Shown in pieces: positions 1 through 64,000 of a DNA stretch of 64,000 bases. The DNA lies in IMG/VR virus record IMGVR_UViG_3300017605_000635, positions 5,750 to 69,749 of that record. One strand, written 5' to 3'. Under the pieces are notes generated by a model that searched no databases, had not been told where the DNA came from, and saw only the letters and a program-made list of their open reading frames with translations. Position 1 is the stretch's first letter, and each line of letters starts with the position of its first letter. The DNA comes from a virus. The position numbers and the translations under genes were made by a program.

Positions 1-2
1 CC

Positions 3-194
3 GAGTATAAAGAGTTGTCTGACGCCGAGTTGGAACAGCGTGCGCTCCAAGTCCTCGAACGTGTTCGCCAACGTCAGTTGGCGCTCGCAACAAAGCAGTT
101 AGCCGCTGCGCAAGACCAGAATGAACGAACGGATGAGAATGCTTCTCCAGATACCCTGGAGGAGGGTTCCTCGACTCCGTATCGTGAACATTGA
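3..194 (+). CDS. Probable terminase small subunit, C-terminal part (5' truncated by window)
   Basis: Open frame from base 3 (EYKELSDAELEQRALQVLE...) to TGA at 192-194, overlapping the TerL start; 'LSDAELE' is typical of TerS C-termini. Confidence 0.6.
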   Translation, partial: EYKELSDAELEQRALQVLERVRQRQLALATKQLAAAQDQNERTDENASPDTLEEGSSTPYREH

Positions 195-1689
195 TCAAAT
201 AGCCGACGCTGAAGAAGCGTTTGACTTTGCTTCGGACCTCGAAGAACTCGAACATATCGAGGCGGAGCTTGCGCGCCGCAATCTTTTCCTGTTCATCCAA
301 AAGACCTGGCACGTTGTCGAGCCCAAGAAGGAGTTCATCTCCAATTGGCACATCGAGGAGATGTGTCACCAGTTGGAACGTGTAACCAAGGGAGAGACCT
401 CCCGGCTCATCGTCAATGTTCCTCCAGGCACGATGAAGACGTTGTTGATCCTCGTCTTCTGGCCGGCATGGGAATGGGCGTCTGATCCTTCCCTCCGTTA
501 CCTCACCGCGTCATATGCCGCCTCTCGAACGATAGACGCCAACCAGAAGGTTCGCGACATCGTCAACTCTCCTTGGTATCAGAAGCATTACCCGGAGGTC
601 AAGTTCACTTCCGACCAGAATGCTAAGGAGTTGTTCAAGACCGATCAGAAGGGGGAACGGCGTGCGACCTCGGTCGGGGGAGAAGGAACGGGTATCCATC
701 CAGACCGGATCATCATCGACGACCCGATCACCGCTGACGATGCGCGGTCTGACGAAGTCCGGAAGGGCGTCAACGATTGGTTCGATCAAACGCTCTCGAT
801 TCGTGGGGCGATCAGGAAGACCAAGATCATCCTTGTCATGCAGCGGCTGCACAAGGAAGACCTTACTGGCCATATCCTAAGCAAGCACTGGAACACCCCA
901 GGGCTCTGGCTACACGTCCGATGGCCGATGCGTTACGTGCCAAGCCGACCACCCAGCGAACAGGAGCCTGAGGGGTTCGTCGCTGACCCTCTCGACCCTC
1001 GGACGGAGCCCGGACAACTCCTGTGGCCGGAGGCGTTCACCGAGGAGATGGTGCGCAACCTGGAGTTGACCCTCGGTCCTTACGGAACGGCCGGACAGCT
1101 GCAGCAGCAACCCTCGCCTGAGGGAGGCGGTCTCTTCAAGCGTGCGTGGTTCGGTATCGTGGATATGGTCCCCAAGGGGAAGGTTGTACGACGGTGCAGA
1201 GGGTGGGATACAGCGGCCACCGAAGGCTCCGGCGACTGGACCTGTGGTGTCCTCCTCGCGGAGGTCGACGGGGTTGTGTACGTCGAGGATGTCGTGTATG
1301 ACCAGTTGGGCCCGGCAGGTGTCGACGAACTGTTCAGGAACACAGCCAAAGCGGACGGGCGGATGACGATGCAGCGGGAGGAGAAGGAGCCGGCAGCGTC
1401 TGGAGTTGCGGTCATCCATGCGCGTGCTCGGCTCCTTCGAGGTTATGACTACGCGGGGGTGACGGTCTCCAAGGACAAGGTCACCCGGGCTCGACCCTTC
1501 CGGGCGCAGGCCGAAGCACGCAACGTCTTCCTCAAACGGGCTCCGTGGAACAACATGTACCTCTCTGCCCTCGTGGACTTCCCAACTGGGACGATGAATC
1601 ATCCGGTCGACGGTTCCTCCTGTGCGTATAACGCGATTGTTGAGGAGCCAATGCCCGTTTCCGCCACGTGGGGTAAGAAGTCCGCATGA
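184..1689 (+). CDS. terL: Terminase large subunit
   Basis: Walker A-like NVPPGTMKT, Walker B IIIDDP, VMQRLHKEDL, nuclease RGWDTAAT. Start is probably GTG 184 (ORF open from 121). Confidence 0.95.
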   Translation: MNIDQIADAEEAFDFASDLEELEHIEAELARRNLFLFIQKTWHVVEPKKEFISNWHIEEMCHQLERVTKGETSRLIVNVPPGTMKTLLILVFWPAWEWASDPSLRYLTASYAASRTIDANQKVRDIVNSPWYQKHYPEVKFTSDQNAKELFKTDQKGERRATSVGGEGTGIHPDRIIIDDPITADDARSDEVRKGVNDWFDQTLSIRGAIRKTKIILVMQRLHKEDLTGHILSKHWNTPGLWLHVRWPMRYVPSRPPSEQEPEGFVADPLDPRTEPGQLLWPEAFTEEMVRNLELTLGPYGTAGQLQQQPSPEGGGLFKRAWFGIVDMVPKGKVVRRCRGWDTAATEGSGDWTCGVLLAEVDGVVYVEDVVYDQLGPAGVDELFRNTAKADGRMTMQREEKEPAASGVAVIHARARLLRGYDYAGVTVSKDKVTRARPFRAQAEARNVFLKRAPWNNMYLSALVDFPTGTMNHPVDGSSCAYNAIVEEPMPVSATWGKKSA

Positions 1690-3182
1690 CTCCAATTACC
1701 AAAAGCGGCGTTTCTCTATCGCCCCAAGACATGCGGCAGATGCTTCGGGTGGCGGAGTCTATTCTCCTCTCTCGGGCCCAATTGGCCGGAGATGGGAAGA
1801 CCTTCCAAGGCAACCGCGACATGTACATCACGCTGGGCTACCGGCGTGATCTTCTCTTCGAGCACTATGTCGCTCGGTTCAAGCGCGATGGGCTGGCCCG
1901 TCGAGTGGTCAAGGCGATTGCCGATGCGACGTGGAGGGGTGTTGGCGGAGAGTTAGTCGAGAACGAAGACCCCAACGTGGTGACGCCCTTCGAGGCGGCA
2001 TGGTTCGAGTTGAGTGACCGGCTCAAGGTTTGGAACGTCTTCCGTCGAGCCGACATCCTCGCGGGTCTCGGTCGTTACGCCGTCATCCTGATTGGAGCCC
2101 CAGGCGACTTAGAGAAAGAACTCCCACCCACGATGAAGCCGGAGGACATCTTCTTCCTCGAACCCTACGCAGAGCCGTTTGCGGTCATTTCGAAGTATGA
2201 GGACAACGTCCAGAACCCGAGGTATGGGAAGCCGACCGAGTACAACGTCAGCCTCGTGGCCCCCAATAACAAGGTTGGCGCCGGGAACGTCGTTCCAACG
2301 GTCTCAAAGCCGGTCCATCACTCGCGGATCATCCACATCGCTGATGGGTTGGAGAACGTCGTGTTGGGGTCTCCGAGGCTTGAACCCTCGTGGAACTACT
2401 TTGACGACTTGGACAAGGTCCGAGGTGGAGGAGCCGAGGCGTTCTGGCAGATGGCGAATCCCGCAATGCAATGGGACCTCGACCCGACAGTGACGTTCCA
2501 AGAGGGAGAAGAGGACGCGCTGGATGAAGAGGTCGAGAGCTTGATGGACGGGATGAAGCGCCATATCAAGACGCGTGGGCTCAAAGGAACAAAGTTCGCG
2601 TCTGACCCGGCCAACTTTGATAAGAACCTCGACGCGCTCATCTCTCTTATTGCTGCGAGTTCGGAGATACCCCAACGTATCCTCATGGGCTCGGAGCGTG
2701 GTAACCTCGCCTCCGAGGAGGATAGGAACAACTGGGCAGAACGGGTCCAGGACCGTCGGCAAGAGTTCGGTGGCCCCATCTGTGTTAAGCCGTTCGTCGA
2801 CAATGTGCTCATCGCTCGAAAGGTTCTCCCCAAGCCGACGCAGTATGAGGTCAGTTGGCCGACCCAACACGATGCGTCGGACGAGGAGAAGGTCAAGCTT
2901 GCCCTCGCCATGTCCCAGACGAACCAAGCCAATGCGGCTGCGGGCGCTGGCGTCGTCTTCGCTGGGGACGAGATACGTGACCGAAGCTTCGGGATGGACC
3001 CATTGGACCCAAAGGTCCAGGCGGAGATTGACGCACGGAAGCAAGAAGAGAACGCGGCCAAGGCTCCGGTCGTCGACCCGAATAAAGACCGCGTGGCCGC
3101 TGAGAAACGGCGGTATGCCCTCGTGGTGAGCGTCAAGAGGCGAACATGGTTGAGGAACAATCGGAGGGCAACAGCAGTATGA
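1686..3182 (+). CDS. Portal protein (DUF1073-like)
   Basis: Follows TerL; VHHSRIIH, IPQRILMGSERGNLAS motifs; 498 aa. Confidence 0.85.
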   Translation: MTPITKSGVSLSPQDMRQMLRVAESILLSRAQLAGDGKTFQGNRDMYITLGYRRDLLFEHYVARFKRDGLARRVVKAIADATWRGVGGELVENEDPNVVTPFEAAWFELSDRLKVWNVFRRADILAGLGRYAVILIGAPGDLEKELPPTMKPEDIFFLEPYAEPFAVISKYEDNVQNPRYGKPTEYNVSLVAPNNKVGAGNVVPTVSKPVHHSRIIHIADGLENVVLGSPRLEPSWNYFDDLDKVRGGGAEAFWQMANPAMQWDLDPTVTFQEGEEDALDEEVESLMDGMKRHIKTRGLKGTKFASDPANFDKNLDALISLIAASSEIPQRILMGSERGNLASEEDRNNWAERVQDRRQEFGGPICVKPFVDNVLIARKVLPKPTQYEVSWPTQHDASDEEKVKLALAMSQTNQANAAAGAGVVFAGDEIRDRSFGMDPLDPKVQAEIDARKQEENAAKAPVVDPNKDRVAAEKRRYALVVSVKRRTWLRNNRRATAV

Positions 3183-3598
3183 ACCTCCGCATCGAACACC
3201 ACCACTATCTGCACTATGACCCTCCAATGCTTCGGAAGGTGCTTGAGGAAGTCTTGGAGACCAAACATCTCACTCAAGCACTAGGGAGACAACTGATGTC
3301 GGCAAAAGACGATTTGGCTGCGGCCATTGCGCAGGTGAACGAGAACACGAACGAGATGGCGGCATCCCTCGAAGAGGGCCAGACGGAGACCGCGCGCATT
3401 GGAACGCTCCTCCAGAGTCTCATCGACCAGTTGGCGAGCGCCAAGGACGGTCTGACGAAGGAAGAGGCAGCGGACATGCTGACCCAATTGCAGTCGGCTC
3501 GGGACTCCCAGCAGACGGTCGAGGACAAGCAGCGTGCGCTCGTGGAAGCGCTGAAGGCCACCGGAGCCGACGGCACGATCACGCCGGTCAATCTGTAG
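3179..3598 (+). CDS. Coiled-coil hypothetical protein
   Basis: ATGA overlap with portal stop, SD GGAGG, heptad Ala/Leu/Gln-rich sequence. Confidence 0.7.
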   Translation: MNLRIEHHHYLHYDPPMLRKVLEEVLETKHLTQALGRQLMSAKDDLAAAIAQVNENTNEMAASLEEGQTETARIGTLLQSLIDQLASAKDGLTKEEAADMLTQLQSARDSQQTVEDKQRALVEALKATGADGTITPVNL

Positions 3599-4008
3599 GC
3601 CATCGAGAGCCCCGCATATGGAATACACAAAGCCGTGCCCACGTGCGGGGCTCAAACACTGTACGGGAGTCATTCGAGCGTCCAAGGCTTCAGAGTTACG
3701 AGTCCGACAATCATGTTGCCGAGGGTGTTCCAACGCGGGTCGCATGGGGACTCCGCCCGAAATTGGAATTGTCTCGATGGTGGAACCGGTCGTCGTGGGG
3801 CTCCCTCCAATTACTCCCATGGCCCCGTTGCCGTGGCTCCTCGAACGGGTGCGGAGAGCGAGTCGGAAGCTCAACGTGATCCAACAGGATGTCCATCGTC
3901 GACACGCGGGTGGAAATTCTTCGTGGTGGGAATGCTCTCATACGCAGTGTGTAGCGGCTCGACTCGTTTGTAGTGAACTCGAAGTTAACATTGTCGAAGA
4001 GGAATCAC

Positions 4009-4515
4009 ATGAAGAACGTGCTACTGATCATCGGACTTCTGCTGTCGCCTAGCCTCGTACAGGCGCAGACGATTGATTGTGACGCTCCGGCGCCAACCGT
4101 TCCGACGAACATCACGACTGGTCGACCCTACACCGTTGCCTATTGCATTCCGTCGACCGTGACGATCACCAATCCCGACTCGACGACCGATGTCGTACAG
4201 AACCGGGTGGACGGCTACTTCACGAAGCTCGATACCAACGCGGAGGTGAACCTCCCGGTCTCCCAAGTCACGACCGGCACCCCGTCTCCGACGTTGAAAT
4301 TGATCCCGGTCTCGTTCCGAACGTCCTCGGGCGTTGCGAAGGGCAACCACCAGATAGCCGTTCAGGCCTACAACTTTCCGCTCAACCCCGATGGAACGCC
4401 CAATACAACGGGCACTCCCCAGAGAGCGGCAGCGGTAGTGATCCCTTTCGTCGCAACTGACGCGGTGCTAACCGGAGCCCCACCGCCCGTTCAGAAAGGC
4501 CGGATCATCCGGTGA
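4009..4515 (+). CDS. Exported protein with signal peptide
   Basis: MKNVLLIIGLLLSPSLVQA|Q signal peptide, SD GAGGA; beta/Thr/Pro-rich. Confidence 0.75.
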   Translation: MKNVLLIIGLLLSPSLVQAQTIDCDAPAPTVPTNITTGRPYTVAYCIPSTVTITNPDSTTDVVQNRVDGYFTKLDTNAEVNLPVSQVTTGTPSPTLKLIPVSFRTSSGVAKGNHQIAVQAYNFPLNPDGTPNTTGTPQRAAAVVIPFVATDAVLTGAPPPVQKGRIIR

Positions 4516-5123
4516 GACGGCTCCTCCTCGTCTTGTGGGTCGTCTGGGTGGCCGGGTGCGCGTCTACGCCTCCGGTGACCCAGGGCCCAACCAGCGACCC
4601 AGCCCGAGTTGCGGATGGCTTCCGGGTGACGCCGATGGAGTCTCAGTTGGAACATGGTCGGCTGCACGGTGGCGCGGCTTCGGACCAAGTTGCGCGGGTG
4701 AACCTTACGGTCGGAGGGGTGACGGTTACACAGACGGTTCCCGCCAATACACCGCTTGCCATCGAGTTCGATAGCCAGGATACGAGGTGGGTCGGGCTCC
4801 CAGCGGCTGATCGTTGGTATCTCGTAAAGCTCGATGGGGTCCAACAAGCGCACGCGGGGGTGCTCGTGGAAACGTCTCCCGCCCATTTTCGAACGCCAAC
4901 GAATGCGTATGTGTTCCCTCCGGGCTCCCATACGGCGGAGGTCTCCCTCGTGTATCCGGCATCCCAGGTCGTCGAGTGTGCACCGGGAACCCCGGGATGC
5001 GATAACAGTTGCACGGTCGGCCAGGATTGTTACGGCCAACCCACTCCGGTCTCGGTCCAGGCGACCTCCGCCGTGTTGACTGGGGCTCCGCCCTCGGTTA
5101 CCAATGGGCAGGTGGTCCGGTAG
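4512..5123 (+). CDS. Putative lipoprotein, paralogous C-terminus to the upstream gene
   Basis: MRRLLLVLWVVWVAG|C lipobox; ends AVLTGAPPSVTNGQVVR. Confidence 0.7.
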   Translation: MRRLLLVLWVVWVAGCASTPPVTQGPTSDPARVADGFRVTPMESQLEHGRLHGGAASDQVARVNLTVGGVTVTQTVPANTPLAIEFDSQDTRWVGLPAADRWYLVKLDGVQQAHAGVLVETSPAHFRTPTNAYVFPPGSHTAEVSLVYPASQVVECAPGTPGCDNSCTVGQDCYGQPTPVSVQATSAVLTGAPPSVTNGQVVR

Positions 5124-6668
5124 ATGGCGATTGACGTTCTGCAATTCACCGGCGCAACGAGGTCGGGGAGCGGAGCTACTCAGGCGTTAGCCTTTGTGAG
5201 TAACGTAACGGCCGGGAACCGTCTCGTGGTTTGTGTTGCGCGGTTTCAAGGCGGAGCCGGTGATGGAACGGTTACGGACTCCCAAGGCAATACGTATACC
5301 AAACATATCAGCGAGGTCACTTCCGCGAATCAAACCTCTCAGATATGGAGTGCTATTGCCGGGGCGTCGGGCGCGTGTACCGTGACGTTGACTCCGCCCT
5401 CGGCTACTCGGATGGCGATGGGGATTGCCGAGGTCTCGGGAACGGTCTCGGTCGGGAATACGGTTCACGAGGCAGGCGGAGGCTCGGCAACGATCACTCC
5501 GGGCCAAATCACCGTCGCGCATAACGCAATTCTTTTCGCCACGCTTCGAAAGTCGACGAGTGCAACGATCAACTGTCAGACCGGGTGGACACAGATTTAC
5601 GAGGACGAGTCGAGCACCAACGTTTGTAACAATAGCATGTACATGTTAACACCTGTTGGGGATACACCGCTATGGGGCGTGTCCGCTGCAGACGCGGGGC
5701 ATACCTGCGTGGGGGTGGCCTTCGAGAGTAACGACGTTACGCCGACGTTGCCCTTGACGGGTCTTACGGCCCACTATCGGGCGCAGGTGACCACGGAACT
5801 TTTCAAGACATTTGATAGTAGTGGCATTCATACGGGAACTCCTGTTGATGGAGATGCGGTCCAAGTTTGGGATAATTTCGCAGGCACTGGGAGTCTTACC
5901 CAGATGCTGCGTTATCATTCTAGCACGACCACGTCTCCTCTCTTCCGGAGTACAACCCCGTTGATGCTCCATAGCTGTCTCGATTTCAACGGCTCCCGTC
6001 GGCAAAGCACGTTTAACCAGACAGCCGGAGCGACACGCGTTCTTAGTAGTTACATTAACAACAACGCGTTCACGCTCATTGTCGCCGTCTACCCGCAGGG
6101 GATCACGACAACCAACGCGAACGTCTACAACACGGAGCCTGTGATCGCAGACGTAGGCCAGTTCTGGGGGTTGTTCTTCCGCCTCGTCTCCGGGGTGCCG
6201 AAGGTTGCTGGGTACAATTGGGACGGAACCGAAGACGTGATCACGATGACGATCACGACCGGGCATACGTGGATTGTCGTCTTCCAACATACCGGGGGCA
6301 ACCTCAAGCTTTCGTTGATTGATGAGAACGGCGTAGAGACCTCGGCGACAAACGTTGCAAGCGGGAACACGACGACGCTCACCAATCAGATTTCGCTCGG
6401 TCAAATATTGACGGCGTTCGGGAACTTTAGAATTGGGGAGTTTGCTATTTGGAATACGGACCTTTCTGGCGGATCAGACCTCGCAAACGCTAAGGCCTGG
6501 TTCAAAGATAATTGGTTGGACTTCTCAAAGGGAAAGCCGGTCAAACCGGGGGATAGTGGAGGAAAGAAAGATCCTCCAGGTCTATCTAAGAAGGACAACC
6601 CGAGAGGTCGAGAACGACGGGAACTACAGTCCAAACTCTCTCGACCCTATGACCCGTTCTTTGGATAG
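5124..6668 (+). CDS. Virion-associated protein with probable LamG/concanavalin-A-like domain
   Basis: Gly/Ser/Thr beta-rich; LTAHYRA, VQVWDNFAG, FRIGEFAIWNTDLS are LamG-type motifs. Confidence 0.6.
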   Translation: MAIDVLQFTGATRSGSGATQALAFVSNVTAGNRLVVCVARFQGGAGDGTVTDSQGNTYTKHISEVTSANQTSQIWSAIAGASGACTVTLTPPSATRMAMGIAEVSGTVSVGNTVHEAGGGSATITPGQITVAHNAILFATLRKSTSATINCQTGWTQIYEDESSTNVCNNSMYMLTPVGDTPLWGVSAADAGHTCVGVAFESNDVTPTLPLTGLTAHYRAQVTTELFKTFDSSGIHTGTPVDGDAVQVWDNFAGTGSLTQMLRYHSSTTTSPLFRSTTPLMLHSCLDFNGSRRQSTFNQTAGATRVLSSYINNNAFTLIVAVYPQGITTTNANVYNTEPVIADVGQFWGLFFRLVSGVPKVAGYNWDGTEDVITMTITTGHTWIVVFQHTGGNLKLSLIDENGVETSATNVASGNTTTLTNQISLGQILTAFGNFRIGEFAIWNTDLSGGSDLANAKAWFKDNWLDFSKGKPVKPGDSGGKKDPPGLSKKDNPRGRERRELQSKLSRPYDPFFG

Positions 6669-6676
6669 GAGTCCCA

Positions 6677-7141
6677 GTGTCCGCTAACCGATGCCGTATC
6701 TACAAGGAGACCGAGATTGCATGTGCAGCCGCAACAACGGCAAAGACCATGCTTATGGTCACGGCTGCGGCGAATATTGCGTTGACCATCCTTGATTGGT
6801 GCATCTCGTTCGACGGTACATCCTCGACAGGTGAACCCATCCTCGTGGAGTTGGCGAAGTTCACGAGCAACGGAACATCGACCGGTAGTGCACGTGTCTC
6901 AAAGGTCAATGGACGGTCGGAGACGCCGCAGTTCACGACAGGATACAACTTCACCGCAGAGCCCTCGATTGATAACGATAACATCTGGGACGTGCAGGAA
7001 ATCCATCCACAGACGGGTGTTGAGTTCCGGTTCCCGGTGGACTTCATTCTCGCAGGGTCAGAACGTCTTGGTATCCGGGTCACCATCCCCTCGGGCGGCA
7101 CGGTCGTGAACTGTCGTCCTCGGATGACGGTCGAGGAGTAA
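6677..7141 (+). CDS. Hypothetical structural protein (beta-rich)
   Basis: SD AGGAG, GTG start, tightly packed in the operon. Confidence 0.65.
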   Translation: MSANRCRIYKETEIACAAATTAKTMLMVTAAANIALTILDWCISFDGTSSTGEPILVELAKFTSNGTSTGSARVSKVNGRSETPQFTTGYNFTAEPSIDNDNIWDVQEIHPQTGVEFRFPVDFILAGSERLGIRVTIPSGGTVVNCRPRMTVEE

Positions 7142-8047
7142 ATGCCCAGTCCTGGTTACGGTACACGGCGACTTTCGAAACGATGGGGGCCCATCGCGGG
7201 AGCCCTTGTCATCATTTCGATGTCGGCGGAGGCTGGCGCCTATACATTCACCGGGAGCAACGCCACTCTTCGCGTTACGCGGAAGATCACGGCCAACTCG
7301 GGCTCCTACACCCTTACGGGCTCCTCGACAGGCCTACGGGTGTCAAGGCGCGTGGCGGCCAACTCGGGCTCCTACACCCTTACGGGCTCCGCCTCGGGGC
7401 TGCGGGTGAGCCGGAAGGTCTCGGCGGGAGCCGGGAGCTATACACTGATCGGGTCGACCGTCGAGTTCACGCGGTCTGGCCGGTTGATTGCCTCTTCGGG
7501 CTCCTACAATTTTGCAGGGTCGGATGTTCGGCTGCTTCGGTCGTATCGGCTTGTAGCGGAGGCGGGAGCCTACAACGCAACGGGTTCGAATGTATCCTTC
7601 CGGTTTGGCGTTACGCTCCAAGCGGCTCCGGGCTCTTACAGTGTGGCCGGGTCGGATGCCGACCTCTTGGTCCAGCGTCGACTTGGGGCGGAGAGCGGAG
7701 AATACACCCTCACCGGTCGACCTGTGAGCCTCATAGCAACCCGAGGGGTTCAAGCCGGAGCCGGAGCCTATCTCCTCACCGGTTCAGATGCGGGATTGGT
7801 GCACAATCAGCGACTCGACGCAGAACCGGGAGCGTATCTCTTCACCGGTCCCGACATCGTCATCGAGATTGGATGGCCTCCCGTTCCTGTTGTGGTCGTG
7901 GTTCCCCCGTCAGATACGGTAGTCATAACGGCTCCCTCGGAAACGCTTGATGTTGTACCTCCTGCCGACGATACGACCGTCCAGGCTCCTGCGGACGATA
8001 CGACCGTGCTTGCGGAGGAAGAGTCTTTGACCATCGTCGCAGAGTAA
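7142..8047 (+). CDS. Repetitive fibre/adhesin-like protein (about 22-aa repeats A..GSY.LTG)
   Basis: About ten imperfect repeats in translation; acidic PADDTT repeats at C-terminus. Confidence 0.7.
   Translation: MPSPGYGTRRLSKRWGPIAGALVIISMSAEAGAYTFTGSNATLRVTRKITANSGSYTLTGSSTGLRVSRRVAANSGSYTLTGSASGLRVSRKVSAGAGSYTLIGSTVEFTRSGRLIASSGSYNFAGSDVRLLRSYRLVAEAGAYNATGSNVSFRFGVTLQAAPGSYSVAGSDADLLVQRRLGAESGEYTLTGRPVSLIATRGVQAGAGAYLLTGSDAGLVHNQRLDAEPGAYLFTGPDIVIEIGWPPVPVVVVVPPSDTVVITAPSETLDVVPPADDTTVQAPADDTTVLAEEESLTIVAE
7290..7390 (+). repeat. 35-bp direct repeat, period 66 bp, within the repeat protein
   Basis: cggccaactcgggctcctacacccttacgggctcc at 7290 and 7356. Confidence 0.9.
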
Positions 8048-8056
8048 AGGATCAAC

Positions 8057-8494
8057 ATGGCGTCTTTCAACAAATTCAACCAATTCATCGAGGACTTCGG
8101 CAATAAGGTCCACGACCTTGTTGGAACGGCCGGGAGCGGAGCCGACACGCTCAAGATTCTTTTGACCAACGCGACTCCCAACGCGGCCACATGGGCCGTG
8201 CGTGCGGATGCTTCGGAGTTGAGCACGGCAAACGGTTACACCTCGGGCGGAGTGAGTATCGCCAATGTCGGGTCGAGGTCGGGCGGAGTCCTGACGGTCG
8301 TCGGAACGGATGTCGTGATCACCGCCTCGGGCGGACAGATTGGACCGTTCCGGTATGCGGTGCTCTACAACGACACGCCCACGTCGCCTGCCGACCCGTT
8401 GATTGGCTGGTGGGATAAGGGCTCGGCGGTCACGCTCGACGACGGTGAGATTTTCACGGTGGACTTCGGCACGGAAGTCTTTACGCATCAATGA
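8057..8494 (+). CDS. Conserved phage structural protein (MASFNKFN...GPFRYAVLYNDT type)
   Basis: Recognisable phage family motifs; SD AAGGA. Confidence 0.7.
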   Translation: MASFNKFNQFIEDFGNKVHDLVGTAGSGADTLKILLTNATPNAATWAVRADASELSTANGYTSGGVSIANVGSRSGGVLTVVGTDVVITASGGQIGPFRYAVLYNDTPTSPADPLIGWWDKGSAVTLDDGEIFTVDFGTEVFTHQ

Positions 8495-8826
8495 GCACCG
8501 TTACCGTTTCACCGGGCGATCAGGTTACGAAGGACCCATTTGATTGGGTCGTCTACGTCTTCGACTGGGACACACTGTTGCCCACCTCGACGACGTTGGA
8601 CGACGTGGGGACTTTTACGATCACGGTTGCCGGGCTCTTGCCGGAAGACCCGATCACGTTGGAGTTGGACCAACAGACGCGGTTGACTGGGAATCGCAAG
8701 GTGCAGTTCCGGGTCAAGGGTGGAGCCGAGGACATCGTGTACAACGTCGCCCACGCGGTCTCGTTCAACTCGAACCCGGCACAGAAACGGGAAGAGAGTT
8801 TTAACATCTGGGTGACACAGAAATGA
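8491..8826 (+). CDS. Fibre-adaptor-like protein
   Basis: KDPFDWVVYVFDW motif resembles the KDP...DY..DW phage fibre adaptors. Confidence 0.55.
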   Translation: MSTVTVSPGDQVTKDPFDWVVYVFDWDTLLPTSTTLDDVGTFTITVAGLLPEDPITLELDQQTRLTGNRKVQFRVKGGAEDIVYNVAHAVSFNSNPAQKREESFNIWVTQK

Positions 8827-10391
8827 CCCAAGAGCTTCGCTACTTCACCGTCTTGGCCGAGACCTCGGGGGCACGGCTGGCGGTGTATCAGGGCTCCGAC
8901 CACTACGTCATCCCAGTGGTGATGTTGGTCGAGGGTGTAGTTAACGCGGCAAATGGCCCTGGGCCGGAGCTTGTCCTGGCGAGCGAATATGGTTCATGTC
9001 CCTCGGGATGGAACGGGAGACCGGTCTGCGGCGGACATCCGAAGATCAACGGAGAGTTCGTTTCCGCCAATTCTCCCTCGGTCCTCGAACGAGAATCGTT
9101 TGGACAAATTTTTAACGCGGAGGTTGACTCCGAAGAGCAGTTGGTCGGAGAAGCGTGGATCAACATCGCGGCCGCAGAGAAGAACGACGTTGGGATCAGC
9201 GTCCTTCGACGAATCAAGGAGAAGACGCCGATTGAAATCTCGGTCGGCGCCATGATCAGTCGGGAGAAGACCTCAGGCAAATACAAGGGAGCCAACTACG
9301 TCAGCATCTGGCGTGATCCGGTTCCCGATCACTTGGCCCTTCTCGAAGAGGGGTCAGAGGGGGCATGTAGCCTCAAGATGGGGTGCGGCGCATTGCGCGC
9401 AGCGGAGGGAGCAATGACCGAGAAGGAAACACCCGGGCTGCGAGAGCGGTTGTCCGCATTTCTCAAGAGCCTCGGGCTCAACGTCTCCCGCGAGGAGATG
9501 ACCAATGGGCAGATTGAGCAAGCACTCGACGCAGCTGCTCGGGCGAAAATCCCTGGGTATGGATGGATTGCCTCGTTCCAACCGTTCCAGAAGACGGTTG
9601 TATGCGTGGTAATGCCGGAAGACCGGATGTACCTCCTGCAGTATTCGTACAAGATTGCGCCTGACGGCACCGCTTCTCTCGGAGACGAGGGCACGGAGGT
9701 CGAGCCCGTCACGCGTTACGAGCCTGTTGCGGCCCAAGGGGTAAAGCCGCCAGCGGAAGACCGACCAACCCCAACAATAGCAGCCGCATCATGTGGCTGT
9801 GCCAAACAAGGAGAGAATGCAATGACGAAGGCGCAGCGCATTGACGCGCTCATCGCAGCTGGCCGGTTTGTGAAGAAGGATTCCGCGTGGTTGGAGCACG
9901 TGCCCGACGAACGGCTCACCGAACTCCTCCACGAGACGGCCACCGCTCCGGCTCCGGTCTCGGCTCCCCCGGCACCTCCCGCTGTGGCAGCGGCTCCGGC
10001 CCAGGCTCCGGCCCAGGCTCCGGCTCCGATTGCGGCTCCGGTGGCACCGGTGGCCCAGCCGGTGGCTGCGTCGGCTCGGACGGTCGAACAGGTCTTCGCG
10101 GAGGTCGGAGACCCGGTGGTCCGCGAGGAACTCAAGGCTGCGCACACGGCGATGGTGGCCGCTCGCACGGCCAAGATCACCGCGCTCAAGGCGACCAATC
10201 GCTGCAAGTTCTCCGATGAAGAACTCGGGAATTTCTCCGCAGCGCAGTTGGACCGTCTCCTCGAACTGTCGGCGGTGCCGGCTCCGGTTCCGTCGTATGC
10301 GGGTGCCTCAGGGGTTCCCGTCGTTGCCGCCTCGGACGACAATATCCCGGAGGCTCGGTCTATCACGGAAGCGTTCCCCCGGTCGGCGTAG
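8823..10391 (+). CDS. Prohead protease / scaffold fusion (DUF2213-like)
   Basis: WNGRPVCGGHP, IEISVG, PDHLALL, GACSLKMGCG; Pro/Ala-rich scaffold C-terminus; lies upstream of capsid genes. Confidence 0.8.
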   Translation: MTQELRYFTVLAETSGARLAVYQGSDHYVIPVVMLVEGVVNAANGPGPELVLASEYGSCPSGWNGRPVCGGHPKINGEFVSANSPSVLERESFGQIFNAEVDSEEQLVGEAWINIAAAEKNDVGISVLRRIKEKTPIEISVGAMISREKTSGKYKGANYVSIWRDPVPDHLALLEEGSEGACSLKMGCGALRAAEGAMTEKETPGLRERLSAFLKSLGLNVSREEMTNGQIEQALDAAARAKIPGYGWIASFQPFQKTVVCVVMPEDRMYLLQYSYKIAPDGTASLGDEGTEVEPVTRYEPVAAQGVKPPAEDRPTPTIAAASCGCAKQGENAMTKAQRIDALIAAGRFVKKDSAWLEHVPDERLTELLHETATAPAPVSAPPAPPAVAAAPAQAPAQAPAPIAAPVAPVAQPVAASARTVEQVFAEVGDPVVREELKAAHTAMVAARTAKITALKATNRCKFSDEELGNFSAAQLDRLLELSAVPAPVPSYAGASGVPVVAASDDNIPEARSITEAFPRSA

Positions 10392-10436
10392 TAGGCCCAG
10401 TCAGCACAGATCAACTGCATTACAAGGAGAGACCAG

Positions 10437-10856
10437 ATGGCGAAGCGTATCATCAAGCTGCTGGGCGAGCCGGTTCAGGATGAGGACCGTCAGGCCGCAG
10501 TAGCCATCACGCCGGGCATGTTGCTCGACATCGACAGCAACGGAGACCTCATCCCCGCCAATTCGGCGGGAGGCTACTTCGAGCGCATGTTCGCGCTCGA
10601 ACGGGAAGAGATGGGCAACGACATTGACGAGGTCTATGCAATCGGAGACACCGTCAAGGCTGGTCGGTTCCCTCCCGGCACTCGTGTTCTCGTCCTGATT
10701 CCCTCGGGGCAGAACATCCAGGATGGCGAGTATCTCGAAGCAGGCGCCACGGCAGGAATGCTCCGTGCGTATGCGGCGGGCACTCGCATCGCTCGTTCGC
10801 TCGAAGACGTAGGCGCGGTCATTTCGACCACGCGCCTGCGTGCCGTCGTCGTGTAG
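10437..10856 (+). CDS. Capsid decoration/cement protein
   Basis: AITPGMLL motif; sits between protease and MCP; 139 aa. Confidence 0.7.
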   Translation: MAKRIIKLLGEPVQDEDRQAAVAITPGMLLDIDSNGDLIPANSAGGYFERMFALEREEMGNDIDEVYAIGDTVKAGRFPPGTRVLVLIPSGQNIQDGEYLEAGATAGMLRAYAAGTRIARSLEDVGAVISTTRLRAVVV

Positions 10857-10898
10857 TCAGGGCTCAACTCGGTTCACGAACTTTCAAGGAGAACAGAT

Positions 10899-11927
10899 AT
10901 GGGAATGCAGGCACTGAGCTCTGCGCCGCTCGACAACGGCAATAGCTTCATGCGGGGAGCCGTTGGCAAGTGGGCGGGAGAGCGTTTCTTGGCGGCCTTC
11001 AAGGCTGGCCGTCCGATGAGCCCCAAGGAGCTTCGGACCAATGACCTCCTCCGCAAGGATGAGTTCCTCTTCTTCGACAAGGAACTCATCGAGGAAGCCA
11101 AGATCAGGCTCCGAGGCGTCGCAGACCTTCTCGCTGCCGGACTCGTCAAGCGTGTCCCAAACGGACTCGCCAAGACGGTGTACGAGTGGACGAAGGTCAC
11201 GGACATGGACCCGGCCACGGTCTCGCTGGACGCGGTGACGCGCAGTGAGAACGACCGGGTTGAGTTCGAACTCGACGGATTGCCCCTGCCGATCACGCAC
11301 AAGGACTTCTATCTCAACATCCGCGAACTCGAAGCCAGCAAGACGATGGGCTTCGAGGCGTTGGATACGGTCCACGTGCGCGTCGCAGGTCGCAAGGTTG
11401 CCGAGACGACCGAGGACATGCTCTTCAACGGCGGGAAGACATTCGCAGGTCGGACCATCTACGGCTACACGACGCATCCTGACCGGCTCACGGTCGGATT
11501 CGGAACGGGCGGCAACTGGGGCGCTGGCGGCAAGACCGGAGAGCAGATGCTCACCGACATCCAGACGGCCATTTCCCTCCTCGAAGCCAACCGCATGTAT
11601 GGCCCATACTGGGCCTATGTCGGAGCGGATGCGTCCGTTCCGCTCGGCAGCGATTTCAAGGCGCAGTCCGACAAGACCATCCGGGCTCGACTCCTCGAAG
11701 TCGACGGACTTCAGCGCATCCGCGTAGCGGACAAGCTGGCCGACGGCAACCTCATCGTTGTCCAGGCAACCTCCGACGTGGTCTCCATGGTCGAGGGTGA
11801 ACCGCTTCAGACGGTCCAGTGGGACCTGTACGGTGGAATGCAGATCAACTTCAAGGCATTCCAGATTCTCGTTCCGATGATCCGTGTCGATGCGCAGGGA
11901 CGCAGCGGCATCGTCCACATGTCGTAG
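10899..11927 (+). CDS. Major capsid protein, HK97 fold, encapsulin/linocin-like
   Basis: LPLPITHKDFYLNIRELEAS, IYGYTTHP, MYGPY motifs; position; strong SD. Confidence 0.85.
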   Translation: MGMQALSSAPLDNGNSFMRGAVGKWAGERFLAAFKAGRPMSPKELRTNDLLRKDEFLFFDKELIEEAKIRLRGVADLLAAGLVKRVPNGLAKTVYEWTKVTDMDPATVSLDAVTRSENDRVEFELDGLPLPITHKDFYLNIRELEASKTMGFEALDTVHVRVAGRKVAETTEDMLFNGGKTFAGRTIYGYTTHPDRLTVGFGTGGNWGAGGKTGEQMLTDIQTAISLLEANRMYGPYWAYVGADASVPLGSDFKAQSDKTIRARLLEVDGLQRIRVADKLADGNLIVVQATSDVVSMVEGEPLQTVQWDLYGGMQINFKAFQILVPMIRVDAQGRSGIVHMS

Positions 11928-11931
11928 TTCG

Positions 11932-11969
11932 TCGAGGGTCGAGGCGGAAACGTCTCGACCTTTCCTCGA
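11932..11969 (+). terminator. Stem-loop after MCP (GAAA tetraloop)
   Basis: ggtcgaggcg-gaaa-cgtctcgacc-ttt, extended by tcgagg/cctcga. Confidence 0.65.
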
Positions 11970-11981
11970 AGGGAGAGTGCA

Positions 11982-12308
11982 ATGCCAGCTCAGAAAGCGT
12001 ATCTTGTGAAAGAAGGGAAGACTCACTATACCCGCGAGGAGGGTGTCCTCGTGGCACACGGTCCTGGCGACCCGGTCATGCTGACCGAGGCGCAATTCAA
12101 CGTCTGGAAGGACAAGTTCGAGGACCCATCCGCCGAAGCAGTGCGGCAGGACCGTCAGCGAGCCCGGCAGGCCAAGGCGGATGAGGCCGCAGCGGCCGCA
12201 GCCGGCAAACCGGCGTCCACCACCGGTCTCGCACAAGACGAGAAGGCGAAGACTCCGGCGCACGCGAACCCGGAGAAGGCGGAAGCTCCGAACCTCAAGA
12301 AGACGTAA
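11982..12308 (+). CDS. Hypothetical protein downstream of MCP
   Basis: SD GGAGA; Ala/Lys-rich tail. Confidence 0.7.
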   Translation: MPAQKAYLVKEGKTHYTREEGVLVAHGPGDPVMLTEAQFNVWKDKFEDPSAEAVRQDRQRARQAKADEAAAAAAGKPASTTGLAQDEKAKTPAHANPEKAEAPNLKKT

Positions 12309-12328
12309 CAGAAGGACTCCCGGTCACT

Positions 12329-12721
12329 ATGGCAACCTACACCTACACGGCGTCAATCCCGACGGACAAAGACTTCGTGCGCCTCTGGGCGGGTGACCGG
12401 GACATTTCTGGCGGAGCGACAACGGCCGTTCTGTCAGACCAAGAGATTGCGGCGATACTCGCGGAAGCCTCGGGCAAGTGGTGTGCAGCGGCTGACGCCA
12501 TCGAGATGATGCGGTCGAAGCTCGCACTGAACCAGGCTGCAGGCGGTCTCCTCATTGAGAAGCAAGTGGAAGACCTCCGCGAACGGTTTTCGGATGCGGG
12601 TGTTTCGGGAGAGAATGCCGACAAAGCACTGGCTGCATATGTTATCTATCTGCGGACTCGATGCGCTCGGCTCTCTTCGAAACGACCCTACATGTTTCGA
12701 GTGATGCGGCGGAGACCCTAG
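12329..12721 (+). CDS. Head-tail adaptor
   Basis: DFVRLWAGD...LSDQEI pattern; position. Confidence 0.7.
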   Translation: MATYTYTASIPTDKDFVRLWAGDRDISGGATTAVLSDQEIAAILAEASGKWCAAADAIEMMRSKLALNQAAGGLLIEKQVEDLRERFSDAGVSGENADKALAAYVIYLRTRCARLSSKRPYMFRVMRRRP

Positions 12722-13086
12722 TGGCAGGCTCTCTCATTCCAACGCTCCTCGATTTTTTCCCCGACACCGTGGTCGTGGAGAAATGGCTGTCGAGCGATGA
12801 CAACGGAACGGATACGTGGGATGTTGCGCACCCAATCAACGTTCCCGCCCGGGTCACGCTGAGCATGCGAACGGAGCGAGGAGCCGGAGGTGATGAACAT
12901 ACGGTTCGAGACCTCCACTTTGTAACGGCAGGCGTGTACAACCTCGACTCAAAGGACCGATTCACGCTCCCGGTGCGGTTCTCCCTCGACAAGTCGGGTT
13001 CCCTTGCGTCGCGTCAACCTCGGGCTCGAAGCGTGACGCAGAAGTCGGATGAGAACGGCCCTCATCACGAGAAGGTATATTTTTGA
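12721..13086 (+). CDS. Head closure / head-tail joining protein
   Basis: GTG overlapping the previous stop; DRFTLP and DENGPHHEKVYF C-terminus typical of the family. Confidence 0.65.
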   Translation: MAGSLIPTLLDFFPDTVVVEKWLSSDDNGTDTWDVAHPINVPARVTLSMRTERGAGGDEHTVRDLHFVTAGVYNLDSKDRFTLPVRFSLDKSGSLASRQPRARSVTQKSDENGPHHEKVYF

Positions 13087-14162
13087 TCCATCTCTCCTCT
13101 CCCTCGTTGGTTGGCCGAGAGCGTGAATACGTTCTCGATTGCCTCGACCGAGAGGAACTGTCCTCTGTCGGGTGTTATGTCTCCCGATTTGAGAAGGAGT
13201 TCGCCAAGTTCACGGATTCAACGTATGCTGTCGCGTGTTGCAATGGGACCGCTGCGCTCCATCTTGCGATTCTTTCAACGGGAATCCGCCCGGGGGACAA
13301 GGTTCTTCTCCCAGCGTTGACCTACGTGGCGACGGCAAACGCGGTGCGATATTGTGGGGGAATCCCCATATTTTGTGACGTAGACCCCAAAACGTGGTGT
13401 TTAGACCCAAACGATGTGGTTCGACACCTCAAATCCGGGGTCAAAGCCTCAATCATTCTCCCGGTGCATCTCTACGGGGTTGTCTGTGATATGACGGCTC
13501 TCGGGCGGATTGCGAAAGCCTACGGGTGTTTCTTAGTCGAGGACGCTGCCGAGGCACACGGAGCGGAGTGGGAGGGACATCGTGTTGGTGGTATATCCGA
13601 CCTCGGAGTGTTCTCCTTCTATGGGAACAAGCTCGTGTCCTCCGGAGAAGGAGGCATGGTTGTTACAGACTCGGTGGGCGCCAATGAAGTTATGCGGCTC
13701 CATCGAGGTCAGGGTGTTTCCGCCGGGAATCGTTACTATCACTCCGTCATCGGGTACAACTATCGACTTACGAACATCCAGGCCGCCATTGCGCTTGGGC
13801 AGCTAGAGACGTTGGGCCAACGACTCGTTGCCCATCGACGGGTAGCCGACTATTATCGGGCTCGACTCTCCGAGTTCGAGACCCAGGACACGTACGAGAA
13901 TACCACGCGGGTCGACTGGTTGTTTGCCCTCCTCGTGCCCGAGGGCGTGGACCGAGACCGGGTGGCGGAGCGGATGAAGGAGAAGGGAATCGAGACCCGA
14001 CCGGTGTTCATCCCGATGACCCAACTCCCGATGTATATGGCTCCCACGCCGGAGAACGCGCAGCGGATAGCCTCCAGAGGGTTGTGTTTGCCGACGCACG
14101 CAGGCTTGTCAGAGGAAGACATTGAAACGGTAGTGTCAGGATTCCAAGAGGTGGTGCAGTGA
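13083..14162 (+). CDS. DegT/DnrJ/EryC1/StrS PLP aminotransferase (perosamine-synthase-like)
   Basis: NGTAALHLA, PVHLYG, EDAAEAHG, FSFYGNK (PLP Lys), GEGG, GYNYRLTNIQAA. Confidence 0.95.
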   Translation: MIHLSSPSLVGREREYVLDCLDREELSSVGCYVSRFEKEFAKFTDSTYAVACCNGTAALHLAILSTGIRPGDKVLLPALTYVATANAVRYCGGIPIFCDVDPKTWCLDPNDVVRHLKSGVKASIILPVHLYGVVCDMTALGRIAKAYGCFLVEDAAEAHGAEWEGHRVGGISDLGVFSFYGNKLVSSGEGGMVVTDSVGANEVMRLHRGQGVSAGNRYYHSVIGYNYRLTNIQAAIALGQLETLGQRLVAHRRVADYYRARLSEFETQDTYENTTRVDWLFALLVPEGVDRDRVAERMKEKGIETRPVFIPMTQLPMYMAPTPENAQRIASRGLCLPTHAGLSEEDIETVVSGFQEVVQ

Positions 14163-14704
14163 TGTCAGTATCTTCCGAGCAGCACGATTTGTACGTCAAA
14201 TTCGCAAATAGGAATTACGGGCAACCGGGAGAGCCTGAACTCCATCAACCAATTGTGATGCTTCGAGACTGGATGATTAAGATTGACCCTACGTCTCGGG
14301 TCGATGCGTTCACGAAGCTCGAAGGCGGAGAAGGAATCACGATTGGCCGTTACGTTCATATTGCGTCGTTTGCCCACATCAACATCGGCGGAGGTCGAAC
14401 GATTATCGGAGACTACTGTAACGTTTCGAGCGGAGGAAAGATCATCAGCGGGAGTAACAAACCTGCGGGTAAGAGTCTTTCAGCGATGGCTCCTGCAGAC
14501 ATGCAAGTCATCGAACGGAAGACGACAACGCTTGAACCGTATTCATGCGTGTTCACCGGCGCCACCGTTCTTCCTGGGGTGACTTTAGGTGAGGGAGCGG
14601 TCTTAGGCGCGATGTCTCTTGCTACTCATGATATTCCTCCGTGGGAGATTTGGGCGGGGGTTCCGGCTCGAAAGATTCGGACAAGAACTCGACCATGCGA
14701 ATAG
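14159..14704 (+). CDS. Hexapeptide-repeat (left-handed beta helix) acyltransferase
   Basis: ITIGRYVHI, VLPGVTLGEGAVLGAMS, IWAGVPARKIR. Confidence 0.9.
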   Translation: MMSVSSEQHDLYVKFANRNYGQPGEPELHQPIVMLRDWMIKIDPTSRVDAFTKLEGGEGITIGRYVHIASFAHINIGGGRTIIGDYCNVSSGGKIISGSNKPAGKSLSAMAPADMQVIERKTTTLEPYSCVFTGATVLPGVTLGEGAVLGAMSLATHDIPPWEIWAGVPARKIRTRTRPCE

Positions 14705-15393
14705 CCTTTGGCGGAATCTGGCGCGACTCCGCTGGGGGCCAAGTTGCCCGTTACTTTTCTCAAGTAGCGGCATTCCGAACGCATTTGACGGGTGACCATT
14801 ATGTTCGGGTCATTGCCGTCGAGGGAGATAGCAAGGACGATACGTGGGGTGATCTCGAACGAACAGCGGCACGTCTTCAAATACCGCTCGAACTCATAAA
14901 GTGTGACCATGGAAAGCCGAACTATGGAAGCTCTGAACTTCCTGACCGGCTCGAAGGTTGCCAGATGGTGATGCATTGCGTATATGACCATGTAAAGCCA
15001 GACGATGAGATTGTTGTTTTCGTCGAAACGGACCTTATTTGGGACCCGCACACGATTGGGACCCTCGTCGACGTGATTGATCGCCGTGAGACGGATGTGG
15101 TGGCTCCGTTTGTGATGGTTGGCCCGAACTTTTACGATATTTGGGCCTACCGGAAAGATGGAGAACGGTTTGGGCCATTCCCGCCTTACCATAAGGACTT
15201 GAAGCCAACGGGGATGACGGATGTCGACTCGGTTGGGTCCTGCGTTATCTGTCATGGAGAGGTCGCACGAACGTGCCGTGTTGCGCCGGATGCGCCGTGG
15301 GACCGTTCGTGCCTCGTTGGGTTTTGCGATACTGCCCGGTCGAAAGGCTACCGGGTCTCAGTAATGCCAGAATGGAAGATTCGACACCCATGA
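14695..15393 (+). CDS. Putative GT-A fold glycosyltransferase
   Basis: EGDSKDDT, FVETDL (DxD-like), DVVAP, FYDIWAYR, DSVGSC. Confidence 0.65.
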   Translation: MRIAFGGIWRDSAGGQVARYFSQVAAFRTHLTGDHYVRVIAVEGDSKDDTWGDLERTAARLQIPLELIKCDHGKPNYGSSELPDRLEGCQMVMHCVYDHVKPDDEIVVFVETDLIWDPHTIGTLVDVIDRRETDVVAPFVMVGPNFYDIWAYRKDGERFGPFPPYHKDLKPTGMTDVDSVGSCVICHGEVARTCRVAPDAPWDRSCLVGFCDTARSKGYRVSVMPEWKIRHP

Positions 15394-15563
15394 ACGTTCT
15401 CGACCGATTGAACGCATTCGCGGGGGAGCTTCGACGACTCGGGCTCCGGCACCCCGTCCTCGACGGGGTGGAGCCGGAGAACGTTCCTGGAGCGGTGGCG
15501 GACCAGATTGAGTTGATCCTTTCGGGATTGGCTCCGGAGACGGTAACGGGAGAACCGGCGTGA
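15390..15563 (+). CDS. Small hypothetical protein
   Basis: ATGA and GTGA overlaps on both sides. Confidence 0.55.
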   Translation: MNVLDRLNAFAGELRRLGLRHPVLDGVEPENVPGAVADQIELILSGLAPETVTGEPA

Positions 15564-16414
15564 AGGTCTTCGTTGAACCAGTGCCCGCCTCGTTGAGCCT
15601 CGCCATGTGGCGAGTTGCGAAGGCATTGAAGTCGTATGCCCCGGAGGGAATCGAGATCACCACAAACGCCTCAGAAGCGGACCTCCAGGTGTTGCATGTA
15701 ATCGGTCTAGATAGCATGGACGTTCTCAAAGCGCCACGCTACGCCGTGATCCAGTATTGCCTTTACAGCGCAAACGGGGATCATTCCGCGTGGAATCCCA
15801 TCTGGAACGATTCGGTTCTCAACTGGAGCTACTATGACCTACGTGCGCCGAGGTTCTATCGCAGCCCTCTTGGGGCAGACGAGACCTTTGTGTCCTATCA
15901 TGCGAATGGACACCGGCGTGACGTCGGGGTGGTCACGAGCGGCTATGTTAGTGGGCCGGGAGCAGAAGCGATTGAAGATGTTGCGATTGCGGCGTCTCTC
16001 GCGGGTCTTACCACTGCCCACCTTGGCCCTCGTCCGGTCGGCATGACCCAATACCCGAGGGGATGGACGTTGAAATTCGGGATTGACGATAATCAACTCT
16101 CCGACCTCTACGGAAGTGCGCGTTGGGTGAGTGGTCTCCGGCACGTCGAGGGGTTCGAGCTTCCGTGCGTCGAGGGGTTGATGTGCGGGGCTCGTCCCAT
16201 CGTCTTCGACCGTCCGGATATGCGTCGGTGGTATGAGGGGCACGCGGTCTTTGTTCCTGAGTCGAGTGGACCTTCATTGGTCAAGGAGTTGTTGAACGTT
16301 CTCCAATTCGAGCCGGAGCCGGTCTCGCGGGAAGAGTCAGAAGAAGTCAGAGCAAAGTTTGATTGGGGTCGGATTGTGTCAGGATTTTGGTCAGGAGTGT
16401 TAGCCAATGCGTAA
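15560..16414 (+). CDS. GT-B (GT4-like) glycosyltransferase
   Basis: EGFELPCVEGLMCGARPI E-x7-E signature; FDW near C-terminus. Confidence 0.8.
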   Translation: MKVFVEPVPASLSLAMWRVAKALKSYAPEGIEITTNASEADLQVLHVIGLDSMDVLKAPRYAVIQYCLYSANGDHSAWNPIWNDSVLNWSYYDLRAPRFYRSPLGADETFVSYHANGHRRDVGVVTSGYVSGPGAEAIEDVAIAASLAGLTTAHLGPRPVGMTQYPRGWTLKFGIDDNQLSDLYGSARWVSGLRHVEGFELPCVEGLMCGARPIVFDRPDMRRWYEGHAVFVPESSGPSLVKELLNVLQFEPEPVSREESEEVRAKFDWGRIVSGFWSGVLANA

Positions 16415-17612
16415 GCTACTCTGGATTGGAGATGCGGGGTGTGAGACGGGGTTCGCTAAGGCGACCCACTACATCCTCGATACGTTGCGTCACTACTGGG
16501 AGGTGACCGTCCTTGGGCTGAATTACTACGGGCACCCAGCGGCCAAGCGCAAATACCCGTATGACATCTATCCGGCGCATACGGGCACAGACTTCTTCGG
16601 GGTCAAGCAGATTCCCGCCCTCTGGGAGGAAGTTCACCCGGATGTCGTCGTGATCCAGAATGACCCTTGGAACTTTCCGGCCTATCTCTATCGGCTGAAG
16701 GGTGTGCCGGTCGTCGGAGGGGTGGCGGTCGACGGGTTGAACTGCCAAGGCCAATCACTCAACGGGTTGAGTCTTGCGGTCTTTTGGACCGAGTTCGGAC
16801 GCTATGAGGCGAGTCTCGGAGGCTATCGTGGCCCCAGCGCGGTGATTCCCCTCGGAGTCGACCGAACCATCTACAAACCGTTGGACCGTCAGCAGTGCCG
16901 TCGAGAGATGGGCATTCTCCCTCGGTTCCAAGATGCCTTCATCGTCATGGCGGTCGGACGGAACCAACTTCGGAAACGACTCGATTTGACCATCCGCTAC
17001 TTTGCCGCGTGGGTGAAGAAGTATCAGCCCGACAACGCAGTGCTTTACCTCCACGCGGCTCCGACCGGTGAGCAGGCCGTGGACCTGCACCAACTCGGAG
17101 GCTACTATGGCGTCATGAACCAGATGATCGTCGCAGAGCCCGAGGCGTTCCACGGTATGACGGAGGAACGGCTCCCGGTTCTCTACAATTGTGCCGACCT
17201 CGGGTTCAGCACCTCGCAAGGAGAGGGGATGGGGCTCCCGGCGCTGGAGATGATGGCGTGCGGCGTGACGTCGATTCTCCCAGCGAACGCAGCCTATTCA
17301 GATTGGGCGCCAGACGGGGCTCTCCTCGTTCCGTGTACGTCGACCTCGATCACGGTTCCTTCCGCCTCTCCAATCAACGTGATCGGCTCGATCATGGACG
17401 AAGATATGGCGGTGGAGACGTTACAAGCGGCTTACTCCAATAAGGCCAAGCTCTCTGATTGGTCGATGCGAGCGTTTGAGCTTGCTTCTGACCCTCGGTT
17501 CGATTGGCGTGTCATCGGAGAGAAGTGGAACGTTGGAATCAACGAGGCCATCCAACTCCGTGAGATGTTCAAGAAGAAACAAGAAGCTCGGGAGGCAGCG
17601 GCCAATGCCTAA
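16407..17612 (+). CDS. GT4 glycosyltransferase
   Basis: TGFAK, IPLGVD, VGRNQLRKR, GEGMGLPALEMMACG, FDW. Confidence 0.9.
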   Translation: MRKLLWIGDAGCETGFAKATHYILDTLRHYWEVTVLGLNYYGHPAAKRKYPYDIYPAHTGTDFFGVKQIPALWEEVHPDVVVIQNDPWNFPAYLYRLKGVPVVGGVAVDGLNCQGQSLNGLSLAVFWTEFGRYEASLGGYRGPSAVIPLGVDRTIYKPLDRQQCRREMGILPRFQDAFIVMAVGRNQLRKRLDLTIRYFAAWVKKYQPDNAVLYLHAAPTGEQAVDLHQLGGYYGVMNQMIVAEPEAFHGMTEERLPVLYNCADLGFSTSQGEGMGLPALEMMACGVTSILPANAAYSDWAPDGALLVPCTSTSITVPSASPINVIGSIMDEDMAVETLQAAYSNKAKLSDWSMRAFELASDPRFDWRVIGEKWNVGINEAIQLREMFKKKQEAREAAANA

Positions 17613-17997
17613 GAGTGGCATCACGTGGGATTCGACCGAGATGACGGTCAAGTGCGCTTCCATTCGGAGCAAAATCCCGGATGTCGCAGGTCGAGCCCTC
17701 TACGATGAATTGGAGGAGGTCGAAGTCCCGGAGTGTCAGGCGGAGGTTCCGTATTTGACAGGAGCCCTCCACGATACGATTCGGGTTGAAGGTCCGTTCT
17801 TCAACCATGGGTGGATTTCGGCCAACATCGTCGCAGGAGACGACACTGTCAACTACGCGATTCCGGTTCACGAAGACCTCGACCGGTTTCACCCGCACGG
17901 CAAGGCGAAGTTCATCCAAGACCCTCTCTTTGCGAGCCGACCGTTCATTGGGGCTCGGATTGCGGAACGTATGCACTTCTCGACGTGGAGCATCTAA
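17605..17997 (+). CDS. HK97 gp10-like neck/tail completion protein
   Basis: VPYLTGALHDT, YAIPVHE, GKAKFI. Confidence 0.75.
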   Translation: MPKSGITWDSTEMTVKCASIRSKIPDVAGRALYDELEEVEVPECQAEVPYLTGALHDTIRVEGPFFNHGWISANIVAGDDTVNYAIPVHEDLDRFHPHGKAKFIQDPLFASRPFIGARIAERMHFSTWSI

Positions 17998-18410
17998 TGC
18001 CGTGGTTGGATGATCTCAAGACCGTCCTCTCAACGGCTCTCGTCCTCGGGAGTTCGTCCATCCTCAAATCGACTGAGGCGGACATCCCCTCGGATGCACG
18101 GTCGTACATTATGATTCGGGCAACAGCGGGAGCCGGGAACGAGCGCACGCACAATAGTGCGCCGCAACCGGCCTACGAATACCCGGGAGCCCAATTGACC
18201 TTCGGAGCGAGCACCTCACCGGCAGCAGAGCTATTAGCACAGTCAGCAAAACGTGCGTTCCATGCGATACGCGATCAGGTCATTGGTTCGACCTACATTC
18301 GTGAGATTCGAGCGTTGCAGGAACCTTTTGACGGAGGTTCGGACAAGAATCAACGACCGACGTACAAACTCAATGTGATCGGCTGTCGCAGGCCGGAAGG
18401 AGTCTCCTAA
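17997..18410 (+). CDS. Tail terminator-like protein
   Basis: Precedes the tail tube; YEYPGAQL, IRALQEPF..G.D...RP. Confidence 0.7.
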   Translation: MPWLDDLKTVLSTALVLGSSSILKSTEADIPSDARSYIMIRATAGAGNERTHNSAPQPAYEYPGAQLTFGASTSPAAELLAQSAKRAFHAIRDQVIGSTYIREIRALQEPFDGGSDKNQRPTYKLNVIGCRRPEGVS

Positions 18411-18865
18411 TGGGCGTAAATGCCAAGAGTTCACACGGAACACTAATCGACGTTCAGCTCACGCCGGGTGGGGCGTTCACCGTCATTTCCGAAATCGGGG
18501 ACATCGACAACATCGGAACGATGAGGAACGAGACCGATGTCACGGTGCACAACGAGGACATCGACACGTACATCCTCGGAGTCATGCGCCGCGCAGCGGC
18601 TGGGTTCCCGGTCAACTGGGTGGCCGCAGACCCGTCGCACCAGGGTATGTTGACCCTGCACTACAACAACACCGTCACCGGCTGGCGCGTGCGTCATCCG
18701 GACGGTCGAGTCCTCATCTTCTCGGGCGGCATCGCGAACATGGGCGAGCCGGCACCGGTCGATGGCGCGATTCGCCGCAACGTCTCGATTCGACCCTCGG
18801 GGCTCTTCAGTTACAACGGAGCCATCGTTGGTCAGGTCGGCACGCCGTTCGTCTACCCGGTGTAG
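18410..18865 (+). CDS. Major tail tube protein
   Basis: HGTL, DVTVH, VNW..DPSHQ, IRPSG motifs; upstream of chaperones and tape measure. Confidence 0.8.
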   Translation: MGVNAKSSHGTLIDVQLTPGGAFTVISEIGDIDNIGTMRNETDVTVHNEDIDTYILGVMRRAAAGFPVNWVAADPSHQGMLTLHYNNTVTGWRVRHPDGRVLIFSGGIANMGEPAPVDGAIRRNVSIRPSGLFSYNGAIVGQVGTPFVYPV

Positions 18866-18896
18866 TTGGACCTTCGGTTCCAGTCAGAGAAGTCAG

Positions 18897-19142
18897 ATGG
18901 GTCAGTATCGTTTCGTGTTTTCCGCGATTGGCGGTGACGGGTGTAGGCCAGATCAGGGAGACGGTTCTCGTGTCTTTGGTTGTGGCCTACGCTCGTGCCC
19001 CGATTGTGAGATGAGAGCGTTCGTGCAGACAATGCGGGTGATGGGTCAGCGCGTCCAAGAGGCGTTGCTGATCCATTCACCCGGACAGCCGGATCAGGTG
19101 ATTGATAATCTTCTGACCCGGATTCGGAACGGCAACCCGTAG
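18897..19142 (+). CDS. Small Cys-rich hypothetical protein (GCG...CPDC)
   Basis: ATG 18897; fills the gap between tube and chaperone. Confidence 0.6.
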   Translation: MGQYRFVFSAIGGDGCRPDQGDGSRVFGCGLRSCPDCEMRAFVQTMRVMGQRVQEALLIHSPGQPDQVIDNLLTRIRNGNP

Positions 19143-19152
19143 CAGGAGGTCA

Positions 19153-19701
19153 GTGATGTCAGAATCGCAGGCAGTTACTACCGAAGACTTGAAAGCTATT
19201 CCCGTCCCCAAGGAGCTTCCCGGAGGTCCACCCATCGGAGAGCTTCCCAGACCTATTCTGGTTGGACCGCCGGAGACCGAACTCGAAACGCTCTCCCTCG
19301 ACGAACTGTTTGCCGTCAAGGATGTCCGGTTCGAGACGTTCACCTGCGGGCTCTGGCCTAAGCCGGTGACCATCGGGAGCTTGTCCTCCCGGCTCCTCAA
19401 CGAGTTGATGGCGGAGCGAGACCGGATGGGTGACGGCCACGAGGAACGTCGCAAGATGTTCGGTTACAAGGCCATCGCCCACTCGTGGATTCAGCCCGAT
19501 GGCAAGCGTATCCCCGAAGAGAAGATTGGGGTTGTAGCGGAGTTGTTCCGAGAGAAAGACTCCAAGCACGTTGACGCCCTCGCAGAACGAGTCATGGAAC
19601 TCAACGGCGTGAACGTCAAGAACGACCTCATAAAAAACGTCTCCAGCGGGATGACACTCGCCGGTTCGCGTTCAAGCTGGCAGCCCACTTCCGGGAAATA
19701 G
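19153..19701 (+). CDS. Tail assembly chaperone G
   Basis: SD AGGAGG; position; carries the slippery site. Confidence 0.75.
   Translation: MMSESQAVTTEDLKAIPVPKELPGGPPIGELPRPILVGPPETELETLSLDELFAVKDVRFETFTCGLWPKPVTIGSLSSRLLNELMAERDRMGDGHEERRKMFGYKAIAHSWIQPDGKRIPEEKIGVVAELFREKDSKHVDALAERVMELNGVNVKNDLIKNVSSGMTLAGSRSSWQPTSGK
19632..19638 (+). other. -1 ribosomal frameshift heptamer A AAA AAC (G to G-T)
   Basis: In-frame ATA AAA AAC; the -1 frame reads KRLQRDDTRRFAFKLAAHFREIDPDAMM into ORF 19713-20051. Confidence 0.85.
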
Positions 19702-20051
19702 ACCCGGATGCGATGATGGAGCGGATGACTCCGCTCCTTTTTCGCGAATGGATAGCCTACTCGGAGATTGAACGCTTTGGAGAAGACCGGGCGGATGTTC
19801 GTCTCGCACAACTCGAAGCTACTGTCTGGAACCTCGTTCGAGACTCGAAGAAACACCCGACTCCGTTCAAGTTCGAGCCGTATCTGAACGAGTTCTTGAT
19901 CGACATGAAGGAGAGGAAACGACACCGACAAACGGATGACCAAAAGTTCGACCTCCTGACCGAGATGCTTTTGACCTCGGTCGGAGCCTCGCAAGGTGAA
20001 GTCGTCAAACGACCGAAGGTTCAGGAGCCTACGCTCCCGATGGTAACGTAA
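19638..20051 (+). CDS. Tail assembly chaperone T portion
   Basis: RRFAFKLA and EWIAYSEIERFG.RAD.R motifs; reached by -1 frameshift. Confidence 0.75.
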   Translation, partial: RLQRDDTRRFAFKLAAHFREIDPDAMMERMTPLLFREWIAYSEIERFGEDRADVRLAQLEATVWNLVRDSKKHPTPFKFEPYLNEFLIDMKERKRHRQTDDQKFDLLTEMLLTSVGASQGEVVKRPKVQEPTLPMVT

Positions 20052-23000
20052 ATGCCTATTCCGTCTGGTGGGTCTGGTCTTAGCATTGGAACGCTCTCGG
20101 GCTCGATTGAGCTTGAGGACAATGCAAGTCGAGAACTTGAACAGTTCGAACGTCGAGTCAAATCGACCTCGACCACCCTTGGTCTCCTCGGGGATGGGCT
20201 GACGTTTGCGGGAGCGGGGCTCTCGGTCGTCGGAACGGCATTCATTGGTATTGCGAAGGAATCCGTTTCAGCCGTTACAGAACTGAACGAAGGCATCGCC
20301 AACGTTTCGACCAACGTCGAAGGAAAGCTTGGCCCGTCGATGACGGCCATCACGACGTTGATGAAGAAGGAAGTCCAGTCCATCGCCATCGAGACCGGGA
20401 AGTCCACCAAGGACATTACCAAGGGGTTGTACGAGGTCACCTCGGTCCTCGGGTACACCGGAGATACGTTCAAGCAGCTCAAAATCGCCGCGATGGCGGG
20501 CACGGCTGGGCTTTCAACGACCTCCGAGGCGTTTACCTTTCTCAACGCGGTCACCCGAGGCTACGGGGACACCTCCGAGGCGGCAACGAAGAAGGTGGCC
20601 AATCTCGGGTTCGAGGCGGTGCGTCTCGGCAAGACTACGTTCCCAGAATTGTCGTCAGCCGTCGGCAAGATGATCCCCATTGCCCATCTTGCGGGTGTCT
20701 CCCTCGAAGAGGTCTTTGGGGTCATTGCGACAGCGACCGGGGTGACCGGGAATACGTCGCAAGTCGTCACCCAAATGGTCTCGGCAATGAATGCGTTCCT
20801 CAAACCGGGAGCCGCGATGAAGCGGCTGTTCGAGGAACAGAAGGTTGCGAGTGGAGAGGCACTGATCGCAGAGAAGGGTCTCGTTGGGTCTCTCCAGTTA
20901 GTGGCGGAGTTCAGCGAGCGGACGAAGACTCCAATGATGGAGCTTCTGAAGCGCAAGGAGGCGTTTGTCCTCGCAGCTGGACTCGCAGGCGGAGCCGCAG
21001 ACTCGTTCTCAACAAAGATGATTTCAATGGGCAAGGCCGGACAGGCGTCCTCGACGGCATTGCTTGACGCCTATGAGAAGCAGACGAAGGGCGTGAACCA
21101 AGCAGGCTTTGCCTGGAAGCAGTTCCGGGTCGAGGTCGAAGTGGCGATGCAAGAACTGGGAGATGTCGTTCTTCCGGTCGTGATGAAAATTGGGCATGCG
21201 CTCCGCCCATTGTGGGAAGACATTAAAACCACAATGCATTGGTTTGAGCAGTTGCCGACGCCGATTCAAGTCATCCCCATTCTTATCGGTCCAGCCCTCG
21301 TGACGGCCGGGACTCTGATCCGCGTGTTTAGCAAGAACATGGCGACGATCATCGAGACCGGGAAGCTTGGGTGGACGTTCTTGACGGCACAGATTAACAC
21401 CAACACCGAGGCGTTGGTGGCGAATGCGGCTGCACAGAAGGCTGCGGCTCTCGGGGTTCCGTTCTCCGCTCGAAGTTCGACGGCACAAGTTGCGTCGATG
21501 GAGGCGTGGAAGGCGGGCAGCAGCGCCGAACTCCTCGGAGCCGGAGTCGTGGCGGAAGCCACTGCCTCGAAGGTCGGCATCCTCACGAAGGCGATGACCG
21601 GGCTCCGCCTCGCGGGAACAGCCGTCCTCGAAGTCTTAACTGGCCCCGTAGGGATCACCATTGCCCTCGTAACGGGCGCAGCCCTCTTGACTGGCTACGC
21701 GATTGGGTGGGATAACGTTTGGAGCGGAGTTACGAAGGTTGTGGGTGTCCTCAAGGATGCCGCCTCGTGGATAGGGGAAGTTACCGGCCTGACAACGGTT
21801 TTCAACGGGCTCTGGAAGGATACGAAGGATACGCTGGGGCTCCTCGGACAGACGTTGGGGAACGTCGCGAGCACGATGAAGAATCAGTTCATCGCCTCTT
21901 GGTTCGACTTCAAGACGATTGTCTTTGGCGTTTCAACGAGCCTCCGAGACGAACTGATCCTCAATCTCTCCATCGCAGGAGCGATGTTCGAGAAATTGAC
22001 GGGAACGATGAAGGGTTCGTTCCTCGCAGGACTCTCGGCCATTGCGGTCGAGGTTTTGACGATCAATACACCGCTTCGAGACTTCCTCGCCATTTTGGCG
22101 CTCCTCGAAAGCAAGCTCCCGGCGTGGGCGAAGAACTCCCAGGCTGCAGCGGATAGTAGTGACAAGTTGGCCGTGCAAGCGGGTCTCGCCTATGGTGCTC
22201 TCCGGCTCCAATACGAGGGGTTCAACGCTTCGGGCGCAGGACTTTCCTTCTACGATGCACAGACGAAGAAAGTCATCACGTCCGTTTCCACCTGGGACTC
22301 GATACTCCAGAAGAACCAGTTCACCCTCAACGACGCACAGACTGGCTATCGTCAATTCGGAGCTGCTGTTAAGAAGGCGGGTGATGAGATTCCCTCGCTC
22401 ACGGAGAAGCTGAAGGAATACGAGGACGAACTCAAGACCCTCGGGAAGGACGGAAAGCCGACCGCAGCACAACTGACCCAGGCGATTCAGAGCCATGCGT
22501 TCAACCCGAAGGAGCTTGCGACTTTTGCGCAAATTTCGGAGGGTGCGCTCCGTCTCTTCGAGAATCGGTTGTCGACGACAACTGCCGCCGGAAAGAAGTC
22601 CGCGACAGCGCTCAAAGAACTAAATGGAGCGATGGACGAACTGACCGAGACGCAGAAGCGTCAGGTCCAGTCCGACCTCCAGCACGGAGCCTCGGTCGAG
22701 AAAATATCTAACGCTTATCATCTCAATCAGATTGCTGTTCGGAATTACGCCGACGAACTCAAGGAACTCAAGACTGCGACGGATGATGTCTACAAGGTCT
22801 CGACGAAGTTGGCTGCTCTCGAAGACGCCCAGGACAAGGACTTCACCGTCAACTTCGTGAGGTCGAGCATCGCGAACGTCGAGAGCCGGGTCAATACCAT
22901 CGGGAAGATTTCATCCGACCTCGACGAACGCATCCTGCAATCTCGGATGACGACCTCTCAGAAGGCTATTCGGCAACTCGAACTCGAACGAGACGAGGCG

Positions 23001-25481
23001 GTCAACAACATCGGAGACGTAGGGAGTGCGTATGACCGGCTGAAGGGCAATATCACAAGTTATTATGACTTCCTCATCCAGAAGGAACGCGATGACGAAT
23101 CGTTCCGACTGAAGATGCAGAAGTTCGAGATTGTGGGGAATGCGTTCCGGAAGTTGAGCCAGTTGGCGGGCAATACGACGTTCGGGAAGATTTTTGGAGG
23201 ACTGGCGGAGGGTATTGACGCGTTCCAGAACCTTTCGGCGGAAACGAAGAGATTCCAAGACCTGCAGAAGCTTGCCGCGCAGAACCACGAGAGCGTTTGG
23301 AAGACCTCGTTTGCCGGAGTTGCCAGCTACGCAGTGACTTCGTTTGCGACGATGTACGGTGCCGCTCAGATGGGTATCGACATCATCAGAAAGCTGAAGG
23401 ACACGCTCACTGGTCCAGTCTACCAGGCGGCCATCAACCAGCGAGGCGGAGCCGGGCAAATTCGGACGAATGCCGCTCTCGCAGGGTTCAATCCGGCTCC
23501 GCTCCTCAATGCCACGACGAATAAGCAATTCCAACAACAGCTGGCGTTGTTTGACGCCGCAATTTCTGCGAGCAACGACCGTCTCCAGAAGTATGGGCTA
23601 ACATGGAAGGACTTCAATAGCCAGATTCAGAAGGCGAATATCTCTCAGACCGTTCGAGACCTTGTCAAGGACTTCAATCAGCTGAAGTTCACCGGAGCGA
23701 ATCCCCAGAGCATTATCCGGGGGATGAGCGGAGACTTGAGTCAGCTGGTCGTTGACGCGGTCTCGACGGGGCAGAAGATTCCGGTTGCGCTCCAACCGAT
23801 GATTGAGACGTTGATCCGCAGCGGGAACCTTTCGCAAGACGCCGCACGCGCACTTCTCGGGATGGGAACCGAGGCGGTGCCGACGTTCGCGGAGGTCGAG
23901 GCAGCGGCAGGTCGTTACGGGATCAAGCTCGATTCTCTTGGACCTAAAATCAAGGCACTCGAACTCGGAGAGACGGCAACCAAGATTGCCGCCGATTGGA
24001 AGACCCTCATCAGCGCAGGCGGAGACGTCAACGCCGTGATGGTGGGGATGTCCGGCTCCGTGCAGACAATCATCAACGATGCGGCAACGGCAGGCGTGAA
24101 GATTCCCGCCAGTCTCCGGCCGATTATTGAGCAGATGGCCAAGGCTGGATTGCTCACGGATGGCTTCGGGAACAAGCTCACGGATGCATCTCAGCTTGAC
24201 TTCGAAACACCACTCAGTGAACAGTTCGATACCCTGATCTCGAAGCTCCAGGAACTCATCGACAAGTTCAGCAAGGTGGGCACGGCGGCTGAGGAGGGGT
24301 TCGGACGAGCCCGCACCGCAGCCGGAGGCGTCCTCACTGGAGAGGTCGGCGTGCCTCGGAATCCGACCGGGACTCCGGCTCCGGCTCCGGCTCCGGCTCC
24401 GACTCCGGCTCCGGCTCCGGCTCCTGGGGCTCCTAGGGCTCCGGCACCCACTCCGGCGCCAACGCCGACTCCGCCCCAGGGGAACCCCCAGCCCACCCCG
24501 GCTCCGCCACCCGTAGCGGCACCGCGCCGGCCAACGTCCACGGTTCTCCCGGGTCCGGAGAATGCCGACCCACGGATGCGGTTCGCAACGGGTGGGATGG
24601 TCACGCCGTTGTACCTCGCAGCGGGCAGCACCTCGGTCGGAGCCCCAACGGGTTCCCTCGGCACGACCTCTGGCCGCACGCGCACCGATTCTCCGTGGAT
24701 CACGCCGATTGCGACCGGCACACGGTCTGCTCCGCCCGGAAGCGTGTCAACGTATCGCGGAGGACCAGTTGGCTCCGATACGGTCAACGCGTGGCTGACG
24801 CCAAAGGAGGGCGTGGTCACGGTCGAGGGGATGAAAGAACTGACCGAGTCCAATCTGAACCTTCTCAACACAAAACCGGGAGCCTTCACCACGAAGGTTC
24901 GAATGGAAGGTGAAGAGGCATATTCGGCAAAGGTTCTTCCGTTCATTAAGCAACAGCAGGAACAGATCACCGAAACGAAAGCACAGCTCACCCAGGTGGG
25001 TCGACTGATCCAGTCACTCCTCGAAGGGTTCAAGGGAGTGATCAGTGCGGCCGCTTCCGGGCTCCCAGACATTCCTCCCGGTGCGCAACCGAACGTTCTC
25101 CCGGGAGATGTGATCACGAGGCCAAAGCCTCCCGGAAGCTCACCCATCGTAGTTTCGGATTCTGGAGAAGTTCAAACACCGCCAGGTTGGCGCCCTGGGC
25201 AAGTTCCCGAGGGTGCTGACCCACGCTTTAGGTATAGCACTGGAGGAGTCGTTGGAGAGCCCGTTCAGACGGCTCCGGCCGTTCGAGAGAACCAGTGGGC
25301 CGGACAATACCAAGGCCCACAAGCGGAGGTCCACAACCACTACGCGAATATGTTCCAGGGGATGACGGTGACGATGGAAGCTCTCCCGGCCTTCATGGAG
25401 CGTTTGGCTGACGTTCTCGACATTGACGGAGACCTCCGATTGCGGATGCGTAACGCGCTACAGGTGAAGAAGAGTGCTTAG
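20052..25481 (+). CDS. Tape measure protein
   Basis: 1809 aa helical; VRLGKTTFPEL TP901-type core; hydrophobic segments; FATGG..GSDTVNAWLTPKEGV. Confidence 0.92.
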   Translation: MPIPSGGSGLSIGTLSGSIELEDNASRELEQFERRVKSTSTTLGLLGDGLTFAGAGLSVVGTAFIGIAKESVSAVTELNEGIANVSTNVEGKLGPSMTAITTLMKKEVQSIAIETGKSTKDITKGLYEVTSVLGYTGDTFKQLKIAAMAGTAGLSTTSEAFTFLNAVTRGYGDTSEAATKKVANLGFEAVRLGKTTFPELSSAVGKMIPIAHLAGVSLEEVFGVIATATGVTGNTSQVVTQMVSAMNAFLKPGAAMKRLFEEQKVASGEALIAEKGLVGSLQLVAEFSERTKTPMMELLKRKEAFVLAAGLAGGAADSFSTKMISMGKAGQASSTALLDAYEKQTKGVNQAGFAWKQFRVEVEVAMQELGDVVLPVVMKIGHALRPLWEDIKTTMHWFEQLPTPIQVIPILIGPALVTAGTLIRVFSKNMATIIETGKLGWTFLTAQINTNTEALVANAAAQKAAALGVPFSARSSTAQVASMEAWKAGSSAELLGAGVVAEATASKVGILTKAMTGLRLAGTAVLEVLTGPVGITIALVTGAALLTGYAIGWDNVWSGVTKVVGVLKDAASWIGEVTGLTTVFNGLWKDTKDTLGLLGQTLGNVASTMKNQFIASWFDFKTIVFGVSTSLRDELILNLSIAGAMFEKLTGTMKGSFLAGLSAIAVEVLTINTPLRDFLAILALLESKLPAWAKNSQAAADSSDKLAVQAGLAYGALRLQYEGFNASGAGLSFYDAQTKKVITSVSTWDSILQKNQFTLNDAQTGYRQFGAAVKKAGDEIPSLTEKLKEYEDELKTLGKDGKPTAAQLTQAIQSHAFNPKELATFAQISEGALRLFENRLSTTTAAGKKSATALKELNGAMDELTETQKRQVQSDLQHGASVEKISNAYHLNQIAVRNYADELKELKTATDDVYKVSTKLAALEDAQDKDFTVNFVRSSIANVESRVNTIGKISSDLDERILQSRMTTSQKAIRQLELERDEAVNNIGDVGSAYDRLKGNITSYYDFLIQKERDDESFRLKMQKFEIVGNAFRKLSQLAGNTTFGKIFGGLAEGIDAFQNLSAETKRFQDLQKLAAQNHESVWKTSFAGVASYAVTSFATMYGAAQMGIDIIRKLKDTLTGPVYQAAINQRGGAGQIRTNAALAGFNPAPLLNATTNKQFQQQLALFDAAISASNDRLQKYGLTWKDFNSQIQKANISQTVRDLVKDFNQLKFTGANPQSIIRGMSGDLSQLVVDAVSTGQKIPVALQPMIETLIRSGNLSQDAARALLGMGTEAVPTFAEVEAAAGRYGIKLDSLGPKIKALELGETATKIAADWKTLISAGGDVNAVMVGMSGSVQTIINDAATAGVKIPASLRPIIEQMAKAGLLTDGFGNKLTDASQLDFETPLSEQFDTLISKLQELIDKFSKVGTAAEEGFGRARTAAGGVLTGEVGVPRNPTGTPAPAPAPAPTPAPAPAPGAPRAPAPTPAPTPTPPQGNPQPTPAPPPVAAPRRPTSTVLPGPENADPRMRFATGGMVTPLYLAAGSTSVGAPTGSLGTTSGRTRTDSPWITPIATGTRSAPPGSVSTYRGGPVGSDTVNAWLTPKEGVVTVEGMKELTESNLNLLNTKPGAFTTKVRMEGEEAYSAKVLPFIKQQQEQITETKAQLTQVGRLIQSLLEGFKGVISAAASGLPDIPPGAQPNVLPGDVITRPKPPGSSPIVVSDSGEVQTPPGWRPGQVPEGADPRFRYSTGGVVGEPVQTAPAVRENQWAGQYQGPQAEVHNHYANMFQGMTVTMEALPAFMERLADVLDIDGDLRLRMRNALQVKKSA
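24373..24423 (+). repeat. (CCGGCT)n microsatellite encoding a Pro-Ala linker
   Basis: Tandem ccggct units; similar run near 9945-10040. Confidence 0.8.
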
Positions 25482-26154
25482 AATCGTGCGACCCGACAAG
25501 CGTGTGCTTCCCGGGAGCGTTGCCGGAGCCCCAGACACGAACTTTCAAGCCGTTTGGCTGATCGACGGTCGTCCAAGTTACCCCTACAAGAAGACCGGGG
25601 GCATCAGCGTGACAGTTACGCCGGATGTTGCTCGCACGTATGACGTCATCGGGGTGACGCGGCATCTCGTTCCTGCAGCGGGAACCGTTACGGTCAACGG
25701 CCACGTCGTGACGATGCCGGCCTATGGGGGTGACGGGCTCTCGCGTGCCGGCTCCCTCGTGATCACGCCGGAGTCGACCGGAGCAAGTTTCGCGGTCTCG
25801 ACCTCGGGCACCACCATCGGAGACCTCTGGGTGGGGGAGTCGTTCACGTTGAATGATTTCCAAATGCGTCGAACGTTGGCCCCCAGCGAACTCGTTCCAT
25901 GGGAAGCGGCCCTAGGTCCGTATATCGATGGTTACTCCGAGATTCAAACGGTGTCGGGTCTCATCTCTTGTACCAACGCGCAGTTCGCACAAGTCGTCGC
26001 GTGGAGCGAGAGCACCCGGAAGGGTGCGTTGCCCTCCCTCGTGATCTTCGACGAAGGCACGTGGCTGTGCCTCATGAAGTGGACCGAGGCACATTGGGAG
26101 AACCAGCACGGCGTACAGTTGACGCTCGTGAAGTTCCCGGATACGGACTGGTAA
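25474..26154 (+). CDS. Distal tail protein-like
   Basis: First gene after tape measure. Confidence 0.55.
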   Translation: MLRIVRPDKRVLPGSVAGAPDTNFQAVWLIDGRPSYPYKKTGGISVTVTPDVARTYDVIGVTRHLVPAAGTVTVNGHVVTMPAYGGDGLSRAGSLVITPESTGASFAVSTSGTTIGDLWVGESFTLNDFQMRRTLAPSELVPWEAALGPYIDGYSEIQTVSGLISCTNAQFAQVVAWSESTRKGALPSLVIFDEGTWLCLMKWTEAHWENQHGVQLTLVKFPDTDW

Positions 26155-27636
26155 ATGCCGACACCGACGAACATTACCATCGACACGGCAATGCTCCTCG
26201 ACTATGGGGATACAACCATTGATGTATCTGGGTTGGGTGCTCCGCAGGAGACGTGGTACAAGTATCTGGGGAAGTCCGGAGAGGTCATTCTCGGAGTATG
26301 GGCTCACGTTCTCCAAGCGAGTAATTTCAATCCTCTCATTCGAGCCTATATCGGACCCACGACCGCTCCCGATAACTTCATGTCAACGGGCAACAACCGT
26401 CCGATTGAAGTCCCGATTATTTCTGGAGAATATATTTATTTCAAGGTAACCAATACAGGAGTGGGTGTCCCCGATGCACCATTGGTGATGAAACTTCGTC
26501 AGGCACCAAATGGTGTATTGTCCCCCGAGGGGAGCCTTGTCATCCCAGACACCTCGGTAGCCTACGGGACAACCACGTGGCCGTGGGTGGTAATCAATGC
26601 GACGACGGGCGAAATCCTTGGCTACCGAACGGGGCCAGCCGGAGAATCGGGGGTCATGGTTGCGAGTGGCGTCTCCGCCTTCGAGGATTCAGACGCAAAT
26701 AATATCAAGACCTTTTCTCCGACCCTCGTACAAACAGGGACCACGAGTCTCGACCTAAATGGGAACGGACAAATTTCAACGAACTATGTCGACAAATTCT
26801 ACATTGGTCGGAATGTTGTAGCCGCGAACGCAACAATTACAAAGACAGGTCTAACGGGAGCGGTCCTTACGACCTGGACCCTTCCAGCAATCGGGCTCGT
26901 TGGGTTAGCCATTTCCCCCGATGAAACGATTGCCTACTACACCCAGAATCAAACGGCAAATCAGCCGGTCAAACGATACGACCTCGTTGGAAGTGCGGCA
27001 ATGTCCGACCTTGCTGCCGGCATCTCGGGTTCGACGTTCGTTCGAGACTTGGTAACTCTCGGTGACGGGAGTGTACTTGTTACGTATCGCCCTTCATCCG
27101 GTGCAATGTTCATCAAGCGGTATAGCGCAGCAGGTGCGACCCTTAACACATACACGTTTAGTGTTCCCGCTACGAAGACCATTCAACACGCGATTCGAGG
27201 CATTGACTCGGGAACGTTTTGGGTATGGGAACAGGATGGGAACACACATTATCTTAGCCTTATTCGAGCGAGTGATGGCGTAGTTCTGGCAGGTCCGCTG
27301 ACGGTGCCGGTAACAGTCGACGGAGAGATTCAACAAACGCCCTCGGACAGTATGTCGTTTTTTGGCGCTTCATGGTCGTGTCCGACGGTTGTTGCACGAA
27401 CTTCACTTGTAATCCCTCCAATTTCAGAAACACCCGTTGGCCCTCCGCCCGTCGTGATTCCGCCCTCGACCGAGACCCCAACGGATTGCTGCGTAAAGCC
27501 TGTAGGACCGCAGGAGCCTCCACCCCCAGCGGAGCCTCCACCTGAGGTTCCCCCGTTTGAAGAGGAGTGTGGTTTTGGCGGTCTAATGGGTGACGGGAAC
27601 CTTGTCACGTTTGCGGAGGACTGGCGTGTCGCGTAA
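26155..27636 (+). CDS. Minor tail protein with probable beta-propeller
   Basis: GLAISPDE and repeated blade-like strands; Pro/Glu-rich tail. Confidence 0.55.
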   Translation: MPTPTNITIDTAMLLDYGDTTIDVSGLGAPQETWYKYLGKSGEVILGVWAHVLQASNFNPLIRAYIGPTTAPDNFMSTGNNRPIEVPIISGEYIYFKVTNTGVGVPDAPLVMKLRQAPNGVLSPEGSLVIPDTSVAYGTTTWPWVVINATTGEILGYRTGPAGESGVMVASGVSAFEDSDANNIKTFSPTLVQTGTTSLDLNGNGQISTNYVDKFYIGRNVVAANATITKTGLTGAVLTTWTLPAIGLVGLAISPDETIAYYTQNQTANQPVKRYDLVGSAAMSDLAAGISGSTFVRDLVTLGDGSVLVTYRPSSGAMFIKRYSAAGATLNTYTFSVPATKTIQHAIRGIDSGTFWVWEQDGNTHYLSLIRASDGVVLAGPLTVPVTVDGEIQQTPSDSMSFFGASWSCPTVVARTSLVIPPISETPVGPPPVVIPPSTETPTDCCVKPVGPQEPPPPAEPPPEVPPFEEECGFGGLMGDGNLVTFAEDWRVA

Positions 27637-29896
27637 GACACCTGATTTCTGGTTCGAGGTCGATATCAAAGACTTCCCGCCCGATACGATCACCACGTAT
27701 CGTCTTGCCCAAAAGGGCATGATCTATCCGACGTTCATCGATGGTCGAGTCAAGCAGGGTGGATGGAGTGAGTTCACGCTTGCGTTGAGTAGCCTCCGAG
27801 GCGGAGACTCCGCAGCCGTTCTTACGGTCGACCTCGAAGACGCAGATGCGGTTTGGCGGCAAATCGGGCTCGACATGGGACGGTCGTTGTACGCAAAAGC
27901 GTTCACCCGATTCATGTTTCTGTCCAGAACCGGTCGAGTGGCGAACCTCGACCCACGTGTGGTCCATCGAGGTTTCCTCCAAAAGCGACCGCAAGCTCGG
28001 GGGAAGCGGAAGGCCCAGCTGACCTCGACGGATGCAACGGGTAGCACATGGTTCTCGTTGAACCCCGAGGTCTTACTCCAAAAGTTCGTCCTTACCCAGG
28101 AGTGGTTGGACGGAGCCGGGATCATCAATTCTCCGACCGACATTCTCAAGACAAAGATCAAAGTGTATCTCGGAGAGTTTTCCGACTCAGCCAAAGATCA
28201 TCCCATCGGGGTTCGACCGTCGACCTACATTGGGGACAAAGTCTACACGAACGTTGGGACCACGCCGACTGGCCCTAGAACCATCGTCGAGGTTCCTCCG
28301 CCCGTCCTGACATCGTTCACGGTCGTCGGCACCCCGGGCTCCCAACACTACGTTGCGGCCGCTGTCGCGCAGTTCGATAACGGGCTCCGAACGGCATTGA
28401 GTAACGTTCTAACGATGGACAATGGACCTGACGTCCTCGACGGGACCAACTACACCGTTCGAACGTATCAGGCTCCCCCGGGTTGGGAAGCCTACTATGA
28501 AGCTCATCTGACTGGTATCTACCAGGTTGGACGGAGTAGCACCGACACGTATCTCGACATCGGCCGGCACGCGTTGAACGGAGACGGACTCCCGGATTGG
28601 ACGACCGGAGGCTTGGCTGATGGAGAGTATCACGACGACCAAGACTCCGACGATGAGAAGATTCTCCCCCAAATTCGAACCGCCATTGTCGTTACTGAGG
28701 ACGGAACCCCCACGACCGTTACCGAGGATGTATTGGTTGGAGTGTGGGTCGTCGGATTGGGGTGGTCCGAGATTCACGCATTGTTTGGACCCTCGCGGGA
28801 GGAACAAACGGAGTCACGTCGTGTCCAGATTTCGTTTAGTGACCCGGAAGTTACCGTCCCAAGCTCGTGGGTTGAGATGGGACCAGCCGATGATCTTGTT
28901 CGGTTGACCGTCCACTATGCCACTGGGTATCTCCGGTCCAAGGCCATAAACGGTGACGTGAGCTTTGCCACAAACGGATGCGGTTGGACCGACACCGGAG
29001 GAACGGATGGCACCCCAATCACGGAGGCGGATGAGGCGTTTATCGCCATCTACAACGAACTTGTCCTCAAGAACGCCGGGAAAGGCTACCGCAACGGAAC
29101 GTTCGGCCCCATTGAGGAGTATCCGGATGGGGTCTCAGTCCTCAATACCGATGTCATCCGTGCCTGGCATGATACCACCATCAATGACCTCCGCCCTCGT
29201 GGACTCCAGTTCCAACTGGTCATCGAGGGAACCGAAACGCTCCGATGGTTCGACCAGCAGTTCATGGATACGTTCTTCGCCCAACCCGGGCCCATGGACA
29301 CCGGCCAAATTGGCGTATGGAGCCTCGCGCAATTCACCGCCCTCGATAAGCTTGGGCTCTCCCGGTATCGGTACAAGATTGAAATCCCGGGAGGACTCCC
29401 GGATGTCGAGGATTCCCAAGGAGAGGTCGAGAACCTTCTCCGGGTGAAGTTCGCGTACAACCCAGACCTCCAAGAGTTCGAGAGTAAGCTCCGAACGTTC
29501 AAGGATGACGACTCGATCAAGATGTATGGGCAGCGGCTCATTGCCCCCGAGGGAGAGGCAGCGGAAGCTCGGTGTACGCGAGACCCGGCCACGATTGACT
29601 ATGCCTACGGATGGCGTTTGTATTTCAATAAGATAGAACCGGTGTATCAATGGGTTCCAACGGACCTTATTGGCGCTGAGCAACAAATGGGAACGGTCTT
29701 TTGTCTTTCGCATCCAGATGGACCGTATGTCGATGAGGCGTTCTTCCTCGACCGGAAAACGTTACGAGCGAATCTCCCGAATCCAGGGTATTCTCTCCGG
29801 GGGAGGAGCCTCGAACGGACGGTGCTCGACATCACCGAGTCGAGCATCCTCGGACTCGGCACGACCATCCCCTTCACGGTTGGAGTAAGCATCTAA
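27626..29896 (+). CDS. Baseplate hub / tail tip protein
   Basis: Large gene in tail-tip position; GTG 27626 with SD GGAGGA; DDDSIKMYG motif. Confidence 0.6.
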   Translation: MSRKTPDFWFEVDIKDFPPDTITTYRLAQKGMIYPTFIDGRVKQGGWSEFTLALSSLRGGDSAAVLTVDLEDADAVWRQIGLDMGRSLYAKAFTRFMFLSRTGRVANLDPRVVHRGFLQKRPQARGKRKAQLTSTDATGSTWFSLNPEVLLQKFVLTQEWLDGAGIINSPTDILKTKIKVYLGEFSDSAKDHPIGVRPSTYIGDKVYTNVGTTPTGPRTIVEVPPPVLTSFTVVGTPGSQHYVAAAVAQFDNGLRTALSNVLTMDNGPDVLDGTNYTVRTYQAPPGWEAYYEAHLTGIYQVGRSSTDTYLDIGRHALNGDGLPDWTTGGLADGEYHDDQDSDDEKILPQIRTAIVVTEDGTPTTVTEDVLVGVWVVGLGWSEIHALFGPSREEQTESRRVQISFSDPEVTVPSSWVEMGPADDLVRLTVHYATGYLRSKAINGDVSFATNGCGWTDTGGTDGTPITEADEAFIAIYNELVLKNAGKGYRNGTFGPIEEYPDGVSVLNTDVIRAWHDTTINDLRPRGLQFQLVIEGTETLRWFDQQFMDTFFAQPGPMDTGQIGVWSLAQFTALDKLGLSRYRYKIEIPGGLPDVEDSQGEVENLLRVKFAYNPDLQEFESKLRTFKDDDSIKMYGQRLIAPEGEAAEARCTRDPATIDYAYGWRLYFNKIEPVYQWVPTDLIGAEQQMGTVFCLSHPDGPYVDEAFFLDRKTLRANLPNPGYSLRGRSLERTVLDITESSILGLGTTIPFTVGVSI

Positions 29897-30550
29897 ATGG
29901 CTCAAACAACGATCAATGGCGGTGGACCGGGCGGGAGCTTCGTGGATGGTGTCTCGATTGTCGATGCGACCGTCATGGAAGCGTTGCGAGGGAATATCCC
30001 GGATGCCGAGAGCCGGTTGGCTGCGTTGGAGACGGTAGTTCCGTCTGGAACAGCAACGATATACAAAACTACCGTTACCCTTAATAACACTCAGATCAAG
30101 GCTCTCCCGACAACGCCAATTACATTGATCGCGGCTCCGGGCGCTGGGCTTGCTATTGCTCTGCTTCGAGCCTCTGTCTACAGTAAGACAAATGCCGGAG
30201 CGTATACAAATATCAACGCGGCGGGAGTCCTTGGGGTCCGGTTTGCCACAAGCCTAGGCACTGGGCTAAGTTGGATTCCGAACGATGCTGCAATCACAAA
30301 CGGGTCGACTACCCTCTTATCTGACCTCCTCGGAACGACAACAAACCGGCGTGCGACATTGACCCCTAACCAAGGCACCGAGGGTCGTGATGACTGGGGC
30401 GCAGTTCCATTCGTGGAAGACGTTGCAGCGTTTACGAACTTGGCTCTACAAGTCGACGTAGATAACAATGGCGGCGGAGATTTCACCGGAGGCAATGCAG
30501 CCAACAGCCTTGTCTTCGTCGTTTACTTCCTAAAGGAGATTGTTCCATGA
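29897..30550 (+). CDS. Minor tail/structural protein
   Basis: LPTTPITLIAAPGAG motif seen in phage structural proteins. Confidence 0.55.
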   Translation: MAQTTINGGGPGGSFVDGVSIVDATVMEALRGNIPDAESRLAALETVVPSGTATIYKTTVTLNNTQIKALPTTPITLIAAPGAGLAIALLRASVYSKTNAGAYTNINAAGVLGVRFATSLGTGLSWIPNDAAITNGSTTLLSDLLGTTTNRRATLTPNQGTEGRDDWGAVPFVEDVAAFTNLALQVDVDNNGGGDFTGGNAANSLVFVVYFLKEIVP

Positions 30551-30714
30551 CATCACCACCCTTTTGGTACACGCTCACGTGGATGGGGCTCTCGTTCTGG
30601 TATTTCGCATATTGGGATAAGTATCCCTCGTACACCGTTCTATTCAAGTGGGGCGGGAGCGGTCTTCTTCTCTTGTCGCTCTTGAATGGTCTCGGAGTCC
30701 TGCACAATTTCTGA
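30547..30714 (+). CDS. Small membrane protein, 55 aa (holin candidate)
   Basis: MTSPPFWYTLTWMGLSFWYF...GGSGLLLLSLLNGLGVL; ATGA overlap; SD AAGGAG; below the ORF-track cutoff. Confidence 0.5.
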   Translation: MTSPPFWYTLTWMGLSFWYFAYWDKYPSYTVLFKWGGSGLLLLSLLNGLGVLHNF

Positions 30715-30725
30715 AGGAGCGTTCC

Positions 30726-31139
30726 ATGGGGACAGCCCTTGCGTTCGAACCCCGGGAGGAACCTGAAGCCATGACTGCAAAACGAATTGCACCGCTCGAC
30801 GCAGCCACCGTTGACGCCCTCAAGGACGAAATTCGAAACGAAGTGCGAGAACTGTTCCCACGGCGTGCCCCTCGGAACGACTGGTCCCGATTGTGGCAGG
30901 CGATGAGCGTGGTCATGAGCGTTGCAGCCCTGGTCTTTGCGGCCGGAGGCGGGTGGATGAAGATGTCGTCGTTGGAGTCTCGCGTCAATGCCGTCGAGAT
31001 AGCCGTCCAACAGCTGGTGAAGCAACAAGCCGACCAGAAGACCGACAATGCCGTGATGATGCAAAAGCTCGATCAGGTCTCCTCGACCGTCTCTGAAATC
31101 AAGGGGCAGATGCAGCGCCCGATTGCGACACCTCGATGA
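30726..31139 (+). CDS. Transmembrane plus coiled-coil protein (holin/XhlA-like)
   Basis: One TM segment then coiled coil; precedes endolysin; alternative start at 30771. Confidence 0.55.
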   Translation: MGTALAFEPREEPEAMTAKRIAPLDAATVDALKDEIRNEVRELFPRRAPRNDWSRLWQAMSVVMSVAALVFAAGGGWMKMSSLESRVNAVEIAVQQLVKQQADQKTDNAVMMQKLDQVSSTVSEIKGQMQRPIATPR

Positions 31140-31537
31140 GTAACCGGTCTTCGAAGCTTGAGGGTGTCCACCCGGAGTTGATTGTGCGAGGGACAAAGAT
31201 TCTCGCCATGATGGTCGCCTTTGGGGCTCCGATGCTCATCACGGACGGGCTCCGGACGGATTTGGACCAACACGACCTCTGGCTCAAGGGTCGAGACCCG
31301 GAACACCCTGGGCCCATCGTTACCGAGAAGGACGGCTACATCAAACGCTCGAACCATCAAGCCAAGCCAGACGGCTATGGCCATGCCATTGATTGTTGTT
31401 TCCTCGTGAACGGAGTCGCCTCGTGGGATGAGCGGCTCCCTTGGGACGTGTATGGGTTCATTGCCGTAAAGCTTGGGCTCATTTGGGGCGGCAATTGGAA
31501 GACGTTTGTCGATAAACCACACGTGGAGTTACCCTAG
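31136..31537 (+). CDS. Endolysin, M15 L-Ala-D-Glu peptidase-like
   Basis: LEGVHPEL, DGLRT, SNHQ...GHAID, WGGNW..FVDKPHVEL. Confidence 0.9.
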   Translation: MSNRSSKLEGVHPELIVRGTKILAMMVAFGAPMLITDGLRTDLDQHDLWLKGRDPEHPGPIVTEKDGYIKRSNHQAKPDGYGHAIDCCFLVNGVASWDERLPWDVYGFIAVKLGLIWGGNWKTFVDKPHVELP

Positions 31538-33207
31538 TGCCTCGTATCAACGAACTCGGGTGGGTGCTCTCGGGCAAGGCAGGTCCGGTCTCGGTCGACG
31601 GTCGAATCCTCGCTCCGAGGGGGACATGCGCGCAATGGTGGAACAAGTACTATGCGGTCTACCAACGTCGAGTTCAGGACATCCCGTTCGAGGTCTGGGA
31701 CCTTACCCTTCAAGACGTGCGCGATGGAACCATCACCCAACTCTCTCCCTTCAACGCGGACTTCCTTGCGGCCTGGCAGGGGAACTGGGCCGCGTGGAAC
31801 GGAGTGATTGGGCTGTTTGGTTCGGTCGAGCCCTCGACCCTCGCGGGAATCGCGCCGACCGAGACCGATAACCGAGGTGCTATCGCAAAGAACGGCACCA
31901 TTGGGCTCAAGGCGAGTTACCAAAGCACTGGCCCGATTGAGTTGGTTCCTCCGTGGCGGAAGCTCGGAGACTCGTTGAACGTTCGGATCAATCCATCGCC
32001 GTATGGACTTTGCATCTTGAATGAATTCCAAGCGGTGTGGAACGGCGGAGGCTCCGTAGGCTTCGCCTCCCCACCCACGTTCCTCCCGGGAGCCCGGAAC
32101 ATTCGGTGGGCCGCGTCAGGCTCCGGCACGGACTGGTGGGCCTATTGGGTCGACGGGTTGGGGCTGGTCGCGCATCGCACCGGATCACTCCCGAATGGCT
32201 ATCTATTGTCCCGGGAGGATGCCTTCCATCACGACCTCGTGACGTCCGAGACCGGTCGATTGCTCGCGTGTTGGTCCGTCGATTCTGCCGAGAACCCCGA
32301 TGGATTTCGGAAAGTTGATGTTTGGAATCTTCCAATCATTAACCTCGTCGACCTCCTGACCAAGCCCATCCCTCCGGTCGACCGGACCATGTGGATGGTT
32401 TGGTTCGAGCATGCAGTGCCTCCGGTGCAACCTCCCGGGAACGGGGTCATCAACGCCTCGGACCTTCTTGTCCGAACGTTCGACGGCACCCCGATTGCCT
32501 CATACATTGCGCCCGAGGCGGAAGGGAATACGATTGAGGCGTATAGCCGTGCGCTCATCAGAGCACGAGCCCTCAACCCGAACCTCCCAGTGGTCTCCTA
32601 TTGGCCGCGACAACTCCATGGACCGGATGGGTTCATCCCGCCCGGAGACATCATCGCTCCCGAGGCGTATGTCCTTGCGGGAGAACCGCTCGACCTTGCG
32701 GAACGGCGTATCCGAAACCTCGTGCGACGAGTGACCCGGGCTGCACTCGTCATGCAGTGTTACGATACGAATGCGAGTCTTACAACTGACCTCGACTCGT
32801 TGATCCCGATGTATGCGCGCATCTGTCACGAGGAGCTTAACATAGGGATGGGCATGGCGTTTAGCGATTGGGGTCGGAACATCCCCAACTCGAATCCTCC
32901 GCGTGGAGGGCTCCAAGTCCATCCTGAACTCCGGCCACGTTGGACGCAGTTCTCTTCGACCATTCGAACACCCCCGGTTCCACCGCCACCGCCACCGCCG
33001 GAGGATGATGTGCAAGTTCCGAAAGTCGACATCAAAGACCCGATTCCGCCGTTCTCTGCAGACGGGTTCAAACTCGAAGTTCACGACCCGAGGAATGATC
33101 AAGACTTCATTGTCACGACCAAGAACGGGTCGTGGTTCGTCGAGATCAAGACTCCCGCAGGCTCCGACAAGAGCGTCAAACCACGACCGGTAATAATCAA
33201 GGGGTGA
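31537..33207 (+). CDS. Hypothetical multi-domain protein with poly-Pro linker
   Basis: 556 aa ORF coupled to the endolysin stop; Trp/Gly-rich N-terminus. Confidence 0.65.
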   Translation: MPRINELGWVLSGKAGPVSVDGRILAPRGTCAQWWNKYYAVYQRRVQDIPFEVWDLTLQDVRDGTITQLSPFNADFLAAWQGNWAAWNGVIGLFGSVEPSTLAGIAPTETDNRGAIAKNGTIGLKASYQSTGPIELVPPWRKLGDSLNVRINPSPYGLCILNEFQAVWNGGGSVGFASPPTFLPGARNIRWAASGSGTDWWAYWVDGLGLVAHRTGSLPNGYLLSREDAFHHDLVTSETGRLLACWSVDSAENPDGFRKVDVWNLPIINLVDLLTKPIPPVDRTMWMVWFEHAVPPVQPPGNGVINASDLLVRTFDGTPIASYIAPEAEGNTIEAYSRALIRARALNPNLPVVSYWPRQLHGPDGFIPPGDIIAPEAYVLAGEPLDLAERRIRNLVRRVTRAALVMQCYDTNASLTTDLDSLIPMYARICHEELNIGMGMAFSDWGRNIPNSNPPRGGLQVHPELRPRWTQFSSTIRTPPVPPPPPPPEDDVQVPKVDIKDPIPPFSADGFKLEVHDPRNDQDFIVTTKNGSWFVEIKTPAGSDKSVKPRPVIIKG

Positions 33208-33507
33208 GTGATGTCAGAACTTTGGCCAGATGATAAGTTCCAATCCGCGTGTCGAGAAGCAGCAACCATCGTCTGCAGTCCTCCGGACGCGTGGCCGTTG
33301 AAGCCGATTGACGTCGAGCAGGGAGCCCGGGAGCTTGGCGATGAAATGCGCCGACCGCTCTCCGAGGGTGGAACCGCAGAACGGAATCCGACCGCCATGG
33401 AGTTGTGTCTCGGGTATGCGCTCCGGAGCGGTGGGAAGGTTCCCCACGAGCGGTTTGTGGCGAAGCTCCCGGCCATTGCCGAGTTCCAGGTGCGTCTTCG
33501 GCCCTGA
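33208..33507 (+). CDS. Hypothetical protein ending CCC-TGA
   Basis: 99 aa ORF; possible N-terminus of a frameshift fusion. Confidence 0.6.
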   Translation: MMSELWPDDKFQSACREAATIVCSPPDAWPLKPIDVEQGARELGDEMRRPLSEGGTAERNPTAMELCLGYALRSGGKVPHERFVAKLPAIAEFQVRLRP

Positions 33508-34525
33508 CCCAGATGCGGAGTCGCACATCTCCGCGCTCCACGTCGATGGGCCCATCTTTCGGAACCTCGAAGGGTTGCCCATCCGCATTCGGGGGTTCTC
33601 TGCGTTCCCGTTCCCGGCTCTCTTCCGAGACGGGATGGACCTCAAGCCATTGATCGCGTTCTTCCGAGAACGAGGGGCCAATTGCGCTCGTGTATGGCCG
33701 TATGTTCGGTTTCCGGACGGCACCGGCTGGGAGACTCCGGACAACGAGACGATCATTGCCCTCGTGCGATTCCTCCGGGCGCAAGGGTTGTACACGTATC
33801 TCACGTTGTTCACCGATAGCCAACCGCCAGAGGGCGGAGCCCCCAACCGTATCGAATGGGCGAAACGGTTGGTCAACGACTGTGCTGCCGCCGGTCTCGA
33901 TTCCCTTCTCTTCGAGATTGGAAACGAGCCGCAGATCAACAAGCACATCGACACGCACCAACTCAAGGCGACACTTGATGCCTCGGGGTTCCTCTACACG
34001 AATGGGGAGTACAACGACTCTCGGGAGTGGTTTGGGCGTTTCGGAGATCAACATCCTCCGAGGGAGAACAAGTGGCCGCGCTGTTCACACGACCTCTATG
34101 AGTTCTACAACGGCGGTGGACCGTCGTATCCCGAGGAGCCGGCAACGCACGTGCCGTGGATAGCGGGAGAGCCGATCAAGCCCAACCAGATGCCTCGGGC
34201 TCCCGAGACGGATGAACAGACGCACGAGCCGATTGACCACGTCGAGGATTGTACGACGTTCACGGCCAGCGTGGGGCTCCTCGGAGCCGGTGCGATATTT
34301 CACTATGAGGGAGGCAAGTGGGGTCGGATGCCCGATGCGGACGAGTCCGCATGCGCTGACGCGTGGTTCCGAGGTCTTCGAGCGTTCCCGGAAGACGCGT
34401 GGTTTGCGGGTCCATACGAGAGAATCGACGAACATGGGGAGACCCTTCGCACGTACAAACGTGGTCCGTATGTCGTGCGTATTCGGCCGGTGAGCGGACC
34501 TATCCTCCAAGGAGAGTTGTCATGA
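33503..34525 (+). CDS. Clan GH-A (GH5-like) glycoside hydrolase domain; start uncertain
   Basis: LHVDGPIF...GANCARVW...FEIGNEP...IAGEP TIM-barrel motifs. Confidence 0.6.
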   Translation, partial: PDPDAESHISALHVDGPIFRNLEGLPIRIRGFSAFPFPALFRDGMDLKPLIAFFRERGANCARVWPYVRFPDGTGWETPDNETIIALVRFLRAQGLYTYLTLFTDSQPPEGGAPNRIEWAKRLVNDCAAAGLDSLLFEIGNEPQINKHIDTHQLKATLDASGFLYTNGEYNDSREWFGRFGDQHPPRENKWPRCSHDLYEFYNGGGPSYPEEPATHVPWIAGEPIKPNQMPRAPETDEQTHEPIDHVEDCTTFTASVGLLGAGAIFHYEGGKWGRMPDADESACADAWFRGLRAFPEDAWFAGPYERIDEHGETLRTYKRGPYVVRIRPVSGPILQGELS

Positions 34526-34944
34526 CAAGTCAGGTGCGTCGGTTTTATCTCGCATGCTTCGCGGCATACGTGCTGATCTTCCTCGGGTTCCTCGCAGCCG
34601 GGTGCGCGTCCTCGAATCAGGCTCTTGTTCAGGCGGACACGACCATCCACAGCGCGCTGGCCTCCCTCGACGACAAGGCCCACGCGTTCTGCAAGGCCAA
34701 CGAGCAGTTCAAGGTCCAGTGCGCCGACTTGAACCCGGTGATGGTGAGTCTCCTCAAGGCCGGAGATACGTTCAATCGAGGGGTGGCCAACCAAACACCC
34801 GCAGGGCTCCTCGACCTCGCCTCAGCGGGAACGGCCGTGTACAAGGAGCTTCAGAAGCTCCCGAGTAGTGCGACCGTCGAAATGTTCAAGGAACTCGCTC
34901 GTGCGCTTGCCTCGGCGGCAGCGCTTTCAGGAGGTGCGAAGTGA
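34522..34944 (+). CDS. Lipoprotein (spanin-like candidate)
   Basis: SD AGGAG; hydrophobic run ending LAAG|C. Confidence 0.65.
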   Translation: MTSQVRRFYLACFAAYVLIFLGFLAAGCASSNQALVQADTTIHSALASLDDKAHAFCKANEQFKVQCADLNPVMVSLLKAGDTFNRGVANQTPAGLLDLASAGTAVYKELQKLPSSATVEMFKELARALASAAALSGGAK

Positions 34945-35111
34945 CCCAAGCAGCTGCAATCTACGCGCTCATTGAGGCCATCTACGGGTCTCAGCTGGCC
35001 AAGGACATCCTTGGGCTCTTTGTCAAGAACAAGGAACTCACCGAGGAGCAAGCGGCACTGATCCAGTCTAACCACGAGGACTATCAGCGACGCATTCAGG
35101 CTCGAAGCTGA
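34941..35111 (+). CDS. Small hypothetical protein, 56 aa
   Basis: GTGA overlap with the lipoprotein stop, SD GGAGG, TGATG overlap with next gene. Confidence 0.55.
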   Translation: MTQAAAIYALIEAIYGSQLAKDILGLFVKNKELTEEQAALIQSNHEDYQRRIQARS

Positions 35112-35509
35112 TGACGAAGATTCCGACCATGGTCCAATCCGCCCTCGTGGCGGTCGTGATGAGCCTCTTCTGGATTGGGGCCCACTGGCTCGTGGATCAC
35201 CGGGTCTGGTCACAGGAGGCGGCAGAACTCTACGTCCCTGCGGCCGCTACGTGGTGCGTCCTCGAAGGCTGGAACTACGTCCAGCGGAGGAAGAAGAACG
35301 TTGAGGTGAACACGGCGCTGGCCCTCCCGCCTGGGTCGACGCGAGATGACGTCAAGGCGACCATCGCCCGAGGCGATGCGCCACCCTCGAACGTTCCGAC
35401 CGACAGGGCTCCGTATCTGAAGGGAGATGTCGAGGCGAAGAAACAGGCCTACACCGATCAGGCCTTTCGAACGGGCACCGGAGACGGCTCTCCGCCTCCG
35501 GCTGCATAG
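35111..35509 (+). CDS. Holin-like membrane protein
   Basis: Two hydrophobic segments followed by a basic QRRKK. Confidence 0.55.
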   Translation: MTKIPTMVQSALVAVVMSLFWIGAHWLVDHRVWSQEAAELYVPAAATWCVLEGWNYVQRRKKNVEVNTALALPPGSTRDDVKATIARGDAPPSNVPTDRAPYLKGDVEAKKQAYTDQAFRTGTGDGSPPPAA

Positions 35510-35513
35510 AGGT

Positions 35514-35590
35514 TCAACGGCTCCGGGAACCCGAGACTGGGAACGTTGGCCGCCCCAGGCTGACGCGTGGAGGAGACCCGGAGCCGTTGA
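35514..35590. repeat. 14-bp perfect inverted repeat at the convergence of both arms
   Basis: tcaacggctccggg (35514-35527) / cccggagccgttga (35577-35590). Confidence 0.85.
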
Positions 35591-35593
35591 TCG

Positions 35594-35839
35594 TTACTCG
35601 AACCGGAGATGCTTCCCGATAAAGGTCAAGAGAGATTGGATGACTCTCGGTTCGAGCACGATGCGGTTCGTCTCCCTCACCCCGTCCGAGGTCGTGAGGA
35701 CGATGGCCCAGCCGAGAGATTGGATGACTCTCGGTTCGAGCACGATGCGGTTCGTCTCCCTCACCCCGTCCGAGGTCGTGAGGACGATGGCCCAGCCGGT
35801 GAAGTCGACATACACTCCGTCTCCGAGATAGGTCTTCAT
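35594..35839 (-). CDS. Small phage protein (YLGDGVY type) with internal 28-aa duplication
   Basis: MKTYLGDGVYVDF; SD GAGGAGG. Confidence 0.7.
   Translation of the reverse strand: MKTYLGDGVYVDFTGWAIVLTTSDGVRETNRIVLEPRVIQSLGWAIVLTTSDGVRETNRIVLEPRVIQSLLTFIGKHLRFE
35630..35797. repeat. Exact 84-bp tandem duplication
   Basis: 35630-35713 identical to 35714-35797. Confidence 0.95.
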
Positions 35840-36084
35840 TTCGCCTCCTCGTAAAAGCCGCTTGCCCACCCGTTGATCTCGCGCATCGCCAGTTCCCAAA
35901 GTCGTCGATTGCCCTTGGGCATCGAGAGGAGGAAGACCTCCGCATCCTCCTCGGAGGTCGTGTAGCGGGGGAGCCTATCCGGGCCCACGAGGTTCGACGG
36001 AGGAGCCTCCGCCGAGACCGGGTGGACCTCGGGCTGGGGCTCCTCGAACGAGAGCCCGAGTTGACGGCTAGGTGGTTTTTTCAC
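35836..36084 (-). CDS. Hypothetical protein
   Basis: GTGA overlap with upstream gene. Confidence 0.55.
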   Translation of the reverse strand: MKKPPSRQLGLSFEEPQPEVHPVSAEAPPSNLVGPDRLPRYTTSEEDAEVFLLSMPKGNRRLWELAMREINGWASGFYEEAK

Positions 36085-36488
36085 TGGGCCCTCACCGCCA
36101 CCACGAAGCCTCCCTTGCCGAGGCTTCGAGCGTATTTCTGCGTCCAGCACCCTCCACTCCCGATGTGCCGCTCTCGGCAGTGCTTGCAGGTGTAGAGGCT
36201 TTCAAGCGTGACGCAGAGGACGATGTCTGCGAGCGTTGCGATTTGGATGTTGCGAGGCTTGTAGCCGGAAGCCCAGCAATGGTCCCGAGGAGGGAACGGG
36301 CGGAACGGGAGCCCGGCATCCTCCGCTTCCTCCCGGGCGAAAATGTCGACACCACCTCGGGGGCATTCCCCCGAGGTGACGCCTGCGAATCGTTTCGTTT
36401 GCAGCCACGCTCGAATAACGTTGCGGGCTCTCCGTTCCGTGATGGCGGTCCACGCTCGTGCTTCTGGTCCGACGATTCCGAGGATCAT
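36081..36488 (-). CDS. SLOG (DprA/YspA-like) nucleotide-binding protein
   Basis: ILGIVG, TSGECPRGGVD, GYKPRNIQIA, SGGCWT. Confidence 0.7.
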   Translation of the reverse strand: MILGIVGPEARAWTAITERRARNVIRAWLQTKRFAGVTSGECPRGGVDIFAREEAEDAGLPFRPFPPRDHCWASGYKPRNIQIATLADIVLCVTLESLYTCKHCRERHIGSGGCWTQKYARSLGKGGFVVAVRAQ

Positions 36489-36667
36489 CGCACTACCGCC
36501 TTCTTCTGACACAGCCGGCAGGTCACGTGGGTCTTCTCGGTCGTGGCCTTTGTAAAGTCGCAAACGGTTCCGCACGCCGTCTGGTGCTTCTCCCTCGTGC
36601 GAGCCGTAGGGCTCGACCGCATCCAGCTGCGGTCGTAGACGCCGATGCTGAGGTGGGTCTTCTTCAT
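36485..36667 (-). CDS. Small Cys/His protein
   Basis: TACG...VTCRLC. Confidence 0.55.
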   Translation of the reverse strand: MKKTHLSIGVYDRSWMRSSPTARTREKHQTACGTVCDFTKATTEKTHVTCRLCQKKAVVR

Positions 36668-36849
36668 TTCACCCTCCAAACGTATCCACACGCGTTGCAG
36701 GTCTTGTAGCGGAGTTCGACGAAGACGTCATCACGCCGGGTCTTCTCGTCCACGGTGAGTTCGTGGACCGAGGGGGAGCCGCACGACCGGCAGTTGTGGG
36801 CTCTCCGCCGATTGCGTTCGCGGAGGTTGTCGCGTTCTTCGGGGGTCAT
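36664..36849 (-). CDS. Zinc-ribbon protein
   Basis: CRSCG...CNACGYVW. Confidence 0.65.
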   Translation of the reverse strand: MTPEERDNLRERNRRRAHNCRSCGSPSVHELTVDEKTRRDDVFVELRYKTCNACGYVWRVK

Positions 36850-37121
36850 GAGGGTTCCTCCTCTGGGTGACAGACATCGCATTCCGGGTCGTCGCACGGT
36901 TCGATTCCGAGGGAGACCCGTTCGAACGCATCCGCGTAGAGGTCGGAGAGCGGCGTGCCATCCGCTCCGGCGCAAACCAGCTGGTGGACACCGCTCGACC
37001 GGAAGACGTATCCGGCCGGTGCGTCCACAAGCACTTCGTGTTCGAGGCGTTCTCGGTCTCGATGAACGGTGAGCGTTCCTCGAACCTTACAGACGGCAGT
37101 CACGAGGGAACCGTAAGTCAC
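36846..37121 (-). CDS. Hypothetical protein
   Basis: GTG start overlapping upstream stop; C-terminal CDDPECDVC. Confidence 0.55.
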   Translation of the reverse strand: MTYGSLVTAVCKVRGTLTVHRDRERLEHEVLVDAPAGYVFRSSGVHQLVCAGADGTPLSDLYADAFERVSLGIEPCDDPECDVCHPEEEPS

Positions 37122-37534
37122 TGCACCCTCCAGACCTGCCGCACGTGGACTCCCGGTTTTCGATACCGGGCCAAGGGCAGCGGATAGACCGAACGGTTGT
37201 CGCAGACCTCGACGGAGCCTCCCTCGACCCGGGCCACGACGTAGTGCCCGGTGACGAAGAGGAGGTACACGCCAGAGTAGCCAGCGCTGGCCTTCTCCGT
37301 GAGCACGTCGCGCATCGAGCGGTGGGTGGCTGTAGGAAGCTCCACGAGACCGAGACCGTGCCGGAGAATCGCAAAGCGGAGGTCGGCAGGCCGCACGCCG
37401 TAGATGGCACGCTTTCCGGTGACGACCCGGAGGGTGCGTGCCGCCTCGTCCGTGGTGATCCCGAGGAGGCACGCCATCGCGGCAGGTCCGCAGTAGCGGT
37501 TCTTGCCGATGGCCGGGTGCAGAGTGGGGGTCAT
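37118..37534 (-). CDS. Papain-fold C39-like peptidase
   Basis: YCGPAAMA (Cys), GHYVV (His), VCDN (Asp). Confidence 0.6.
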   Translation of the reverse strand: MTPTLHPAIGKNRYCGPAAMACLLGITTDEAARTLRVVTGKRAIYGVRPADLRFAILRHGLGLVELPTATHRSMRDVLTEKASAGYSGVYLLFVTGHYVVARVEGGSVEVCDNRSVYPLPLARYRKPGVHVRQVWRVQ

Positions 37535-37535
37535 G

Positions 37536-37781
37536 CTACTTCTCCTCTGCCTTGATCCTGACGGTTCGGAGAACGGTCTCCAGCATCTCAACCTTCGAGG
37601 CGATGCAGGAGAACTCCGCTGCCCGGGCTCCGAGGTTGTGCCCGAGGTGGGTGGAAACGCGCTGCCCGTCGTTCGAGTCGTTCTTGAGCATCGCAATCGT
37701 GCGGTCGAGGAGGAACTTGTACGACTCGCGTTCCATCGCAATCGCGGCTTCGAGTTGCTCGATAAATTTCTGGATGTCCAT
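37536..37781 (-). CDS. Hypothetical helical protein
   Basis: SD AGGAG; MDIQKFIEQL. Confidence 0.6.
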   Translation of the reverse strand: MDIQKFIEQLEAAIAMERESYKFLLDRTIAMLKNDSNDGQRVSTHLGHNLGARAAEFSCIASKVEMLETVLRTVRIKAEEK

Positions 37782-37791
37782 GGCTAGGCTC

Positions 37792-37932
37792 CTATCGGGA
37801 GACGTGGGCGTGACGCCGACGGTCGTTGCGATGTTCCTCGTGGGCCGGGTGCAAGTCGCCGTGGAACGCGAGGGCCAGCTGGGCGAGGAGCACGAGAGCC
37901 TTGAAAACATCGCGTCGGAGGAGGGTCTTCAC
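37792..37932 (-). CDS. Small hypothetical protein
   Basis: First gene after the promoter; SD AAGGA, GTG start. Confidence 0.45.
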   Translation of the reverse strand: MKTLLRRDVFKALVLLAQLALAFHGDLHPAHEEHRNDRRRHAHVSR

Positions 37933-37982
37933 GTCGTTCGTCCTTCCGTTCATCGCGGCCGGTATTGGCGGCGACAAGGACG

Positions 37983-38011
37983 ATCATACGGCCTAGACCG
38001 GATGGAGTCAA
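37983..38011 (-). promoter_or_regulatory. Sigma70-like promoter TTGACT-N17-TATGAT
   Basis: Near-consensus hexamers, 17-bp spacer, intergenic. Confidence 0.8.
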
Positions 38012-38212
38012 GCGCAAACGTGAACTTTTTGCTCCCACTTCGCAGAAAGGTTCAAAGCCCTTTATCCGCTGGGACTTACGGACTCCGCCTCCGAGGAGCC
38101 GCATAAACGCCCTAGGAATGATCCGAAGGGTGGGCCAGCCTAGGGGCCAGCCCACCCGCCTCCGTCCACCCTCCGCCACAGGGAGGTGGCCAAAAATTCC
38201 CAGCAAATCCGT

Positions 38213-39115
38213 TTACTCCTCTGCGAGGAACCTCGAAACCTCGTGCCACCGGTCAGAGGCTATCGAGAGGTCACGCCGGTGTCCCTCCTCGACGGCAACG
38301 GCATCGTCCCACTTCGTCTCGTTCCGCAGCGATTCGATTTCGCTCCGGACGAGACCCGCTAGCACCATTGGTTCCAGCGCGTCAAGCTCCCACGACTCGT
38401 CTCCGAACTCTCGGATGTACGCCACCGCCCGGGAATCCGTCACCTTGGCCGGGTTCGGAGGCGGGTTGTACTCGTTGACTTGCGGCATGTTCAGCGCGAG
38501 TCGACGAACTTCCATCCCACCCATGAAGGTCTGCAACCGTTCGGTGATATCCCGGGTCATGTCCATCCCGCTGGGGTCGTGGTCTCCGAAGTGCAGGATG
38601 ATCGGAATCTGCCGGTGATCCGCGTAACGACGGAGCCGCATCGCACCGCTCCACATCTCGGATTGCGAGGTGTAGCCTCGGCAGGAGAAGAAGGGCACGT
38701 CAAGCTCCTCGCAGACTCCCTCGATGACGCCCACCAGCGCGTCCTTCTCAATCCAGACCTCCGGGCGGAAGGGCTGACCGTGCCACTTGTCAATCCGGAA
38801 CCCAGCCGCAGCCGACCGCATGATGTCGGCCGGAGAGTCCCAGTGGGAGACGGAGCGGAGGTTGCGCGTGCGGTCGATGATGGCGTGCCAGTCGATGAAA
38901 CCGCACATCCGCCCGTCGTTGATCGCGTCTCCGAGTCGTTTGTACTCCTTGTCGGAGTTCTTGATGAGGTCTCGGGCCACGAACTGGTAGTACAACTGCC
39001 GGAGCGTCAACGTGAACCCGAGGAGCCGGTATTCGTCGATGATCTTGTTGGCAATCTGAATCGTCGCAAGACGTTCAACGCCGAGGGTCTTTTGCATGTA
39101 CGAGATTTTGGGCAT
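38213..39115 (-). CDS. TopoVI-A/Spo11-like winged-helix plus TOPRIM protein
   Basis: TLRQLYYQ (catalytic Tyr region), WIEKDAL, RGYTS, FGDHDPSG, WELDAL. Confidence 0.8.
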   Translation of the reverse strand: MPKISYMQKTLGVERLATIQIANKIIDEYRLLGFTLTLRQLYYQFVARDLIKNSDKEYKRLGDAINDGRMCGFIDWHAIIDRTRNLRSVSHWDSPADIMRSAAAGFRIDKWHGQPFRPEVWIEKDALVGVIEGVCEELDVPFFSCRGYTSQSEMWSGAMRLRRYADHRQIPIILHFGDHDPSGMDMTRDITERLQTFMGGMEVRRLALNMPQVNEYNPPPNPAKVTDSRAVAYIREFGDESWELDALEPMVLAGLVRSEIESLRNETKWDDAVAVEEGHRRDLSIASDRWHEVSRFLAEE

Positions 39116-39266
39116 CGTCCTTCTCCACATTCGGGCTGATGATGTAGGTGACGGGATACGGATTCCCGCTCATGATTTCGAGGAGTCGTTGAAGACCCTC
39201 CTCGGTGACGAGGTGCAGCGCACCCCGAGGTCTCCGTGTGAGCTTGTCGAAGATTTGGACTCTCAC
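39075..39266 (-). CDS. Hypothetical protein
   Basis: GTG start with SD GAGGAGG. Confidence 0.45.
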   Translation of the reverse strand: MRVQIFDKLTRRPRGALHLVTEEGLQRLLEIMSGNPYPVTYIISPNVEKDDAQNLVHAKDPRR

Positions 39267-39481
39267 TTTACCTCCTCGGTCTGTCGAGCACTGAAGACCG
39301 CGCACGCTCTCCCGAGGGAAGAAGATGCGCCGGCAATCTGCACGAGATAAACGGGTGTTGGCTCTTCGCCGTCTCCGTTGACGTCTGCGCTCGACGGCCA
39401 TTGCACAACGCCCCAACCGACGACGTGTCCGACCTCGTGGCTGTAGAGGCTGCGAACTTTTGTGAGGTAAGGAAACGTCAC
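39263..39481 (-). CDS. Hypothetical protein
   Basis: Coupled overlaps. Confidence 0.5.
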   Translation of the reverse strand: MTFPYLTKVRSLYSHEVGHVVGWGVVQWPSSADVNGDGEEPTPVYLVQIAGASSSLGRACAVFSARQTEEVK

Positions 39482-39693
39482 TTCACGCCTCCGCTCTCTC
39501 CGAACATCCGCAACGGCGGCATCAGGTCGTCGGGTTCCGGGCGAATCGGTTTTGCGAGGGCTCGAAGGTTCCGGCGCACGAGGCGCATCTCCTTCTCCAC
39601 GGCCTTGATCTCTCGACGGAGCCGACTGCGCTTGTTCGAGAGCCGTTGCAGCCTGCGAGCTTCGAGGATGATCATTCGTTCGTTGGTTGGCAT
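39478..39693 (-). CDS. Basic coiled-coil protein
   Basis: SD AAGGAG; Arg-rich helix. Confidence 0.55.
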   Translation of the reverse strand: MPTNERMIILEARRLQRLSNKRSRLRREIKAVEKEMRLVRRNLRALAKPIRPEPDDLMPPLRMFGESGGVK

Positions 39694-39695
39694 CG

Positions 39696-39971
39696 TTAGG
39701 CTCCTTCCACCTTTGCCATTCGAATCAATTCCATTTCGATTCCGTGCGGAGTCTGCCCCCACTCGCCATACCACTGCATCAGGTCGAGGACTTCTGCGAC
39801 CTGTTTCAGTCGGATCATCTCGTCTCGACGCTGCGTGCGCGTCTTGTCTTTGGGGATGCCTCCGACGGTCATCGTGCCGGGCTCCAGCGCGAACTTCGCC
39901 AGGAGCACTCCTCGACGGACAACCCGTTCGATCATGTCGTCGGGTTCCAATCGTTTACGAGTCGCCATCAT
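39696..39971 (-). CDS. Hypothetical protein
   Basis: ORF in operon order. Confidence 0.55.
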   Translation of the reverse strand: MMATRKRLEPDDMIERVVRRGVLLAKFALEPGTMTVGGIPKDKTRTQRRDEMIRLKQVAEVLDLMQWYGEWGQTPHGIEMELIRMAKVEGA

Positions 39972-40143
39972 TCCCCTCCTCGAAGTATTCGGCCGGAGTC
40001 ATCACGCACGTGCAGATTTCACGTCGACACCGGTCTGGGTTGTTGTTCCCGGAGACCTCGACGTATCCGGCTCCGTCGCACTCCTTACAGTTGGGGTCTG
40101 CCTCGGAGCGGAGGAGACGTTCGAGGATAGTGCGTTCGTTCAT
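39955..40143 (-). CDS. Small zinc-finger protein (CxxCxGxG)
   Basis: CKECDGAG...CTC. Confidence 0.55.
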   Translation of the reverse strand: MNERTILERLLRSEADPNCKECDGAGYVEVSGNNNPDRCRREICTCVMTPAEYFEEGNDGDS

Positions 40144-40343
40144 TCGAGCCCCCATGAGGTTGTATCCGGCCAAATCTCTCGGCGTGCGACGTTCTTGCCG
40201 CTCCGCTCCCGTTCGAAAACCTTGATACCAGGACTTGTTAACGCTTCGATTTTTGCCTCGGTGAGTGCGAACTCTCGACTGGTTGTTTCAACGATTACAA
40301 TTCCTCGACCGACAACCATGTAGGGCGTGATTTTGGGTTTCAT
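40140..40343 (-). CDS. Hypothetical protein
   Basis: SD GGAGG. Confidence 0.5.
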   Translation of the reverse strand: MKPKITPYMVVGRGIVIVETTSREFALTEAKIEALTSPGIKVFERERSGKNVARREIWPDTTSWGLE

Positions 40344-40684
40344 GAGTTCCTCCGCGTGATCTCGGGAACGGGATTGATCTCAACGGCATCGTGGTCGTTG
40401 GTCGTCGAGGCGGGCAGCGCCATCCGGAGGTTTTCCGCCTCGACCCTCGTGAAAGGACCGTAGACTGCGAGGATACGTCCGGTGGCGTAGTCTGTCGTGA
40501 CAACCACGTGGGTCTTGAGTTCGCGCTGCTTCGTTCGGCAGGTCGTGCACGTTACGAGGTGGCTTTTGGTCGTCGTGTGCTCCTGGGGAACGGAGCGGCC
40601 ACACAACGTCGTTGGGGTGTAGCTTGGGTTGAAGAGAGCCTTGTCCTGGGGTCGAGACGGGTTCGAGTCGAAGTGGGTTTTCAT
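40340..40684 (-). CDS. Hypothetical protein with TLCG...VTCxxC motif
   Basis: SD GGAGG; motif shared with 36485-36667. Confidence 0.55.
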   Translation of the reverse strand: MKTHFDSNPSRPQDKALFNPSYTPTTLCGRSVPQEHTTTKSHLVTCTTCRTKQRELKTHVVVTTDYATGRILAVYGPFTRVEAENLRMALPASTTNDHDAVEINPVPEITRRNS

Positions 40685-41276
40685 GACTTCCTCCCTCGTG
40701 GAATCCAGTTCAACTTGTCGAGCCGCTTTCCGTCTTCGACCCGGAGCGGAGTGACCACGACGGTCCACTGGTTCCGGCAGGACGGTCGTGGGCAGGTTCG
40801 AGAGATGACTTGCGTTGCAGCGTCCATCGCCTCGACCTTGCGGAGGGAGGTCTCGCAGCAGGGGCAGAGAAGACGGAGACGGAGAGTCACTTGCCCCTCG
40901 GAGCGAAGCTCCGGATGAACGAGACGTAGACGAGAACCTGGACCACGATGAGAGCGAGGTAAATGCCGTCCATCATAGCACCTCTTCAATCGAGAGAATC
41001 GACCGAGACGGGTACATCCGCTTGCAGTAGACTCGGACTTGCGTCTCATCGAGGAGTGCGAGGAGGATGGTTCCGGGTCTCGGTCGACCGAATGTAACGC
41101 GGAAGAGTCTCACAGCCACTACTCCTTGTCGAGGTTCCGGTTGATCGTCGAGACCATCTTGCAGGCCAGGTAACGGCTCTGGAGGCTGACGAGAACTTCT
41201 CCGGTCTGGGCGACCTTGACTTCCCACTCGGTCGTTTCGGGGTTCTGCTTCGCGGTGACTCGGTTCGAGTTCGCCA

Positions 41277-41495
41277 TCACGCACACTCCTCGACTGCGCC
41301 GAGGCGGAGAGCCTTCGTCCAGTCGGACAACGGAACCCACTGGGAACCCGATTCCTTGGCGTAGAGGCGGATGCCCCACGCCTCGGGCGATTCGGGAGAG
41401 GACTTCGGAAGGAGCCCGAGGGCCACGACTTCGACCCGCATGCCCTGCAAGCGGTAGGTTCTTCCGAGGAGGTCATCGGCGGTCAACGTCTTCAT
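41277..41495 (-). CDS. Hypothetical protein, probably leaderless
   Basis: ATG 8 nt after a -10 box. Confidence 0.55.
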   Translation of the reverse strand: MKTLTADDLLGRTYRLQGMRVEVVALGLLPKSSPESPEAWGIRLYAKESGSQWVPLSDWTKALRLGAVEECA

Positions 41496-41503
41496 GAGAA
41501 GAG

Positions 41504-41531
41504 ATTAAATCCGGGCTGGACCTCCGGTCAA
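41504..41531 (-). promoter_or_regulatory. Sigma70-like promoter TTGACC-N16-TTTAAT
   Basis: Intergenic with AT-rich upstream tract. Confidence 0.55.
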
Positions 41532-41584
41532 CCAAAAACGTGCGGTCTAGACGGTTTATTTTTGAGCCCTTTAGAATCAACCAG

Positions 41585-41995
41585 TTAGGCCTGGGCGTCA
41601 GGAGGGAGGAACTGAAGATACTCCTTCAACGGTCGAAACCTTCCAGCCCGAGGGACGGGAACTCGATATATTGCCCACCCTAGCTGGGTTAGTCGTTCGT
41701 CTCTCCGTCGATCACGTGCGGGTTCAGCCCCGATTCTATGGTAAGGACCGTCAACCTCTACGCAAATTTTCAATATCGGATGGGCGTAGTCCAGTCGATA
41801 AAAGGAACCGGCAGAATCAAATTTTACCATATATTCTGCGGTATACCCAGAGGATTCCAAACGTTTTCGGATTTCGAAGAGGATGGGATGTTCCCAAAGT
41901 TTCCGTCTCAGGACGAGAGACCTCACCGGCCTGATCACCGGTCTCCGGAGCTTCCGGGGAAGCTTGTGGAATTGAAAGAAAAGACGTTTAACCAT
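41585..41995 (-). CDS. DUF559/Vsr-like endonuclease
   Basis: YRLDYA..KICVEVDGPYH...DRRRDERL..GW. Confidence 0.85.
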   Translation of the reverse strand: MVKRLFFQFHKLPRKLRRPVIRPVRSLVLRRKLWEHPILFEIRKRLESSGYTAEYMVKFDSAGSFYRLDYAHPILKICVEVDGPYHRIGAEPARDRRRDERLTQLGWAIYRVPVPRAGRFRPLKEYLQFLPPDAQA

Positions 41996-42075
41996 TAGGA
42001 GCCTCTAGAACTCCACCCGCCCACCGGCCCAGCCTCGGGGGTGGCTGGGCCGGGGTGCGTCGCCGGGAGGAATCG

Positions 42076-42924
42076 CTACATGGCCGGAGCGCCACTCTCC
42101 TCGGGGTTGGCCGCCATCGAGTCGTCGGGCTCCTCGTCGACCCGGTTCACGACGATGGTCTTGCCGGTCAGGGACTTTGCGAAGCTCCCGGCATACTCGT
42201 ACAGCGCACGCTCCTGCAACCGGTCGAGGTCTCGGAACTTGTACACGCCGTAGGTGCCCTTGTCGTTCGAGGCGGTTGCGCTCTCGACGGTGTAGAGACG
42301 GGAGAAGATGGAACCTCGACGCGTGTTGATGAACGTCGTCAAGTCCTTGGCCGCAGCGCGCTGCTGCTTGTTCGTGGTCTTGATCGAGATGACGATGGGC
42401 TCCGGCTGACGGTCAGCGTGCAGGAGAATCGCGGCGAACTCGACGAAGACCGTGGCGAGCGGAGGAATCCACTTGCCGGTCTCTTCGTCCTTCGTGCCCT
42501 GCAACCGAGGGTCATCCGGCGGCACGTTCGAGTCGATCAGGCCACCGCCCTCGGACCTCGGACGGAACTGCACACGTGACACGCTCCGCTGCGCCGCGAT
42601 GAAGTACAGCGGACCCTTGCCGTAGATTTCACCGGTGACGTCGTTGAAGAGGTCGAACATCTTCAAGTCTTCCATGAACTCCGGTTTCCCGGGAGTCATC
42701 TGGGGAGAAAGACCCTGCGCGATGGCGAGGCGGGGGAACCGCATCTCATCGCGGCTGACTCCACCCTTGCCGGTCTGGTCGTCGAGGTCCATCCAGTCGG
42801 GCGCTGCGTCTGTCGGACCCACGAGAGCGGCCGTGGACTTCTGGAGTGCGAGCCCGGTGGCCTTCTCCTCGACAATCTCCGCGTTCACGGTTTTGATCGT
42901 TGCAGGAACTTGACTCTTTGCCAT
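42076..42924 (-). CDS. Putative ssDNA-binding/annealing protein
   Basis: FPRLAIAQGLSPQ motif; acidic C-tail; replication context. Confidence 0.55.
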   Translation of the reverse strand: MAKSQVPATIKTVNAEIVEEKATGLALQKSTAALVGPTDAAPDWMDLDDQTGKGGVSRDEMRFPRLAIAQGLSPQMTPGKPEFMEDLKMFDLFNDVTGEIYGKGPLYFIAAQRSVSRVQFRPRSEGGGLIDSNVPPDDPRLQGTKDEETGKWIPPLATVFVEFAAILLHADRQPEPIVISIKTTNKQQRAAAKDLTTFINTRRGSIFSRLYTVESATASNDKGTYGVYKFRDLDRLQERALYEYAGSFAKSLTGKTIVVNRVDEEPDDSMAANPEESGAPAM

Positions 42925-42979
42925 CTGTGTTCTCCGATTCTTGATTCTTGATTCTTGGTTTGGGTCGTGCTCGTTCATC

Positions 42980-43189
42980 CTACATTTCCGGTCCACCCTT
43001 CGGCAACACCTCCATCTTCTTGGGTTCGGGCTCCTCGGTCTTCACCCAGTGGATCACCGTCACGTCGTAGAACGTTCGTGCCTTCTCCTTTGCATGGGCC
43101 TGATCGCGGCACCCTGCGAAGTTCGTGGTCACCTCTCGCAGAGAACCGTCTCCGTTGCGGAGCGTCATCTTGACTCTATAGACCGGCAT
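42980..43189 (-). CDS. Hypothetical protein
   Basis: ORF in operon order. Confidence 0.5.
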   Translation of the reverse strand: MPVYRVKMTLRNGDGSLREVTTNFAGCRDQAHAKEKARTFYDVTVIHWVKTEEPEPKKMEVLPKGGPEM

Positions 43190-43475
43190 CGGTCTGCCGC
43201 CTATGCATCCGCGTATCGGGAGAGACCCGGAGGTGATACTGCTGTTCGGTCTCGGTGCGACGGTCCTTCGAAGGAATGAACGCGGGTTCCTCCTCGGACG
43301 ACTCGGTGTGAATGTGGAACCGGAGCCCGGTCAGCCGTTCGAGGAACTGCTCGGTGACGATGATTACTTCGGCTTCCTCCCTCGAAATGGGGTTGGGCTC
43401 CTTGTCGAGTCCGACAATGTGCGCGAGAGTCTTCGCACCGCTCTTGACGGTGAGCGTGAATCGGGTCTTCGTCAT
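43176..43475 (-). CDS. Hypothetical protein
   Basis: ATGA overlap. Confidence 0.55.
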   Translation of the reverse strand: MTKTRFTLTVKSGAKTLAHIVGLDKEPNPISREEAEVIIVTEQFLERLTGLRFHIHTESSEEEPAFIPSKDRRTETEQQYHLRVSPDTRMHRRQTDAGL

Positions 43476-44023
43476 TCTTCGTCCTCCGTGATATCGTCCT
43501 CGTTGCCCTTCTCCCCCGGGGTGAAGACCGGTTTGACGAGAGCCCAAACCTTCGTTCCGGCCGGGAGGTCTTCGCCTTCCAGCAGCAACTCCTTTCCGGT
43601 GACGTTCAACTTCTGCCACCCCAACGACATCGACCGTTCGAACCCGTTCTCCAGCGCCCAGAGCCGGTTCTCTTCCGCGTTGATGACGCTGAAATACGGC
43701 TCCTCCTGGATTCGCACGCCGTCACCGTTCACGAGTTCAATCGAGGTCGTGCCCTCGACCTCCCGCATCTGTACGTCCATCAACTGCGTGACCGCGTCGA
43801 GGCGGAGTTGAATCTCCTTGAGCTCACGCTTCTTGCGGTTCTTCTCCCTCCGCAGCGCGATGTAGGCCTGCGAGAGCGCAACGGCGGAGCGGATGTACCC
43901 GGGCTCCGATTGGATGCGCTTCTTGAGTTCGTTGACCTTGTCCGCCTTCTTTGCCGCCTCGGCTCCGTAGAACTTCGGGAGGAGAGGGGTGAGGTGGGCG
44001 TATTTGCCTGGCTTCTTCGCCAT
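43472..44023 (-). CDS. Coiled-coil replication-region protein
   Basis: MAKKPGKY start; coiled coil then beta domain; acidic tail. Confidence 0.6.
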   Translation of the reverse strand: MAKKPGKYAHLTPLLPKFYGAEAAKKADKVNELKKRIQSEPGYIRSAVALSQAYIALRREKNRKKRELKEIQLRLDAVTQLMDVQMREVEGTTSIELVNGDGVRIQEEPYFSVINAEENRLWALENGFERSMSLGWQKLNVTGKELLLEGEDLPAGTKVWALVKPVFTPGEKGNEDDITEDEE

Positions 44024-44214
44024 CAGAGAGCCATCCTCAAATCCCGCAACTGGGACTCGTATTCTCGTGCCTTCTCCGTATGCCTGGCTTCTGCTTCCCG
44101 GTCTCCGGCCTGACGGGCATCTCCCGCTGCATCCCACTCCTGATCGGCCTTGCGGCGGAGTCGTTGCCCCTCGGGTCCCAAGCCATCGGCGGAGCGGTCT
44201 CGTAAACGTCCCAT
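44023..44214 (-). CDS. Small helical protein
   Basis: SD GAAAGGA; TGATG overlap. Confidence 0.55.
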   Translation of the reverse strand: MGRLRDRSADGLGPEGQRLRRKADQEWDAAGDARQAGDREAEARHTEKAREYESQLRDLRMAL

Positions 44215-44234
44215 GGTCCGTTCGTCCTTTCATC

Positions 44235-44259
44235 GGCCGGGAGAGTATGTCTCCCGGCC
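44235..44259. terminator. 10-bp stem-loop downstream of the helicase
   Basis: ggccgggaga-gtatg-tctcccggcc; no U-tract. Confidence 0.45.
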
Positions 44260-44272
44260 ACCTAGCCGTTCG

Positions 44273-45790
44273 CTACGCCTGGTAGGCGGAGCCGACCCAT
44301 ACAAGGGTCTTGATTGCGCGGGTGATCGCGACGTATTGAATATTGCGCTCCTCCTGGTTGTGTTCGCGGAGGGTGTTCCGGAGAACGAATACACGGTCAG
44401 CCTCAAGACCCTTCGAGCGATGCACCGAGGAGCACGTGATGACGCCCTTCTGGCCCAGCCCGTCGTCGGTGAAGAGGGCATCGATGTTCTGGCTGATTGC
44501 GTCTACGCTCTTGGCGTCTGCCGCGAGTTCGAGAAGCATTCCGGCCTGGTCCGCAATGAACTCAAGCTTGGCTTCGAGCGAAGCCTTGCGCTTGGGGTTC
44601 TCTGCGAGCATCGCCCGGGTGCGCTCCGTCTCTCGGGATTCCCACGTGCCCACGCGCTGCAGGAAGACGGGAACCGAGGACTTGGCGGCACCGGTCGCAA
44701 GCTTCCGGACGAGACCCTTCAGTCCGGAGCCGATGTCCCGGCCGGCAATCCGCGCACGCTTCCCGCTTCGCAGGAGCGACATCGCAACGGAGACGAGGGG
44801 AGCGTTGGCCCGGGAGAGGATGAAGTCTCCGAGGGCTGCGGAGGCGGTCAGCTTGTCGGCGGGAATCGCCTCGATGGAACCAGGGTTGTTCTGTGGTGCC
44901 GCCTCGAAGGAGGGAACGAACTGCTGCGCAAGTTCGACGATAGCCTTGCCGCAGCGGTAGGTGACCGTGAGCCCGAGTTCGGTGGCGTGCAGTTCGTTCT
45001 TGAGACGGTCGAGGCTGTTGGAGTCCGCTCCTCGGAAAGCGTAGATGGCCTGGTGGTTGTCGCCCACGACTCCGATTCTTCCTCGGCAAATCCCCTGCGC
45101 GATTTCGAGTTGCGCAACCGTCATGTCCTGCGCTTCGTCGACGACCACGAGGTCATACTGCTTCGTGAGCCAGCCGTTTCGAACCGGGAGGAAGATCATG
45201 TCGGAACCGTCGATGGCCATCGGACGAACCGTGGCGGCCAGGTCCATCGCGGCTACCGCCTTCGAGGTGACGTAGTGGATGTCGAAGTTCGAACCGGTCC
45301 AGGAGTCGTCGGGCACGCACTCGAACTGGATGGCGAGGTCTTCGAGTTCTTCCGGCCGGGTGGCGTGCGGGGTGATCTCTCGACCCTTGGTGTGGAGCTT
45401 CGAAACGAGCCGCTTGATCGCATCCGGAGCGGTGACGCCGCAAACCTTCTCTGCGAGTGCGTCTGCCCGGGCTCCGGAGAAGTCCACGCCGACCTTCTCC
45501 CAGAACCGCTTCACCGCTGCGAGTCCGAGAGCGTGCAGGGTCTTGACTTCGACGTTGAAGCCGACGAAACGGGTGACGAGTTCTTCGGCAATCCGCTTAT
45601 TGAAGGCGCACACGACGACACGCTTGCCGGGGTTGACGGCGCACCACCGCTTGACCGCCTCGACGATGGTCGTGGTCTTCCCGGTTCCCGCGAGGGCTCG
45701 AACGACCAGGTGGCCGTCTGCGTTGACGAAGAAATCGAAGATTCCGAGTTGCTGCGAGGACCAGTTCCGAGCGGTTTCGAGGGTCTGCAT
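44273..45790 (-). CDS. UvrD/Rep-like SF1 helicase
   Basis: ALAGTGKT, VDEAQD, VGDNHQAIYAFRGA, TYRC, HRSKGLE, YVAITRA. Confidence 0.95.
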   Translation of the reverse strand: MQTLETARNWSSQQLGIFDFFVNADGHLVVRALAGTGKTTTIVEAVKRWCAVNPGKRVVVCAFNKRIAEELVTRFVGFNVEVKTLHALGLAAVKRFWEKVGVDFSGARADALAEKVCGVTAPDAIKRLVSKLHTKGREITPHATRPEELEDLAIQFECVPDDSWTGSNFDIHYVTSKAVAAMDLAATVRPMAIDGSDMIFLPVRNGWLTKQYDLVVVDEAQDMTVAQLEIAQGICRGRIGVVGDNHQAIYAFRGADSNSLDRLKNELHATELGLTVTYRCGKAIVELAQQFVPSFEAAPQNNPGSIEAIPADKLTASAALGDFILSRANAPLVSVAMSLLRSGKRARIAGRDIGSGLKGLVRKLATGAAKSSVPVFLQRVGTWESRETERTRAMLAENPKRKASLEAKLEFIADQAGMLLELAADAKSVDAISQNIDALFTDDGLGQKGVITCSSVHRSKGLEADRVFVLRNTLREHNQEERNIQYVAITRAIKTLVWVGSAYQA

Positions 45791-45840
45791 TTTCGTTCGT
45801 CCTTCCGTCGTGGCGGCCAGTATTGGCGACCAACGAGTAG

Positions 45841-45870
45841 AGTCTAGACCGATTTAATCCTCGGCGTCTA
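45841..45870 (-). promoter_or_regulatory. Sigma70-like promoter TAGACG-N18-TAGACT
   Basis: Intergenic; followed by the conserved leader shared with the 38-kb promoter. Confidence 0.55.
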
Positions 45871-45915
45871 CCATTATTTTCATCCACCCTAAGTTCTTCG
45901 TTTCGTGGGGGTTAG

Positions 45916-47544
45916 CTACTCCTCCTGCAACGCTCGAATCCACGCCGATGACGTCAGGTCTGCGAGGTTCCGCTTTCCTTGGCGCGCCTTGAAGACGACG
46001 TGGTCAATCGTCTTCTGGCCCTTTGGCCCGGTCGCAAGCAGATGGTAGTACGACACCGCCTCGACCTGCCCAGGCCGATGCACGCGGTCTTGCGACTGCA
46101 GATCATCCTTCAAGTTGTAGTCCTCGGAGAGGTTGAAGACCGTATGCGCGGCCGTGAGGTTGAGCCCCATGGAGCCGGTCTTCTTGATCCCCACGACCAC
46201 TGCCGGTCGATCACGTGGAGCCGTCCTCGGGTCGAGGAGCCGTAGCGTGCGATCACGCTCCGCCTTTTTCTGCCCTCCTCGAAGCTCCGCCACTTCCATC
46301 CCCGCGTATCGCTCCCGCAGCGCCGCAACCGTTCGCTCGACCTCCGGAACGAACCGAGACCAGACGAGGAGCTTGAGTGTCGGGTCTTTATAGAGGGTCA
46401 GGTCCATCCACTGGAGGAAGAAATCGAGCTTTTCACGGCTGATCTCCTGAACCGGAGCCGTTGCACTCCGCGCCACGGTGCTCAACGTGGGCGTGGGGTC
46501 TTCGTCCTCGATGTCAAAGATCATCCAATCGGGAATCGTCTCTGCCTTGATGTTCGAGAGGTCTTGCTGCATCTCGATGCCCGGAGCTTCGAGCCCTCCG
46601 AGGAACCCGGAGGTGATCTGCGCGAGGCGCATGACCTTCGTGATTGCTTGTTGCGCAACCGAGATGGTCGACTCTGAGAGCCACGCCACGAGTTCGTCTC
46701 GCATCTCTCGATACAGCTTCCACGTCGAGGCATCCATCGGAACGGTAAAGATGACGGGCGGAAGCTTCTCCGGGAGGTCGAGACATTCGGCCTTGAGTCG
46801 ACGAATGACGTAGGGTGCGAGCCGTTGTTGAAGGTCGTCGAGGTTGACCCAACCGACGATTTGCCGATTCTCGAAGCCTCCGAGAATCGCGTATTTGGAT
46901 TTGAACTGTGTGTACGTCGGGAGCCCGATGATCCGAGGGTCGAGGAGGAGCCCTTGGGCAAAGAGGTCTCCGGGGTTGTTCGGCACCGGCGTGCCGTTCA
47001 GGAGCCACGACCAACCGCATCGCTTCCGGAGTTCTCGGCACGCTCTAAACTGCTGGCTCTGCGAGTTCTTGACGAGGCTCGACTCATCGAGGATGATGAC
47101 CGTTTTTGGGCCGCAGAAGTTGAACAGCTGCTTGTAGACGGTTCTGTCTCGGATGTATTCGTAGTTCGTAATGACCCACTTGAGCGATTGCTTTGTCTTC
47201 CCCTCGAAGAACCACTGGTTAGGTCTCGACCGGAACTCCGTGATCACTGATCCAAAGCCATCCCACAAGTGCTTTCGAAGTTCTCCAAGCTCCGACTCGA
47301 ACCAGACTGGGCGCACTCCATTCGGGCAGACGACCAATGCTCGATCAACCATCCCCTCGTAGGCGAGGACTTGCGCCGCATCGATCACCTGTTTCGTCTT
47401 CGCCACGCCCATCTCATCGAAGAGACCGAAGCACCGAGGGAAGATACGCCCTCGGGCGGGGTCAATCTCCTTGATCAACTCCTCGACGCCAACCACTTGG
47501 TGGGCGTAGGGCGGGAGCCGAGTGTATTGGCGGAAGTCGATCAT
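45916..47544 (-). CDS. SNF2-family (SF2) helicase
   Basis: DEMGVAKT, LDESS, LNGTP, RRLK, GLNLTAA, QSQDRVHRPGQ. Confidence 0.92.
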   Translation of the reverse strand: MIDFRQYTRLPPYAHQVVGVEELIKEIDPARGRIFPRCFGLFDEMGVAKTKQVIDAAQVLAYEGMVDRALVVCPNGVRPVWFESELGELRKHLWDGFGSVITEFRSRPNQWFFEGKTKQSLKWVITNYEYIRDRTVYKQLFNFCGPKTVIILDESSLVKNSQSQQFRACRELRKRCGWSWLLNGTPVPNNPGDLFAQGLLLDPRIIGLPTYTQFKSKYAILGGFENRQIVGWVNLDDLQQRLAPYVIRRLKAECLDLPEKLPPVIFTVPMDASTWKLYREMRDELVAWLSESTISVAQQAITKVMRLAQITSGFLGGLEAPGIEMQQDLSNIKAETIPDWMIFDIEDEDPTPTLSTVARSATAPVQEISREKLDFFLQWMDLTLYKDPTLKLLVWSRFVPEVERTVAALRERYAGMEVAELRGGQKKAERDRTLRLLDPRTAPRDRPAVVVGIKKTGSMGLNLTAAHTVFNLSEDYNLKDDLQSQDRVHRPGQVEAVSYYHLLATGPKGQKTIDHVVFKARQGKRNLADLTSSAWIRALQEE

Positions 47545-48332
47545 CGGGTGGGATACTTTCCCTTGAGCGCATTCGCACAGATGACCTTTACGTCATCGGC
47601 AAAATCGTTCTTGATTATCCATTCGAGATACCCTGTCTCAACCATCCGGAGCGGTTTCCCTCGGTGTTTCCCTCCAAAGTTGACGACCACTTCTCCGTTG
47701 GCCCAGATGAACTTCCCGCCCTTGTCGACGGCTCCGGCCGGAGTGGGGAAGCAGAACGCGGCAAGCTCCGGGATGGTCCGAGGAACGTGGTCCCAGCCCT
47801 CGACCTGGGCGGCCAGAACCTTCTCCGTAGCGGCCACGTCTGCCCCCGCGTCATGGGCGTCCTCGAAGCCTCCCGGGTCGACGAACTCTTTGTATGCAGC
47901 TTGCAGGTTCCGAGGGAAGAGAATCTGAAAGAGGCGAAGCGCATCGACCACGTGGCTTTCGTTCTTCTCCCAGTCCCATTCGACGTGCGCTCGACGCATC
48001 TCCGCCCGGAGCACCTTGAGGTCGTAGGTGACGTTGAACCCAGCCCAATCGACCTTCACGAGGGTCTTCACGAGGACGGGCGCCATCTCATTGAACTTGT
48101 GCGGCTTTTCGAGGCCAATCCGTTCGTTAACGGCGGCATGGTCCTTCGTCGCCTCGGCGGGAACCTCGATGGTCGGGTCCACGAGCGAGACCCATCTGAC
48201 CGGGTCTTTGTCGGGATAGTGCTTAGTGATTGCTATCTGCCAGATGCGGGCTGTCGCTGGGTCGAGACCGGTGGTTTCAAGATCAAGCACCGCCAACGGC
48301 CGTTCCAGCTTCAACACGCGGGCAAGATTCAC
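47541..48332 (-). CDS. DEDDh 3'-5' exonuclease (DnaQ-like)
   Basis: DLETTG, GFNVTYD, AHDAGADV; C-terminal FGGKHRGK...YLEW. Confidence 0.9.
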   Translation of the reverse strand: MNLARVLKLERPLAVLDLETTGLDPATARIWQIAITKHYPDKDPVRWVSLVDPTIEVPAEATKDHAAVNERIGLEKPHKFNEMAPVLVKTLVKVDWAGFNVTYDLKVLRAEMRRAHVEWDWEKNESHVVDALRLFQILFPRNLQAAYKEFVDPGGFEDAHDAGADVAATEKVLAAQVEGWDHVPRTIPELAAFCFPTPAGAVDKGGKFIWANGEVVVNFGGKHRGKPLRMVETGYLEWIIKNDFADDVKVICANALKGKYPTR

Positions 48333-48544
48333 TTCCTCACCCTCAACACTTCGACCTCGGAGGCACGGAGCCCGTTCTCATGGATGATCGGCGTGAACTG
48401 GACGGGCTCTCCCTCCTGGAGTTGCTCGAACAAGGTCTGGTCTCCGAGGAACCCGGAGATGTGGAAGAATCGGGAGTGCCCGTCTTCATCGAGGATGAAC
48501 CCAAACCCTTTTGTAGCATGGACGCGGATGATCGAGCCTTTCAT
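48329..48544 (-). CDS. Cold-shock domain protein
   Basis: KGFGFI (RNP1), FFHIS (RNP2), GLRASEV. Confidence 0.85.
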   Translation of the reverse strand: MKGSIIRVHATKGFGFILDEDGHSRFFHISGFLGDQTLFEQLQEGEPVQFTPIIHENGLRASEVEVLRVRK

Positions 48545-49050
48545 GATTGCCCTCGGGAGTCGATTTCGGATTGGAGATACCACAACGCTTTCCGGAGGTC
48601 TTCGAGGCTATCGGCTCCCGGCTTTCGGCCGGCACGACAGATGTACTTCGTGGCGTTGCCGAGGCGGTAATTGAGCTTCCACGCGTCGACCACCTTGATG
48701 TGTTCGTAGAGGTCAGCGGCTCCGCCGTAGTGGGCTGGGTGGTTGACGCGTTCCTCCTCGACCGGAGAGAGGTCTTGGATTTGGTCCTCGGGAATCTGAG
48801 TCACCGGAGTTCGATGGAGGAGCCCGACTCCATCCTGGTAGCCCATCCGCCCTTCACCGTGTATCGGGCAATCCGTCGAGGGAGATTTGCCCGCCAGGCA
48901 AATACAGTTGGGGTGACGCTTCTTCGGTCGAGGCACGCCGTGGATGGGGCACTGCGGGTCGACCTCCAAGCTATCCTCAATCGCTCCGGGCGGACAGATA
49001 CACTTGGGCCCCATCTTCTCCTCAGGCACGTAATGATTCTCCTCGCTCAT
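48541..49050 (-). CDS. DUF3310 protein (T7 gp1.7 nucleotide-kinase family) with N-terminal Cys/His repeats
   Basis: VNHPAHY, GNATKYICRAGRK, EDLRKALWYL. Confidence 0.85.
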   Translation of the reverse strand: MSEENHYVPEEKMGPKCICPPGAIEDSLEVDPQCPIHGVPRPKKRHPNCICLAGKSPSTDCPIHGEGRMGYQDGVGLLHRTPVTQIPEDQIQDLSPVEEERVNHPAHYGGAADLYEHIKVVDAWKLNYRLGNATKYICRAGRKPGADSLEDLRKALWYLQSEIDSRGQS

Positions 49051-50099
49051 GATTTCGCCTCCCACGCAGTCTTCCGTCGTTCTATCCATTCGATGCCGGC
49101 ACAACACCAATCGACGTGACAGAACGGTTTAAGAACGTCGATTGCTCGATTGAACCGCTCCGGAGCCGGAGTGCCCTTGTAGACACAGTGAGCAAAGAGC
49201 ATCGACCAAACGATATGCCCCCAGACTTCGTTCCAGTCCTCCTTGTTTGGGATTTGGAGGACGAGGAGTTGAAAATCCGTGTCGGCGTCTTCGAGGATGC
49301 TCTGAATGATTTTGTCGTTCCCCTCGTGCGTATTCAATTGCATTGAGTGTGTGTAGATGGTTCCGTCTTCGTAGGGGTTGGGAATCGGCTCCGGCGTCGC
49401 ATACAACGGCTCTCGAAGGAGCGGCAGCGTCCGCTCGAACACCTCGACATACGCGTGGTAGTTGACGGAGACCTGCCGATAGACGCCCATCGGGACGCCT
49501 ATCCAGTTGGCCATGTATTCAAGGAGGAACGAGAAGTGGACGGCGTTGGCGCCGTAAGCTCCCCAGATGATATCGTTCGACCGGTTAAAGACGGTCAACT
49601 CCAGCTTACCCTCGGTGTTGATCTGGAAGGTGGCTTCGAGGTTGCAAGGGAGGTCTTTGCCCTGGCGCCCGAGATCAGCCTCCACATCCCACATCTGGAG
49701 AACCTGACGACGGTCCTCGGGATTTCGCTTGAGTGCTTCGGCAATGAGCTCAAGTTGGTCGATGTCGAAATGTCTCCGCCATCGGAACCCGTAGGCTCCC
49801 CAGAGCAGACTTCCGTCGTCGGAGTAGGCCGCCATCTGCTTCGCATAGCGGAGCAACGGCACCACATCATTCCTCCCGGCCAACATCCACAACGACTCGT
49901 ACAGATGGAAGAACGGGTTGGCATCTCGCTCCGGCCAGAACAGGACTCGTTCCCACGGTCGTTCGTAGACAGTACACACAGGCCACGGTGCCTGGAGGAC
50001 TGGACCGTTACGGCTCTCTCGACGGATGCCGTGCTCCTTGAGGAGCCGGAGCCCGAGGGGAAGTGCCTCGTGAACATTGCGTGCCTCGATGACTTTCAT
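49047..50099 (-). CDS. Thymidylate-synthase homologue, probable dUMP hydroxymethylase
   Basis: SRNG, ANPFF, GAYGFRWR, DLPCN, NRSND..WGAYGAN; ATG at 50099. Confidence 0.85.
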   Translation of the reverse strand: MKVIEARNVHEALPLGLRLLKEHGIRRESRNGPVLQAPWPVCTVYERPWERVLFWPERDANPFFHLYESLWMLAGRNDVVPLLRYAKQMAAYSDDGSLLWGAYGFRWRRHFDIDQLELIAEALKRNPEDRRQVLQMWDVEADLGRQGKDLPCNLEATFQINTEGKLELTVFNRSNDIIWGAYGANAVHFSFLLEYMANWIGVPMGVYRQVSVNYHAYVEVFERTLPLLREPLYATPEPIPNPYEDGTIYTHSMQLNTHEGNDKIIQSILEDADTDFQLLVLQIPNKEDWNEVWGHIVWSMLFAHCVYKGTPAPERFNRAIDVLKPFCHVDWCCAGIEWIERRKTAWEAKS

Positions 50100-50227
50100 C
50101 TTCCCCTCGCTAAGGTTTCGAGAGCCGTAGCAATCCGGAGGAGACTTGTGTTCATGACGAGGAGACCTCCGAGGAGTGCTCCTGCAATGAGTGAAAGGGA
50201 TACGTTGATGAGAAAGTTTTCCTTCAT
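50096..50227 (-). CDS. Small membrane protein, 43 aa
   Basis: MKENFLINVSLSLIAGALLGGLLV; ATGA overlap with the TS-like gene. Confidence 0.5.
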   Translation of the reverse strand: MKENFLINVSLSLIAGALLGGLLVMNTSLLRIATALETLARGR

Positions 50228-50293
50228 CCTTTAATCCTTTCGTCGAACCCCGAGGGAACCCCCACGTGCCCCCTCGGGTATCCGTGTTAGAGG

Positions 50294-51331
50294 TTACTGA
50301 ACTGACGAGAGAAATACGTCGTACACCCGACGTTCCCGCGTGCGGTCGGCATCGAGTCCGTTTTTGCCGGGAGCCGTTCGTGTAAGCAAAGTTCCTTGGA
50401 ACCGATACCGATTGCCGTTCCCGTCTCGACGATAGCTCTCCACCCACGAGGTCAAGAGCCCGGCATAGTTCGTGAGGAACGGAGACCGCTCCGACGACTC
50501 TGCGACGCCATTGTGGTTACGGTCGTGCCACCATTCGAGCTTCGCTCCGAGTGGTTGTGTCGAGTCAATGACGGCGACAGCCACCCCGCCATTCAGAGAC
50601 ATATTGATCTTCTGAGCAGCATCGAATCCGTTCACGGCTCCGGCAATAGTCCAGTTCCCAAGTAGATTTCTGCCGCAGACTTGTCCCGAGGTCGGGAGGT
50701 CGTAGGTTAAGAAGGCGACATCACTGTTCACCTCCGTCCACGAGGTCATCTTCTTCGTGCCGTCACAGTTGAAGTCGAACATGACTCCGTCCTCTGGGCG
50801 CGTGAACTTCACGTTCTGGCTCCCTCCGGTATTCGCAACGATGGGACTCTGACACTGCCAGTTGCTTGCGTAGTAATTCCATTCGTATTCGCAGTAGTTG
50901 TCGGGTGGCGGAGGGGGGCAATTTGCCTGCACGTTGATGAACGATGGACCGGGCTCAACCCAAATACCAGGATGGAACGGATCAGGCATGTATGACCCTC
51001 TTGCCCCAGCCGCAACCGCCGCTCCACAAGCCCACCATTCCGCCTGGGCCACCGAATCTTCAAGAGTGTATTCATCGTGGTCCGTGCAGTGACTGGTTTC
51101 GCTGTCCCAGTAACTCCCGCCTGTGCACATTGCCATAGCTCCCGGGAACCAGACTTCGATTTGGGTGCCGGCACAGTCGCCCGGGCGTTGCATCGCAAAT
51201 GCCCGTATGATATTTGTACTGCTTGCGTCGGCTAGTACAAACGCTCCCGGAGTACAGTTCTGCGCTTGCGCCTCTCTCGACAAACCCAACACCCCGAGGG
51301 ACATGAGCATCACGATTCCTACGCTTCTCAT
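50294..51331 (-). CDS. Secreted Cys-rich protein with bacterial Ca-binding-like (SPI...FD...WT...D.N.NG) domain
   Basis: Signal peptide ...AQA|Q; CPPPPP; DRNHNG; SD GGAGG. Confidence 0.75.
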   Translation of the reverse strand: MRSVGIVMLMSLGVLGLSREAQAQNCTPGAFVLADASSTNIIRAFAMQRPGDCAGTQIEVWFPGAMAMCTGGSYWDSETSHCTDHDEYTLEDSVAQAEWWACGAAVAAGARGSYMPDPFHPGIWVEPGPSFINVQANCPPPPPDNYCEYEWNYYASNWQCQSPIVANTGGSQNVKFTRPEDGVMFDFNCDGTKKMTSWTEVNSDVAFLTYDLPTSGQVCGRNLLGNWTIAGAVNGFDAAQKINMSLNGGVAVAVIDSTQPLGAKLEWWHDRNHNGVAESSERSPFLTNYAGLLTSWVESYRRDGNGNRYRFQGTLLTRTAPGKNGLDADRTRERRVYDVFLSSVQ

Positions 51332-51375
51332 CTTGCTACCCTCCTTTGACGGTTGCCCTGGGTTGGTACGACGAC

Positions 51376-52251
51376 TTACACGGCTCCTGGATACTTGGAC
51401 CTCGGCTCACCCTCTCCGAACTTCACCCGGCAATACTTATCGAACTCGCAGAGGCTATGTTCGATTTCGCGCATCTCCAGGTCTGGAACATGATCCTCTC
51501 GAACCTTTCCCCATGGGGAATCGCTCGCATACCGGTTGTCACTGATATCGAGGAGCATCTTCATCGAGCGGATAGCCTCTTCCCGAGGTTTGTGTTTAAG
51601 TTCGAGCCGTCGCAGTCCTCGAATCGCCCCAGGCCCGGGGTTGGCCCACGTCATGATGTCGGTCGCATCGTTCAGGAGAACGGTCCACCGCATATCCGAG
51701 ACCATCTCATAGCCCATGAAACCGCCGACACCCTTGACAGTCTGAAGGAGGTCGAACGTCTTCTCCAGGCTCCTCGTTCCACGTGCCGTCTCGGCAAGCT
51801 TGAAACGGAGGTCGAATAGCCTGGAGCAGTAGCTCACAATGGCGTCGACCTTCGGGATACCCGGTTCACTCCACACGATGTGTGCGCCGGTGAAGACCTG
51901 TTCCCCCTCGGAGAGCCGCTGTTCCAACAGCGCTTCGATGTCGGCTCCTCGCCAATCGGTCTTCCAGCCTAGAACCTCTGCCGTGCCCGTCCAGTTGAAC
52001 ATCCGATACCAACAGATGTTGAAGGCAATCTCTTCGAACGGCGCATCGCGGTGCGGGTCGAGGAAGTTCTTGGTCAGCCAGACAGTGCCGGCATCGAGTT
52101 GCCGAAAGGCATTGGTGAACTTGTAGTCGCGGAGAATCGGATCAGCGGTCCACGGCTTGGGCTCCCCCGCCATCCGCTTCAGGTAGATGCGATGTCGCTC
52201 ATTGATCCAATAGAAGAAGAGGTCAATGGGCGCGGTCTGGAGGTCTTTCAT
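51376..52251 (-). CDS. aGPT-Pplase1 / 5-hmdU DNA kinase helical-domain protein
   Basis: ERHRIY, PWTADPIL..YKFTN.FR..D, GPGAIRGL, IEHSLCEFDKY. Confidence 0.85.
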   Translation of the reverse strand: MKDLQTAPIDLFFYWINERHRIYLKRMAGEPKPWTADPILRDYKFTNAFRQLDAGTVWLTKNFLDPHRDAPFEEIAFNICWYRMFNWTGTAEVLGWKTDWRGADIEALLEQRLSEGEQVFTGAHIVWSEPGIPKVDAIVSYCSRLFDLRFKLAETARGTRSLEKTFDLLQTVKGVGGFMGYEMVSDMRWTVLLNDATDIMTWANPGPGAIRGLRRLELKHKPREEAIRSMKMLLDISDNRYASDSPWGKVREDHVPDLEMREIEHSLCEFDKYCRVKFGEGEPRSKYPGAV

Positions 52252-52277
52252 TCGTTCATCCGTCCTTTCCGAAGTTG

Positions 52278-52850
52278 TTAGATAAGTCGGAGTCGTTTCA
52301 ACGTCTCCTGCAACGCCTCTTCCCGGGAGAGCTTCATCACCTCCACTCCCGCATCTTTCAATCGAGGGAGGATGGACGTCATGAGTCGACGGTTGCGGCT
52401 CTCGGTGTTCTTTGGGCTCAGTGGACGGTCGTCTCCGCGTTCATCGCGTCGAGCTTGAATTCCCTTGAGACACTCGTCGATGGGGGTGGTCAACGCGAGG
52501 ACGAGGAGCGGAAAGGAGCGGTGGAGAGCAATCGTGCGCGTGACGTCGTCTTGACTGATGATGCCCTCGAAGAGGACATCGTGGCCGGGAAGACCTTCGG
52601 CGTGGTCGCGCACGGAGTCGAAGACATCGCCCGGGCTCTTGAGCGTATCGCCTCCGCCGCACGCGGTTTCGTAGTGACCAACCACCCAAAGCGGAGGACG
52701 GAGCCCCGTCGAGTCCCATTCGAGGACATACCCATAGGGCTGTTTGCGCCCGTCGATGAATTTGGGAGTCTTGCGATGGTAGCGGTCCATCACCGCTCGA
52801 ACGAGCGTTGACTTGCCGGAGCCGCCAGTGCCACGGATGTTCACAATCAT
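52278..52850 (-). CDS. P-loop kinase (5-hmdU DNA kinase type)
   Basis: NIRGTGGSGKST, GHYETACGGGD, LFEG. Confidence 0.85.
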   Translation of the reverse strand: MIVNIRGTGGSGKSTLVRAVMDRYHRKTPKFIDGRKQPYGYVLEWDSTGLRPPLWVVGHYETACGGGDTLKSPGDVFDSVRDHAEGLPGHDVLFEGIISQDDVTRTIALHRSFPLLVLALTTPIDECLKGIQARRDERGDDRPLSPKNTESRNRRLMTSILPRLKDAGVEVMKLSREEALQETLKRLRLI

Positions 52851-52870
52851 TCCTTCGTCCTTTCATTCGT

Positions 52871-52908
52871 CAAAAGGAGGTCGAGAAGGGCATGAACTTC
52901 TCGACCTC
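52871..52908 (-). terminator. Intrinsic terminator-like hairpin just upstream of the kinase RBS
   Basis: 12-bp perfect stem gaggtcgagaag/cttctcgacctc, then CTTTT on the minus strand. Confidence 0.7.
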
Positions 52909-53038
52909 TAACCGCGAGAGTCCGAAAGCGAAACGATACCGGAGTCGGAGCGGAGTTACAACACCCTTCTCCGCCCGTCTCCGAGGACTCCCGGAGGGAG
53001 GCTGGCCCGAGGGCCAGGGCTCCTCCCTCGGGTCGTTT

Positions 53039-53704
53039 CTACGTGGCCCGGGCCATGTCCTTCCGGGCTCTCCGGTCTCGGAGGTCTTCGAGCCGATGGG
53101 TGAGGAACTCGTGGGTTCGGAGGTATTCCATTTCGGCATACCGCCAATCCCACGGTTGCCATCCGAGACGTATCTTGATTCGGTCCCACTCCTTGTCGGT
53201 GATGGCCGGGTAGTCAGGCTCCCGGATGACGAAGTCTCGACCGAAGCTGAATGCCCCCTCGAAGCGGACCATGAGCTTATCGGCTTCGAGGACGGGCGGA
53301 GACATCACTGTCGAGAGCCCCCAGTGACGATAGAGCATCGTTTGCGCCCGGTCTTCCGCCTCGCAGTATGCCTTCATTGGCGGAGACTCCTTCAACCACT
53401 TGGTGACGTCTCCGAGGATGTACTCCGAGTCGTCGTGGTGGAGCCCTTGCAGACTCACGAGGAGCAACAACTCTCTCCACTGGGAGTCGTCAATGGGGGT
53501 GTACCCTTGATTCGCAAGCAATGCTGCAAGCTTTGAGACGTACACCGCGTGCTGCGCCGTCGACAACGGCTCCCTCGACGCTCCGGCCCACCGGTTCTGA
53601 ATTGCCAGGTGATGGGCCACGTCTTCGAGGACAATGTCCTCCGGGCGGAGGTCGAGTGGATTGACCTTCTTGCGTGACGGATAGGTTGTGATGAATGGGT
53701 CCAC
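53039..53704 (-). CDS. HD-domain deoxynucleotide phosphohydrolase (YfbR-like)
   Basis: DVAHHL...RWAG, STAQH, LHHDDSEYILGDV, ADK. Confidence 0.85.
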   Translation of the reverse strand: MDPFITTYPSRKKVNPLDLRPEDIVLEDVAHHLAIQNRWAGASREPLSTAQHAVYVSKLAALLANQGYTPIDDSQWRELLLLVSLQGLHHDDSEYILGDVTKWLKESPPMKAYCEAEDRAQTMLYRHWGLSTVMSPPVLEADKLMVRFEGAFSFGRDFVIREPDYPAITDKEWDRIKIRLGWQPWDWRYAEMEYLRTHEFLTHRLEDLRDRRARKDMARAT

Positions 53705-53721
53705 GGTCTCTCGTCCTTTCG

Positions 53722-55140
53722 TTAGACAACTTCAAGGCGGATGACGCTTTTGGGTTTGTCCCAAGGGTTCCGGAGATCAGGGAGCCGCAGCGCTTTTGCC
53801 GCTGTTAAGACCTCGGAGCCACAGAGCGATTGTTCGTGCCCATCGCCACAACGCAAGCACCCCGAGGGTGGGCACTCCTCCATCGGTTCGAAGTGATATC
53901 CGCGTTCACCGGTCGTGAGATTCCCAGTATCAACACGCCGGTGCATGGGCACCATATGGCCGTGGCACTGGTCGGCCGTCAAGAACTCGGGGCCCATCGA
54001 CTTCCACATCACCGAGTTGACCCGCGTGTATTCGTAGCAGAGCGAGTAGGTCATCCCGAGTTGCTTGGCCCGGGCGCTGTAGAGCGTATGCCCCTCCCGT
54101 CGATACTCCTCGACAATCGTCTTCTGTCCACCGCACTGGTTCTCGGTGAACAGTTCCGCGAACCTCCGAGACCGCTCGTCAGGGAACTTCTTCGTGATCC
54201 GCTCGACCATCGCCCGGGCCCACGCGTGTCCCGCCTCGACGAACTTCACGATGACGTGGTCGGCTCCCGCCTCTGCGAGTCGTTCGAAGAGGTGGAGCAC
54301 GTCGTCGTGGGAGACGACTCCGGGGATGATCGGATTGCATTGGATGGAGACGTAGATGCCCTGAGCGTGCAACTCCCGTATTTCGTCGAGATGCTCAGCG
54401 AGGGAGACCGCTCCCGGAGAAAGGCGATGCCACGTGTCCTGGTCCGGGGTGTTGAGAGACTTTTGCGCATAGCTGTACTTGTTCTGCCTCAGGATGTCGA
54501 ACGCCCACGATGGGTAGTGGAGGCGAGAGAGGAAGAAGACAGGGAGCCCTGCGTCTGTAAAAGCTTGCGCGCCTTCTTGAGTGTTGTGGTAATACTCCTC
54601 GATTGGGAGGAACGGGTCCGTGAACGAGGAGAAGTAGCCGGCAGCGGAAACCTGCATGGATTTAAGTTGTTTTCGGACGTGAGCCCCGTATCCGAGAGGA
54701 ACAGTAACAAGTCCACTGCCACGGTATCCTCGGGCGCCACTGTTGATGTAGCAAAATTGGCAACCAACCGAACACCATCCGCCGTATGGCTGAGTGAGAA
54801 TGGCATCAGTCTCACACGGGCGGTCTCGTTGCCCGTTTTCGAGTCCATCACCTTTACTCGAATACCAACCCTGTAAATCCTTTCCCTTGTCTTGGCGGAT
54901 GTGCGGAAACGGGTCGAGGAAGACCGTGACGTCTTTGAGGTTCTCTTCTTTTGCACCGCGCACCATCCCTATCTTTGCCCACCGCTGCTTCATCACCCGG
55001 CCGGTAACGTCGTCGTGCTTCTCCTCGATAGGTCCGAGGATGTCGCGCATTTCCGGGTCGACCTTCATGAAATACTGGTAGGCTTTCCGCGTAGTTGACT
55101 CTTCGTCGAGATTGGCGAGGAAGTCTGTTTCACTTTGCAT
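53722..55140 (-). CDS. Radical SAM enzyme (SPL-like)
   Basis: PYGGWCSVGCQFCY (CxxxCxxC), FTDPF, NPIIPG; start ATG 55140 with SD. Confidence 0.9.
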   Translation of the reverse strand: MQSETDFLANLDEESTTRKAYQYFMKVDPEMRDILGPIEEKHDDVTGRVMKQRWAKIGMVRGAKEENLKDVTVFLDPFPHIRQDKGKDLQGWYSSKGDGLENGQRDRPCETDAILTQPYGGWCSVGCQFCYINSGARGYRGSGLVTVPLGYGAHVRKQLKSMQVSAAGYFSSFTDPFLPIEEYYHNTQEGAQAFTDAGLPVFFLSRLHYPSWAFDILRQNKYSYAQKSLNTPDQDTWHRLSPGAVSLAEHLDEIRELHAQGIYVSIQCNPIIPGVVSHDDVLHLFERLAEAGADHVIVKFVEAGHAWARAMVERITKKFPDERSRRFAELFTENQCGGQKTIVEEYRREGHTLYSARAKQLGMTYSLCYEYTRVNSVMWKSMGPEFLTADQCHGHMVPMHRRVDTGNLTTGERGYHFEPMEECPPSGCLRCGDGHEQSLCGSEVLTAAKALRLPDLRNPWDKPKSVIRLEVV

Positions 55141-55142
55141 GG

Positions 55143-55409
55143 TTATCTCCTGGAATCTCCCCCGGGGTCCAACGCGATCAAGAGGATGACCGTCCAAACC
55201 ACGAGACCGATGCCGATGATCGCTGCGGCGGTGTACGTTCCGTATTCGCTGTTGAGCCCATAGCCTGCATACGCGAACAAGACCACGGCCAGGTAAAACG
55301 GAATCGAGAGAAACACCACCCTCTGCGTAAAGCTCGTCATGTCATTCATCCTTTCAGGAGGTTCGTTGTGAATCTTCTTCCAAACGTCGTAGTTGTACTT
55401 AGGATACAC
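55143..55409 (-). CDS. Two-TM membrane protein
   Basis: Two hydrophobic helices. Confidence 0.6.
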   Translation of the reverse strand: MYPKYNYDVWKKIHNEPPERMNDMTSFTQRVVFLSIPFYLAVVLFAYAGYGLNSEYGTYTAAAIIGIGLVVWTVILLIALDPGGDSRR

Positions 55410-55410
55410 G

Positions 55411-56232
55411 CTACGCTCCGATATTCCACATCAGCACCGGCTGACGTAACGTCTCCATCACTCCAGGCGTATGCATCCACGCCCAGGCGCGAACTTCGTA
55501 GTGCGCATGCGCCGGGAACGGCGGCAACCGCTCTGCCCGGTTTTCGTAGTAGTCACACATCGACGTCACGACCCGGAGCCGGTTCTGGATGCACGGACCG
55601 AGACCCGCCATCCGCTCGACCTCCCTCCGGAACCGCTGCTCCTCTCTCGCATACCCCTGCACCGCGATGACGTGCCCCTCGAAGCCTCGGAGGACACCCG
55701 CGAGGTGGGTTCCCGTTCCCGTCGGCACCACGACGCACCCGGGGTTGGCCTCTCCTACAGCCTCCCGAGTCTCTGCCTCTACGGCCGCAACCGTCTCCGG
55801 AAGGCGGAGCCCGGTGGGGAAGAGGAACCACGGCTCATAGACCTGCTGAATCAGGTGGTTCGCCATCTCGTAACGCATTGTGAACTGTCGGCCTGCCACG
55901 AGGGGCACGAGGGGAACCCCAAGAGACCGCACCGCCAGACACGGCCCGGGAATTGCCTCCGGGTCGCCAACGTATTGCGGGTATCCGACCAGCACCTTGC
56001 GCCCGAGGGTCAACCCGATGGTCGCCACGAGTTGCCCGTTCAAGCTCCGGCCGGTATCGACCACGGCCATCACCCGGACATCCGGTCGAGCCTCCATCGC
56101 CGCATAGACACCCCTTGCCTTCGAGAGCGGAGGGAATGGCCAACAGAGGTCTTCACGCTTGACGAGAACTTCGACATCGTGGACCTTGTACCCCTCGATG
56201 GGCGTCTTGGAGAGCGTAGCAACGGTGGTCAC
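55411..56232 (-). CDS. PLP-dependent fold-type II enzyme (probable decarboxylase in thymidine modification)
   Basis: VKREDL...SKARG (PLP Lys), VPTGTGT, MWNIG; GTG start 56232. Confidence 0.8.
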   Translation of the reverse strand: MTTVATLSKTPIEGYKVHDVEVLVKREDLCWPFPPLSKARGVYAAMEARPDVRVMAVVDTGRSLNGQLVATIGLTLGRKVLVGYPQYVGDPEAIPGPCLAVRSLGVPLVPLVAGRQFTMRYEMANHLIQQVYEPWFLFPTGLRLPETVAAVEAETREAVGEANPGCVVVPTGTGTHLAGVLRGFEGHVIAVQGYAREEQRFRREVERMAGLGPCIQNRLRVVTSMCDYYENRAERLPPFPAHAHYEVRAWAWMHTPGVMETLRQPVLMWNIGA

Positions 56233-56462
56233 AGAAGACCTCGAATCAACCGCCAGACCTCCGCTCCAATCCACCCCAGCGCAATAACCGCTACCCAACA
56301 GAACACCGCGAGGAGAACCACCACGAGCCCTTTGAACGGGAGGCTGGGCTCCATCTCCGGCTCCTCGGGAGCGGATAGCACGTCCTCGAAGTGACGGCGG
56401 GTGTTTTCGGCGGCGCCTGTGGCCTTCTCGAACGGGTCTCGACCTTGGGGACTATACGCCAT
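56229..56462 (-). CDS. Single-TM membrane protein
   Basis: C-terminal hydrophobic helix; coupled overlaps. Confidence 0.55.
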   Translation of the reverse strand: MAYSPQGRDPFEKATGAAENTRRHFEDVLSAPEEPEMEPSLPFKGLVVVLLAVFCWVAVIALGWIGAEVWRLIRGLL

Positions 56463-57294
56463 GGGCCATTTCCTCCTTCATCATCCACGCGTGCATGTTG
56501 TAGGCGGTCGGTGAAACGTTAATCCACGGTTCGAGGGCGTGCTTCAGTTCCTTTGTGTCGATGCCGACCGGATAGATGCCGTTGACGTGGGCCTTCCACT
56601 TGCAGAGGATGGTCTCGAACTCCTGGAGCCCGAGGGAACGGTTGTTGGTTGGGGGAGCCTTGAGGTCAGAGAGATTCAGTTGAAGATGATCTACAGCCAC
56701 GGTGTTCCAACCGTCTCGCCCATAGGATGAAATGGTTGACTTTTCTGCCCACATCTTTGCGGCTTCCGACGGAGAATCATAGAACATGTCCGCCTTCGAG
56801 AACTGCACTGGCACGTCGAACAACCGCTCCAACATGTCGGCTACCTTGAAGGCTATCCAAGGACCGAACTGGGGCCATACGGTGACGGCGTTTTTGACGT
56901 GCTGGTAGGTGACGGGCTCTTTCAACGATTCAAGGAGGAACACCGGCCGTTCGGGCTCGCTGTAGTAGGCTCGCATGAACCAGTCGACTGCCGCCACCGC
57001 TTTGTCCCCTCGAAAGTGTCGCCGCTCTCGACCTCGGGGCCACCGTCCTCCGACCGGGCTCTCACTCGTATTGTACGCGAACTGAAGCATGGGCCCCCAA
57101 AAATCGGGCTGCTCAGAAATCCACGAGGCAAGACCCGCGTGGTAGCACATCCAGTAGGCTAGGCACCAACGGCGGAGTTGATCGCGGTCCATTCCTGCGG
57201 CGTGGACCACGTTGTAGACCGGATCAAGGTCTCCGGCTTCGATCAGTTTCCGCCCGAACGTTTCGAGCGGTAGCACGTCATACTTGGGCGTCAT
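56452..57294 (-). CDS. Amino acid:DNA transferase (aGPT-Pplase2)
   Basis: GDLDPVY, LAYWMCYHAG, WPRGRERRHFRG, FGPWIAFKVADM, ETILCKWK. Confidence 0.85.
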   Translation of the reverse strand: MTPKYDVLPLETFGRKLIEAGDLDPVYNVVHAAGMDRDQLRRWCLAYWMCYHAGLASWISEQPDFWGPMLQFAYNTSESPVGGRWPRGRERRHFRGDKAVAAVDWFMRAYYSEPERPVFLLESLKEPVTYQHVKNAVTVWPQFGPWIAFKVADMLERLFDVPVQFSKADMFYDSPSEAAKMWAEKSTISSYGRDGWNTVAVDHLQLNLSDLKAPPTNNRSLGLQEFETILCKWKAHVNGIYPVGIDTKELKHALEPWINVSPTAYNMHAWMMKEEMAHGV

Positions 57295-57455
57295 TCGTTC
57301 GTCCTTTCTTTCGTTCGTTTATCAGTTGATCGATTATCTTCCCCAACGTCAATTCCTCGGGGCATTTCTTGCAGGGAACTCGATGCCCCCCGAGGCAATG
57401 AGGGTCTGGGCACTTGTTGAGACGGTTGCAGTCATTACATCGTTGCCAATGCATG

Positions 57456-57683
57456 TTACTTCTCCGTCACCACCAGCGTCTTCTCTTCGAACGGCAGCGG
57501 GTCTCCTCGGTTTTCCTCCGAGGTCGAAAGCTTCACCCCCGAGGTCTCAAGCTCCCCCGCCAGGAGCTTCCGGAGAATATCCGACATTGGCACGTTCCGC
57601 TCTCGGGCCAAGTCCTTCAGCGCTTGCTTCTCCTCTCGGGAGACCGTGAACCCGATGAATTCGTCGCCGGCATAGCTTGTCAT
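57456..57683 (-). CDS. Ribbon-helix-helix (CopG-like) regulator
   Basis: FIGFTVS.EEKQALKDLARERNVPMSDILR. Confidence 0.75.
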   Translation of the reverse strand: MTSYAGDEFIGFTVSREEKQALKDLARERNVPMSDILRKLLAGELETSGVKLSTSEENRGDPLPFEEKTLVVTEK

Positions 57684-58099
57684 CTGAATATCTCCACTTG
57701 ATGTGTCATCGCAATCGTCTCGACGACTCCGTTGAAATCGAACCCTCGACTGACCCAGAGGAACGGATACTTGTCCCACTCCTTGATCCCCATCGGTGGA
57801 ATGATCCGGGTCGACGTTCTGTCCGGGTCTCGGGCATCAAAGATGATGTAGTAGGCTCGATGGCACTGGGCGGAGAGCCGCTTCATCGTGAGTTCTTGAA
57901 TCCCCGGGGATTCAAAATCTGGGTCGGCGTATTTGAACTCCCAAATGCTCGTGACGTTGTTCCCGGTGACCCAGAGGTCAGGGATACCGCTTTTGAACCG
58001 GTCTTGGAATGGGAGCCAGACCCACGAGGGTTGCGCCTGGCGTCCGAGTTCGATGACCTTGGCCTTGAGCTTGTTCTCGTTCCAGCGTGTGCGTCTCAT
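57680..58099 (-). CDS. PD-(D/E)xK nuclease, Holliday-resolvase/VRR-NUC-like
   Basis: GIPDL...WEFK...Q. Confidence 0.7.
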   Translation of the reverse strand: MRRTRWNENKLKAKVIELGRQAQPSWVWLPFQDRFKSGIPDLWVTGNNVTSIWEFKYADPDFESPGIQELTMKRLSAQCHRAYYIIFDARDPDRTSTRIIPPMGIKEWDKYPFLWVSRGFDFNGVVETIAMTHQVEIFR

Positions 58100-58286
58100 T
58101 CATTCCTCCGGTCAATCGTTCTTTGAGTCACGCGTGCCCACGGTCTCGGAATCGAGGAGTATGCCGACCAGAGGTTCAGTCGACCATCGTCATTCCAATA
58201 GACCATTGGCTTATGATCCTCGGAGAGACAGACACCGCACCCGTCTCCGGGTTCGAGAGCGATATGGGGATGACGACGGCAGGGGA

Positions 58287-58493
58287 TCATTCCCAAATCT
58301 CCTTATCTGGATATGGGTGTTTGACGTTACGTTTCTCCAGCTGTTTACGACGGTGTTCAAGGCAAAGAACAGACACTTTAACTTTACCTGATGCCGTTCG
58401 GTAAAAGTAAACGGAGTTATTACATAGTTCACACAACCCGTTTTCCTTTTGTCGTAATTGCCACCGTCGTTGCCGGGAAAGGACGTTCGTCAT
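58287..58493 (-). CDS. Small Zn-binding protein
   Basis: GLCELC...LCLEH. Confidence 0.55.
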   Translation of the reverse strand: MTNVLSRQRRWQLRQKENGLCELCNNSVYFYRTASGKVKVSVLCLEHRRKQLEKRNVKHPYPDKEIWE

Positions 58494-60484
58494 GCCGCCT
58501 CCGCCCAATTGTCCGCCTCGTTGACGTCCCACCGAATCGGAATCTTCAACTCTGGGAAGCTCTGCGCGTCGAGGACTTCCTGAACCTTCCGGAGCGTATC
58601 GGGCTCCCGCGCATCACCATCGACCTCGTCATGCAGGGTGACGCGCATCAGGAGTTGCGTCCACTCCCGAGCCTCATGGAGTTCCACGAGCTTTTGCTTA
58701 TTGTAGTCAGCGGCTCCGCCCTGAATCACGCCGTTCAGCGCCTTGTGAATCCGCTGGCCATCCGGGAACCGCATCCGACGACCGAGGAGGGTGACGACGT
58801 AGCCTCGATGCTCGTACAACGAATGGAGCTTGTCCCAGGTCTTGCAATACTTCCCGCACTCGATTCGAGCGAGATGGGAGGCTTTCTTGATTAGTCCATC
58901 GACCTCAGGAAGCACCTGATTGTAGATGCGCTCTATCTCCTTGGCCTGCGAGAGTTGCGGGTTGTCGTAGTCCTTGTTGTCGCGGAAGGCCTGCGCCTCC
59001 GCATCCGTGATGTGCCCCATCATGAGCGCAAGCTTGATGACCTTGGCGCCGTAGATTTTGGCAAAGTTCGTATCTTTGGCGTCCTTGTACGTGAGGTCAG
59101 GCTTGAATGGCTTGAGCCGCTCCGCCATGTACTCGTGGAAGCTCAGGTCTGGGTTGTCCTTGTACGCTTGGATGACGGTCGGATTGTTCGCATACGAGGC
59201 GAACAGCCGGTATTCAATTTGCTTCGCATCGGCTGAGAGCCATTTCCCAGAACCGGGGATCATGAGCCGACGAATCAGATAGATATCATCGTCGTGGCTC
59301 GAATCCTTCTCATCAAACCCAAACGTTGTTCGTTGTTTCGAGACCTTCGGAATCTGCTGAATGTTGACCCCCACGCGTCCTCGGTCGTCCTTACAGATTT
59401 CGGTCGAGGAGAATCGACCCGAGACCGTGCCCGCCTCTCCGCTGTAGTCGGCATTCTCGTCCTTCTTCGCTCGCAGCTGATGGAGAGCGTAACGGAGGAT
59501 ACCATCTGGGCTGAGGACGTTGTAAATCTTGTCGAGGAGGCTCCGAATGTCGTCAAGCTTCACGGCTCGCAGGATGGTCTTCCCGATAGGATGCGGACAG
59601 GCCTTGAGAATTTTCCCGGTGAATGTCGGGCTCCCGGTCGGAAGATACGTCACCGGCAATCCGAGCTTCACCCAAAGCTTCTTCAGGTCTCTCGGAGAGT
59701 TCGGGTTCACCATGATGCCCGTCTCTCGATAGAGATCAAACAAGGTCTTCTCGTATTCCCGCTTGGACTGCGCACGCCATTGTTCGAGGAGCGGCACGTT
59801 GATGGGCACGCCGTTGCGCTCCATCTCGCAGACCGGGTAGATGACGCGGTCTTCCAGAGCCTTGACGCGGGTCAACCCTTCCGCCTCGATCATCGGCCGG
59901 AACTTCTCCTTGAGGAGCCCCACCAGGTGCACGTCTTGGCAGGCGTAGGCGGCAACCTCTCCGGCGTGGTAGTCGGCCATGCGAGTTTTGTCGAGCCCGG
60001 TATGCTTTTGCTCTCCGAGGTAGTCTTCAGCAATCGAGTTGAGCGACATCGACTGGCGGTGGTCGTCGAGGAGTGCGGCGTCATGGGCCACGTCCGAGAC
60101 CGTACAGCCCTGCGCTTCGAGGTCGATTCCCCACGCTCGAAGCATGTGGATGTCGAACCGGGTGTTGAGGTTCGTGATCCGCTTCCCTCGAAGCTCCCGG
60201 CGTGCCCATTCTCGCACCACCGCTTCATCGAGGTTGCCACCGCCCTTGTGGCCCCAGGGGAGGTATTGGGTTCGACCCGAGGGCAGGCGGAGGGCAATCC
60301 CGATGGGACGGTCAGCCTCCCACCAGCGGAGCCCGGTCGTCTCCGTGTCGAGTTCGACCTCCGTGACCCGGGAGTCGAGGACGGGCGGAGCCTCCGGGCG
60401 CCACACGATGTCGCCTCGGTCCTCCCGGCGCAAGTCGTCGAGCATCGGACCCACCGGTGCGTTCGCTCTCGGTCGAGGACTCAT
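58490..60484 (-). CDS. polA: Family A DNA polymerase with 3'-5' exonuclease
   Basis: DTETTGL, YACQD, SGRFSS, DAKQIEYR (motif A), AKDTNFAKIYG (B), HDE (C). Confidence 0.95.
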   Translation of the reverse strand: MSPRPRANAPVGPMLDDLRREDRGDIVWRPEAPPVLDSRVTEVELDTETTGLRWWEADRPIGIALRLPSGRTQYLPWGHKGGGNLDEAVVREWARRELRGKRITNLNTRFDIHMLRAWGIDLEAQGCTVSDVAHDAALLDDHRQSMSLNSIAEDYLGEQKHTGLDKTRMADYHAGEVAAYACQDVHLVGLLKEKFRPMIEAEGLTRVKALEDRVIYPVCEMERNGVPINVPLLEQWRAQSKREYEKTLFDLYRETGIMVNPNSPRDLKKLWVKLGLPVTYLPTGSPTFTGKILKACPHPIGKTILRAVKLDDIRSLLDKIYNVLSPDGILRYALHQLRAKKDENADYSGEAGTVSGRFSSTEICKDDRGRVGVNIQQIPKVSKQRTTFGFDEKDSSHDDDIYLIRRLMIPGSGKWLSADAKQIEYRLFASYANNPTVIQAYKDNPDLSFHEYMAERLKPFKPDLTYKDAKDTNFAKIYGAKVIKLALMMGHITDAEAQAFRDNKDYDNPQLSQAKEIERIYNQVLPEVDGLIKKASHLARIECGKYCKTWDKLHSLYEHRGYVVTLLGRRMRFPDGQRIHKALNGVIQGGAADYNKQKLVELHEAREWTQLLMRVTLHDEVDGDAREPDTLRKVQEVLDAQSFPELKIPIRWDVNEADNWAEAA

Positions 60485-60705
60485 CGGTACATCCTCCGGG
60501 CCACATCTCCGACTTGCAGGGGAGAGGCGGTGCCGCCTGCGAGGCGGTGTCGTGCCGCTCCCTCCCGAAAGTTCAAGTCCCAGGACCCATCCCCCACGTC
60601 GACCGTCTCTCCGCAGACCCGGCAGACGTATTGACCCTGGGCATCCTTTCGGACGAGGACACCTCGGCAGATGGCGTGGAGGAGGGGTGCCGGTTTACGT
60701 TTCAC
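60481..60705 (-). CDS. Small Zn-ribbon protein
   Basis: HAICRG...CRVCG. Confidence 0.5.
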   Translation of the reverse strand: MKRKPAPLLHAICRGVLVRKDAQGQYVCRVCGETVDVGDGSWDLNFREGAARHRLAGGTASPLQVGDVARRMYR

Positions 60706-61147
60706 GTGGGCACCGCTCTCCTGCCTCGTGGATGATCGGGTTCATCAGTCGACCCTCGATGAGACTGCACCGGTAGCACGCGATTCGGTGCAATACGTTT
60801 TCGAGGGCTCGCAACTCCGGGTCAACCGGAGGAAGCTCGAACGTCAGCCGGAGGTTTGGGAACTGGGGGCAGTGCTTCTCGTGCTGGACGAGCCCTTGCG
60901 CCCGTTCGATATTGCAGCATGGTGGAGGAGCCGGCAAGAGTTCATCCGGAGGTTCGAGCGGCCCACACCACACGACTCCCGGCGTGGAGTCGTAGTCGGA
61001 GAGGTCGGCATCGGAATCCGTGCCGGTGAAGAGGACGGCGGTATAGTCCTCGATGTCGAACCGAGGGTCACCCTGCACCGCCTTGAGTTCGACGATGCGT
61101 GGCCCTTCTCCGTCTTGGAGGTCCACCCAGTAGTAGCCGGGAGTCAT
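60695..61147 (-). CDS. Hypothetical protein (PGYYW...WCGPLEPP)
   Basis: ATGA overlap; motif common in phage early proteins. Confidence 0.6.
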   Translation of the reverse strand: MTPGYYWVDLQDGEGPRIVELKAVQGDPRFDIEDYTAVLFTGTDSDADLSDYDSTPGVVWCGPLEPPDELLPAPPPCCNIERAQGLVQHEKHCPQFPNLRLTFELPPVDPELRALENVLHRIACYRCSLIEGRLMNPIIHEAGERCPRET

Positions 61148-61359
61148 ACGCAAACGGTCTTCGTGACCGCTCCGTTGGCGTGGAACCGCTGGACGCCGAT
61201 AGCCTGTTCCCAGGTTCCATTCGTATGGATGGTGCCGTAGCGGAGGATGAAGGAACCATCCGGCTGATGCGAGAGGTCGACCCAGTGACCGGTAGCAAGG
61301 AGGTTCTTGGCGACCTGGGCCGCGTGTTCGAACGTCGTGTACGGAGTTTGGTTGGCCAT
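61144..61359 (-). CDS. Hypothetical protein, probably leaderless
   Basis: ATG 7 nt after a -10 box. Confidence 0.6.
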   Translation of the reverse strand: MANQTPYTTFEHAAQVAKNLLATGHWVDLSHQPDGSFILRYGTIHTNGTWEQAIGVQRFHANGAVTKTVCV

Positions 61360-61366
61360 GCCCCGG

Positions 61367-61395
61367 AGGATAGCCGAAATTTAATCCGGAGTCTA
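61367..61395 (-). promoter_or_regulatory. Sigma70-like promoter TAGACT-N17-TATCCT
   Basis: 17-bp spacer; AT-rich upstream tract. Confidence 0.65.
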
Positions 61396-61425
61396 CAAAA
61401 ATTTTAAGCCACCCGGGGTGGCCGT

Positions 61426-61641
61426 CTAGAGCCCGAGAAGCGGCCGGAGGGGGGAGGTCCAGGTCCCAGGCAACGACGTCACCGGAGCGTCAATCTCGCC
61501 ACTCTCCGCAGCATCTCCGGTTCCGCACGCGATCAACTCTCCGTCGAGGTCGACCACGAGGAGGAGCCGCGCCACGGTCTCTCCATCGAGCACCACGGAG
61601 TAGTAGCCGGGAAGGGTCGGAGCCGAAGTTGATTTCGTCAT
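61426..61641 (-). CDS. Hypothetical protein (PGYY...WTSPL), probably leaderless
   Basis: ATG 6 nt after a -10 box. Confidence 0.6.
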   Translation of the reverse strand: MTKSTSAPTLPGYYSVVLDGETVARLLLVVDLDGELIACGTGDAAESGEIDAPVTSLPGTWTSPLRPLLGL

Positions 61642-61647
61642 AGGAAG

Positions 61648-61676
61648 ATGATACGATGAATTGCCGATCGGATCAA
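61648..61676 (-). promoter_or_regulatory. Sigma70-like promoter TTGATC-N17-TATCAT
   Basis: Near consensus, intergenic. Confidence 0.7.
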
Positions 61677-61712
61677 TAAAAATCGACCCATCGACCAAAA
61701 TATTTGGAGATG

Positions 61713-61749
61713 AAAAAACACCCCCGAGACCGTGAAATCTCGGGGGTGT
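61713..61749 (-). terminator. Rho-independent terminator
   Basis: 12-bp stem acacccccgaga/tctcgggggtgt followed by a T-run on the minus strand. Confidence 0.85.
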
Positions 61750-61778
61750 CCTCGAACCCTCGACGGAGGGTGGGAGCG

Positions 61779-62324
61779 TTACTCGACGGGCTGTGCCGTT
61801 TCGGCGGGAGCCTCCGGGGTGATCCCGGCCTTGGCGAGGAGCTTCGCAGCGGAGGCTTCCTGTTTCGCGATGCGCGCCTGCGCCTTGGCCAGACGGTCCT
61901 TGGACTTCTGGAGCTTCTCCTGCGCCTTGGCAATCGCCTCGGGGGAAGCGGAGCGGCCACCGCCGACCTTGGCGGAGCCGGGTGCCGCGAGCACGCCGTC
62001 AGCGAACGTGATGTCGACGGAATCCGGAGGCGTCACGCCCTCGGCAAACAGCGACTTCGGGAAGCGAACGTTGGCGATGTACCCTTCGGCGGAGTAGAGG
62101 GTGTTGCCGCCCTTGTTGGTGCGGTTCTTCTTGAACGTGATCGTGGCCATGGTCGTCTGTCCTTCTGCCGTCTGGGACGGCGTAGCGGGAGTTGAGGTCG
62201 GCTCCGAGCTTACCGGAGCGGAGGTCGAGGAGGCAACGGGATTCTGCGCGGGTCTCGGGTCGCTGATGCTACGGACGTTCGAACGACGGGTGGCGGGAGC
62301 GGAGGTCGGAGTTTTCTTTGCCAT
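61779..62324 (-). CDS. Low-complexity Ala/Lys/Ser/Thr-rich protein, monocistronic
   Basis: Own promoter, SD and terminator. Confidence 0.7.
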   Translation of the reverse strand: MAKKTPTSAPATRRSNVRSISDPRPAQNPVASSTSAPVSSEPTSTPATPSQTAEGQTTMATITFKKNRTNKGGNTLYSAEGYIANVRFPKSLFAEGVTPPDSVDITFADGVLAAPGSAKVGGGRSASPEAIAKAQEKLQKSKDRLAKAQARIAKQEASAAKLLAKAGITPEAPAETAQPVE

Positions 62325-62364
62325 TTTCGGTCTCCCTTTCTGGGATTAAAACGCGGTCACGAGA

Positions 62365-62393
62365 ACCATAGTTGAACGATTCGACGAAGTCAA
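62365..62393 (-). promoter_or_regulatory. Sigma70-like promoter TTGACT-N17-TATGGT
   Basis: Near consensus; AT-rich upstream tract. Confidence 0.7.
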
Positions 62394-62402
62394 GCACGAA
62401 TT

Positions 62403-62780
62403 TCAAAAATTGTTTTCGTCCTTCACGACCGGGGGAAACGGCGGGAGGTCGACCACGAAGACACCGTGATCCGGCTGGCTCCCGGGCTCCTCGGGCTGTC
62501 CGACTGGGGTGGGCTGGCCCTCGGGCTGGCCCTCGACGACCGATGCCACCTTGAGCTGGAGGTCCAGCGCGTTGGCCGCGTCGAGGAGGACTCGCGCAAG
62601 CTCCCGGGCGGCATCCCTGCACTCGGCACCGTAGCCGGGAAGGTACACCGTCACGTCATCCCCGAGGTCGAGGGTGACGAACGTGGACTGCCCTGGCCCT
62701 TCTCCGAGGATGCGAGCCTTGGGCTTGAACTCCTCGACGTTGCGGGAGGGGAGTGAAATCGTGGTTCGCGTATACATCAT
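62403..62780 (-). CDS. Hypothetical protein
   Basis: SD AAGGA. Confidence 0.6.
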   Translation of the reverse strand: MMYTRTTISLPSRNVEEFKPKARILGEGPGQSTFVTLDLGDDVTVYLPGYGAECRDAARELARVLLDAANALDLQLKVASVVEGQPEGQPTPVGQPEEPGSQPDHGVFVVDLPPFPPVVKDENNF

Positions 62781-62793
62781 CTCCGTCCTTTTA

Positions 62794-62946
62794 CTACTGC
62801 GCCGAGTGCAGGGCATCGAGCACGTGGGAGAGCGGCGCGAACTCTCCGTGTGCGACTGCGAAGACGAACCCGACGATGAAGAGAACGAGAGCGATGAGGA
62901 GCCGCTGTTCGTAGGCTCCGATTTCGGCGTTGACGAGGAACTTCAT
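62794..62946 (-). CDS. Small membrane protein, 50 aa
   Basis: LLIALVLFIVGFVFAV; SD AAGGAG. Confidence 0.5.
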   Translation of the reverse strand: MKFLVNAEIGAYEQRLLIALVLFIVGFVFAVAHGEFAPLSHVLDALHSAQ

Positions 62947-63154
62947 CACTTTTCTCCTTTCGAACGTTCGACGTAAGAATCACCGTGATAGGTGCCGTTG
63001 AAGACCATCTCTTGATGTTGATGACAGAAGAGACGCCAGTGCGGGTTCCCTCGATAGCCTTCATCACGAGCACGACCGCACTGGGCGAGACTTCCGTCAC
63101 GGAGACGGATACGTGCTTGGCATCGTCTCGAAGGATGTGCGTCTCGGAAGGCCA

Positions 63155-63421
63155 TCACGACCTCCGGTATCCCGGGCAGAAGACGCACCGGCAAACCTCT
63201 GCGCGGCCGTGCCCGGTCTCGAAAAACTCCGACCCACGATACACGGCGTCAAGATGCACGCCGTCAGCTTGCCAGTTCGGAAGACGAACGGTGTACCGCC
63301 AGAGGCTGGGGTCCATCTCGTCTCCGAGGATGGTCTTGGTCTCGACCGTGATGATGCGCCCGAGAGCGGTGCGCGCCATGTCGGTGAGGAGAACGGATTG
63401 ACCCACGCGAAACTTCTTCAT
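63155..63421 (-). CDS. Hypothetical protein (SH3/KOW-like, KFRVGQSV)
   Basis: SD AAGGAGG. Confidence 0.55.
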   Translation of the reverse strand: MKKFRVGQSVLLTDMARTALGRIITVETKTILGDEMDPSLWRYTVRLPNWQADGVHLDAVYRGSEFFETGHGRAEVCRCVFCPGYRRS

Positions 63422-63430
63422 GATGCCTCC

Positions 63431-64000
63431 TTAGTAGGCAGCTGCGGTCGGCTTGAAGCCTTCCTTGTCCTTGGCGTCGACCGGGAGGAGCGGCATCCGC
63501 TTCCAGGTCGTGACCCGTTCGGTCTGCCAGGCGATATACCGCTTGAGGGAGTCGACCTCGTGCTGGAGCCAGTCAGCGTATTCCCGGTTGCGACGGGCGC
63601 AGACGGTTTCGAGCGTGTCGTTGTAGTCCGCAGAGACCTCGGTGCGCTCGACCGGCTGGACCTCGTATCCTCGAAGTTCGTTGCGGCCCCAGCGGGTGTC
63701 TCCGGTTCTCCAGAACTTCCCATAGCTGCGGCCGCTGCCGTCGGAGAACGGGATGCGCTCCTCGGTGATCTCGACCTCGCGCCACTCCCGCGTGTAGCAC
63801 CCGTAGTGCCGAGGGTCTGCGAGGCGGATGTGGACGTAGGCTTTGCCCTCGGTTGGCGCCTCCCGGAGCTTGCTCTGGAATGCCTTGACGTCGAAGAGAC
63901 TGTCGCGTGCAGACTCGATGAACGACTTGACGAGGTCGCAGGACTCCTCGAACGGAAGCTCTCCGGAGCCGACGCACACGCCGGAGAAGAACCCGTAGGC
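63431..64000 (-). CDS. Hypothetical protein, 5' truncated by window end
   Basis: Frame stays open to the window edge. Confidence 0.55.
   Translation of the reverse strand, partial: AYGFFSGVCVGSGELPFEESCDLVKSFIESARDSLFDVKAFQSKLREAPTEGKAYVHIRLADPRHYGCYTREWREVEITEERIPFSDGSGRSYGKFWRTGDTRWGRNELRGYEVQPVERTEVSADYNDTLETVCARRNREYADWLQHEVDSLKRYIAWQTERVTTWKRMPLLPVDAKDKEGFKPTAAAY

Follow-up and report, generated by a model that had tools for sequence, protein, structure and literature searches.

A set of amino-sugar and glycosyltransferase genes in an uncultured soil siphovirus is, on balance, best explained as a late-expressed virion glycosylation module. The complete genome of this phage is 69.7 kb (69,749 bases), and the window, the whole stretch of DNA that was analyzed, covers 64 kb of it. 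Relatives of the phage group are found as prophages within Acidobacteriota genomes, and the hosts are likely Gram-negative soil Acidobacteriota. The cassette lies on the plus strand at 13083-17612 and encodes a DegT aminotransferase, a hexapeptide acyltransferase, a GT-A glycosyltransferase, a 57-aa ORF and two GT-B/GT4 glycosyltransferases. It is embedded amid genes for head-to-tail joining. The features discussed are as follows.

10437-10856, plus strand: head decoration protein, candidate glycan acceptor (phrog_766, E 8e-14)
10899-11927, plus strand: HK97-like major capsid protein, candidate glycan acceptor (PF19774, 3e-21; Linocin_M18, 1.7e-9)
12661-13086, plus strand: connector-position gene, the last before the cassette (position; DUF6093-like features)
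13083-14162, plus strand: predicted PLP-dependent NDP-4-keto-6-deoxyhexose 4-aminotransferase, GDP-perosamine-synthase-like (PF01041, 1e-102)
14159-14704 (start 14159 or 14162), plus strand: left-handed beta-helix (hexapeptide) acyltransferase (PF00132)
14695-15393, plus strand: GT-A fold glycosyltransferase (predicted structure, Foldseek)
15390-15563, plus strand: 57-aa ORF, read from the sequence, filling the 167-nt gap between GT-A and GTx
15560-16414, plus strand: compact GT-B/GT4-fold glycosyltransferase, GTx (predicted structure, Foldseek, profile match)
16407-17612, plus strand: GT4 glycosyltransferase (PF13692, PF00534, phrog_2170)
17605-17997, plus strand: HK97 gp10-like neck or tail-completion protein (feature score 0.96; structure TM 0.72 to the PF04883 cluster)
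17997-18410, plus strand: tail terminator (PF12691, 2e-6, on the longer ORF 17811-18410)
18410-18865, plus strand: tail tube protein, candidate glycan acceptor (PF16461, 3e-8; phrog_158 major tail protein, 1.6e-13)
49047-50447, minus strand: thymidylate-synthase-like (ThyA-like) protein (PF00303, 2.9e-19)
51376-52251, minus strand: 5-hmdU DNA kinase (PF18723, 1e-52)

An earlier note on this DNA had described a five-gene cassette within a late structural operon. The ORF positions confirm all five genes on the plus strand, and the enzyme assignments hold as well, by family matches for the DegT, acyltransferase and GT4 proteins and by structure models with Foldseek for GT-A and GTx. The sixth ORF, of 57 aa, had been overlooked; it has no family match and no homologue by tblastn in 94 related loci, and it may not be a real gene. 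The note's observation that every junction is an overlapping stop and start is also correct: with the chosen start codons, the genes run on one strand from the connector-position gene to the tail tube gene, and each of the nine junctions between them is an overlap of 1-10 nt. The overlaps support the operon embedding that the note proposed. Promoter-like and terminator-like sites were not enriched over shuffles (4 against 3.6 expected, and 9 against 10.1).

Among the flanking genes, the gp10-like label is supported by the feature score and the structure, with no Pfam or PHROG match by HMM, and the tail-terminator label by PF12691. The label of head closure for 12661-13086 is putative, as this ORF has no Pfam or PHROG match and only a DUF6093 likeness by language-model features (score 0.94). 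Its homologues directly precede the cassette in relatives, and its true start may be downstream of 12661, because the relatives align only from residue 21-31. The major capsid protein also matches phrog_771 and phrog_264 and has 35% identity to the annotated capsid protein of Brevundimonas phage MaInes. This cultured relative has the same head-to-tail layout without any cassette-type genes; therefore, the cassette is an accessory insert that is dispensable for assembly.

The DegT protein matches PF01041 at 344 bits (cut-off 19.8), and its best solved relative is the perosamine synthetase 3bn1 (E 1.6e-94, residues 2-357). Lys183 aligns with the position occupied by Lys in 3dr7 and by Ala in 3dr4, which marks it by alignment as the predicted Schiff-base position and catalytic lysine. 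The metagenomic homologues closest to the protein (50-56% identity) carry the name perosamine synthetase in their source annotation, and the NCBIfam LegC model gives 323 bits, under its cut-off of 420. Perosamine synthetase and LegC enzymes both act on GDP-linked sugars. The acyltransferase matches PF00132 at 33.3 bits (cut-off 27) and no NCBIfam model at or above its cut-off. Its best solved relatives are 3vbp, 3vbi and 3vbn (E 2e-15 to 5e-14, residues 37-177), the last described in an excerpt of PMC6031040 as the N-acyltransferase AntD bound to CoA and dTDP ligands. AntD, the nearest, acts on a 4-amino-4,6-dideoxy sugar, and the phage enzyme probably N-acylates a 4-amino sugar. It accompanies DegT in 22 of the 23 distinct loci that bear DegT. 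Genes for a sugar 4,6-dehydratase or nucleotidyltransferase were not found, with PF16363, PF01370 and PF00483 unmatched at E<=0.1 across the whole 69,749-base genome, which extends the note's report of no dehydratase in the window. Therefore, the keto-sugar precursor must be supplied by the host, in support of the proposed dependence on a host NDP-4-keto-6-deoxy sugar.

The GT-A gene reaches just 21.8 bits with PF00535, under the cut-off of 23.3, but its structure model (pLDDT 96.5) is predicted to have a clear GT-A fold (Foldseek E 4e-13, TMq 0.70). Its top matches, at TMq 0.6-0.72, are the collagen galactosyltransferase COLGALT1, the LH3 GT domain, Mimivirus R699 and Mnn9 with GDP. D113, within an E-x-D motif, is invariant, as are G44 and D45. 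GTx has no match in Pfam, PHROG or NCBIfam, and its model (pLDDT 94.8) has a GT-B/GT4 fold (Foldseek E 5e-9, TMq 0.6-0.72), with GDP-mannose-bound PimA, MshA, BshA and GtfA among the matches at E about 1e-8 and a profile match to the GT4 enzyme 7qsg at 3e-7. E197, E200 and E205 are invariant among its homologues, of which there are 335, mainly unnamed metagenome proteins. The GT4 protein scores above cut-off with both PF13692 (31.5 bits) and PF00534 (29.9 bits), matches phrog_2170 at 2e-26 and has invariant E273 and E281. GTx is fused to this downstream GT4 in 12 of 54 distinct loci with both adjacent. Several independent hints of GDP-sugar chemistry come from these comparisons: the DegT matches, PF11735 in precomputed annotation of 27 of 74 listed GT-A family proteins (the window's own sequence included), GDP in Mnn9, GDP-mannose in PimA, and a mannosyltransferase among the fold and profile matches of the cassette glycosyltransferases.

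Linkage to structural genes in relatives, set beforehand as a test of the virion reading, proved strong. The survey comprised 94 related loci, 75 of them distinct, and in 59 of the 75 the window's structural gene families lie on the same strand as the glycosyltransferases. Where at least 1.5 kb of sequence follows the cassette (64 loci), it runs directly into neck or tail genes in 49, and the order DegT, acyltransferase, GT-A, GTx, GT4 is kept in 19 of 75 distinct loci. Sixteen loci lack window-type structural matches; for the six of these from other lineages that were tested with PHROG, a portal, protease, capsid, adaptor or terminase gene lies near the glycosyltransferase homologue in all six, each from families other than the window's. 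One of these six (L084) has a full cassette flanked by a different capsid gene and a head-tail adaptor, and some relatives have methyltransferases at the cassette site. GT4 is retained in more of the distinct loci than any other member (67 of 75), with 44-52% identity in 14 viral loci. A pattern scan of one genome per species (185,579 species) gave two close GT4 relatives, both flanked by these structural genes, and the family looks phage-bound. Two weaker matches to GT4 lie in Acidobacteriota chromosomes (L123 and L124), and no structural genes of these families occur within 20 kb of either.

Virion glycosylation by mycobacteriophages Che8, Corndog and Myrna, attributed to Freeman et al. 2023 in excerpts of PMC12363180, PMC12619734, PMC11256854 and PMC10877033, similarly involves phage-encoded glycosyltransferase cassettes, which modify capsid and tail tube proteins. 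Corndog virions are reported to be glycosylated, and gp38 to be essential for capsid glycosylation, in an excerpt of PMC12363180. As in the window, the Corndog genes, a methyltransferase and three glycosyltransferases, stand in the head operon, between portal-region genes and the capsid gene. Corndog gp36, gp37 and gp38 gave nothing by hhalign against the cassette glycosyltransferases except 41 columns around the gp37 acidic motif. No Mycobacterium phage is among the GT4 tblastn matches, and GT-A and GTx have no match in 50,697 phage records. With no detectable homology to the Corndog glycosyltransferases, the mycobacteriophage precedent is therefore an analogy only. Unlike the mycobacteriophage cassettes, from phages of Actinobacteria, that of the window includes both an amino-sugar aminotransferase and an acyltransferase, lies between connector and neck genes, and belongs to a phage of likely Gram-negative soil Acidobacteriota. 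In cluster F1 phages, glycosyltransferases lie near the right genome end, according to an excerpt of PMC11256854.

A chemical parallel is found in Mimivirus, whose fibril glycan cluster is described in excerpts of PMC9614988 as encoding the R141 dehydratase, L136 aminotransferase, N-L142 acetyltransferase and five putative glycosyltransferases. By that account, a 4-acylamido-4,6-dideoxyhexose is made with the virus's own PLP aminotransferase and N-acetyltransferase, several glycosyltransferases serve virion-surface glycans, and the Mimivirus sugar viosamine is the C2 epimer of perosamine. Mimivirus differs in being a giant amoeba virus that uses UDP- and dTDP-sugars and has its own 4,6-dehydratase, whereas the phage depends on its host; L136 is not among the 53 solved sequences matching the phage DegT at E<=1e-20. 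The earlier claim that the sugar-biosynthesis genes go beyond known cassettes was thus overstated, given Mimivirus, the methyltransferase of Corndog and the frequency of the cassette in a large uncultured phage group.

For both tailoring enzymes, the best solved relatives (3bn1 and AntD) come from bacterial GDP-perosamine and anthrose pathways. Clusters for bacterial envelope or spore glycans also hold dehydratase, lipid-carrier and export genes, whereas the window keeps just the two tailoring steps, wired into a phage structural operon. Phage glycosyltransferases also alter a glycan in GtrABC-type O-antigen conversion, but those are membrane proteins encoded near lysogeny genes and expressed from the prophage. 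The six cassette ORFs have no membrane-spanning stretch (maximum 19-residue hydropathy <=1.55) and lie in a late operon. The cultured phages S-CBS4 and TJE1 carry a GT4 homologue (27-29% identity), in S-CBS4 with a second glycosyltransferase and a methyltransferase between portal and protease genes, and in TJE1 with nucleotidyltransferase, nucleotide-sugar epimerase and methyltransferase genes upstream of the terminase. Their accessory genes differ from the window's, with no DegT/acyltransferase pair, and the literature searched contained no glycosylation studies of either phage.

The main rival, which we consider unlikely, is a role of the cassette in remodeling the O-antigen, capsule or exopolysaccharide of the host envelope: during infection or lysogeny, lipid-linked intermediates would receive a side chain containing N-acyl-perosamine. 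The phage could gain from this by blocking superinfection or by keeping its progeny from sticking to debris. Both the aminotransferase and the acyltransferase have their closest characterized relatives in pathways for O-antigen and other envelope glycans, which counts against a virion target, and lipid-linked repeat units are typically built by GT4 and GT-A enzymes. Relatives occur as prophages in Acidobacteriota chromosomes, so the cassette could conceivably be expressed from a lysogen. Yet the genes overlap within the head-tail operon rather than standing beside an integrase or as a separately transcribed moron, their position is conserved in most distinct loci and recurs beside unrelated head modules, and, in the one-genome-per-species scan, cellular genomes almost never carry the GT4 family except in prophage contexts. 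The five enzymes, when searched, matched no polyprenyl-phosphate transferase, flippase, polymerase or GtrA/B-type family. The absence of membrane-spanning stretches also speaks against an envelope target, but it does not discriminate, because GT4 enzymes that use lipid-linked acceptors are soluble as well.

It is less probable still that the glycan is placed on a small molecule or on a phage-encoded protein that is not major in the virion, for which the candidates would be Ser/Thr-rich, signal-peptide- or lipoprotein-like products of genes lying between those for portal and protease. A hydrophobic N-terminal leader is present in both ORF 3973-4515 and ORF 4512-5123, whose C-termini are similar, Ser+Thr is 19-22% in ORFs 5124-8494, and one related locus (L010) has comparable leader-bearing ORFs just upstream of connectors and cassette. 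GtfA, a fold match of GTx, glycosylates a secreted adhesin in the cytoplasm, but GT-B fold matches say nothing of the acceptor; moreover, the leader-bearing ORFs are not conserved beside the cassette in the survey, where its universal neighbors are neck and tail genes. A DNA target, with the glycosyltransferases modifying hydroxymethyl-pyrimidines of the phage genome as happens in T-even phages and for base J, is very improbable. The phage can probably make the 5-hydroxymethyl-dU that would be used, judging from a thymidine hypermodification cluster in the window (ThyA-like protein, 5-hmdU DNA kinase, a weak radical-SAM match and a PLP enzyme), but these genes are 30 kb away on the opposite strand, in the replication module. 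PF00303 and PF18723 are both missing from three of five long cassette-bearing relatives (estimated completeness 100, 93 and 100%), including both of those with the five-gene cassette, which argues against DNA as the target. Past the kinase step, the known thymidine hypermodification pathways add amino acids or amines and are not known to add sugars.

For a glycan on the virion itself, gene position is circumstantial evidence. Capsid proteins of cassette-bearing phages have no extra C-terminal tail or Ser/Thr-rich patch relative to cassette-free MaInes, and S+T is ordinary (9-13%) in the capsid, decoration and tube proteins. We infer the identity of nucleotide and sugar, the order of transfer and, above all, the acceptor. 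Under the virion glycosylation reading, the host would provide a GDP-4-keto-6-deoxyhexose, most likely GDP-4-keto-6-deoxymannose, which the phage DegT would aminate at C4 to give a perosamine-like GDP-4-amino-4,6-dideoxyhexose, and the beta-helix enzyme would then N-acylate this sugar. Three soluble glycosyltransferases, one GT-A and a cooperating GT4 pair that is fused in some relatives, would assemble a short glycan on at least one virion protein, in the cytoplasm, during particle assembly. The cassette is a common architecture of a large uncultured phage group and is not peculiar to this genome.

A cassette of predicted amino-sugar enzymes and glycosyltransferases lies inside the siphovirus morphogenesis module on the + strand of the window. 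The source record comprises 69,749 bases with direct terminal repeats and is estimated to be 100% complete; the window represents its bases 5750-69749.

Morphogenesis module around the cassette (window positions, strand, feature)
121-1689, +, large terminase
1686-3182, +, portal
3146-8494, +, unassigned ORFs, about 5.6 kb from portal to protease
8823-10391, +, protease/scaffold-like gene
10437-10856, +, decoration protein
10899-11927, +, HK97-type capsid protein
between capsid gene and cassette, +, three small connector-position ORFs
13083-17612, +, cassette: DegT aminotransferase, hexapeptide acyltransferase, GT-A (14695-15393), 57-aa ORF (15390-15563), GTx, a probable compact GT-B/GT4-fold gene (15560-16414), and GT4 (16407-17612)
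17605-17997, +, HK97-gp10-like gene
17997-18410, +, tail terminator
18410-18865, +, tail tube
after the tail tube, +, tape measure, 1809 aa

The existence and placement of the five enzyme genes, as described in an earlier note made from sequence alone, were borne out. So were the overlapping stop/start junctions it reported, which measure 1-10 nt each from the ORF at 12661-13086 through the tail tube, given plausible start codons. Its names for the gp10-like, terminator and tube genes were supported, but its head-closure label for the upstream gene was not. The 57-aa ORF, which occupies the gap between GT-A and GTx, was absent from that description; it matches no family, and the 94 related loci contain no homologue of it. 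With the first ATG, the ORFs at 12329-12721 and 12661-13086 overlap by 61 nt, and the start of the latter is probably later, given that relatives align only from its residue 21-31. Counts from a promoter and terminator scan of 8000-21000 equal the shuffled expectation, such that the scan neither splits nor proves an operon. The G+C content is 55-63% along the window and the cassette shows no sharp compositional break. No tRNAs were found in the window, and a search of deposited phages for near-identical DNA gave no match.

Other genes of the window have features of their own. Directly after the capsid gene, 11982-12308 (+) encodes a small, charged, Lys/Pro/Ala/Thr-rich and probably disordered protein, and ORFs of like composition follow the capsid gene in four related loci (L008, L009, L013 and L019); as speculation, the product is a conceivable glycan acceptor. 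Between portal and protease, the products of ORFs 3973-4515 and 4512-5123 start like signal-peptide proteins or lipoproteins and resemble each other at the C-terminus, and therefore look like paralogues. The ORFs of 5124-8494 contain 19-22% Ser+Thr, and the one at 7142-8047 has a weak match, below cut-off, to a carbohydrate-binding beta-helix family (E 0.001). Leader-bearing ORFs of similar type precede the connectors in the related locus L010 (1-4100). On the minus strand, 42076-42996 matches the Pam3 phage gp34-like family (PF23977, 7e-31), which is named from a cyanophage protein.

The aminotransferase matches the DegT/DnrJ/EryC1 family (PF01041) at 344.3 bits against a cut-off of 19.8, covering positions 6-359 of the 360 in the profile. 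Among solved proteins, the perosamine synthetase 3bn1 is its best relative (E 1.6e-94, residues 2-357). The nearest database relatives of the aminotransferase, 50-56% identical and on phage-sized contigs, are named perosamine synthetase by their source. Lys183 aligns with a position at which two deposited forms of perosamine synthetase differ (Lys in 3dr7, Ala in 3dr4) and that we take to be the catalytic K186, the Schiff-base lysine for PLP. The best NCBIfam match is the LegC family model TIGR04181, but its score of 323.4 bits falls below the cut-off of 420 and membership of that family was rejected. Perosamine synthetase (Per/RfbE), which forms GDP-perosamine from GDP-4-keto-6-deoxymannose, and LegC both act on GDP-linked 4-keto sugars. 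Given the likeness to both, the enzyme is predicted to be a GDP-sugar C4 aminotransferase, most likely perosamine-forming.

The known substrate of AntD, an N-acyltransferase of the anthrose pathway, is a 4-amino-4,6-dideoxy sugar. The cassette acyltransferase, which scores 33.3 bits against PF00132 (cut-off 27), is nearest to the AntD chains 3vbp, 3vbi and 3vbn, with E from 2e-15 to 5e-14 over residues 37-177. Its NCBIfam matches, O-acetyltransferases among them, are all far below their cut-offs. AntD is described as crystallised with CoA and dTDP (PMC6031040). The acyltransferase is present in 22 of the 23 related loci that bear the aminotransferase, and its likeness to AntD and pairing with a DegT enzyme suggest that it would N-acylate an NDP-4-amino sugar. 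A DegT-like gene also adjoins a hexapeptide-transferase-like gene in an uncultured 595-kb phage (LR756511.1, about 116.9-118.3 kb, hits H27 and H53), so the pair occurs in huge phages as well.

The complete genome gave no match to the GDP-mannose dehydratase, NAD-dependent epimerase/dehydratase or sugar nucleotidyltransferase families, although control genomes matched in each search. Therefore, the activated 4-keto-6-deoxy precursor must be supplied by the host, as the earlier note had proposed from the lack of a dehydratase in the window.

None of the six cassette proteins has a membrane-spanning stretch. GT-A scores 21.8 bits against Pfam Glycos_transf_2, below the cut-off of 23.3, and a profile of its homologues gave nothing significant against solved sequences (best E 0.085), such that a fold search was needed. 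The GT-A model (pLDDT 96.5, from a 39-sequence alignment) matches COLGALT1 and other GT-A enzymes by Foldseek (E 4e-13, TMq 0.70). COLGALT1, a collagen galactosyltransferase that acts on protein, ranks first together with the LH3 glycosyltransferase domain, and Mimivirus R699 and Mnn9 with GDP rank lower; given that GT-A folds resemble one another, the acceptor was not read from these matches. The acidic, DxD-type metal/nucleotide motif comprises an invariant D113, in E-x-D, and also G44-D45. The homologue list for GT-A has 74 proteins, the window's own sequence among them.

GTx has no Pfam match of its own, and among the matches listed, 120 of 335 homologues, 9 carry PF00534 or PF13524. It is modelled as a compact two-domain GT-B protein (pLDDT 94.8) with fold matches that include PimA, MshA, BshA and GtfA (TMq 0.6-0.72, E about 1e-8), and its profile matches the GT4 mannosyltransferase 7qsg at 3e-7. 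Invariant residues are E197 and E205. GT4 passes two Pfam GT4 models, PF13692 (31.5 against 27) and PF00534 (29.9 against 26.4), and its invariant E273 and E281 stand eight residues apart; E-x7-E is a GT4 signature. In relatives, GTx and GT4 lie next to each other in 54 distinct loci, and in 12 of these (L004 766-2970, L015 11073-13442, L019 8897-11164 and nine further loci) they are fused into one ORF of 716-790 codons, indicating that the two work together.

A search with the GT4 protein recovered 14 viral loci at 44-52% identity, and a GTx profile found 122 viral stretches, the best 80 of which were used. A scan of one genome per species, across 185,579 species, added two close and six weak GT4 relatives. 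The linkage survey, by tblastn and by HMM profiles built from the first hits, covered 94 loci, or 75 distinct loci after near-identical copies were merged; it excluded the loci of the window itself, the records of four named phages and the six weak matches from the genome scan.

Cassette genes in the 75 distinct related loci
Aminotransferase, acyltransferase, GT-A, GTx, GT4, in the window's order: 19 of 75
The same five genes with a GT4 hit upstream, loci ending at the last gene: 3 of 75
Acyltransferase, GT-A, GTx, GT4: 6 of 75, five of which start at a contig end
GT-A, GTx, GT4: 9 of 75
GTx, GT4: 18 of 75
GT4, GTx, GT4: 2 of 75
GT-A, GT4: 1 of 75
GT-A, aminotransferase, GTx, GT4: 1 of 75
GT4 alone: 8 of 75
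GTx alone: 8 of 75

The earlier note's expectation that the cassette stays linked to structural genes in relatives held: in 59 of the 75 distinct loci, the same strand also carries structural genes that belong to the window's families. Downstream sequence of at least 1.5 kb was available for 64 loci, and in 49 of them the first recognised gene to follow within 2.5 kb is of the neck or tail. Upstream sequence was available for 49 loci, and there the recognised gene that precedes is of the head or connector in 31. This linkage spans capsid identities to that of the window down to 23%, compared with 35-52% for the GT4 homologues. The remaining 16 loci lack structural genes of the window's families. 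Six of them were tested with PHROG families, and in every one of the six the glycosyltransferase homologue has head or packaging genes from other families nearby; several of the ten outside that test end at contig ends.

Head and packaging genes in the loci tested with PHROG families
L084: portal, protease, capsid, then the full cassette, then head-tail adaptor and tape measure
L099: capsid gene 2 kb upstream
L075 and L090: portal genes
L076: terminase and portal genes
L074: head protease

In some relatives the cassette site holds alternative tailoring genes, namely methyltransferases, a B12-binding radical-SAM protein and extra GT2-type genes. L015 (5133-8901), like L017, carries a methyltransferase, the B12-binding radical-SAM protein and a 409-aa GT2-domain protein; L019 (7109-8223) carries two methyltransferases, one matching a rhamnosyl O-methyltransferase family, and L020 (9066-9998) a single methyltransferase. 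L019 also has a GIY-YIG/NUMOD3 homing-endonuclease-like gene inserted directly after its capsid gene (4600-5133). Brevundimonas phage MaInes, which is in culture, shares the module order, and its capsid protein is 35% identical to that of the window, but its capsid-to-tail interval contains none of the cassette genes.

Sequencing runs with matching content numbered six, from two studies, each with less than one fifth of the sampled words and no RNA run among them. Comparison of four runs found contigs 90-99% similar in a soil metagenome and in two wastewater libraries that are labelled RNA-Seq but are probably DNA. None of the sampled raw reads of the four runs mapped to the window stretch, which is uninformative on expression.

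Evidence on hosts comes from prophages. A GT4-family profile matched 8 of 401 sampled Acidobacteriota genomes at E<=1e-30, four of them above 400 bits, and the flanks of five were retrieved. Genome G046 (locus L120, C2:489000-508999) contains a whole portal-to-tail-tube module in the order portal, protease, decoration, capsid, two connector genes, about 0.9 kb, GT4, gp10-like, terminator and tube, such that GT4 lies between the connector and gp10-like genes. This module lies about 0.5 Mb inside a 4.36-Mb contig and is an integrated prophage. In G367, GT4 accompanies a connector-position gene, a gp10-like gene and a terminator gene, and in G166 a terminator gene only; the flanks of two weaker matches contain no structural genes of the window's families. 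Relatives of the window's own phage thus lysogenise Acidobacteriota. L020 is a less clear candidate for an integrated prophage than G046: on its 5.76-Mb contig, the flanks share no protein with the window at E<=1e-6, and an integrase is encoded 48 kb away from the contig's other end. The window's DNA polymerase has only a weak chromosomal match, in the genome of L020.

The best available reading of what the cassette glycosylates, which draws on gene context and analogy, somewhat favours the virion as the target. The Ser/Thr content of the virion proteins is ordinary, and an alignment of eight capsid proteins revealed no cassette-linked C-terminal extension. The cassette might instead remodel envelope glycans of the host, given that relatives of the tailoring enzymes are envelope-glycan enzymes and that soluble GT4 enzymes also use lipid-linked acceptors. 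However, the cassette sits inside the late operon, keeps that position over deep divergence (capsid identity to 23%) and recurs beside unrelated head modules, and outside prophage contexts the scanned cellular genomes almost entirely lack the GT4 family; we regard this alternative as unlikely. Another protein or a small molecule as the target is more improbable still.

Glycosylation of phage DNA deserves consideration given that the window itself has, among its replication genes at 49047-56298 on the minus strand, a group of genes whose predicted functions probably constitute a thymidine hypermodification pathway.

Probable thymidine hypermodification cluster (window positions, strand, feature)
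49047-50447, -, 466-aa protein with a thymidylate-synthase-like domain
51376-52251, -, 5-hmdU DNA kinase (PF18723, 1e-52)
53722-55197, -, 491-aa protein with a weak radical-SAM match
55411-56298, -, PLP-dependent enzyme

Of five long cassette-bearing relatives, two have the thymidylate-synthase-like and kinase genes, but three have neither, PF00303 and PF18723 both being absent; these three are 100, 93 and 100% complete by the record's estimate. Only two of the five relatives hold all five cassette genes, and both are among the three without the modification genes. The cassette is therefore independent of hydroxymethyl-pyrimidine DNA. The idea that it feeds thymidine hypermodification was rejected, and DNA as the target is very improbable.

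Virion glycosylation, the favoured reading, has precedents. Mycobacteriophages are reported to have glycosyltransferases of their own that glycosylate proteins of the capsid and tail tube, with Corndog gp38 and Che8 gp110 essential for this (PMC12363180, PMC12619734, PMC11256854, PMC10877033). In the papers searched, experimental phage virion glycosylation appears only for mycobacteriophages, where it is discussed as an antibody shield. Corndog, by its annotation, resembles the window in operon placement, with a methyltransferase and three glycosyltransferases between portal-region genes and the capsid gene. Its glycosyltransferases, however, lack detectable homology to those of the window: hhalign comparison with Corndog gp36-gp38 gave probabilities of 0.2-0.9%, except for gp37 at 84% over 41 columns, and no Mycobacterium phages were among the tblastn hits of the window's glycosyltransferases. 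The closest functional parallel is a virus that tailors its own 4-acylamido sugar, Mimivirus: for the viosamine-containing glycans of its fibrils it encodes five putative glycosyltransferases together with a dehydratase, a PLP aminotransferase and an N-acetyltransferase (PMC9614988). Searches of open-access papers and preprints returned no account of such a phage cassette, and neither GT-A nor GTx, two of the three glycosyltransferase families, has a counterpart in 50,697 deposited phage genomes. Relative to known phage and giant-virus virion glycosylation, the new elements are phage-encoded amino-sugar tailoring, new glycosyltransferase families and a modular, widespread locus. If the acceptor is protein, GT-A and GTx would be new protein-glycosylation tools.

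More broadly, and tentatively, tailed phages of soil bacteria might possess a modular locus dedicated to virion glycans, comparable in behaviour to an O-antigen locus in miniature. The phage-specific GT4, kept beside the neck gene, would prime a virion protein, and swappable modules would then diversify the glycan: the perosamine-type aminotransferase with the N-acyltransferase, extra GT-A copies, sugar methyltransferases and the B12/radical-SAM enzyme. Such a locus would have moved between phage lineages with unrelated head genes, always landing in the morphogenesis operon.

The window's cassette would extend virion glycosylation to phages with prophage relatives in Acidobacteriota, a Gram-negative soil phylum, to a phage's own sugar tailoring, and to a conserved yet modular locus on at least 75 distinct viral contigs. 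Such an extension would call for a function other than evading mammalian immunity, for example stabilising the particle, helping it to adhere to or pass through exopolysaccharide and soil matrix, shielding it from proteases or evading host recognition. The Global Soil Virus Atlas places GT4 among the commonest putative viral auxiliary metabolic genes and reads these as carbon-cycle functions (PMC11222151); GT4 genes within head-tail operons may serve the virion instead. If the broader reading is true, many soil-virus GT4 "auxiliary metabolic genes" would be virion-coating rather than carbon-cycle genes, and virion glycosylation would be a trait of phages in general, its ecological role having nothing to do with antibodies.

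What the first reader, a model, noticed from the sequence alone, without database searches (positions are those of the whole stretch)
49047..57294. Complete thymidine-hypermodification pathway resembling phage M6 aminoethyl-uracil synthesis, with extra nucleotide-pool enzymes
Seen in order: amino acid:DNA transferase (aGPT-Pplase2), PLP enzyme, radical SAM, HD phosphohydrolase, P-loop kinase, aGPT-Pplase1/helical protein and a TS homologue with Asn at the dUMP-specificity position (GAYGAN). Known: Pseudomonas phage M6 puts 5-hmdU in DNA, phosphorylates it, transfers glycine, isomerises with a radical SAM enzyme and decarboxylates with a PLP enzyme to 5-aminoethyl-dU. Inference: this otherwise unrelated-looking phage replaces T with 5-hmdU and makes 5-NedU or a new variant; the HD enzyme may deplete dTTP/dTMP or supply dUMP.
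Basis: partly seen in the sequence, partly recalled or inferred. Interest (0 to 1): 0.8.

Follow-up and report, generated by a model that had tools for sequence, protein, structure and literature searches.

The report
M6-type aminoethyl-uracil DNA modification cassette
An uncultivated soil-type phage carries the same set of enzymes that Pseudomonas phage M6 uses to turn thymine into 5-(2-aminoethyl)uracil in its DNA, so it is a new carrier of a known anti-restriction pathway and not a new pathway.

Summary
On the minus strand of 49047-57294 lie, tightly packed, an amino acid:DNA transferase, a PLP enzyme, a radical SAM enzyme, an HD phosphohydrolase, a P-loop kinase, the clade-1 helical partner, an unrelated secreted protein and a thymidylate-synthase homologue. 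Five are clear homologues of M6 gp51, gp52, gp53, gp55 and gp58 (33-57% identity). The kinase is closest to the characterised PaMx11 5-hmdU DNA kinase gp49 (41%). Published catalytic and donor-selecting residues are kept: transferase Cys247, Glu243/Thr244 and the glycine determinants Trp146, Lys150, Lys248, Tyr257; the CxxxCxxC cluster; the PLP lysine; the TS cysteine and Asn. The best reading is therefore dUMP to 5-hmdUMP, incorporation, phosphorylation, glycine transfer, N-to-C isomerisation and decarboxylation to 5-NedU. The "extra" HD enzyme is not extra, because M6 and PaMx11 also carry a YfbR-like HD gene, though of another PHROG family. The phage backbone is unrelated to M6: no structural gene matches. 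Lee et al. 2021 already reported M6-like clusters on IMG/VR contigs, so this is a new member of a known kind. A sister phage (L006) swaps the PLP enzyme for a reductase, a flavoenzyme and a methyltransferase, which is the more novel lead. No chemistry could be tested.

The parts
56452..57294 (-). Amino acid:DNA transferase (ADDT, aGPT-Pplase clade 2), glycine type, 280 aa
   Evidence: PF18724 2.2e-17. PDB 25qc 1.5e-60 and 8z2m (PaMx11 gp46) 1.4e-52. 39.5% identity to M6 gp51. Keeps D24, Y47, Y51, R86, E92, R94, H95, R97, W146, K150, E243, T244, C247, D262, E265 and K248/Y257.
56229..56462 (-). Small ORF, 77 aa, one C-terminal hydrophobic helix. AAGGAGG lies before its ATG and its stop overlaps the likely PLP start (GTGA).
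   Evidence: No PHROG. No tblastn match in 7 related loci. Role unknown.
55411..56232 (-). PLP-dependent (fold-type II) enzyme, predicted C-alpha-GlyT decarboxylase. The long ORF runs to 56298; the likely start is GTG 56232.
   Evidence: PF00291 7.5e-10. phrog_7093 1.1e-37. 34% identity to M6 gp52. The SKxRGV lysine aligns with M6 gp52 K36 (K36 is named in PMC8989533 section 19). Start.
55143..55409 (-). Small ORF, 88 aa, two hydrophobic helices, wedged between the PLP stop and the rSAM start
   Evidence: No PHROG. No match in related loci. Role unknown.
53722..55140 (-). [quoted passage not shown]
   Evidence: phrog_9252 3.3e-190. 56.6% identity to M6 gp53. CSVGCQFC aligns with M6 CTVGCAFC, and 7 further cysteines are invariant in 5 of 5 sequences.
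53039..53704 (-). HD-domain YfbR-like 5'-deoxynucleotidase candidate, 221 aa
   Evidence: phrog_318 'deoxyribonucleoside 5' monophosphate phosphatase' 1.8e-30. PF12917 1.2e-3, below cut-off. PDB 2gz4 7e-5 with the H..HDxxEYxxGD motif aligned. 40-42% identical homologues in L006 and L007.
52278..52850 (-). P-loop 5-hmdU DNA kinase (5-HMUDK), 190 aa, Walker A GTGGSGKST
   Evidence: 41% identity, E 2e-31, to PaMx11 gp49. 26% to PhiW-14 gp37. 22% to M6 gp54 over the full length, E 2e-6. PF18748 not matched.
51376..52251 (-). HMUDK_hel / aGPT-Pplase clade 1 protein, 291 aa, HhH-glycosylase-like fold, invariant LCEFDKY motif
   Evidence: PF18723 1.1e-52. 37% identity to M6 gp55. AF2 model pLDDT 81.5. 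Best structural match PaMx11 gp46: Z 10.6, rmsd 4.0 A, 212 residues. Motif invariant in 8 of 8 sequences.
50294..51331 (-). 345-aa Cys-rich protein with an N-terminal signal peptide. Probably a passenger gene and not part of the pathway.
   Evidence: No Pfam or PHROG match. Only 5 homologues in the 5.8-billion-protein set, all metagenomic. No match in related loci.
49047..50099 (-). Thymidylate-synthase-family enzyme, predicted dUMP hydroxymethylase, 350 aa
   Evidence: PF00303 2.9e-19; phrog_5131 1.9e-121. 52% identity to M6 gp58 and 47% to PaMx11 gp51. Best PDB hit is the CMP hydroxymethylase MilA at 7.5e-19, against the best TS at 1e-12. DLPCN and NRSNDxxWGAYGAN are conserved.
48541..49050 (-). 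DUF3310 protein (candidate nucleotide kinase). Its ATG overlaps the TS stop (ATGA).
   Evidence: PF11753 4.4e-11. phrog_236 'nucleotide kinase' 1.3e-19. Overlap read. M6 gp61 is also DUF3310.

Best explanation
This is a working copy of the phage M6 pathway for 5-(2-aminoethyl)-2'-deoxyuridine (5-NedU), carried by a complete 69.7-kb uncultivated phage of another lineage. Steps inferred by homology: (1) The TS-family enzyme hydroxymethylates dUMP to 5-hmdUMP. The YfbR-like HD enzyme probably removes dTMP or other dNMPs, and the DUF3310 protein may phosphorylate 5-hmdUMP; both roles are inferred only. (2) The phage PolA puts 5-hmdU into DNA. (3) The P-loop kinase phosphorylates 5-hmdU in DNA to 5-PmdU. 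(4) The clade-2 transferase attacks C6 with its cysteine, expels phosphate and adds glycine to give N-alpha-GlyT. (5) The radical SAM enzyme shifts the link from N to C-alpha. (6) The PLP enzyme decarboxylates that product to 5-NedU. The modified DNA should resist restriction enzymes. The clade-1 HhH protein belongs to the module, but its role is unknown.
For: Homology to the characterised enzymes: ADDT 39.5%, PLP 34%, rSAM 56.6%, clade-1 protein 37% and TS 52% identity to M6 gp51/52/53/55/58. The kinase is 41% identical to PaMx11 gp49, E 2e-31. The gene order matches M6 except for the position of HD.

Residue tests:
- 15 of 20 PaMx11 gp46 functional residues are identical, including C247, E243, T244, D24, W146 and K150 (residues taken from PMC11472151 sections 14, 16 and 22).
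- K248 and Y257, which coordinate the glycine carboxylate and suffice to switch a diamine transferase to glycine, are both present. PhiW-14 has G and D at these positions (PMC13458397 section 38).
- The CxxxCxxC motif and 7 more invariant cysteines are present.
- The PLP lysine is present.
- The TS cysteine and Asn motif are present, and the best PDB hit is a hydroxymethylase.

The TS homologue's nearest cultured relatives are all phage groups known or predicted to use 5-hmdU: M6-like, PaMx11, SPO1-like and ViI-like. The biochemistry of the M6 enzymes comes from PMC8989533 sections 14 (part 1), 18 and 19. The genes are tightly packed, with ATGA and GTGA overlaps.
Against: No chemistry was tested, and the phage is uncultivated.
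- ADDT (about 40%) and the PLP enzyme (34%) are far from the characterised proteins. PMC13458397 shows that donor choice in this family can turn on two residues and is broad in vitro.
- The kinase does not match Pfam PF18748 and is only 22% identical to M6 gp54.
- The Radical_SAM and YfbR-like Pfam hits fall below their curated cut-offs.
- The HD protein shows no BLAST similarity to M6 gp59 or PaMx11 gp52 and sits in another PHROG family.
- Nmad5 (M6 gp56) and dCMP deaminase are absent from the complete genome.
- The hydroxymethylase activity of this TS clade is inferred, not assayed, in what I read.
Confidence: 0.8

Rival explanations
1. The cassette makes a different final base from 5-NedU. 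The diverged transferase could load another small amine or amino acid, or the diverged PLP enzyme could perform a reaction other than decarboxylation.
For: ADDT is only 38-41% identical and the PLP enzyme only 34% identical to the characterised enzymes. 5 of 20 PaMx11 gp46 functional positions differ: L142Q, F173Y, D175S, H256I, K261I. PMC13458397 (sections 33 and 38) stresses unexplored donor diversity. Close relatives do vary the tailoring set.
Against: All five published glycine-contacting or glycine-selecting residues are kept: D24, W146, K150, K248, Y257. The rSAM enzyme, which acts on N-alpha-GlyT, is 57% identical to M6 gp53. No additional tailoring enzyme (FAD, acetyltransferase, methyltransferase) lies in the cluster.
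Confidence: 0.12
2. The TS homologue is an ordinary thymidylate synthase and the cluster is inactive or a relic, so the virion DNA carries normal thymine.
For: Pfam and PHROG name the protein only 'thymidylate synthase'. Asn at the specificity position is shared by true TS.
Against: All reading frames are intact, tightly coupled and keep their catalytic residues. The TS homologue is closest to the hydroxymethylase-clade proteins of hmdU phages, and its best PDB hit is a hydroxymethylase. A 5-hmdU DNA kinase would have no substrate without 5-hmdU.
Confidence: 0.04
3. The pathway stops early, at N-alpha-GlyT or C-alpha-GlyT, because the rSAM or PLP step does not work in the unknown host.
For: rSAM enzymes are oxygen-sensitive and need host Fe-S assembly and a reductant (PMC8989533 section 18).
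Against: Both genes are intact and conserved at 66-75% identity in sister phages, which argues for selection on function.
Confidence: 0.04

Closest known systems
Pseudomonas phage M6 / YuA 5-NedU cluster (gp51 glycine:DNA transferase, gp52 PLP decarboxylase, gp53 rSAM isomerase, gp54 5-HMUDK, gp55 clade-1 aGPT-Pplase, gp58 TS homologue, gp59 HD, gp61 DUF3310)
   Same: Same enzyme set and the same order ADDT-PLP-rSAM-kinase-helical-TS. Identity 33-57% for five proteins. Catalytic and glycine-selecting residues are kept.
   Different: HD lies between rSAM and the kinase, not after TS, and belongs to phrog_318 not phrog_6047. The kinase is PaMx11-like (41%) and not M6-like (22%). There is no Nmad5, dCMP deaminase or RNR. 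Two small membrane ORFs and a secreted protein are inserted. No structural gene matches M6.
Pseudomonas phage PaMx11 5-AcNmdU cluster (gp46 PUGT, gp47 FAD lyase, gp48 acetyltransferase, gp49 5-HMUDK, gp50, gp51 TS, gp52 HD)
   Same: The first two DNA-level steps are shared: kinase 41% and ADDT 37% identical, with solved-structure residues conserved. TS is 47% identical, and the clade-1 protein and an HD gene are present.
   Different: The window has rSAM plus PLP where PaMx11 has the FAD lyase plus acetyltransferase, so a different end product is predicted.
M6-like clusters on IMG/VR and GOV2.0 contigs (Lee et al. 2021, PMC8989533, section 21 and the Figure 2 legend)
   Same: That paper reports metagenomic contigs with gene content identical or nearly identical to M6 and predicts that they make 5-NedU.
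   Different: I could not see Figure 2 or the supplements, so I cannot tell whether this contig or its lineage is among them. Here the backbone is shown to be unrelated to M6.

Membership tests
M6-type 5-NedU thymidine hypermodification pathway | Clade-2 aGPT-Pplase (ADDT) with the catalytic Cys, the metal ligands and a glycine-type donor pocket | tested here: met
   PF18724. PDB 25qc and 8z2m. C247, E243, T244, D24, W146, K150. K248 and Y257.
M6-type 5-NedU thymidine hypermodification pathway | Radical SAM isomerase homologous to M6 gp53, with CxxxCxxC and cysteines for a second cluster | tested here: met
   56.6% identity. CSVGCQFC plus 7 further invariant Cys in 5 of 5 sequences.
M6-type 5-NedU thymidine hypermodification pathway | Fold-type II PLP enzyme homologous to M6 gp52, with the aldimine lysine | tested here: met
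   34% identity. The SKxRGV lysine aligns with K36.
M6-type 5-NedU thymidine hypermodification pathway | 5-hmdU DNA kinase (P-loop) | tested here: met
   41% identity, E 2e-31, to the assayed PaMx11 gp49 (Table 1 of PMC8989533). However, Pfam PF18748 is not matched.
M6-type 5-NedU thymidine hypermodification pathway | TS-family dUMP hydroxymethylase near the cluster | tested here: inconclusive
   Homology (52% to M6 gp58), conserved Cys/Asn motifs and a hydroxymethylase as best PDB hit. Hydroxymethylase and methylase cannot be separated by sequence here.
M6-type 5-NedU thymidine hypermodification pathway | 5-NedU present in virion DNA | not testable with these tools
   The phage is uncultivated. 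No reads informative on base chemistry were found.
M6-type 5-NedU thymidine hypermodification pathway | Nmad5 protein (M6 gp56), an accessory of unknown role | tested here: not met
   PF18757 is absent from the complete genome at E<=1. It is an accessory gene and is not required in the published reconstitution.
Mesyanzhinovviridae (the phage family of M6, YuA and PaMx11) | Shared structural and packaging genes | tested here: not met
   No structural ORF hits M6: of 325 six-frame ORFs, the 12 hits are 8 replication or modification genes plus 4 shadow frames. The best cultured TerL match is 37%, to Rhizobium phages.

The most novel reading that the evidence does not exclude
The clade-1 protein (51376-52251) may not be a passive 'helical domain' of the kinase. 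It could be a second base-flipping enzyme acting on 5-PmdU or 5-hmdU in DNA. It has the same HhH fold as the glycine transferase, and its invariant E-H-S/T-L-C-E-F-D-K-Y motif lines up with the transferase's E-T-x-L-C-K catalytic cysteine. One candidate activity is the still unassigned conversion of unmodified 5-hmdU sites to thymine, or the choice of which sites are modified.
Probability: 0.15. Interest if true: 0.7.

Novelty: new member of a known kind. Interest (0 to 1): 0.3.

Why it matters
It shows the complete M6-type 5-NedU enzyme set travelling as a cassette into a phage lineage with unrelated structural genes, with signs of mosaic origin: a PaMx11-like kinase alongside an M6-like rSAM enzyme and TS homologue. 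This fits the published picture of a modular, recombining pool of thymidine hypermodification genes, and it adds diverged sequences that still keep the published glycine determinants. Practical value lies in predicting resistance of such phage DNA to restriction enzymes and to library preparation, and in supplying enzyme variants for DNA labelling. The sister phage L006, which lacks the PLP enzyme, points to an undescribed product and is the better target for discovery.

Tried and rejected
- Complex prediction of the kinase with the clade-1 protein (alignments A1 and A2): verdict 'no answer', score 0.00. This is not evidence either way.
- The look-up of sequencing runs on the cluster: 3 soil-metagenome runs from one study, each holding only 5-6% of the sampled words, and no RNA holder listed.
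- Promoter and terminator scan of 47500-61000: counts at or below the shuffled expectation, 2 vs 3.2 and 10 vs 11.6.
- tRNA scan of the window: none found.
- PDB sequence searches: PLP enzyme and kinase, no hit; rSAM and clade-1 protein, only chance-level hits.
- hhalign of the clade-1 alignment against the ADDT alignment: E 0.074, probability 0.76. This is too weak on its own, though it pairs the two conserved motifs.
- BLASTP of the HD protein against M6 gp59: only a 33-residue match, E 0.022.
- PF26745, recorded for the secreted protein's homologues, is not in the local Pfam copy.
- The idea that HD and DUF3310 are 'extra' enzymes was rejected, because M6 and PaMx11 carry both kinds.
- The supplements and figures of the four key papers were not seen.
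Full report
**Setting.** The window is bases 5750-69749 of a 69,749-bp IMG/VR virus record with direct terminal repeats, which CheckV rates 100% complete. G+C is 55-63% throughout, with no compositional break at the cluster. No tRNA gene is present.
- Structural genes lie on the plus strand up to about 33.2 kb: TerL phrog_38, portal phrog_146.
- Replication and modification genes lie on the minus strand from about 33.2 kb to the end: PolA, SNF2 and UvrD helicases, an RNase T-like exonuclease.
- A PrimPol-VapE primase lies in the 5.7 kb outside the window.

**Observation.** The finding's seven genes are all present on the minus strand, in the stated order. In the direction of transcription the cluster reads:

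| Gene | Coordinates | Notes |
|---|---|---|
| PolA | 58490-60484 | |
| Two small ORFs | between PolA and ADDT | |
| ADDT | 56452-57294 | |
| Membrane ORF | 56229-56462 | 77 aa |
| PLP enzyme | 55411-56232 | likely GTG start; its first bases overlap the preceding stop as GTGA |
| Membrane ORF | 55143-55409 | 88 aa |
| Radical SAM enzyme | 53722-55140 | |
| HD protein | 53039-53704 | |
| P-loop kinase | 52278-52850 | |
| HMUDK_hel | 51376-52251 | |
| Signal-peptide protein | 50294-51331 | 345 aa |
| TS homologue | 49047-50099 | |
| DUF3310 protein | 48541-49050 | its ATG overlaps the TS stop as ATGA, behind a GGGAGG site |

Family matches are far beyond chance for ADDT, HMUDK_hel, TS, rSAM (by PHROG) and PLP. 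The Pfam hits for Radical_SAM (20.4 bits against a cut-off of 29.5) and YfbR-like (19 against 25.9) fall below their cut-offs. The kinase gives only generic AAA hits in Pfam. Homology starts at Met117.

**Comparison with M6.** M6 gene order is gp51 ADDT, gp52 PLP, gp53 rSAM, gp54 kinase, gp55 clade-1 protein, gp56 (Nmad5), gp57, gp58 TS homologue, gp59 HD (YfbR-like), gp60, gp61 (DUF3310), gp62 PolA.

tblastn of the window's 17 neighbourhood proteins against the M6 and Bhz59 loci gave the following identities to M6:

| Window protein | M6 counterpart | Identity |
|---|---|---|
| ADDT | gp51 | 39.5% |
| PLP enzyme | gp52 | 33.9% |
| rSAM | gp53 | 56.6% |
| Clade-1 protein | gp55 | 37.4% |
| TS homologue | gp58 | 52.0% |
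| Kinase | gp54 | 22% (E 6e-4) |
| PolA | gp62 | 24% |
| SNF2 helicase | gp41 | 27% |
| HD protein | gp59 | no hit |

The kinase is instead 41% identical (E 2e-31) to PaMx11 gp49. It is 26% identical to PhiW-14 gp37. Both are listed as assayed 5-hmdU DNA kinases in Table 1 of PMC8989533. The cassette therefore looks mosaic.

A whole-genome check found that, of 325 six-frame ORFs of 80 aa or more, 12 hit M6 at E<=1e-5. These 12 are 8 real genes (the five above plus PolA, SNF2 and a Pam3-gp34-like protein) and 4 shadow frames of the same genes. No structural gene matches. The best cultured TerL relative is 37% identical, in Rhizobium phages. The backbone is thus not that of Mesyanzhinovviridae.

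**Residue tests.**
- *ADDT, PaMx11 gp46 positions.* In an alignment with M6 gp51, PaMx11 gp46, Bhz59, PhiW-14 gp109 and three metagenomic relatives, the window protein is identical to PaMx11 gp46 at 15 of 20 functional positions. These include the proposed nucleophile C247, the metal ligands E243 and T244, the DNA-kinking R94 and H95, and the glycine contacts D24, W146 and K150. The positions come from sections 14, 16 and 22 of PMC11472151. The five differences are L142Q, F173Y, D175S, H256I and K261I. The F173/D175 pair may be a one-column alignment shift, since the local sequence is MFYDSP.
- *ADDT, donor-selecting pair.* Section 38 of PMC13458397 states that YuA K248 and Y257 coordinate the glycine carboxylate. 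It also states that introducing just these two residues turns a diamine transferase into a glycine transferase. The window protein has K and Y at these positions, and PhiW-14 has G and D. No ViI-like (serine-type) record appeared among the 94 phage records matched at E<=1e-5.
- *rSAM.* CSVGCQFC aligns with the M6 CTVGCAFC motif described in section 18 of PMC8989533. Seven other cysteines are invariant in 5 of 5 sequences, which fits the second cluster inferred for gp53.
- *PLP enzyme.* The lysine of SKARGV aligns with M6 gp52 K36, the predicted aldimine lysine.
- *TS homologue.* DLPCN and NRSNDxxWGAYGAN are conserved with M6 gp58 and PaMx11 gp51. The best PDB match is the CMP hydroxymethylase MilA (7.5e-19), ahead of any thymidylate synthase (1e-12). 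The nearest cultured relatives are M6-like, PaMx11, phiRSL1, SPO1-like and ViI-like phages. That SPO1 and ViI phages use 5-hmdU is partly from the papers read and partly recalled.

**HD and other pool enzymes.** The HD protein matches phrog_318, 'deoxyribonucleoside 5' monophosphate phosphatase', at 1.8e-30. It aligns with the HD protein Atu1052 (2gz4, 7e-5) across the H..HDxxEYxxGD motif. That this motif is the YfbR catalytic signature is recalled, not tested.

M6 gp59 and PaMx11 gp52 are also YfbR-like (PF12917 for gp59). They belong to phrog_6047, with only weak cross-hits to phrog_318. An HD dNMPase-like gene is therefore a regular companion of these clusters, here supplied by a different family. 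It is not an extra.

The complete genome has no Nmad5, no PF18748 match and no dCMP deaminase at E<=1. No RNR was seen among the ORFs scanned; those scans covered 30 selected ORFs, not every ORF.

The dTMP-depleting role of HD and the 5-hmdUMP kinase role of DUF3310 are inferences from family names and from translational coupling to the TS homologue.

**Clade-1 protein.** PF18723 matches at 1.1e-52. An AlphaFold2 model built from a 5-sequence alignment has mean pLDDT 81.5.
- Its best Foldseek hit is PaMx11 gp46 (E 0.022, TM 0.44).
- The best VIA hit is the same chain (Z 10.6, rmsd 4.0 A, 212 residues). HhH DNA glycosylases follow at Z 10.0 and DUF2419 at Z 9.5.
- By the tool's own note, Z values below about 13 are not decisive for helical proteins.

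An 8-sequence alignment that includes M6 gp55 and PaMx11 gp50 has an invariant LCEFDKY motif. A weak hhalign match (E 0.074) lines this motif up with the transferase's ETxLCKWK. Lysate reconstitution in PMC8989533 did not need gp55 to make N-alpha-GlyT. PMC5889632 states that the route from 5-hmdU to thymidine in such phages is unknown (passage seen). This is the basis of the novel reading.

**Relatives.** A scan of viral contigs with the rSAM protein gave 8 pattern matches. Seven were confirmed by tblastn, and six of those are true relatives at 61-75% identity.
- *L006.* It lies on a 67-kb DTR contig whose TerL is 59% identical to the window's; this was the only TerL hit among the 4 records tested. 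It has a glycine-type ADDT (43%), rSAM (75%), HD, kinase, clade-1 protein and TS, but no PLP homologue anywhere on the contig. In its place are an aldo-keto reductase, a DAO-like FAD enzyme and a SAM methyltransferase, plus an MT-A70.
- *L007, L008 and L011.* They keep PLP (66%) and rSAM (74%). Their ADDT is only 24% identical, with Asp at the K248 position.

This lineage therefore reshuffles the tailoring enzymes, and the window holds the classical M6 combination.

**What is already in print.** Section 21 of PMC8989533 reports IMG/VR and GOV2.0 contigs with gene content identical or nearly identical to M6 and predicts that they make 5-NedU. I could not see Figure 2 or the supplements, so I cannot say whether this contig is among them. 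One literature search returned 16 papers; none that I opened describes this lineage.

**Verdict.** The pathway assignment is well supported by homology and by residue-level tests, and I put about 0.8 on 5-NedU as the product. The 'extra enzymes' claim is wrong. This is a new carrier of a known system, of modest interest (0.3). The inserted small membrane ORFs and the secreted protein remain unexplained. Two better leads came out of the work: the PLP-less sister cassette in L006 and the conserved cysteine motif of the clade-1 protein.

Noticed in passing
L006:4788-15995 (IMG/VR contig, 67 kb, DTR; TerL 59% identical to the window's): The sister phage's cassette has a glycine-type ADDT, rSAM (75% identical), HD, kinase, clade-1 protein and TS, but no PLP enzyme on the whole contig. 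In its place are an aldo-keto reductase (5867-6727), a DAO-like FAD enzyme (6804-7769), a SAM methyltransferase (9993-10604) and an MT-A70 (12418-12987). I did not see this combination described in the papers I read, so it may make a new thymidine derivative.
   Followed up: partly
L007:6228-7121 (also L008 and L011): This relative keeps PLP (66%) and rSAM (74%), but its ADDT is only 24% identical and has Asp where the glycine transferases have Lys248. That hints at a different donor pocket.
   Followed up: partly
window 56229-56462 and 55143-55409 (minus strand): Two small predicted membrane ORFs (77 and 88 aa) are wedged between ADDT, PLP and rSAM, with overlapping or abutting start and stop codons. 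They are absent from M6 and from all related loci, and have no family match.
   Followed up: partly
window 50294-51331 (minus strand): A 345-aa Cys-rich protein with a signal peptide lies inside the cluster, at the slot where M6 has Nmad5. It has only 5 homologues in 5.8 billion proteins, all metagenomic. They are tagged PF26745, which the local Pfam copy lacks.
   Followed up: partly
window 51376-52251 (minus strand): The clade-1 aGPT-Pplase/HMUDK_hel protein has an invariant LCEFDKY motif (8 of 8 sequences). Its predicted HhH fold is closest to the glycine transferase PaMx11 gp46 (Z 10.6). This suggests a catalytic cysteine and not a purely structural role.
   Followed up: partly
window 48541-49050 (minus strand): The N-terminal half of the DUF3310 protein carries two CIC...CPIHG repeats, which look like a zinc-binding motif. 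Its ATG overlaps the TS stop codon (ATGA), so the two are probably translationally coupled.
   Followed up: no
window 13083-14162 and 16407-17612 (plus strand): An aminotransferase (phrog_3139, 1.4e-48) and a glycosyltransferase (phrog_2170, 2.2e-26) sit inside the structural-gene block. They may be sugar-modification genes for virion or host surface glycans.
   Followed up: no
window 41585-41995 and 42076-42996 (minus strand): A DUF559/MTES_1575-like endonuclease domain protein, and a Pam3 gp34-like protein that is 28% identical to M6 gp44. Pseudanabaena phage Pam3 also turned up as a weak kinase hit.
   Followed up: no
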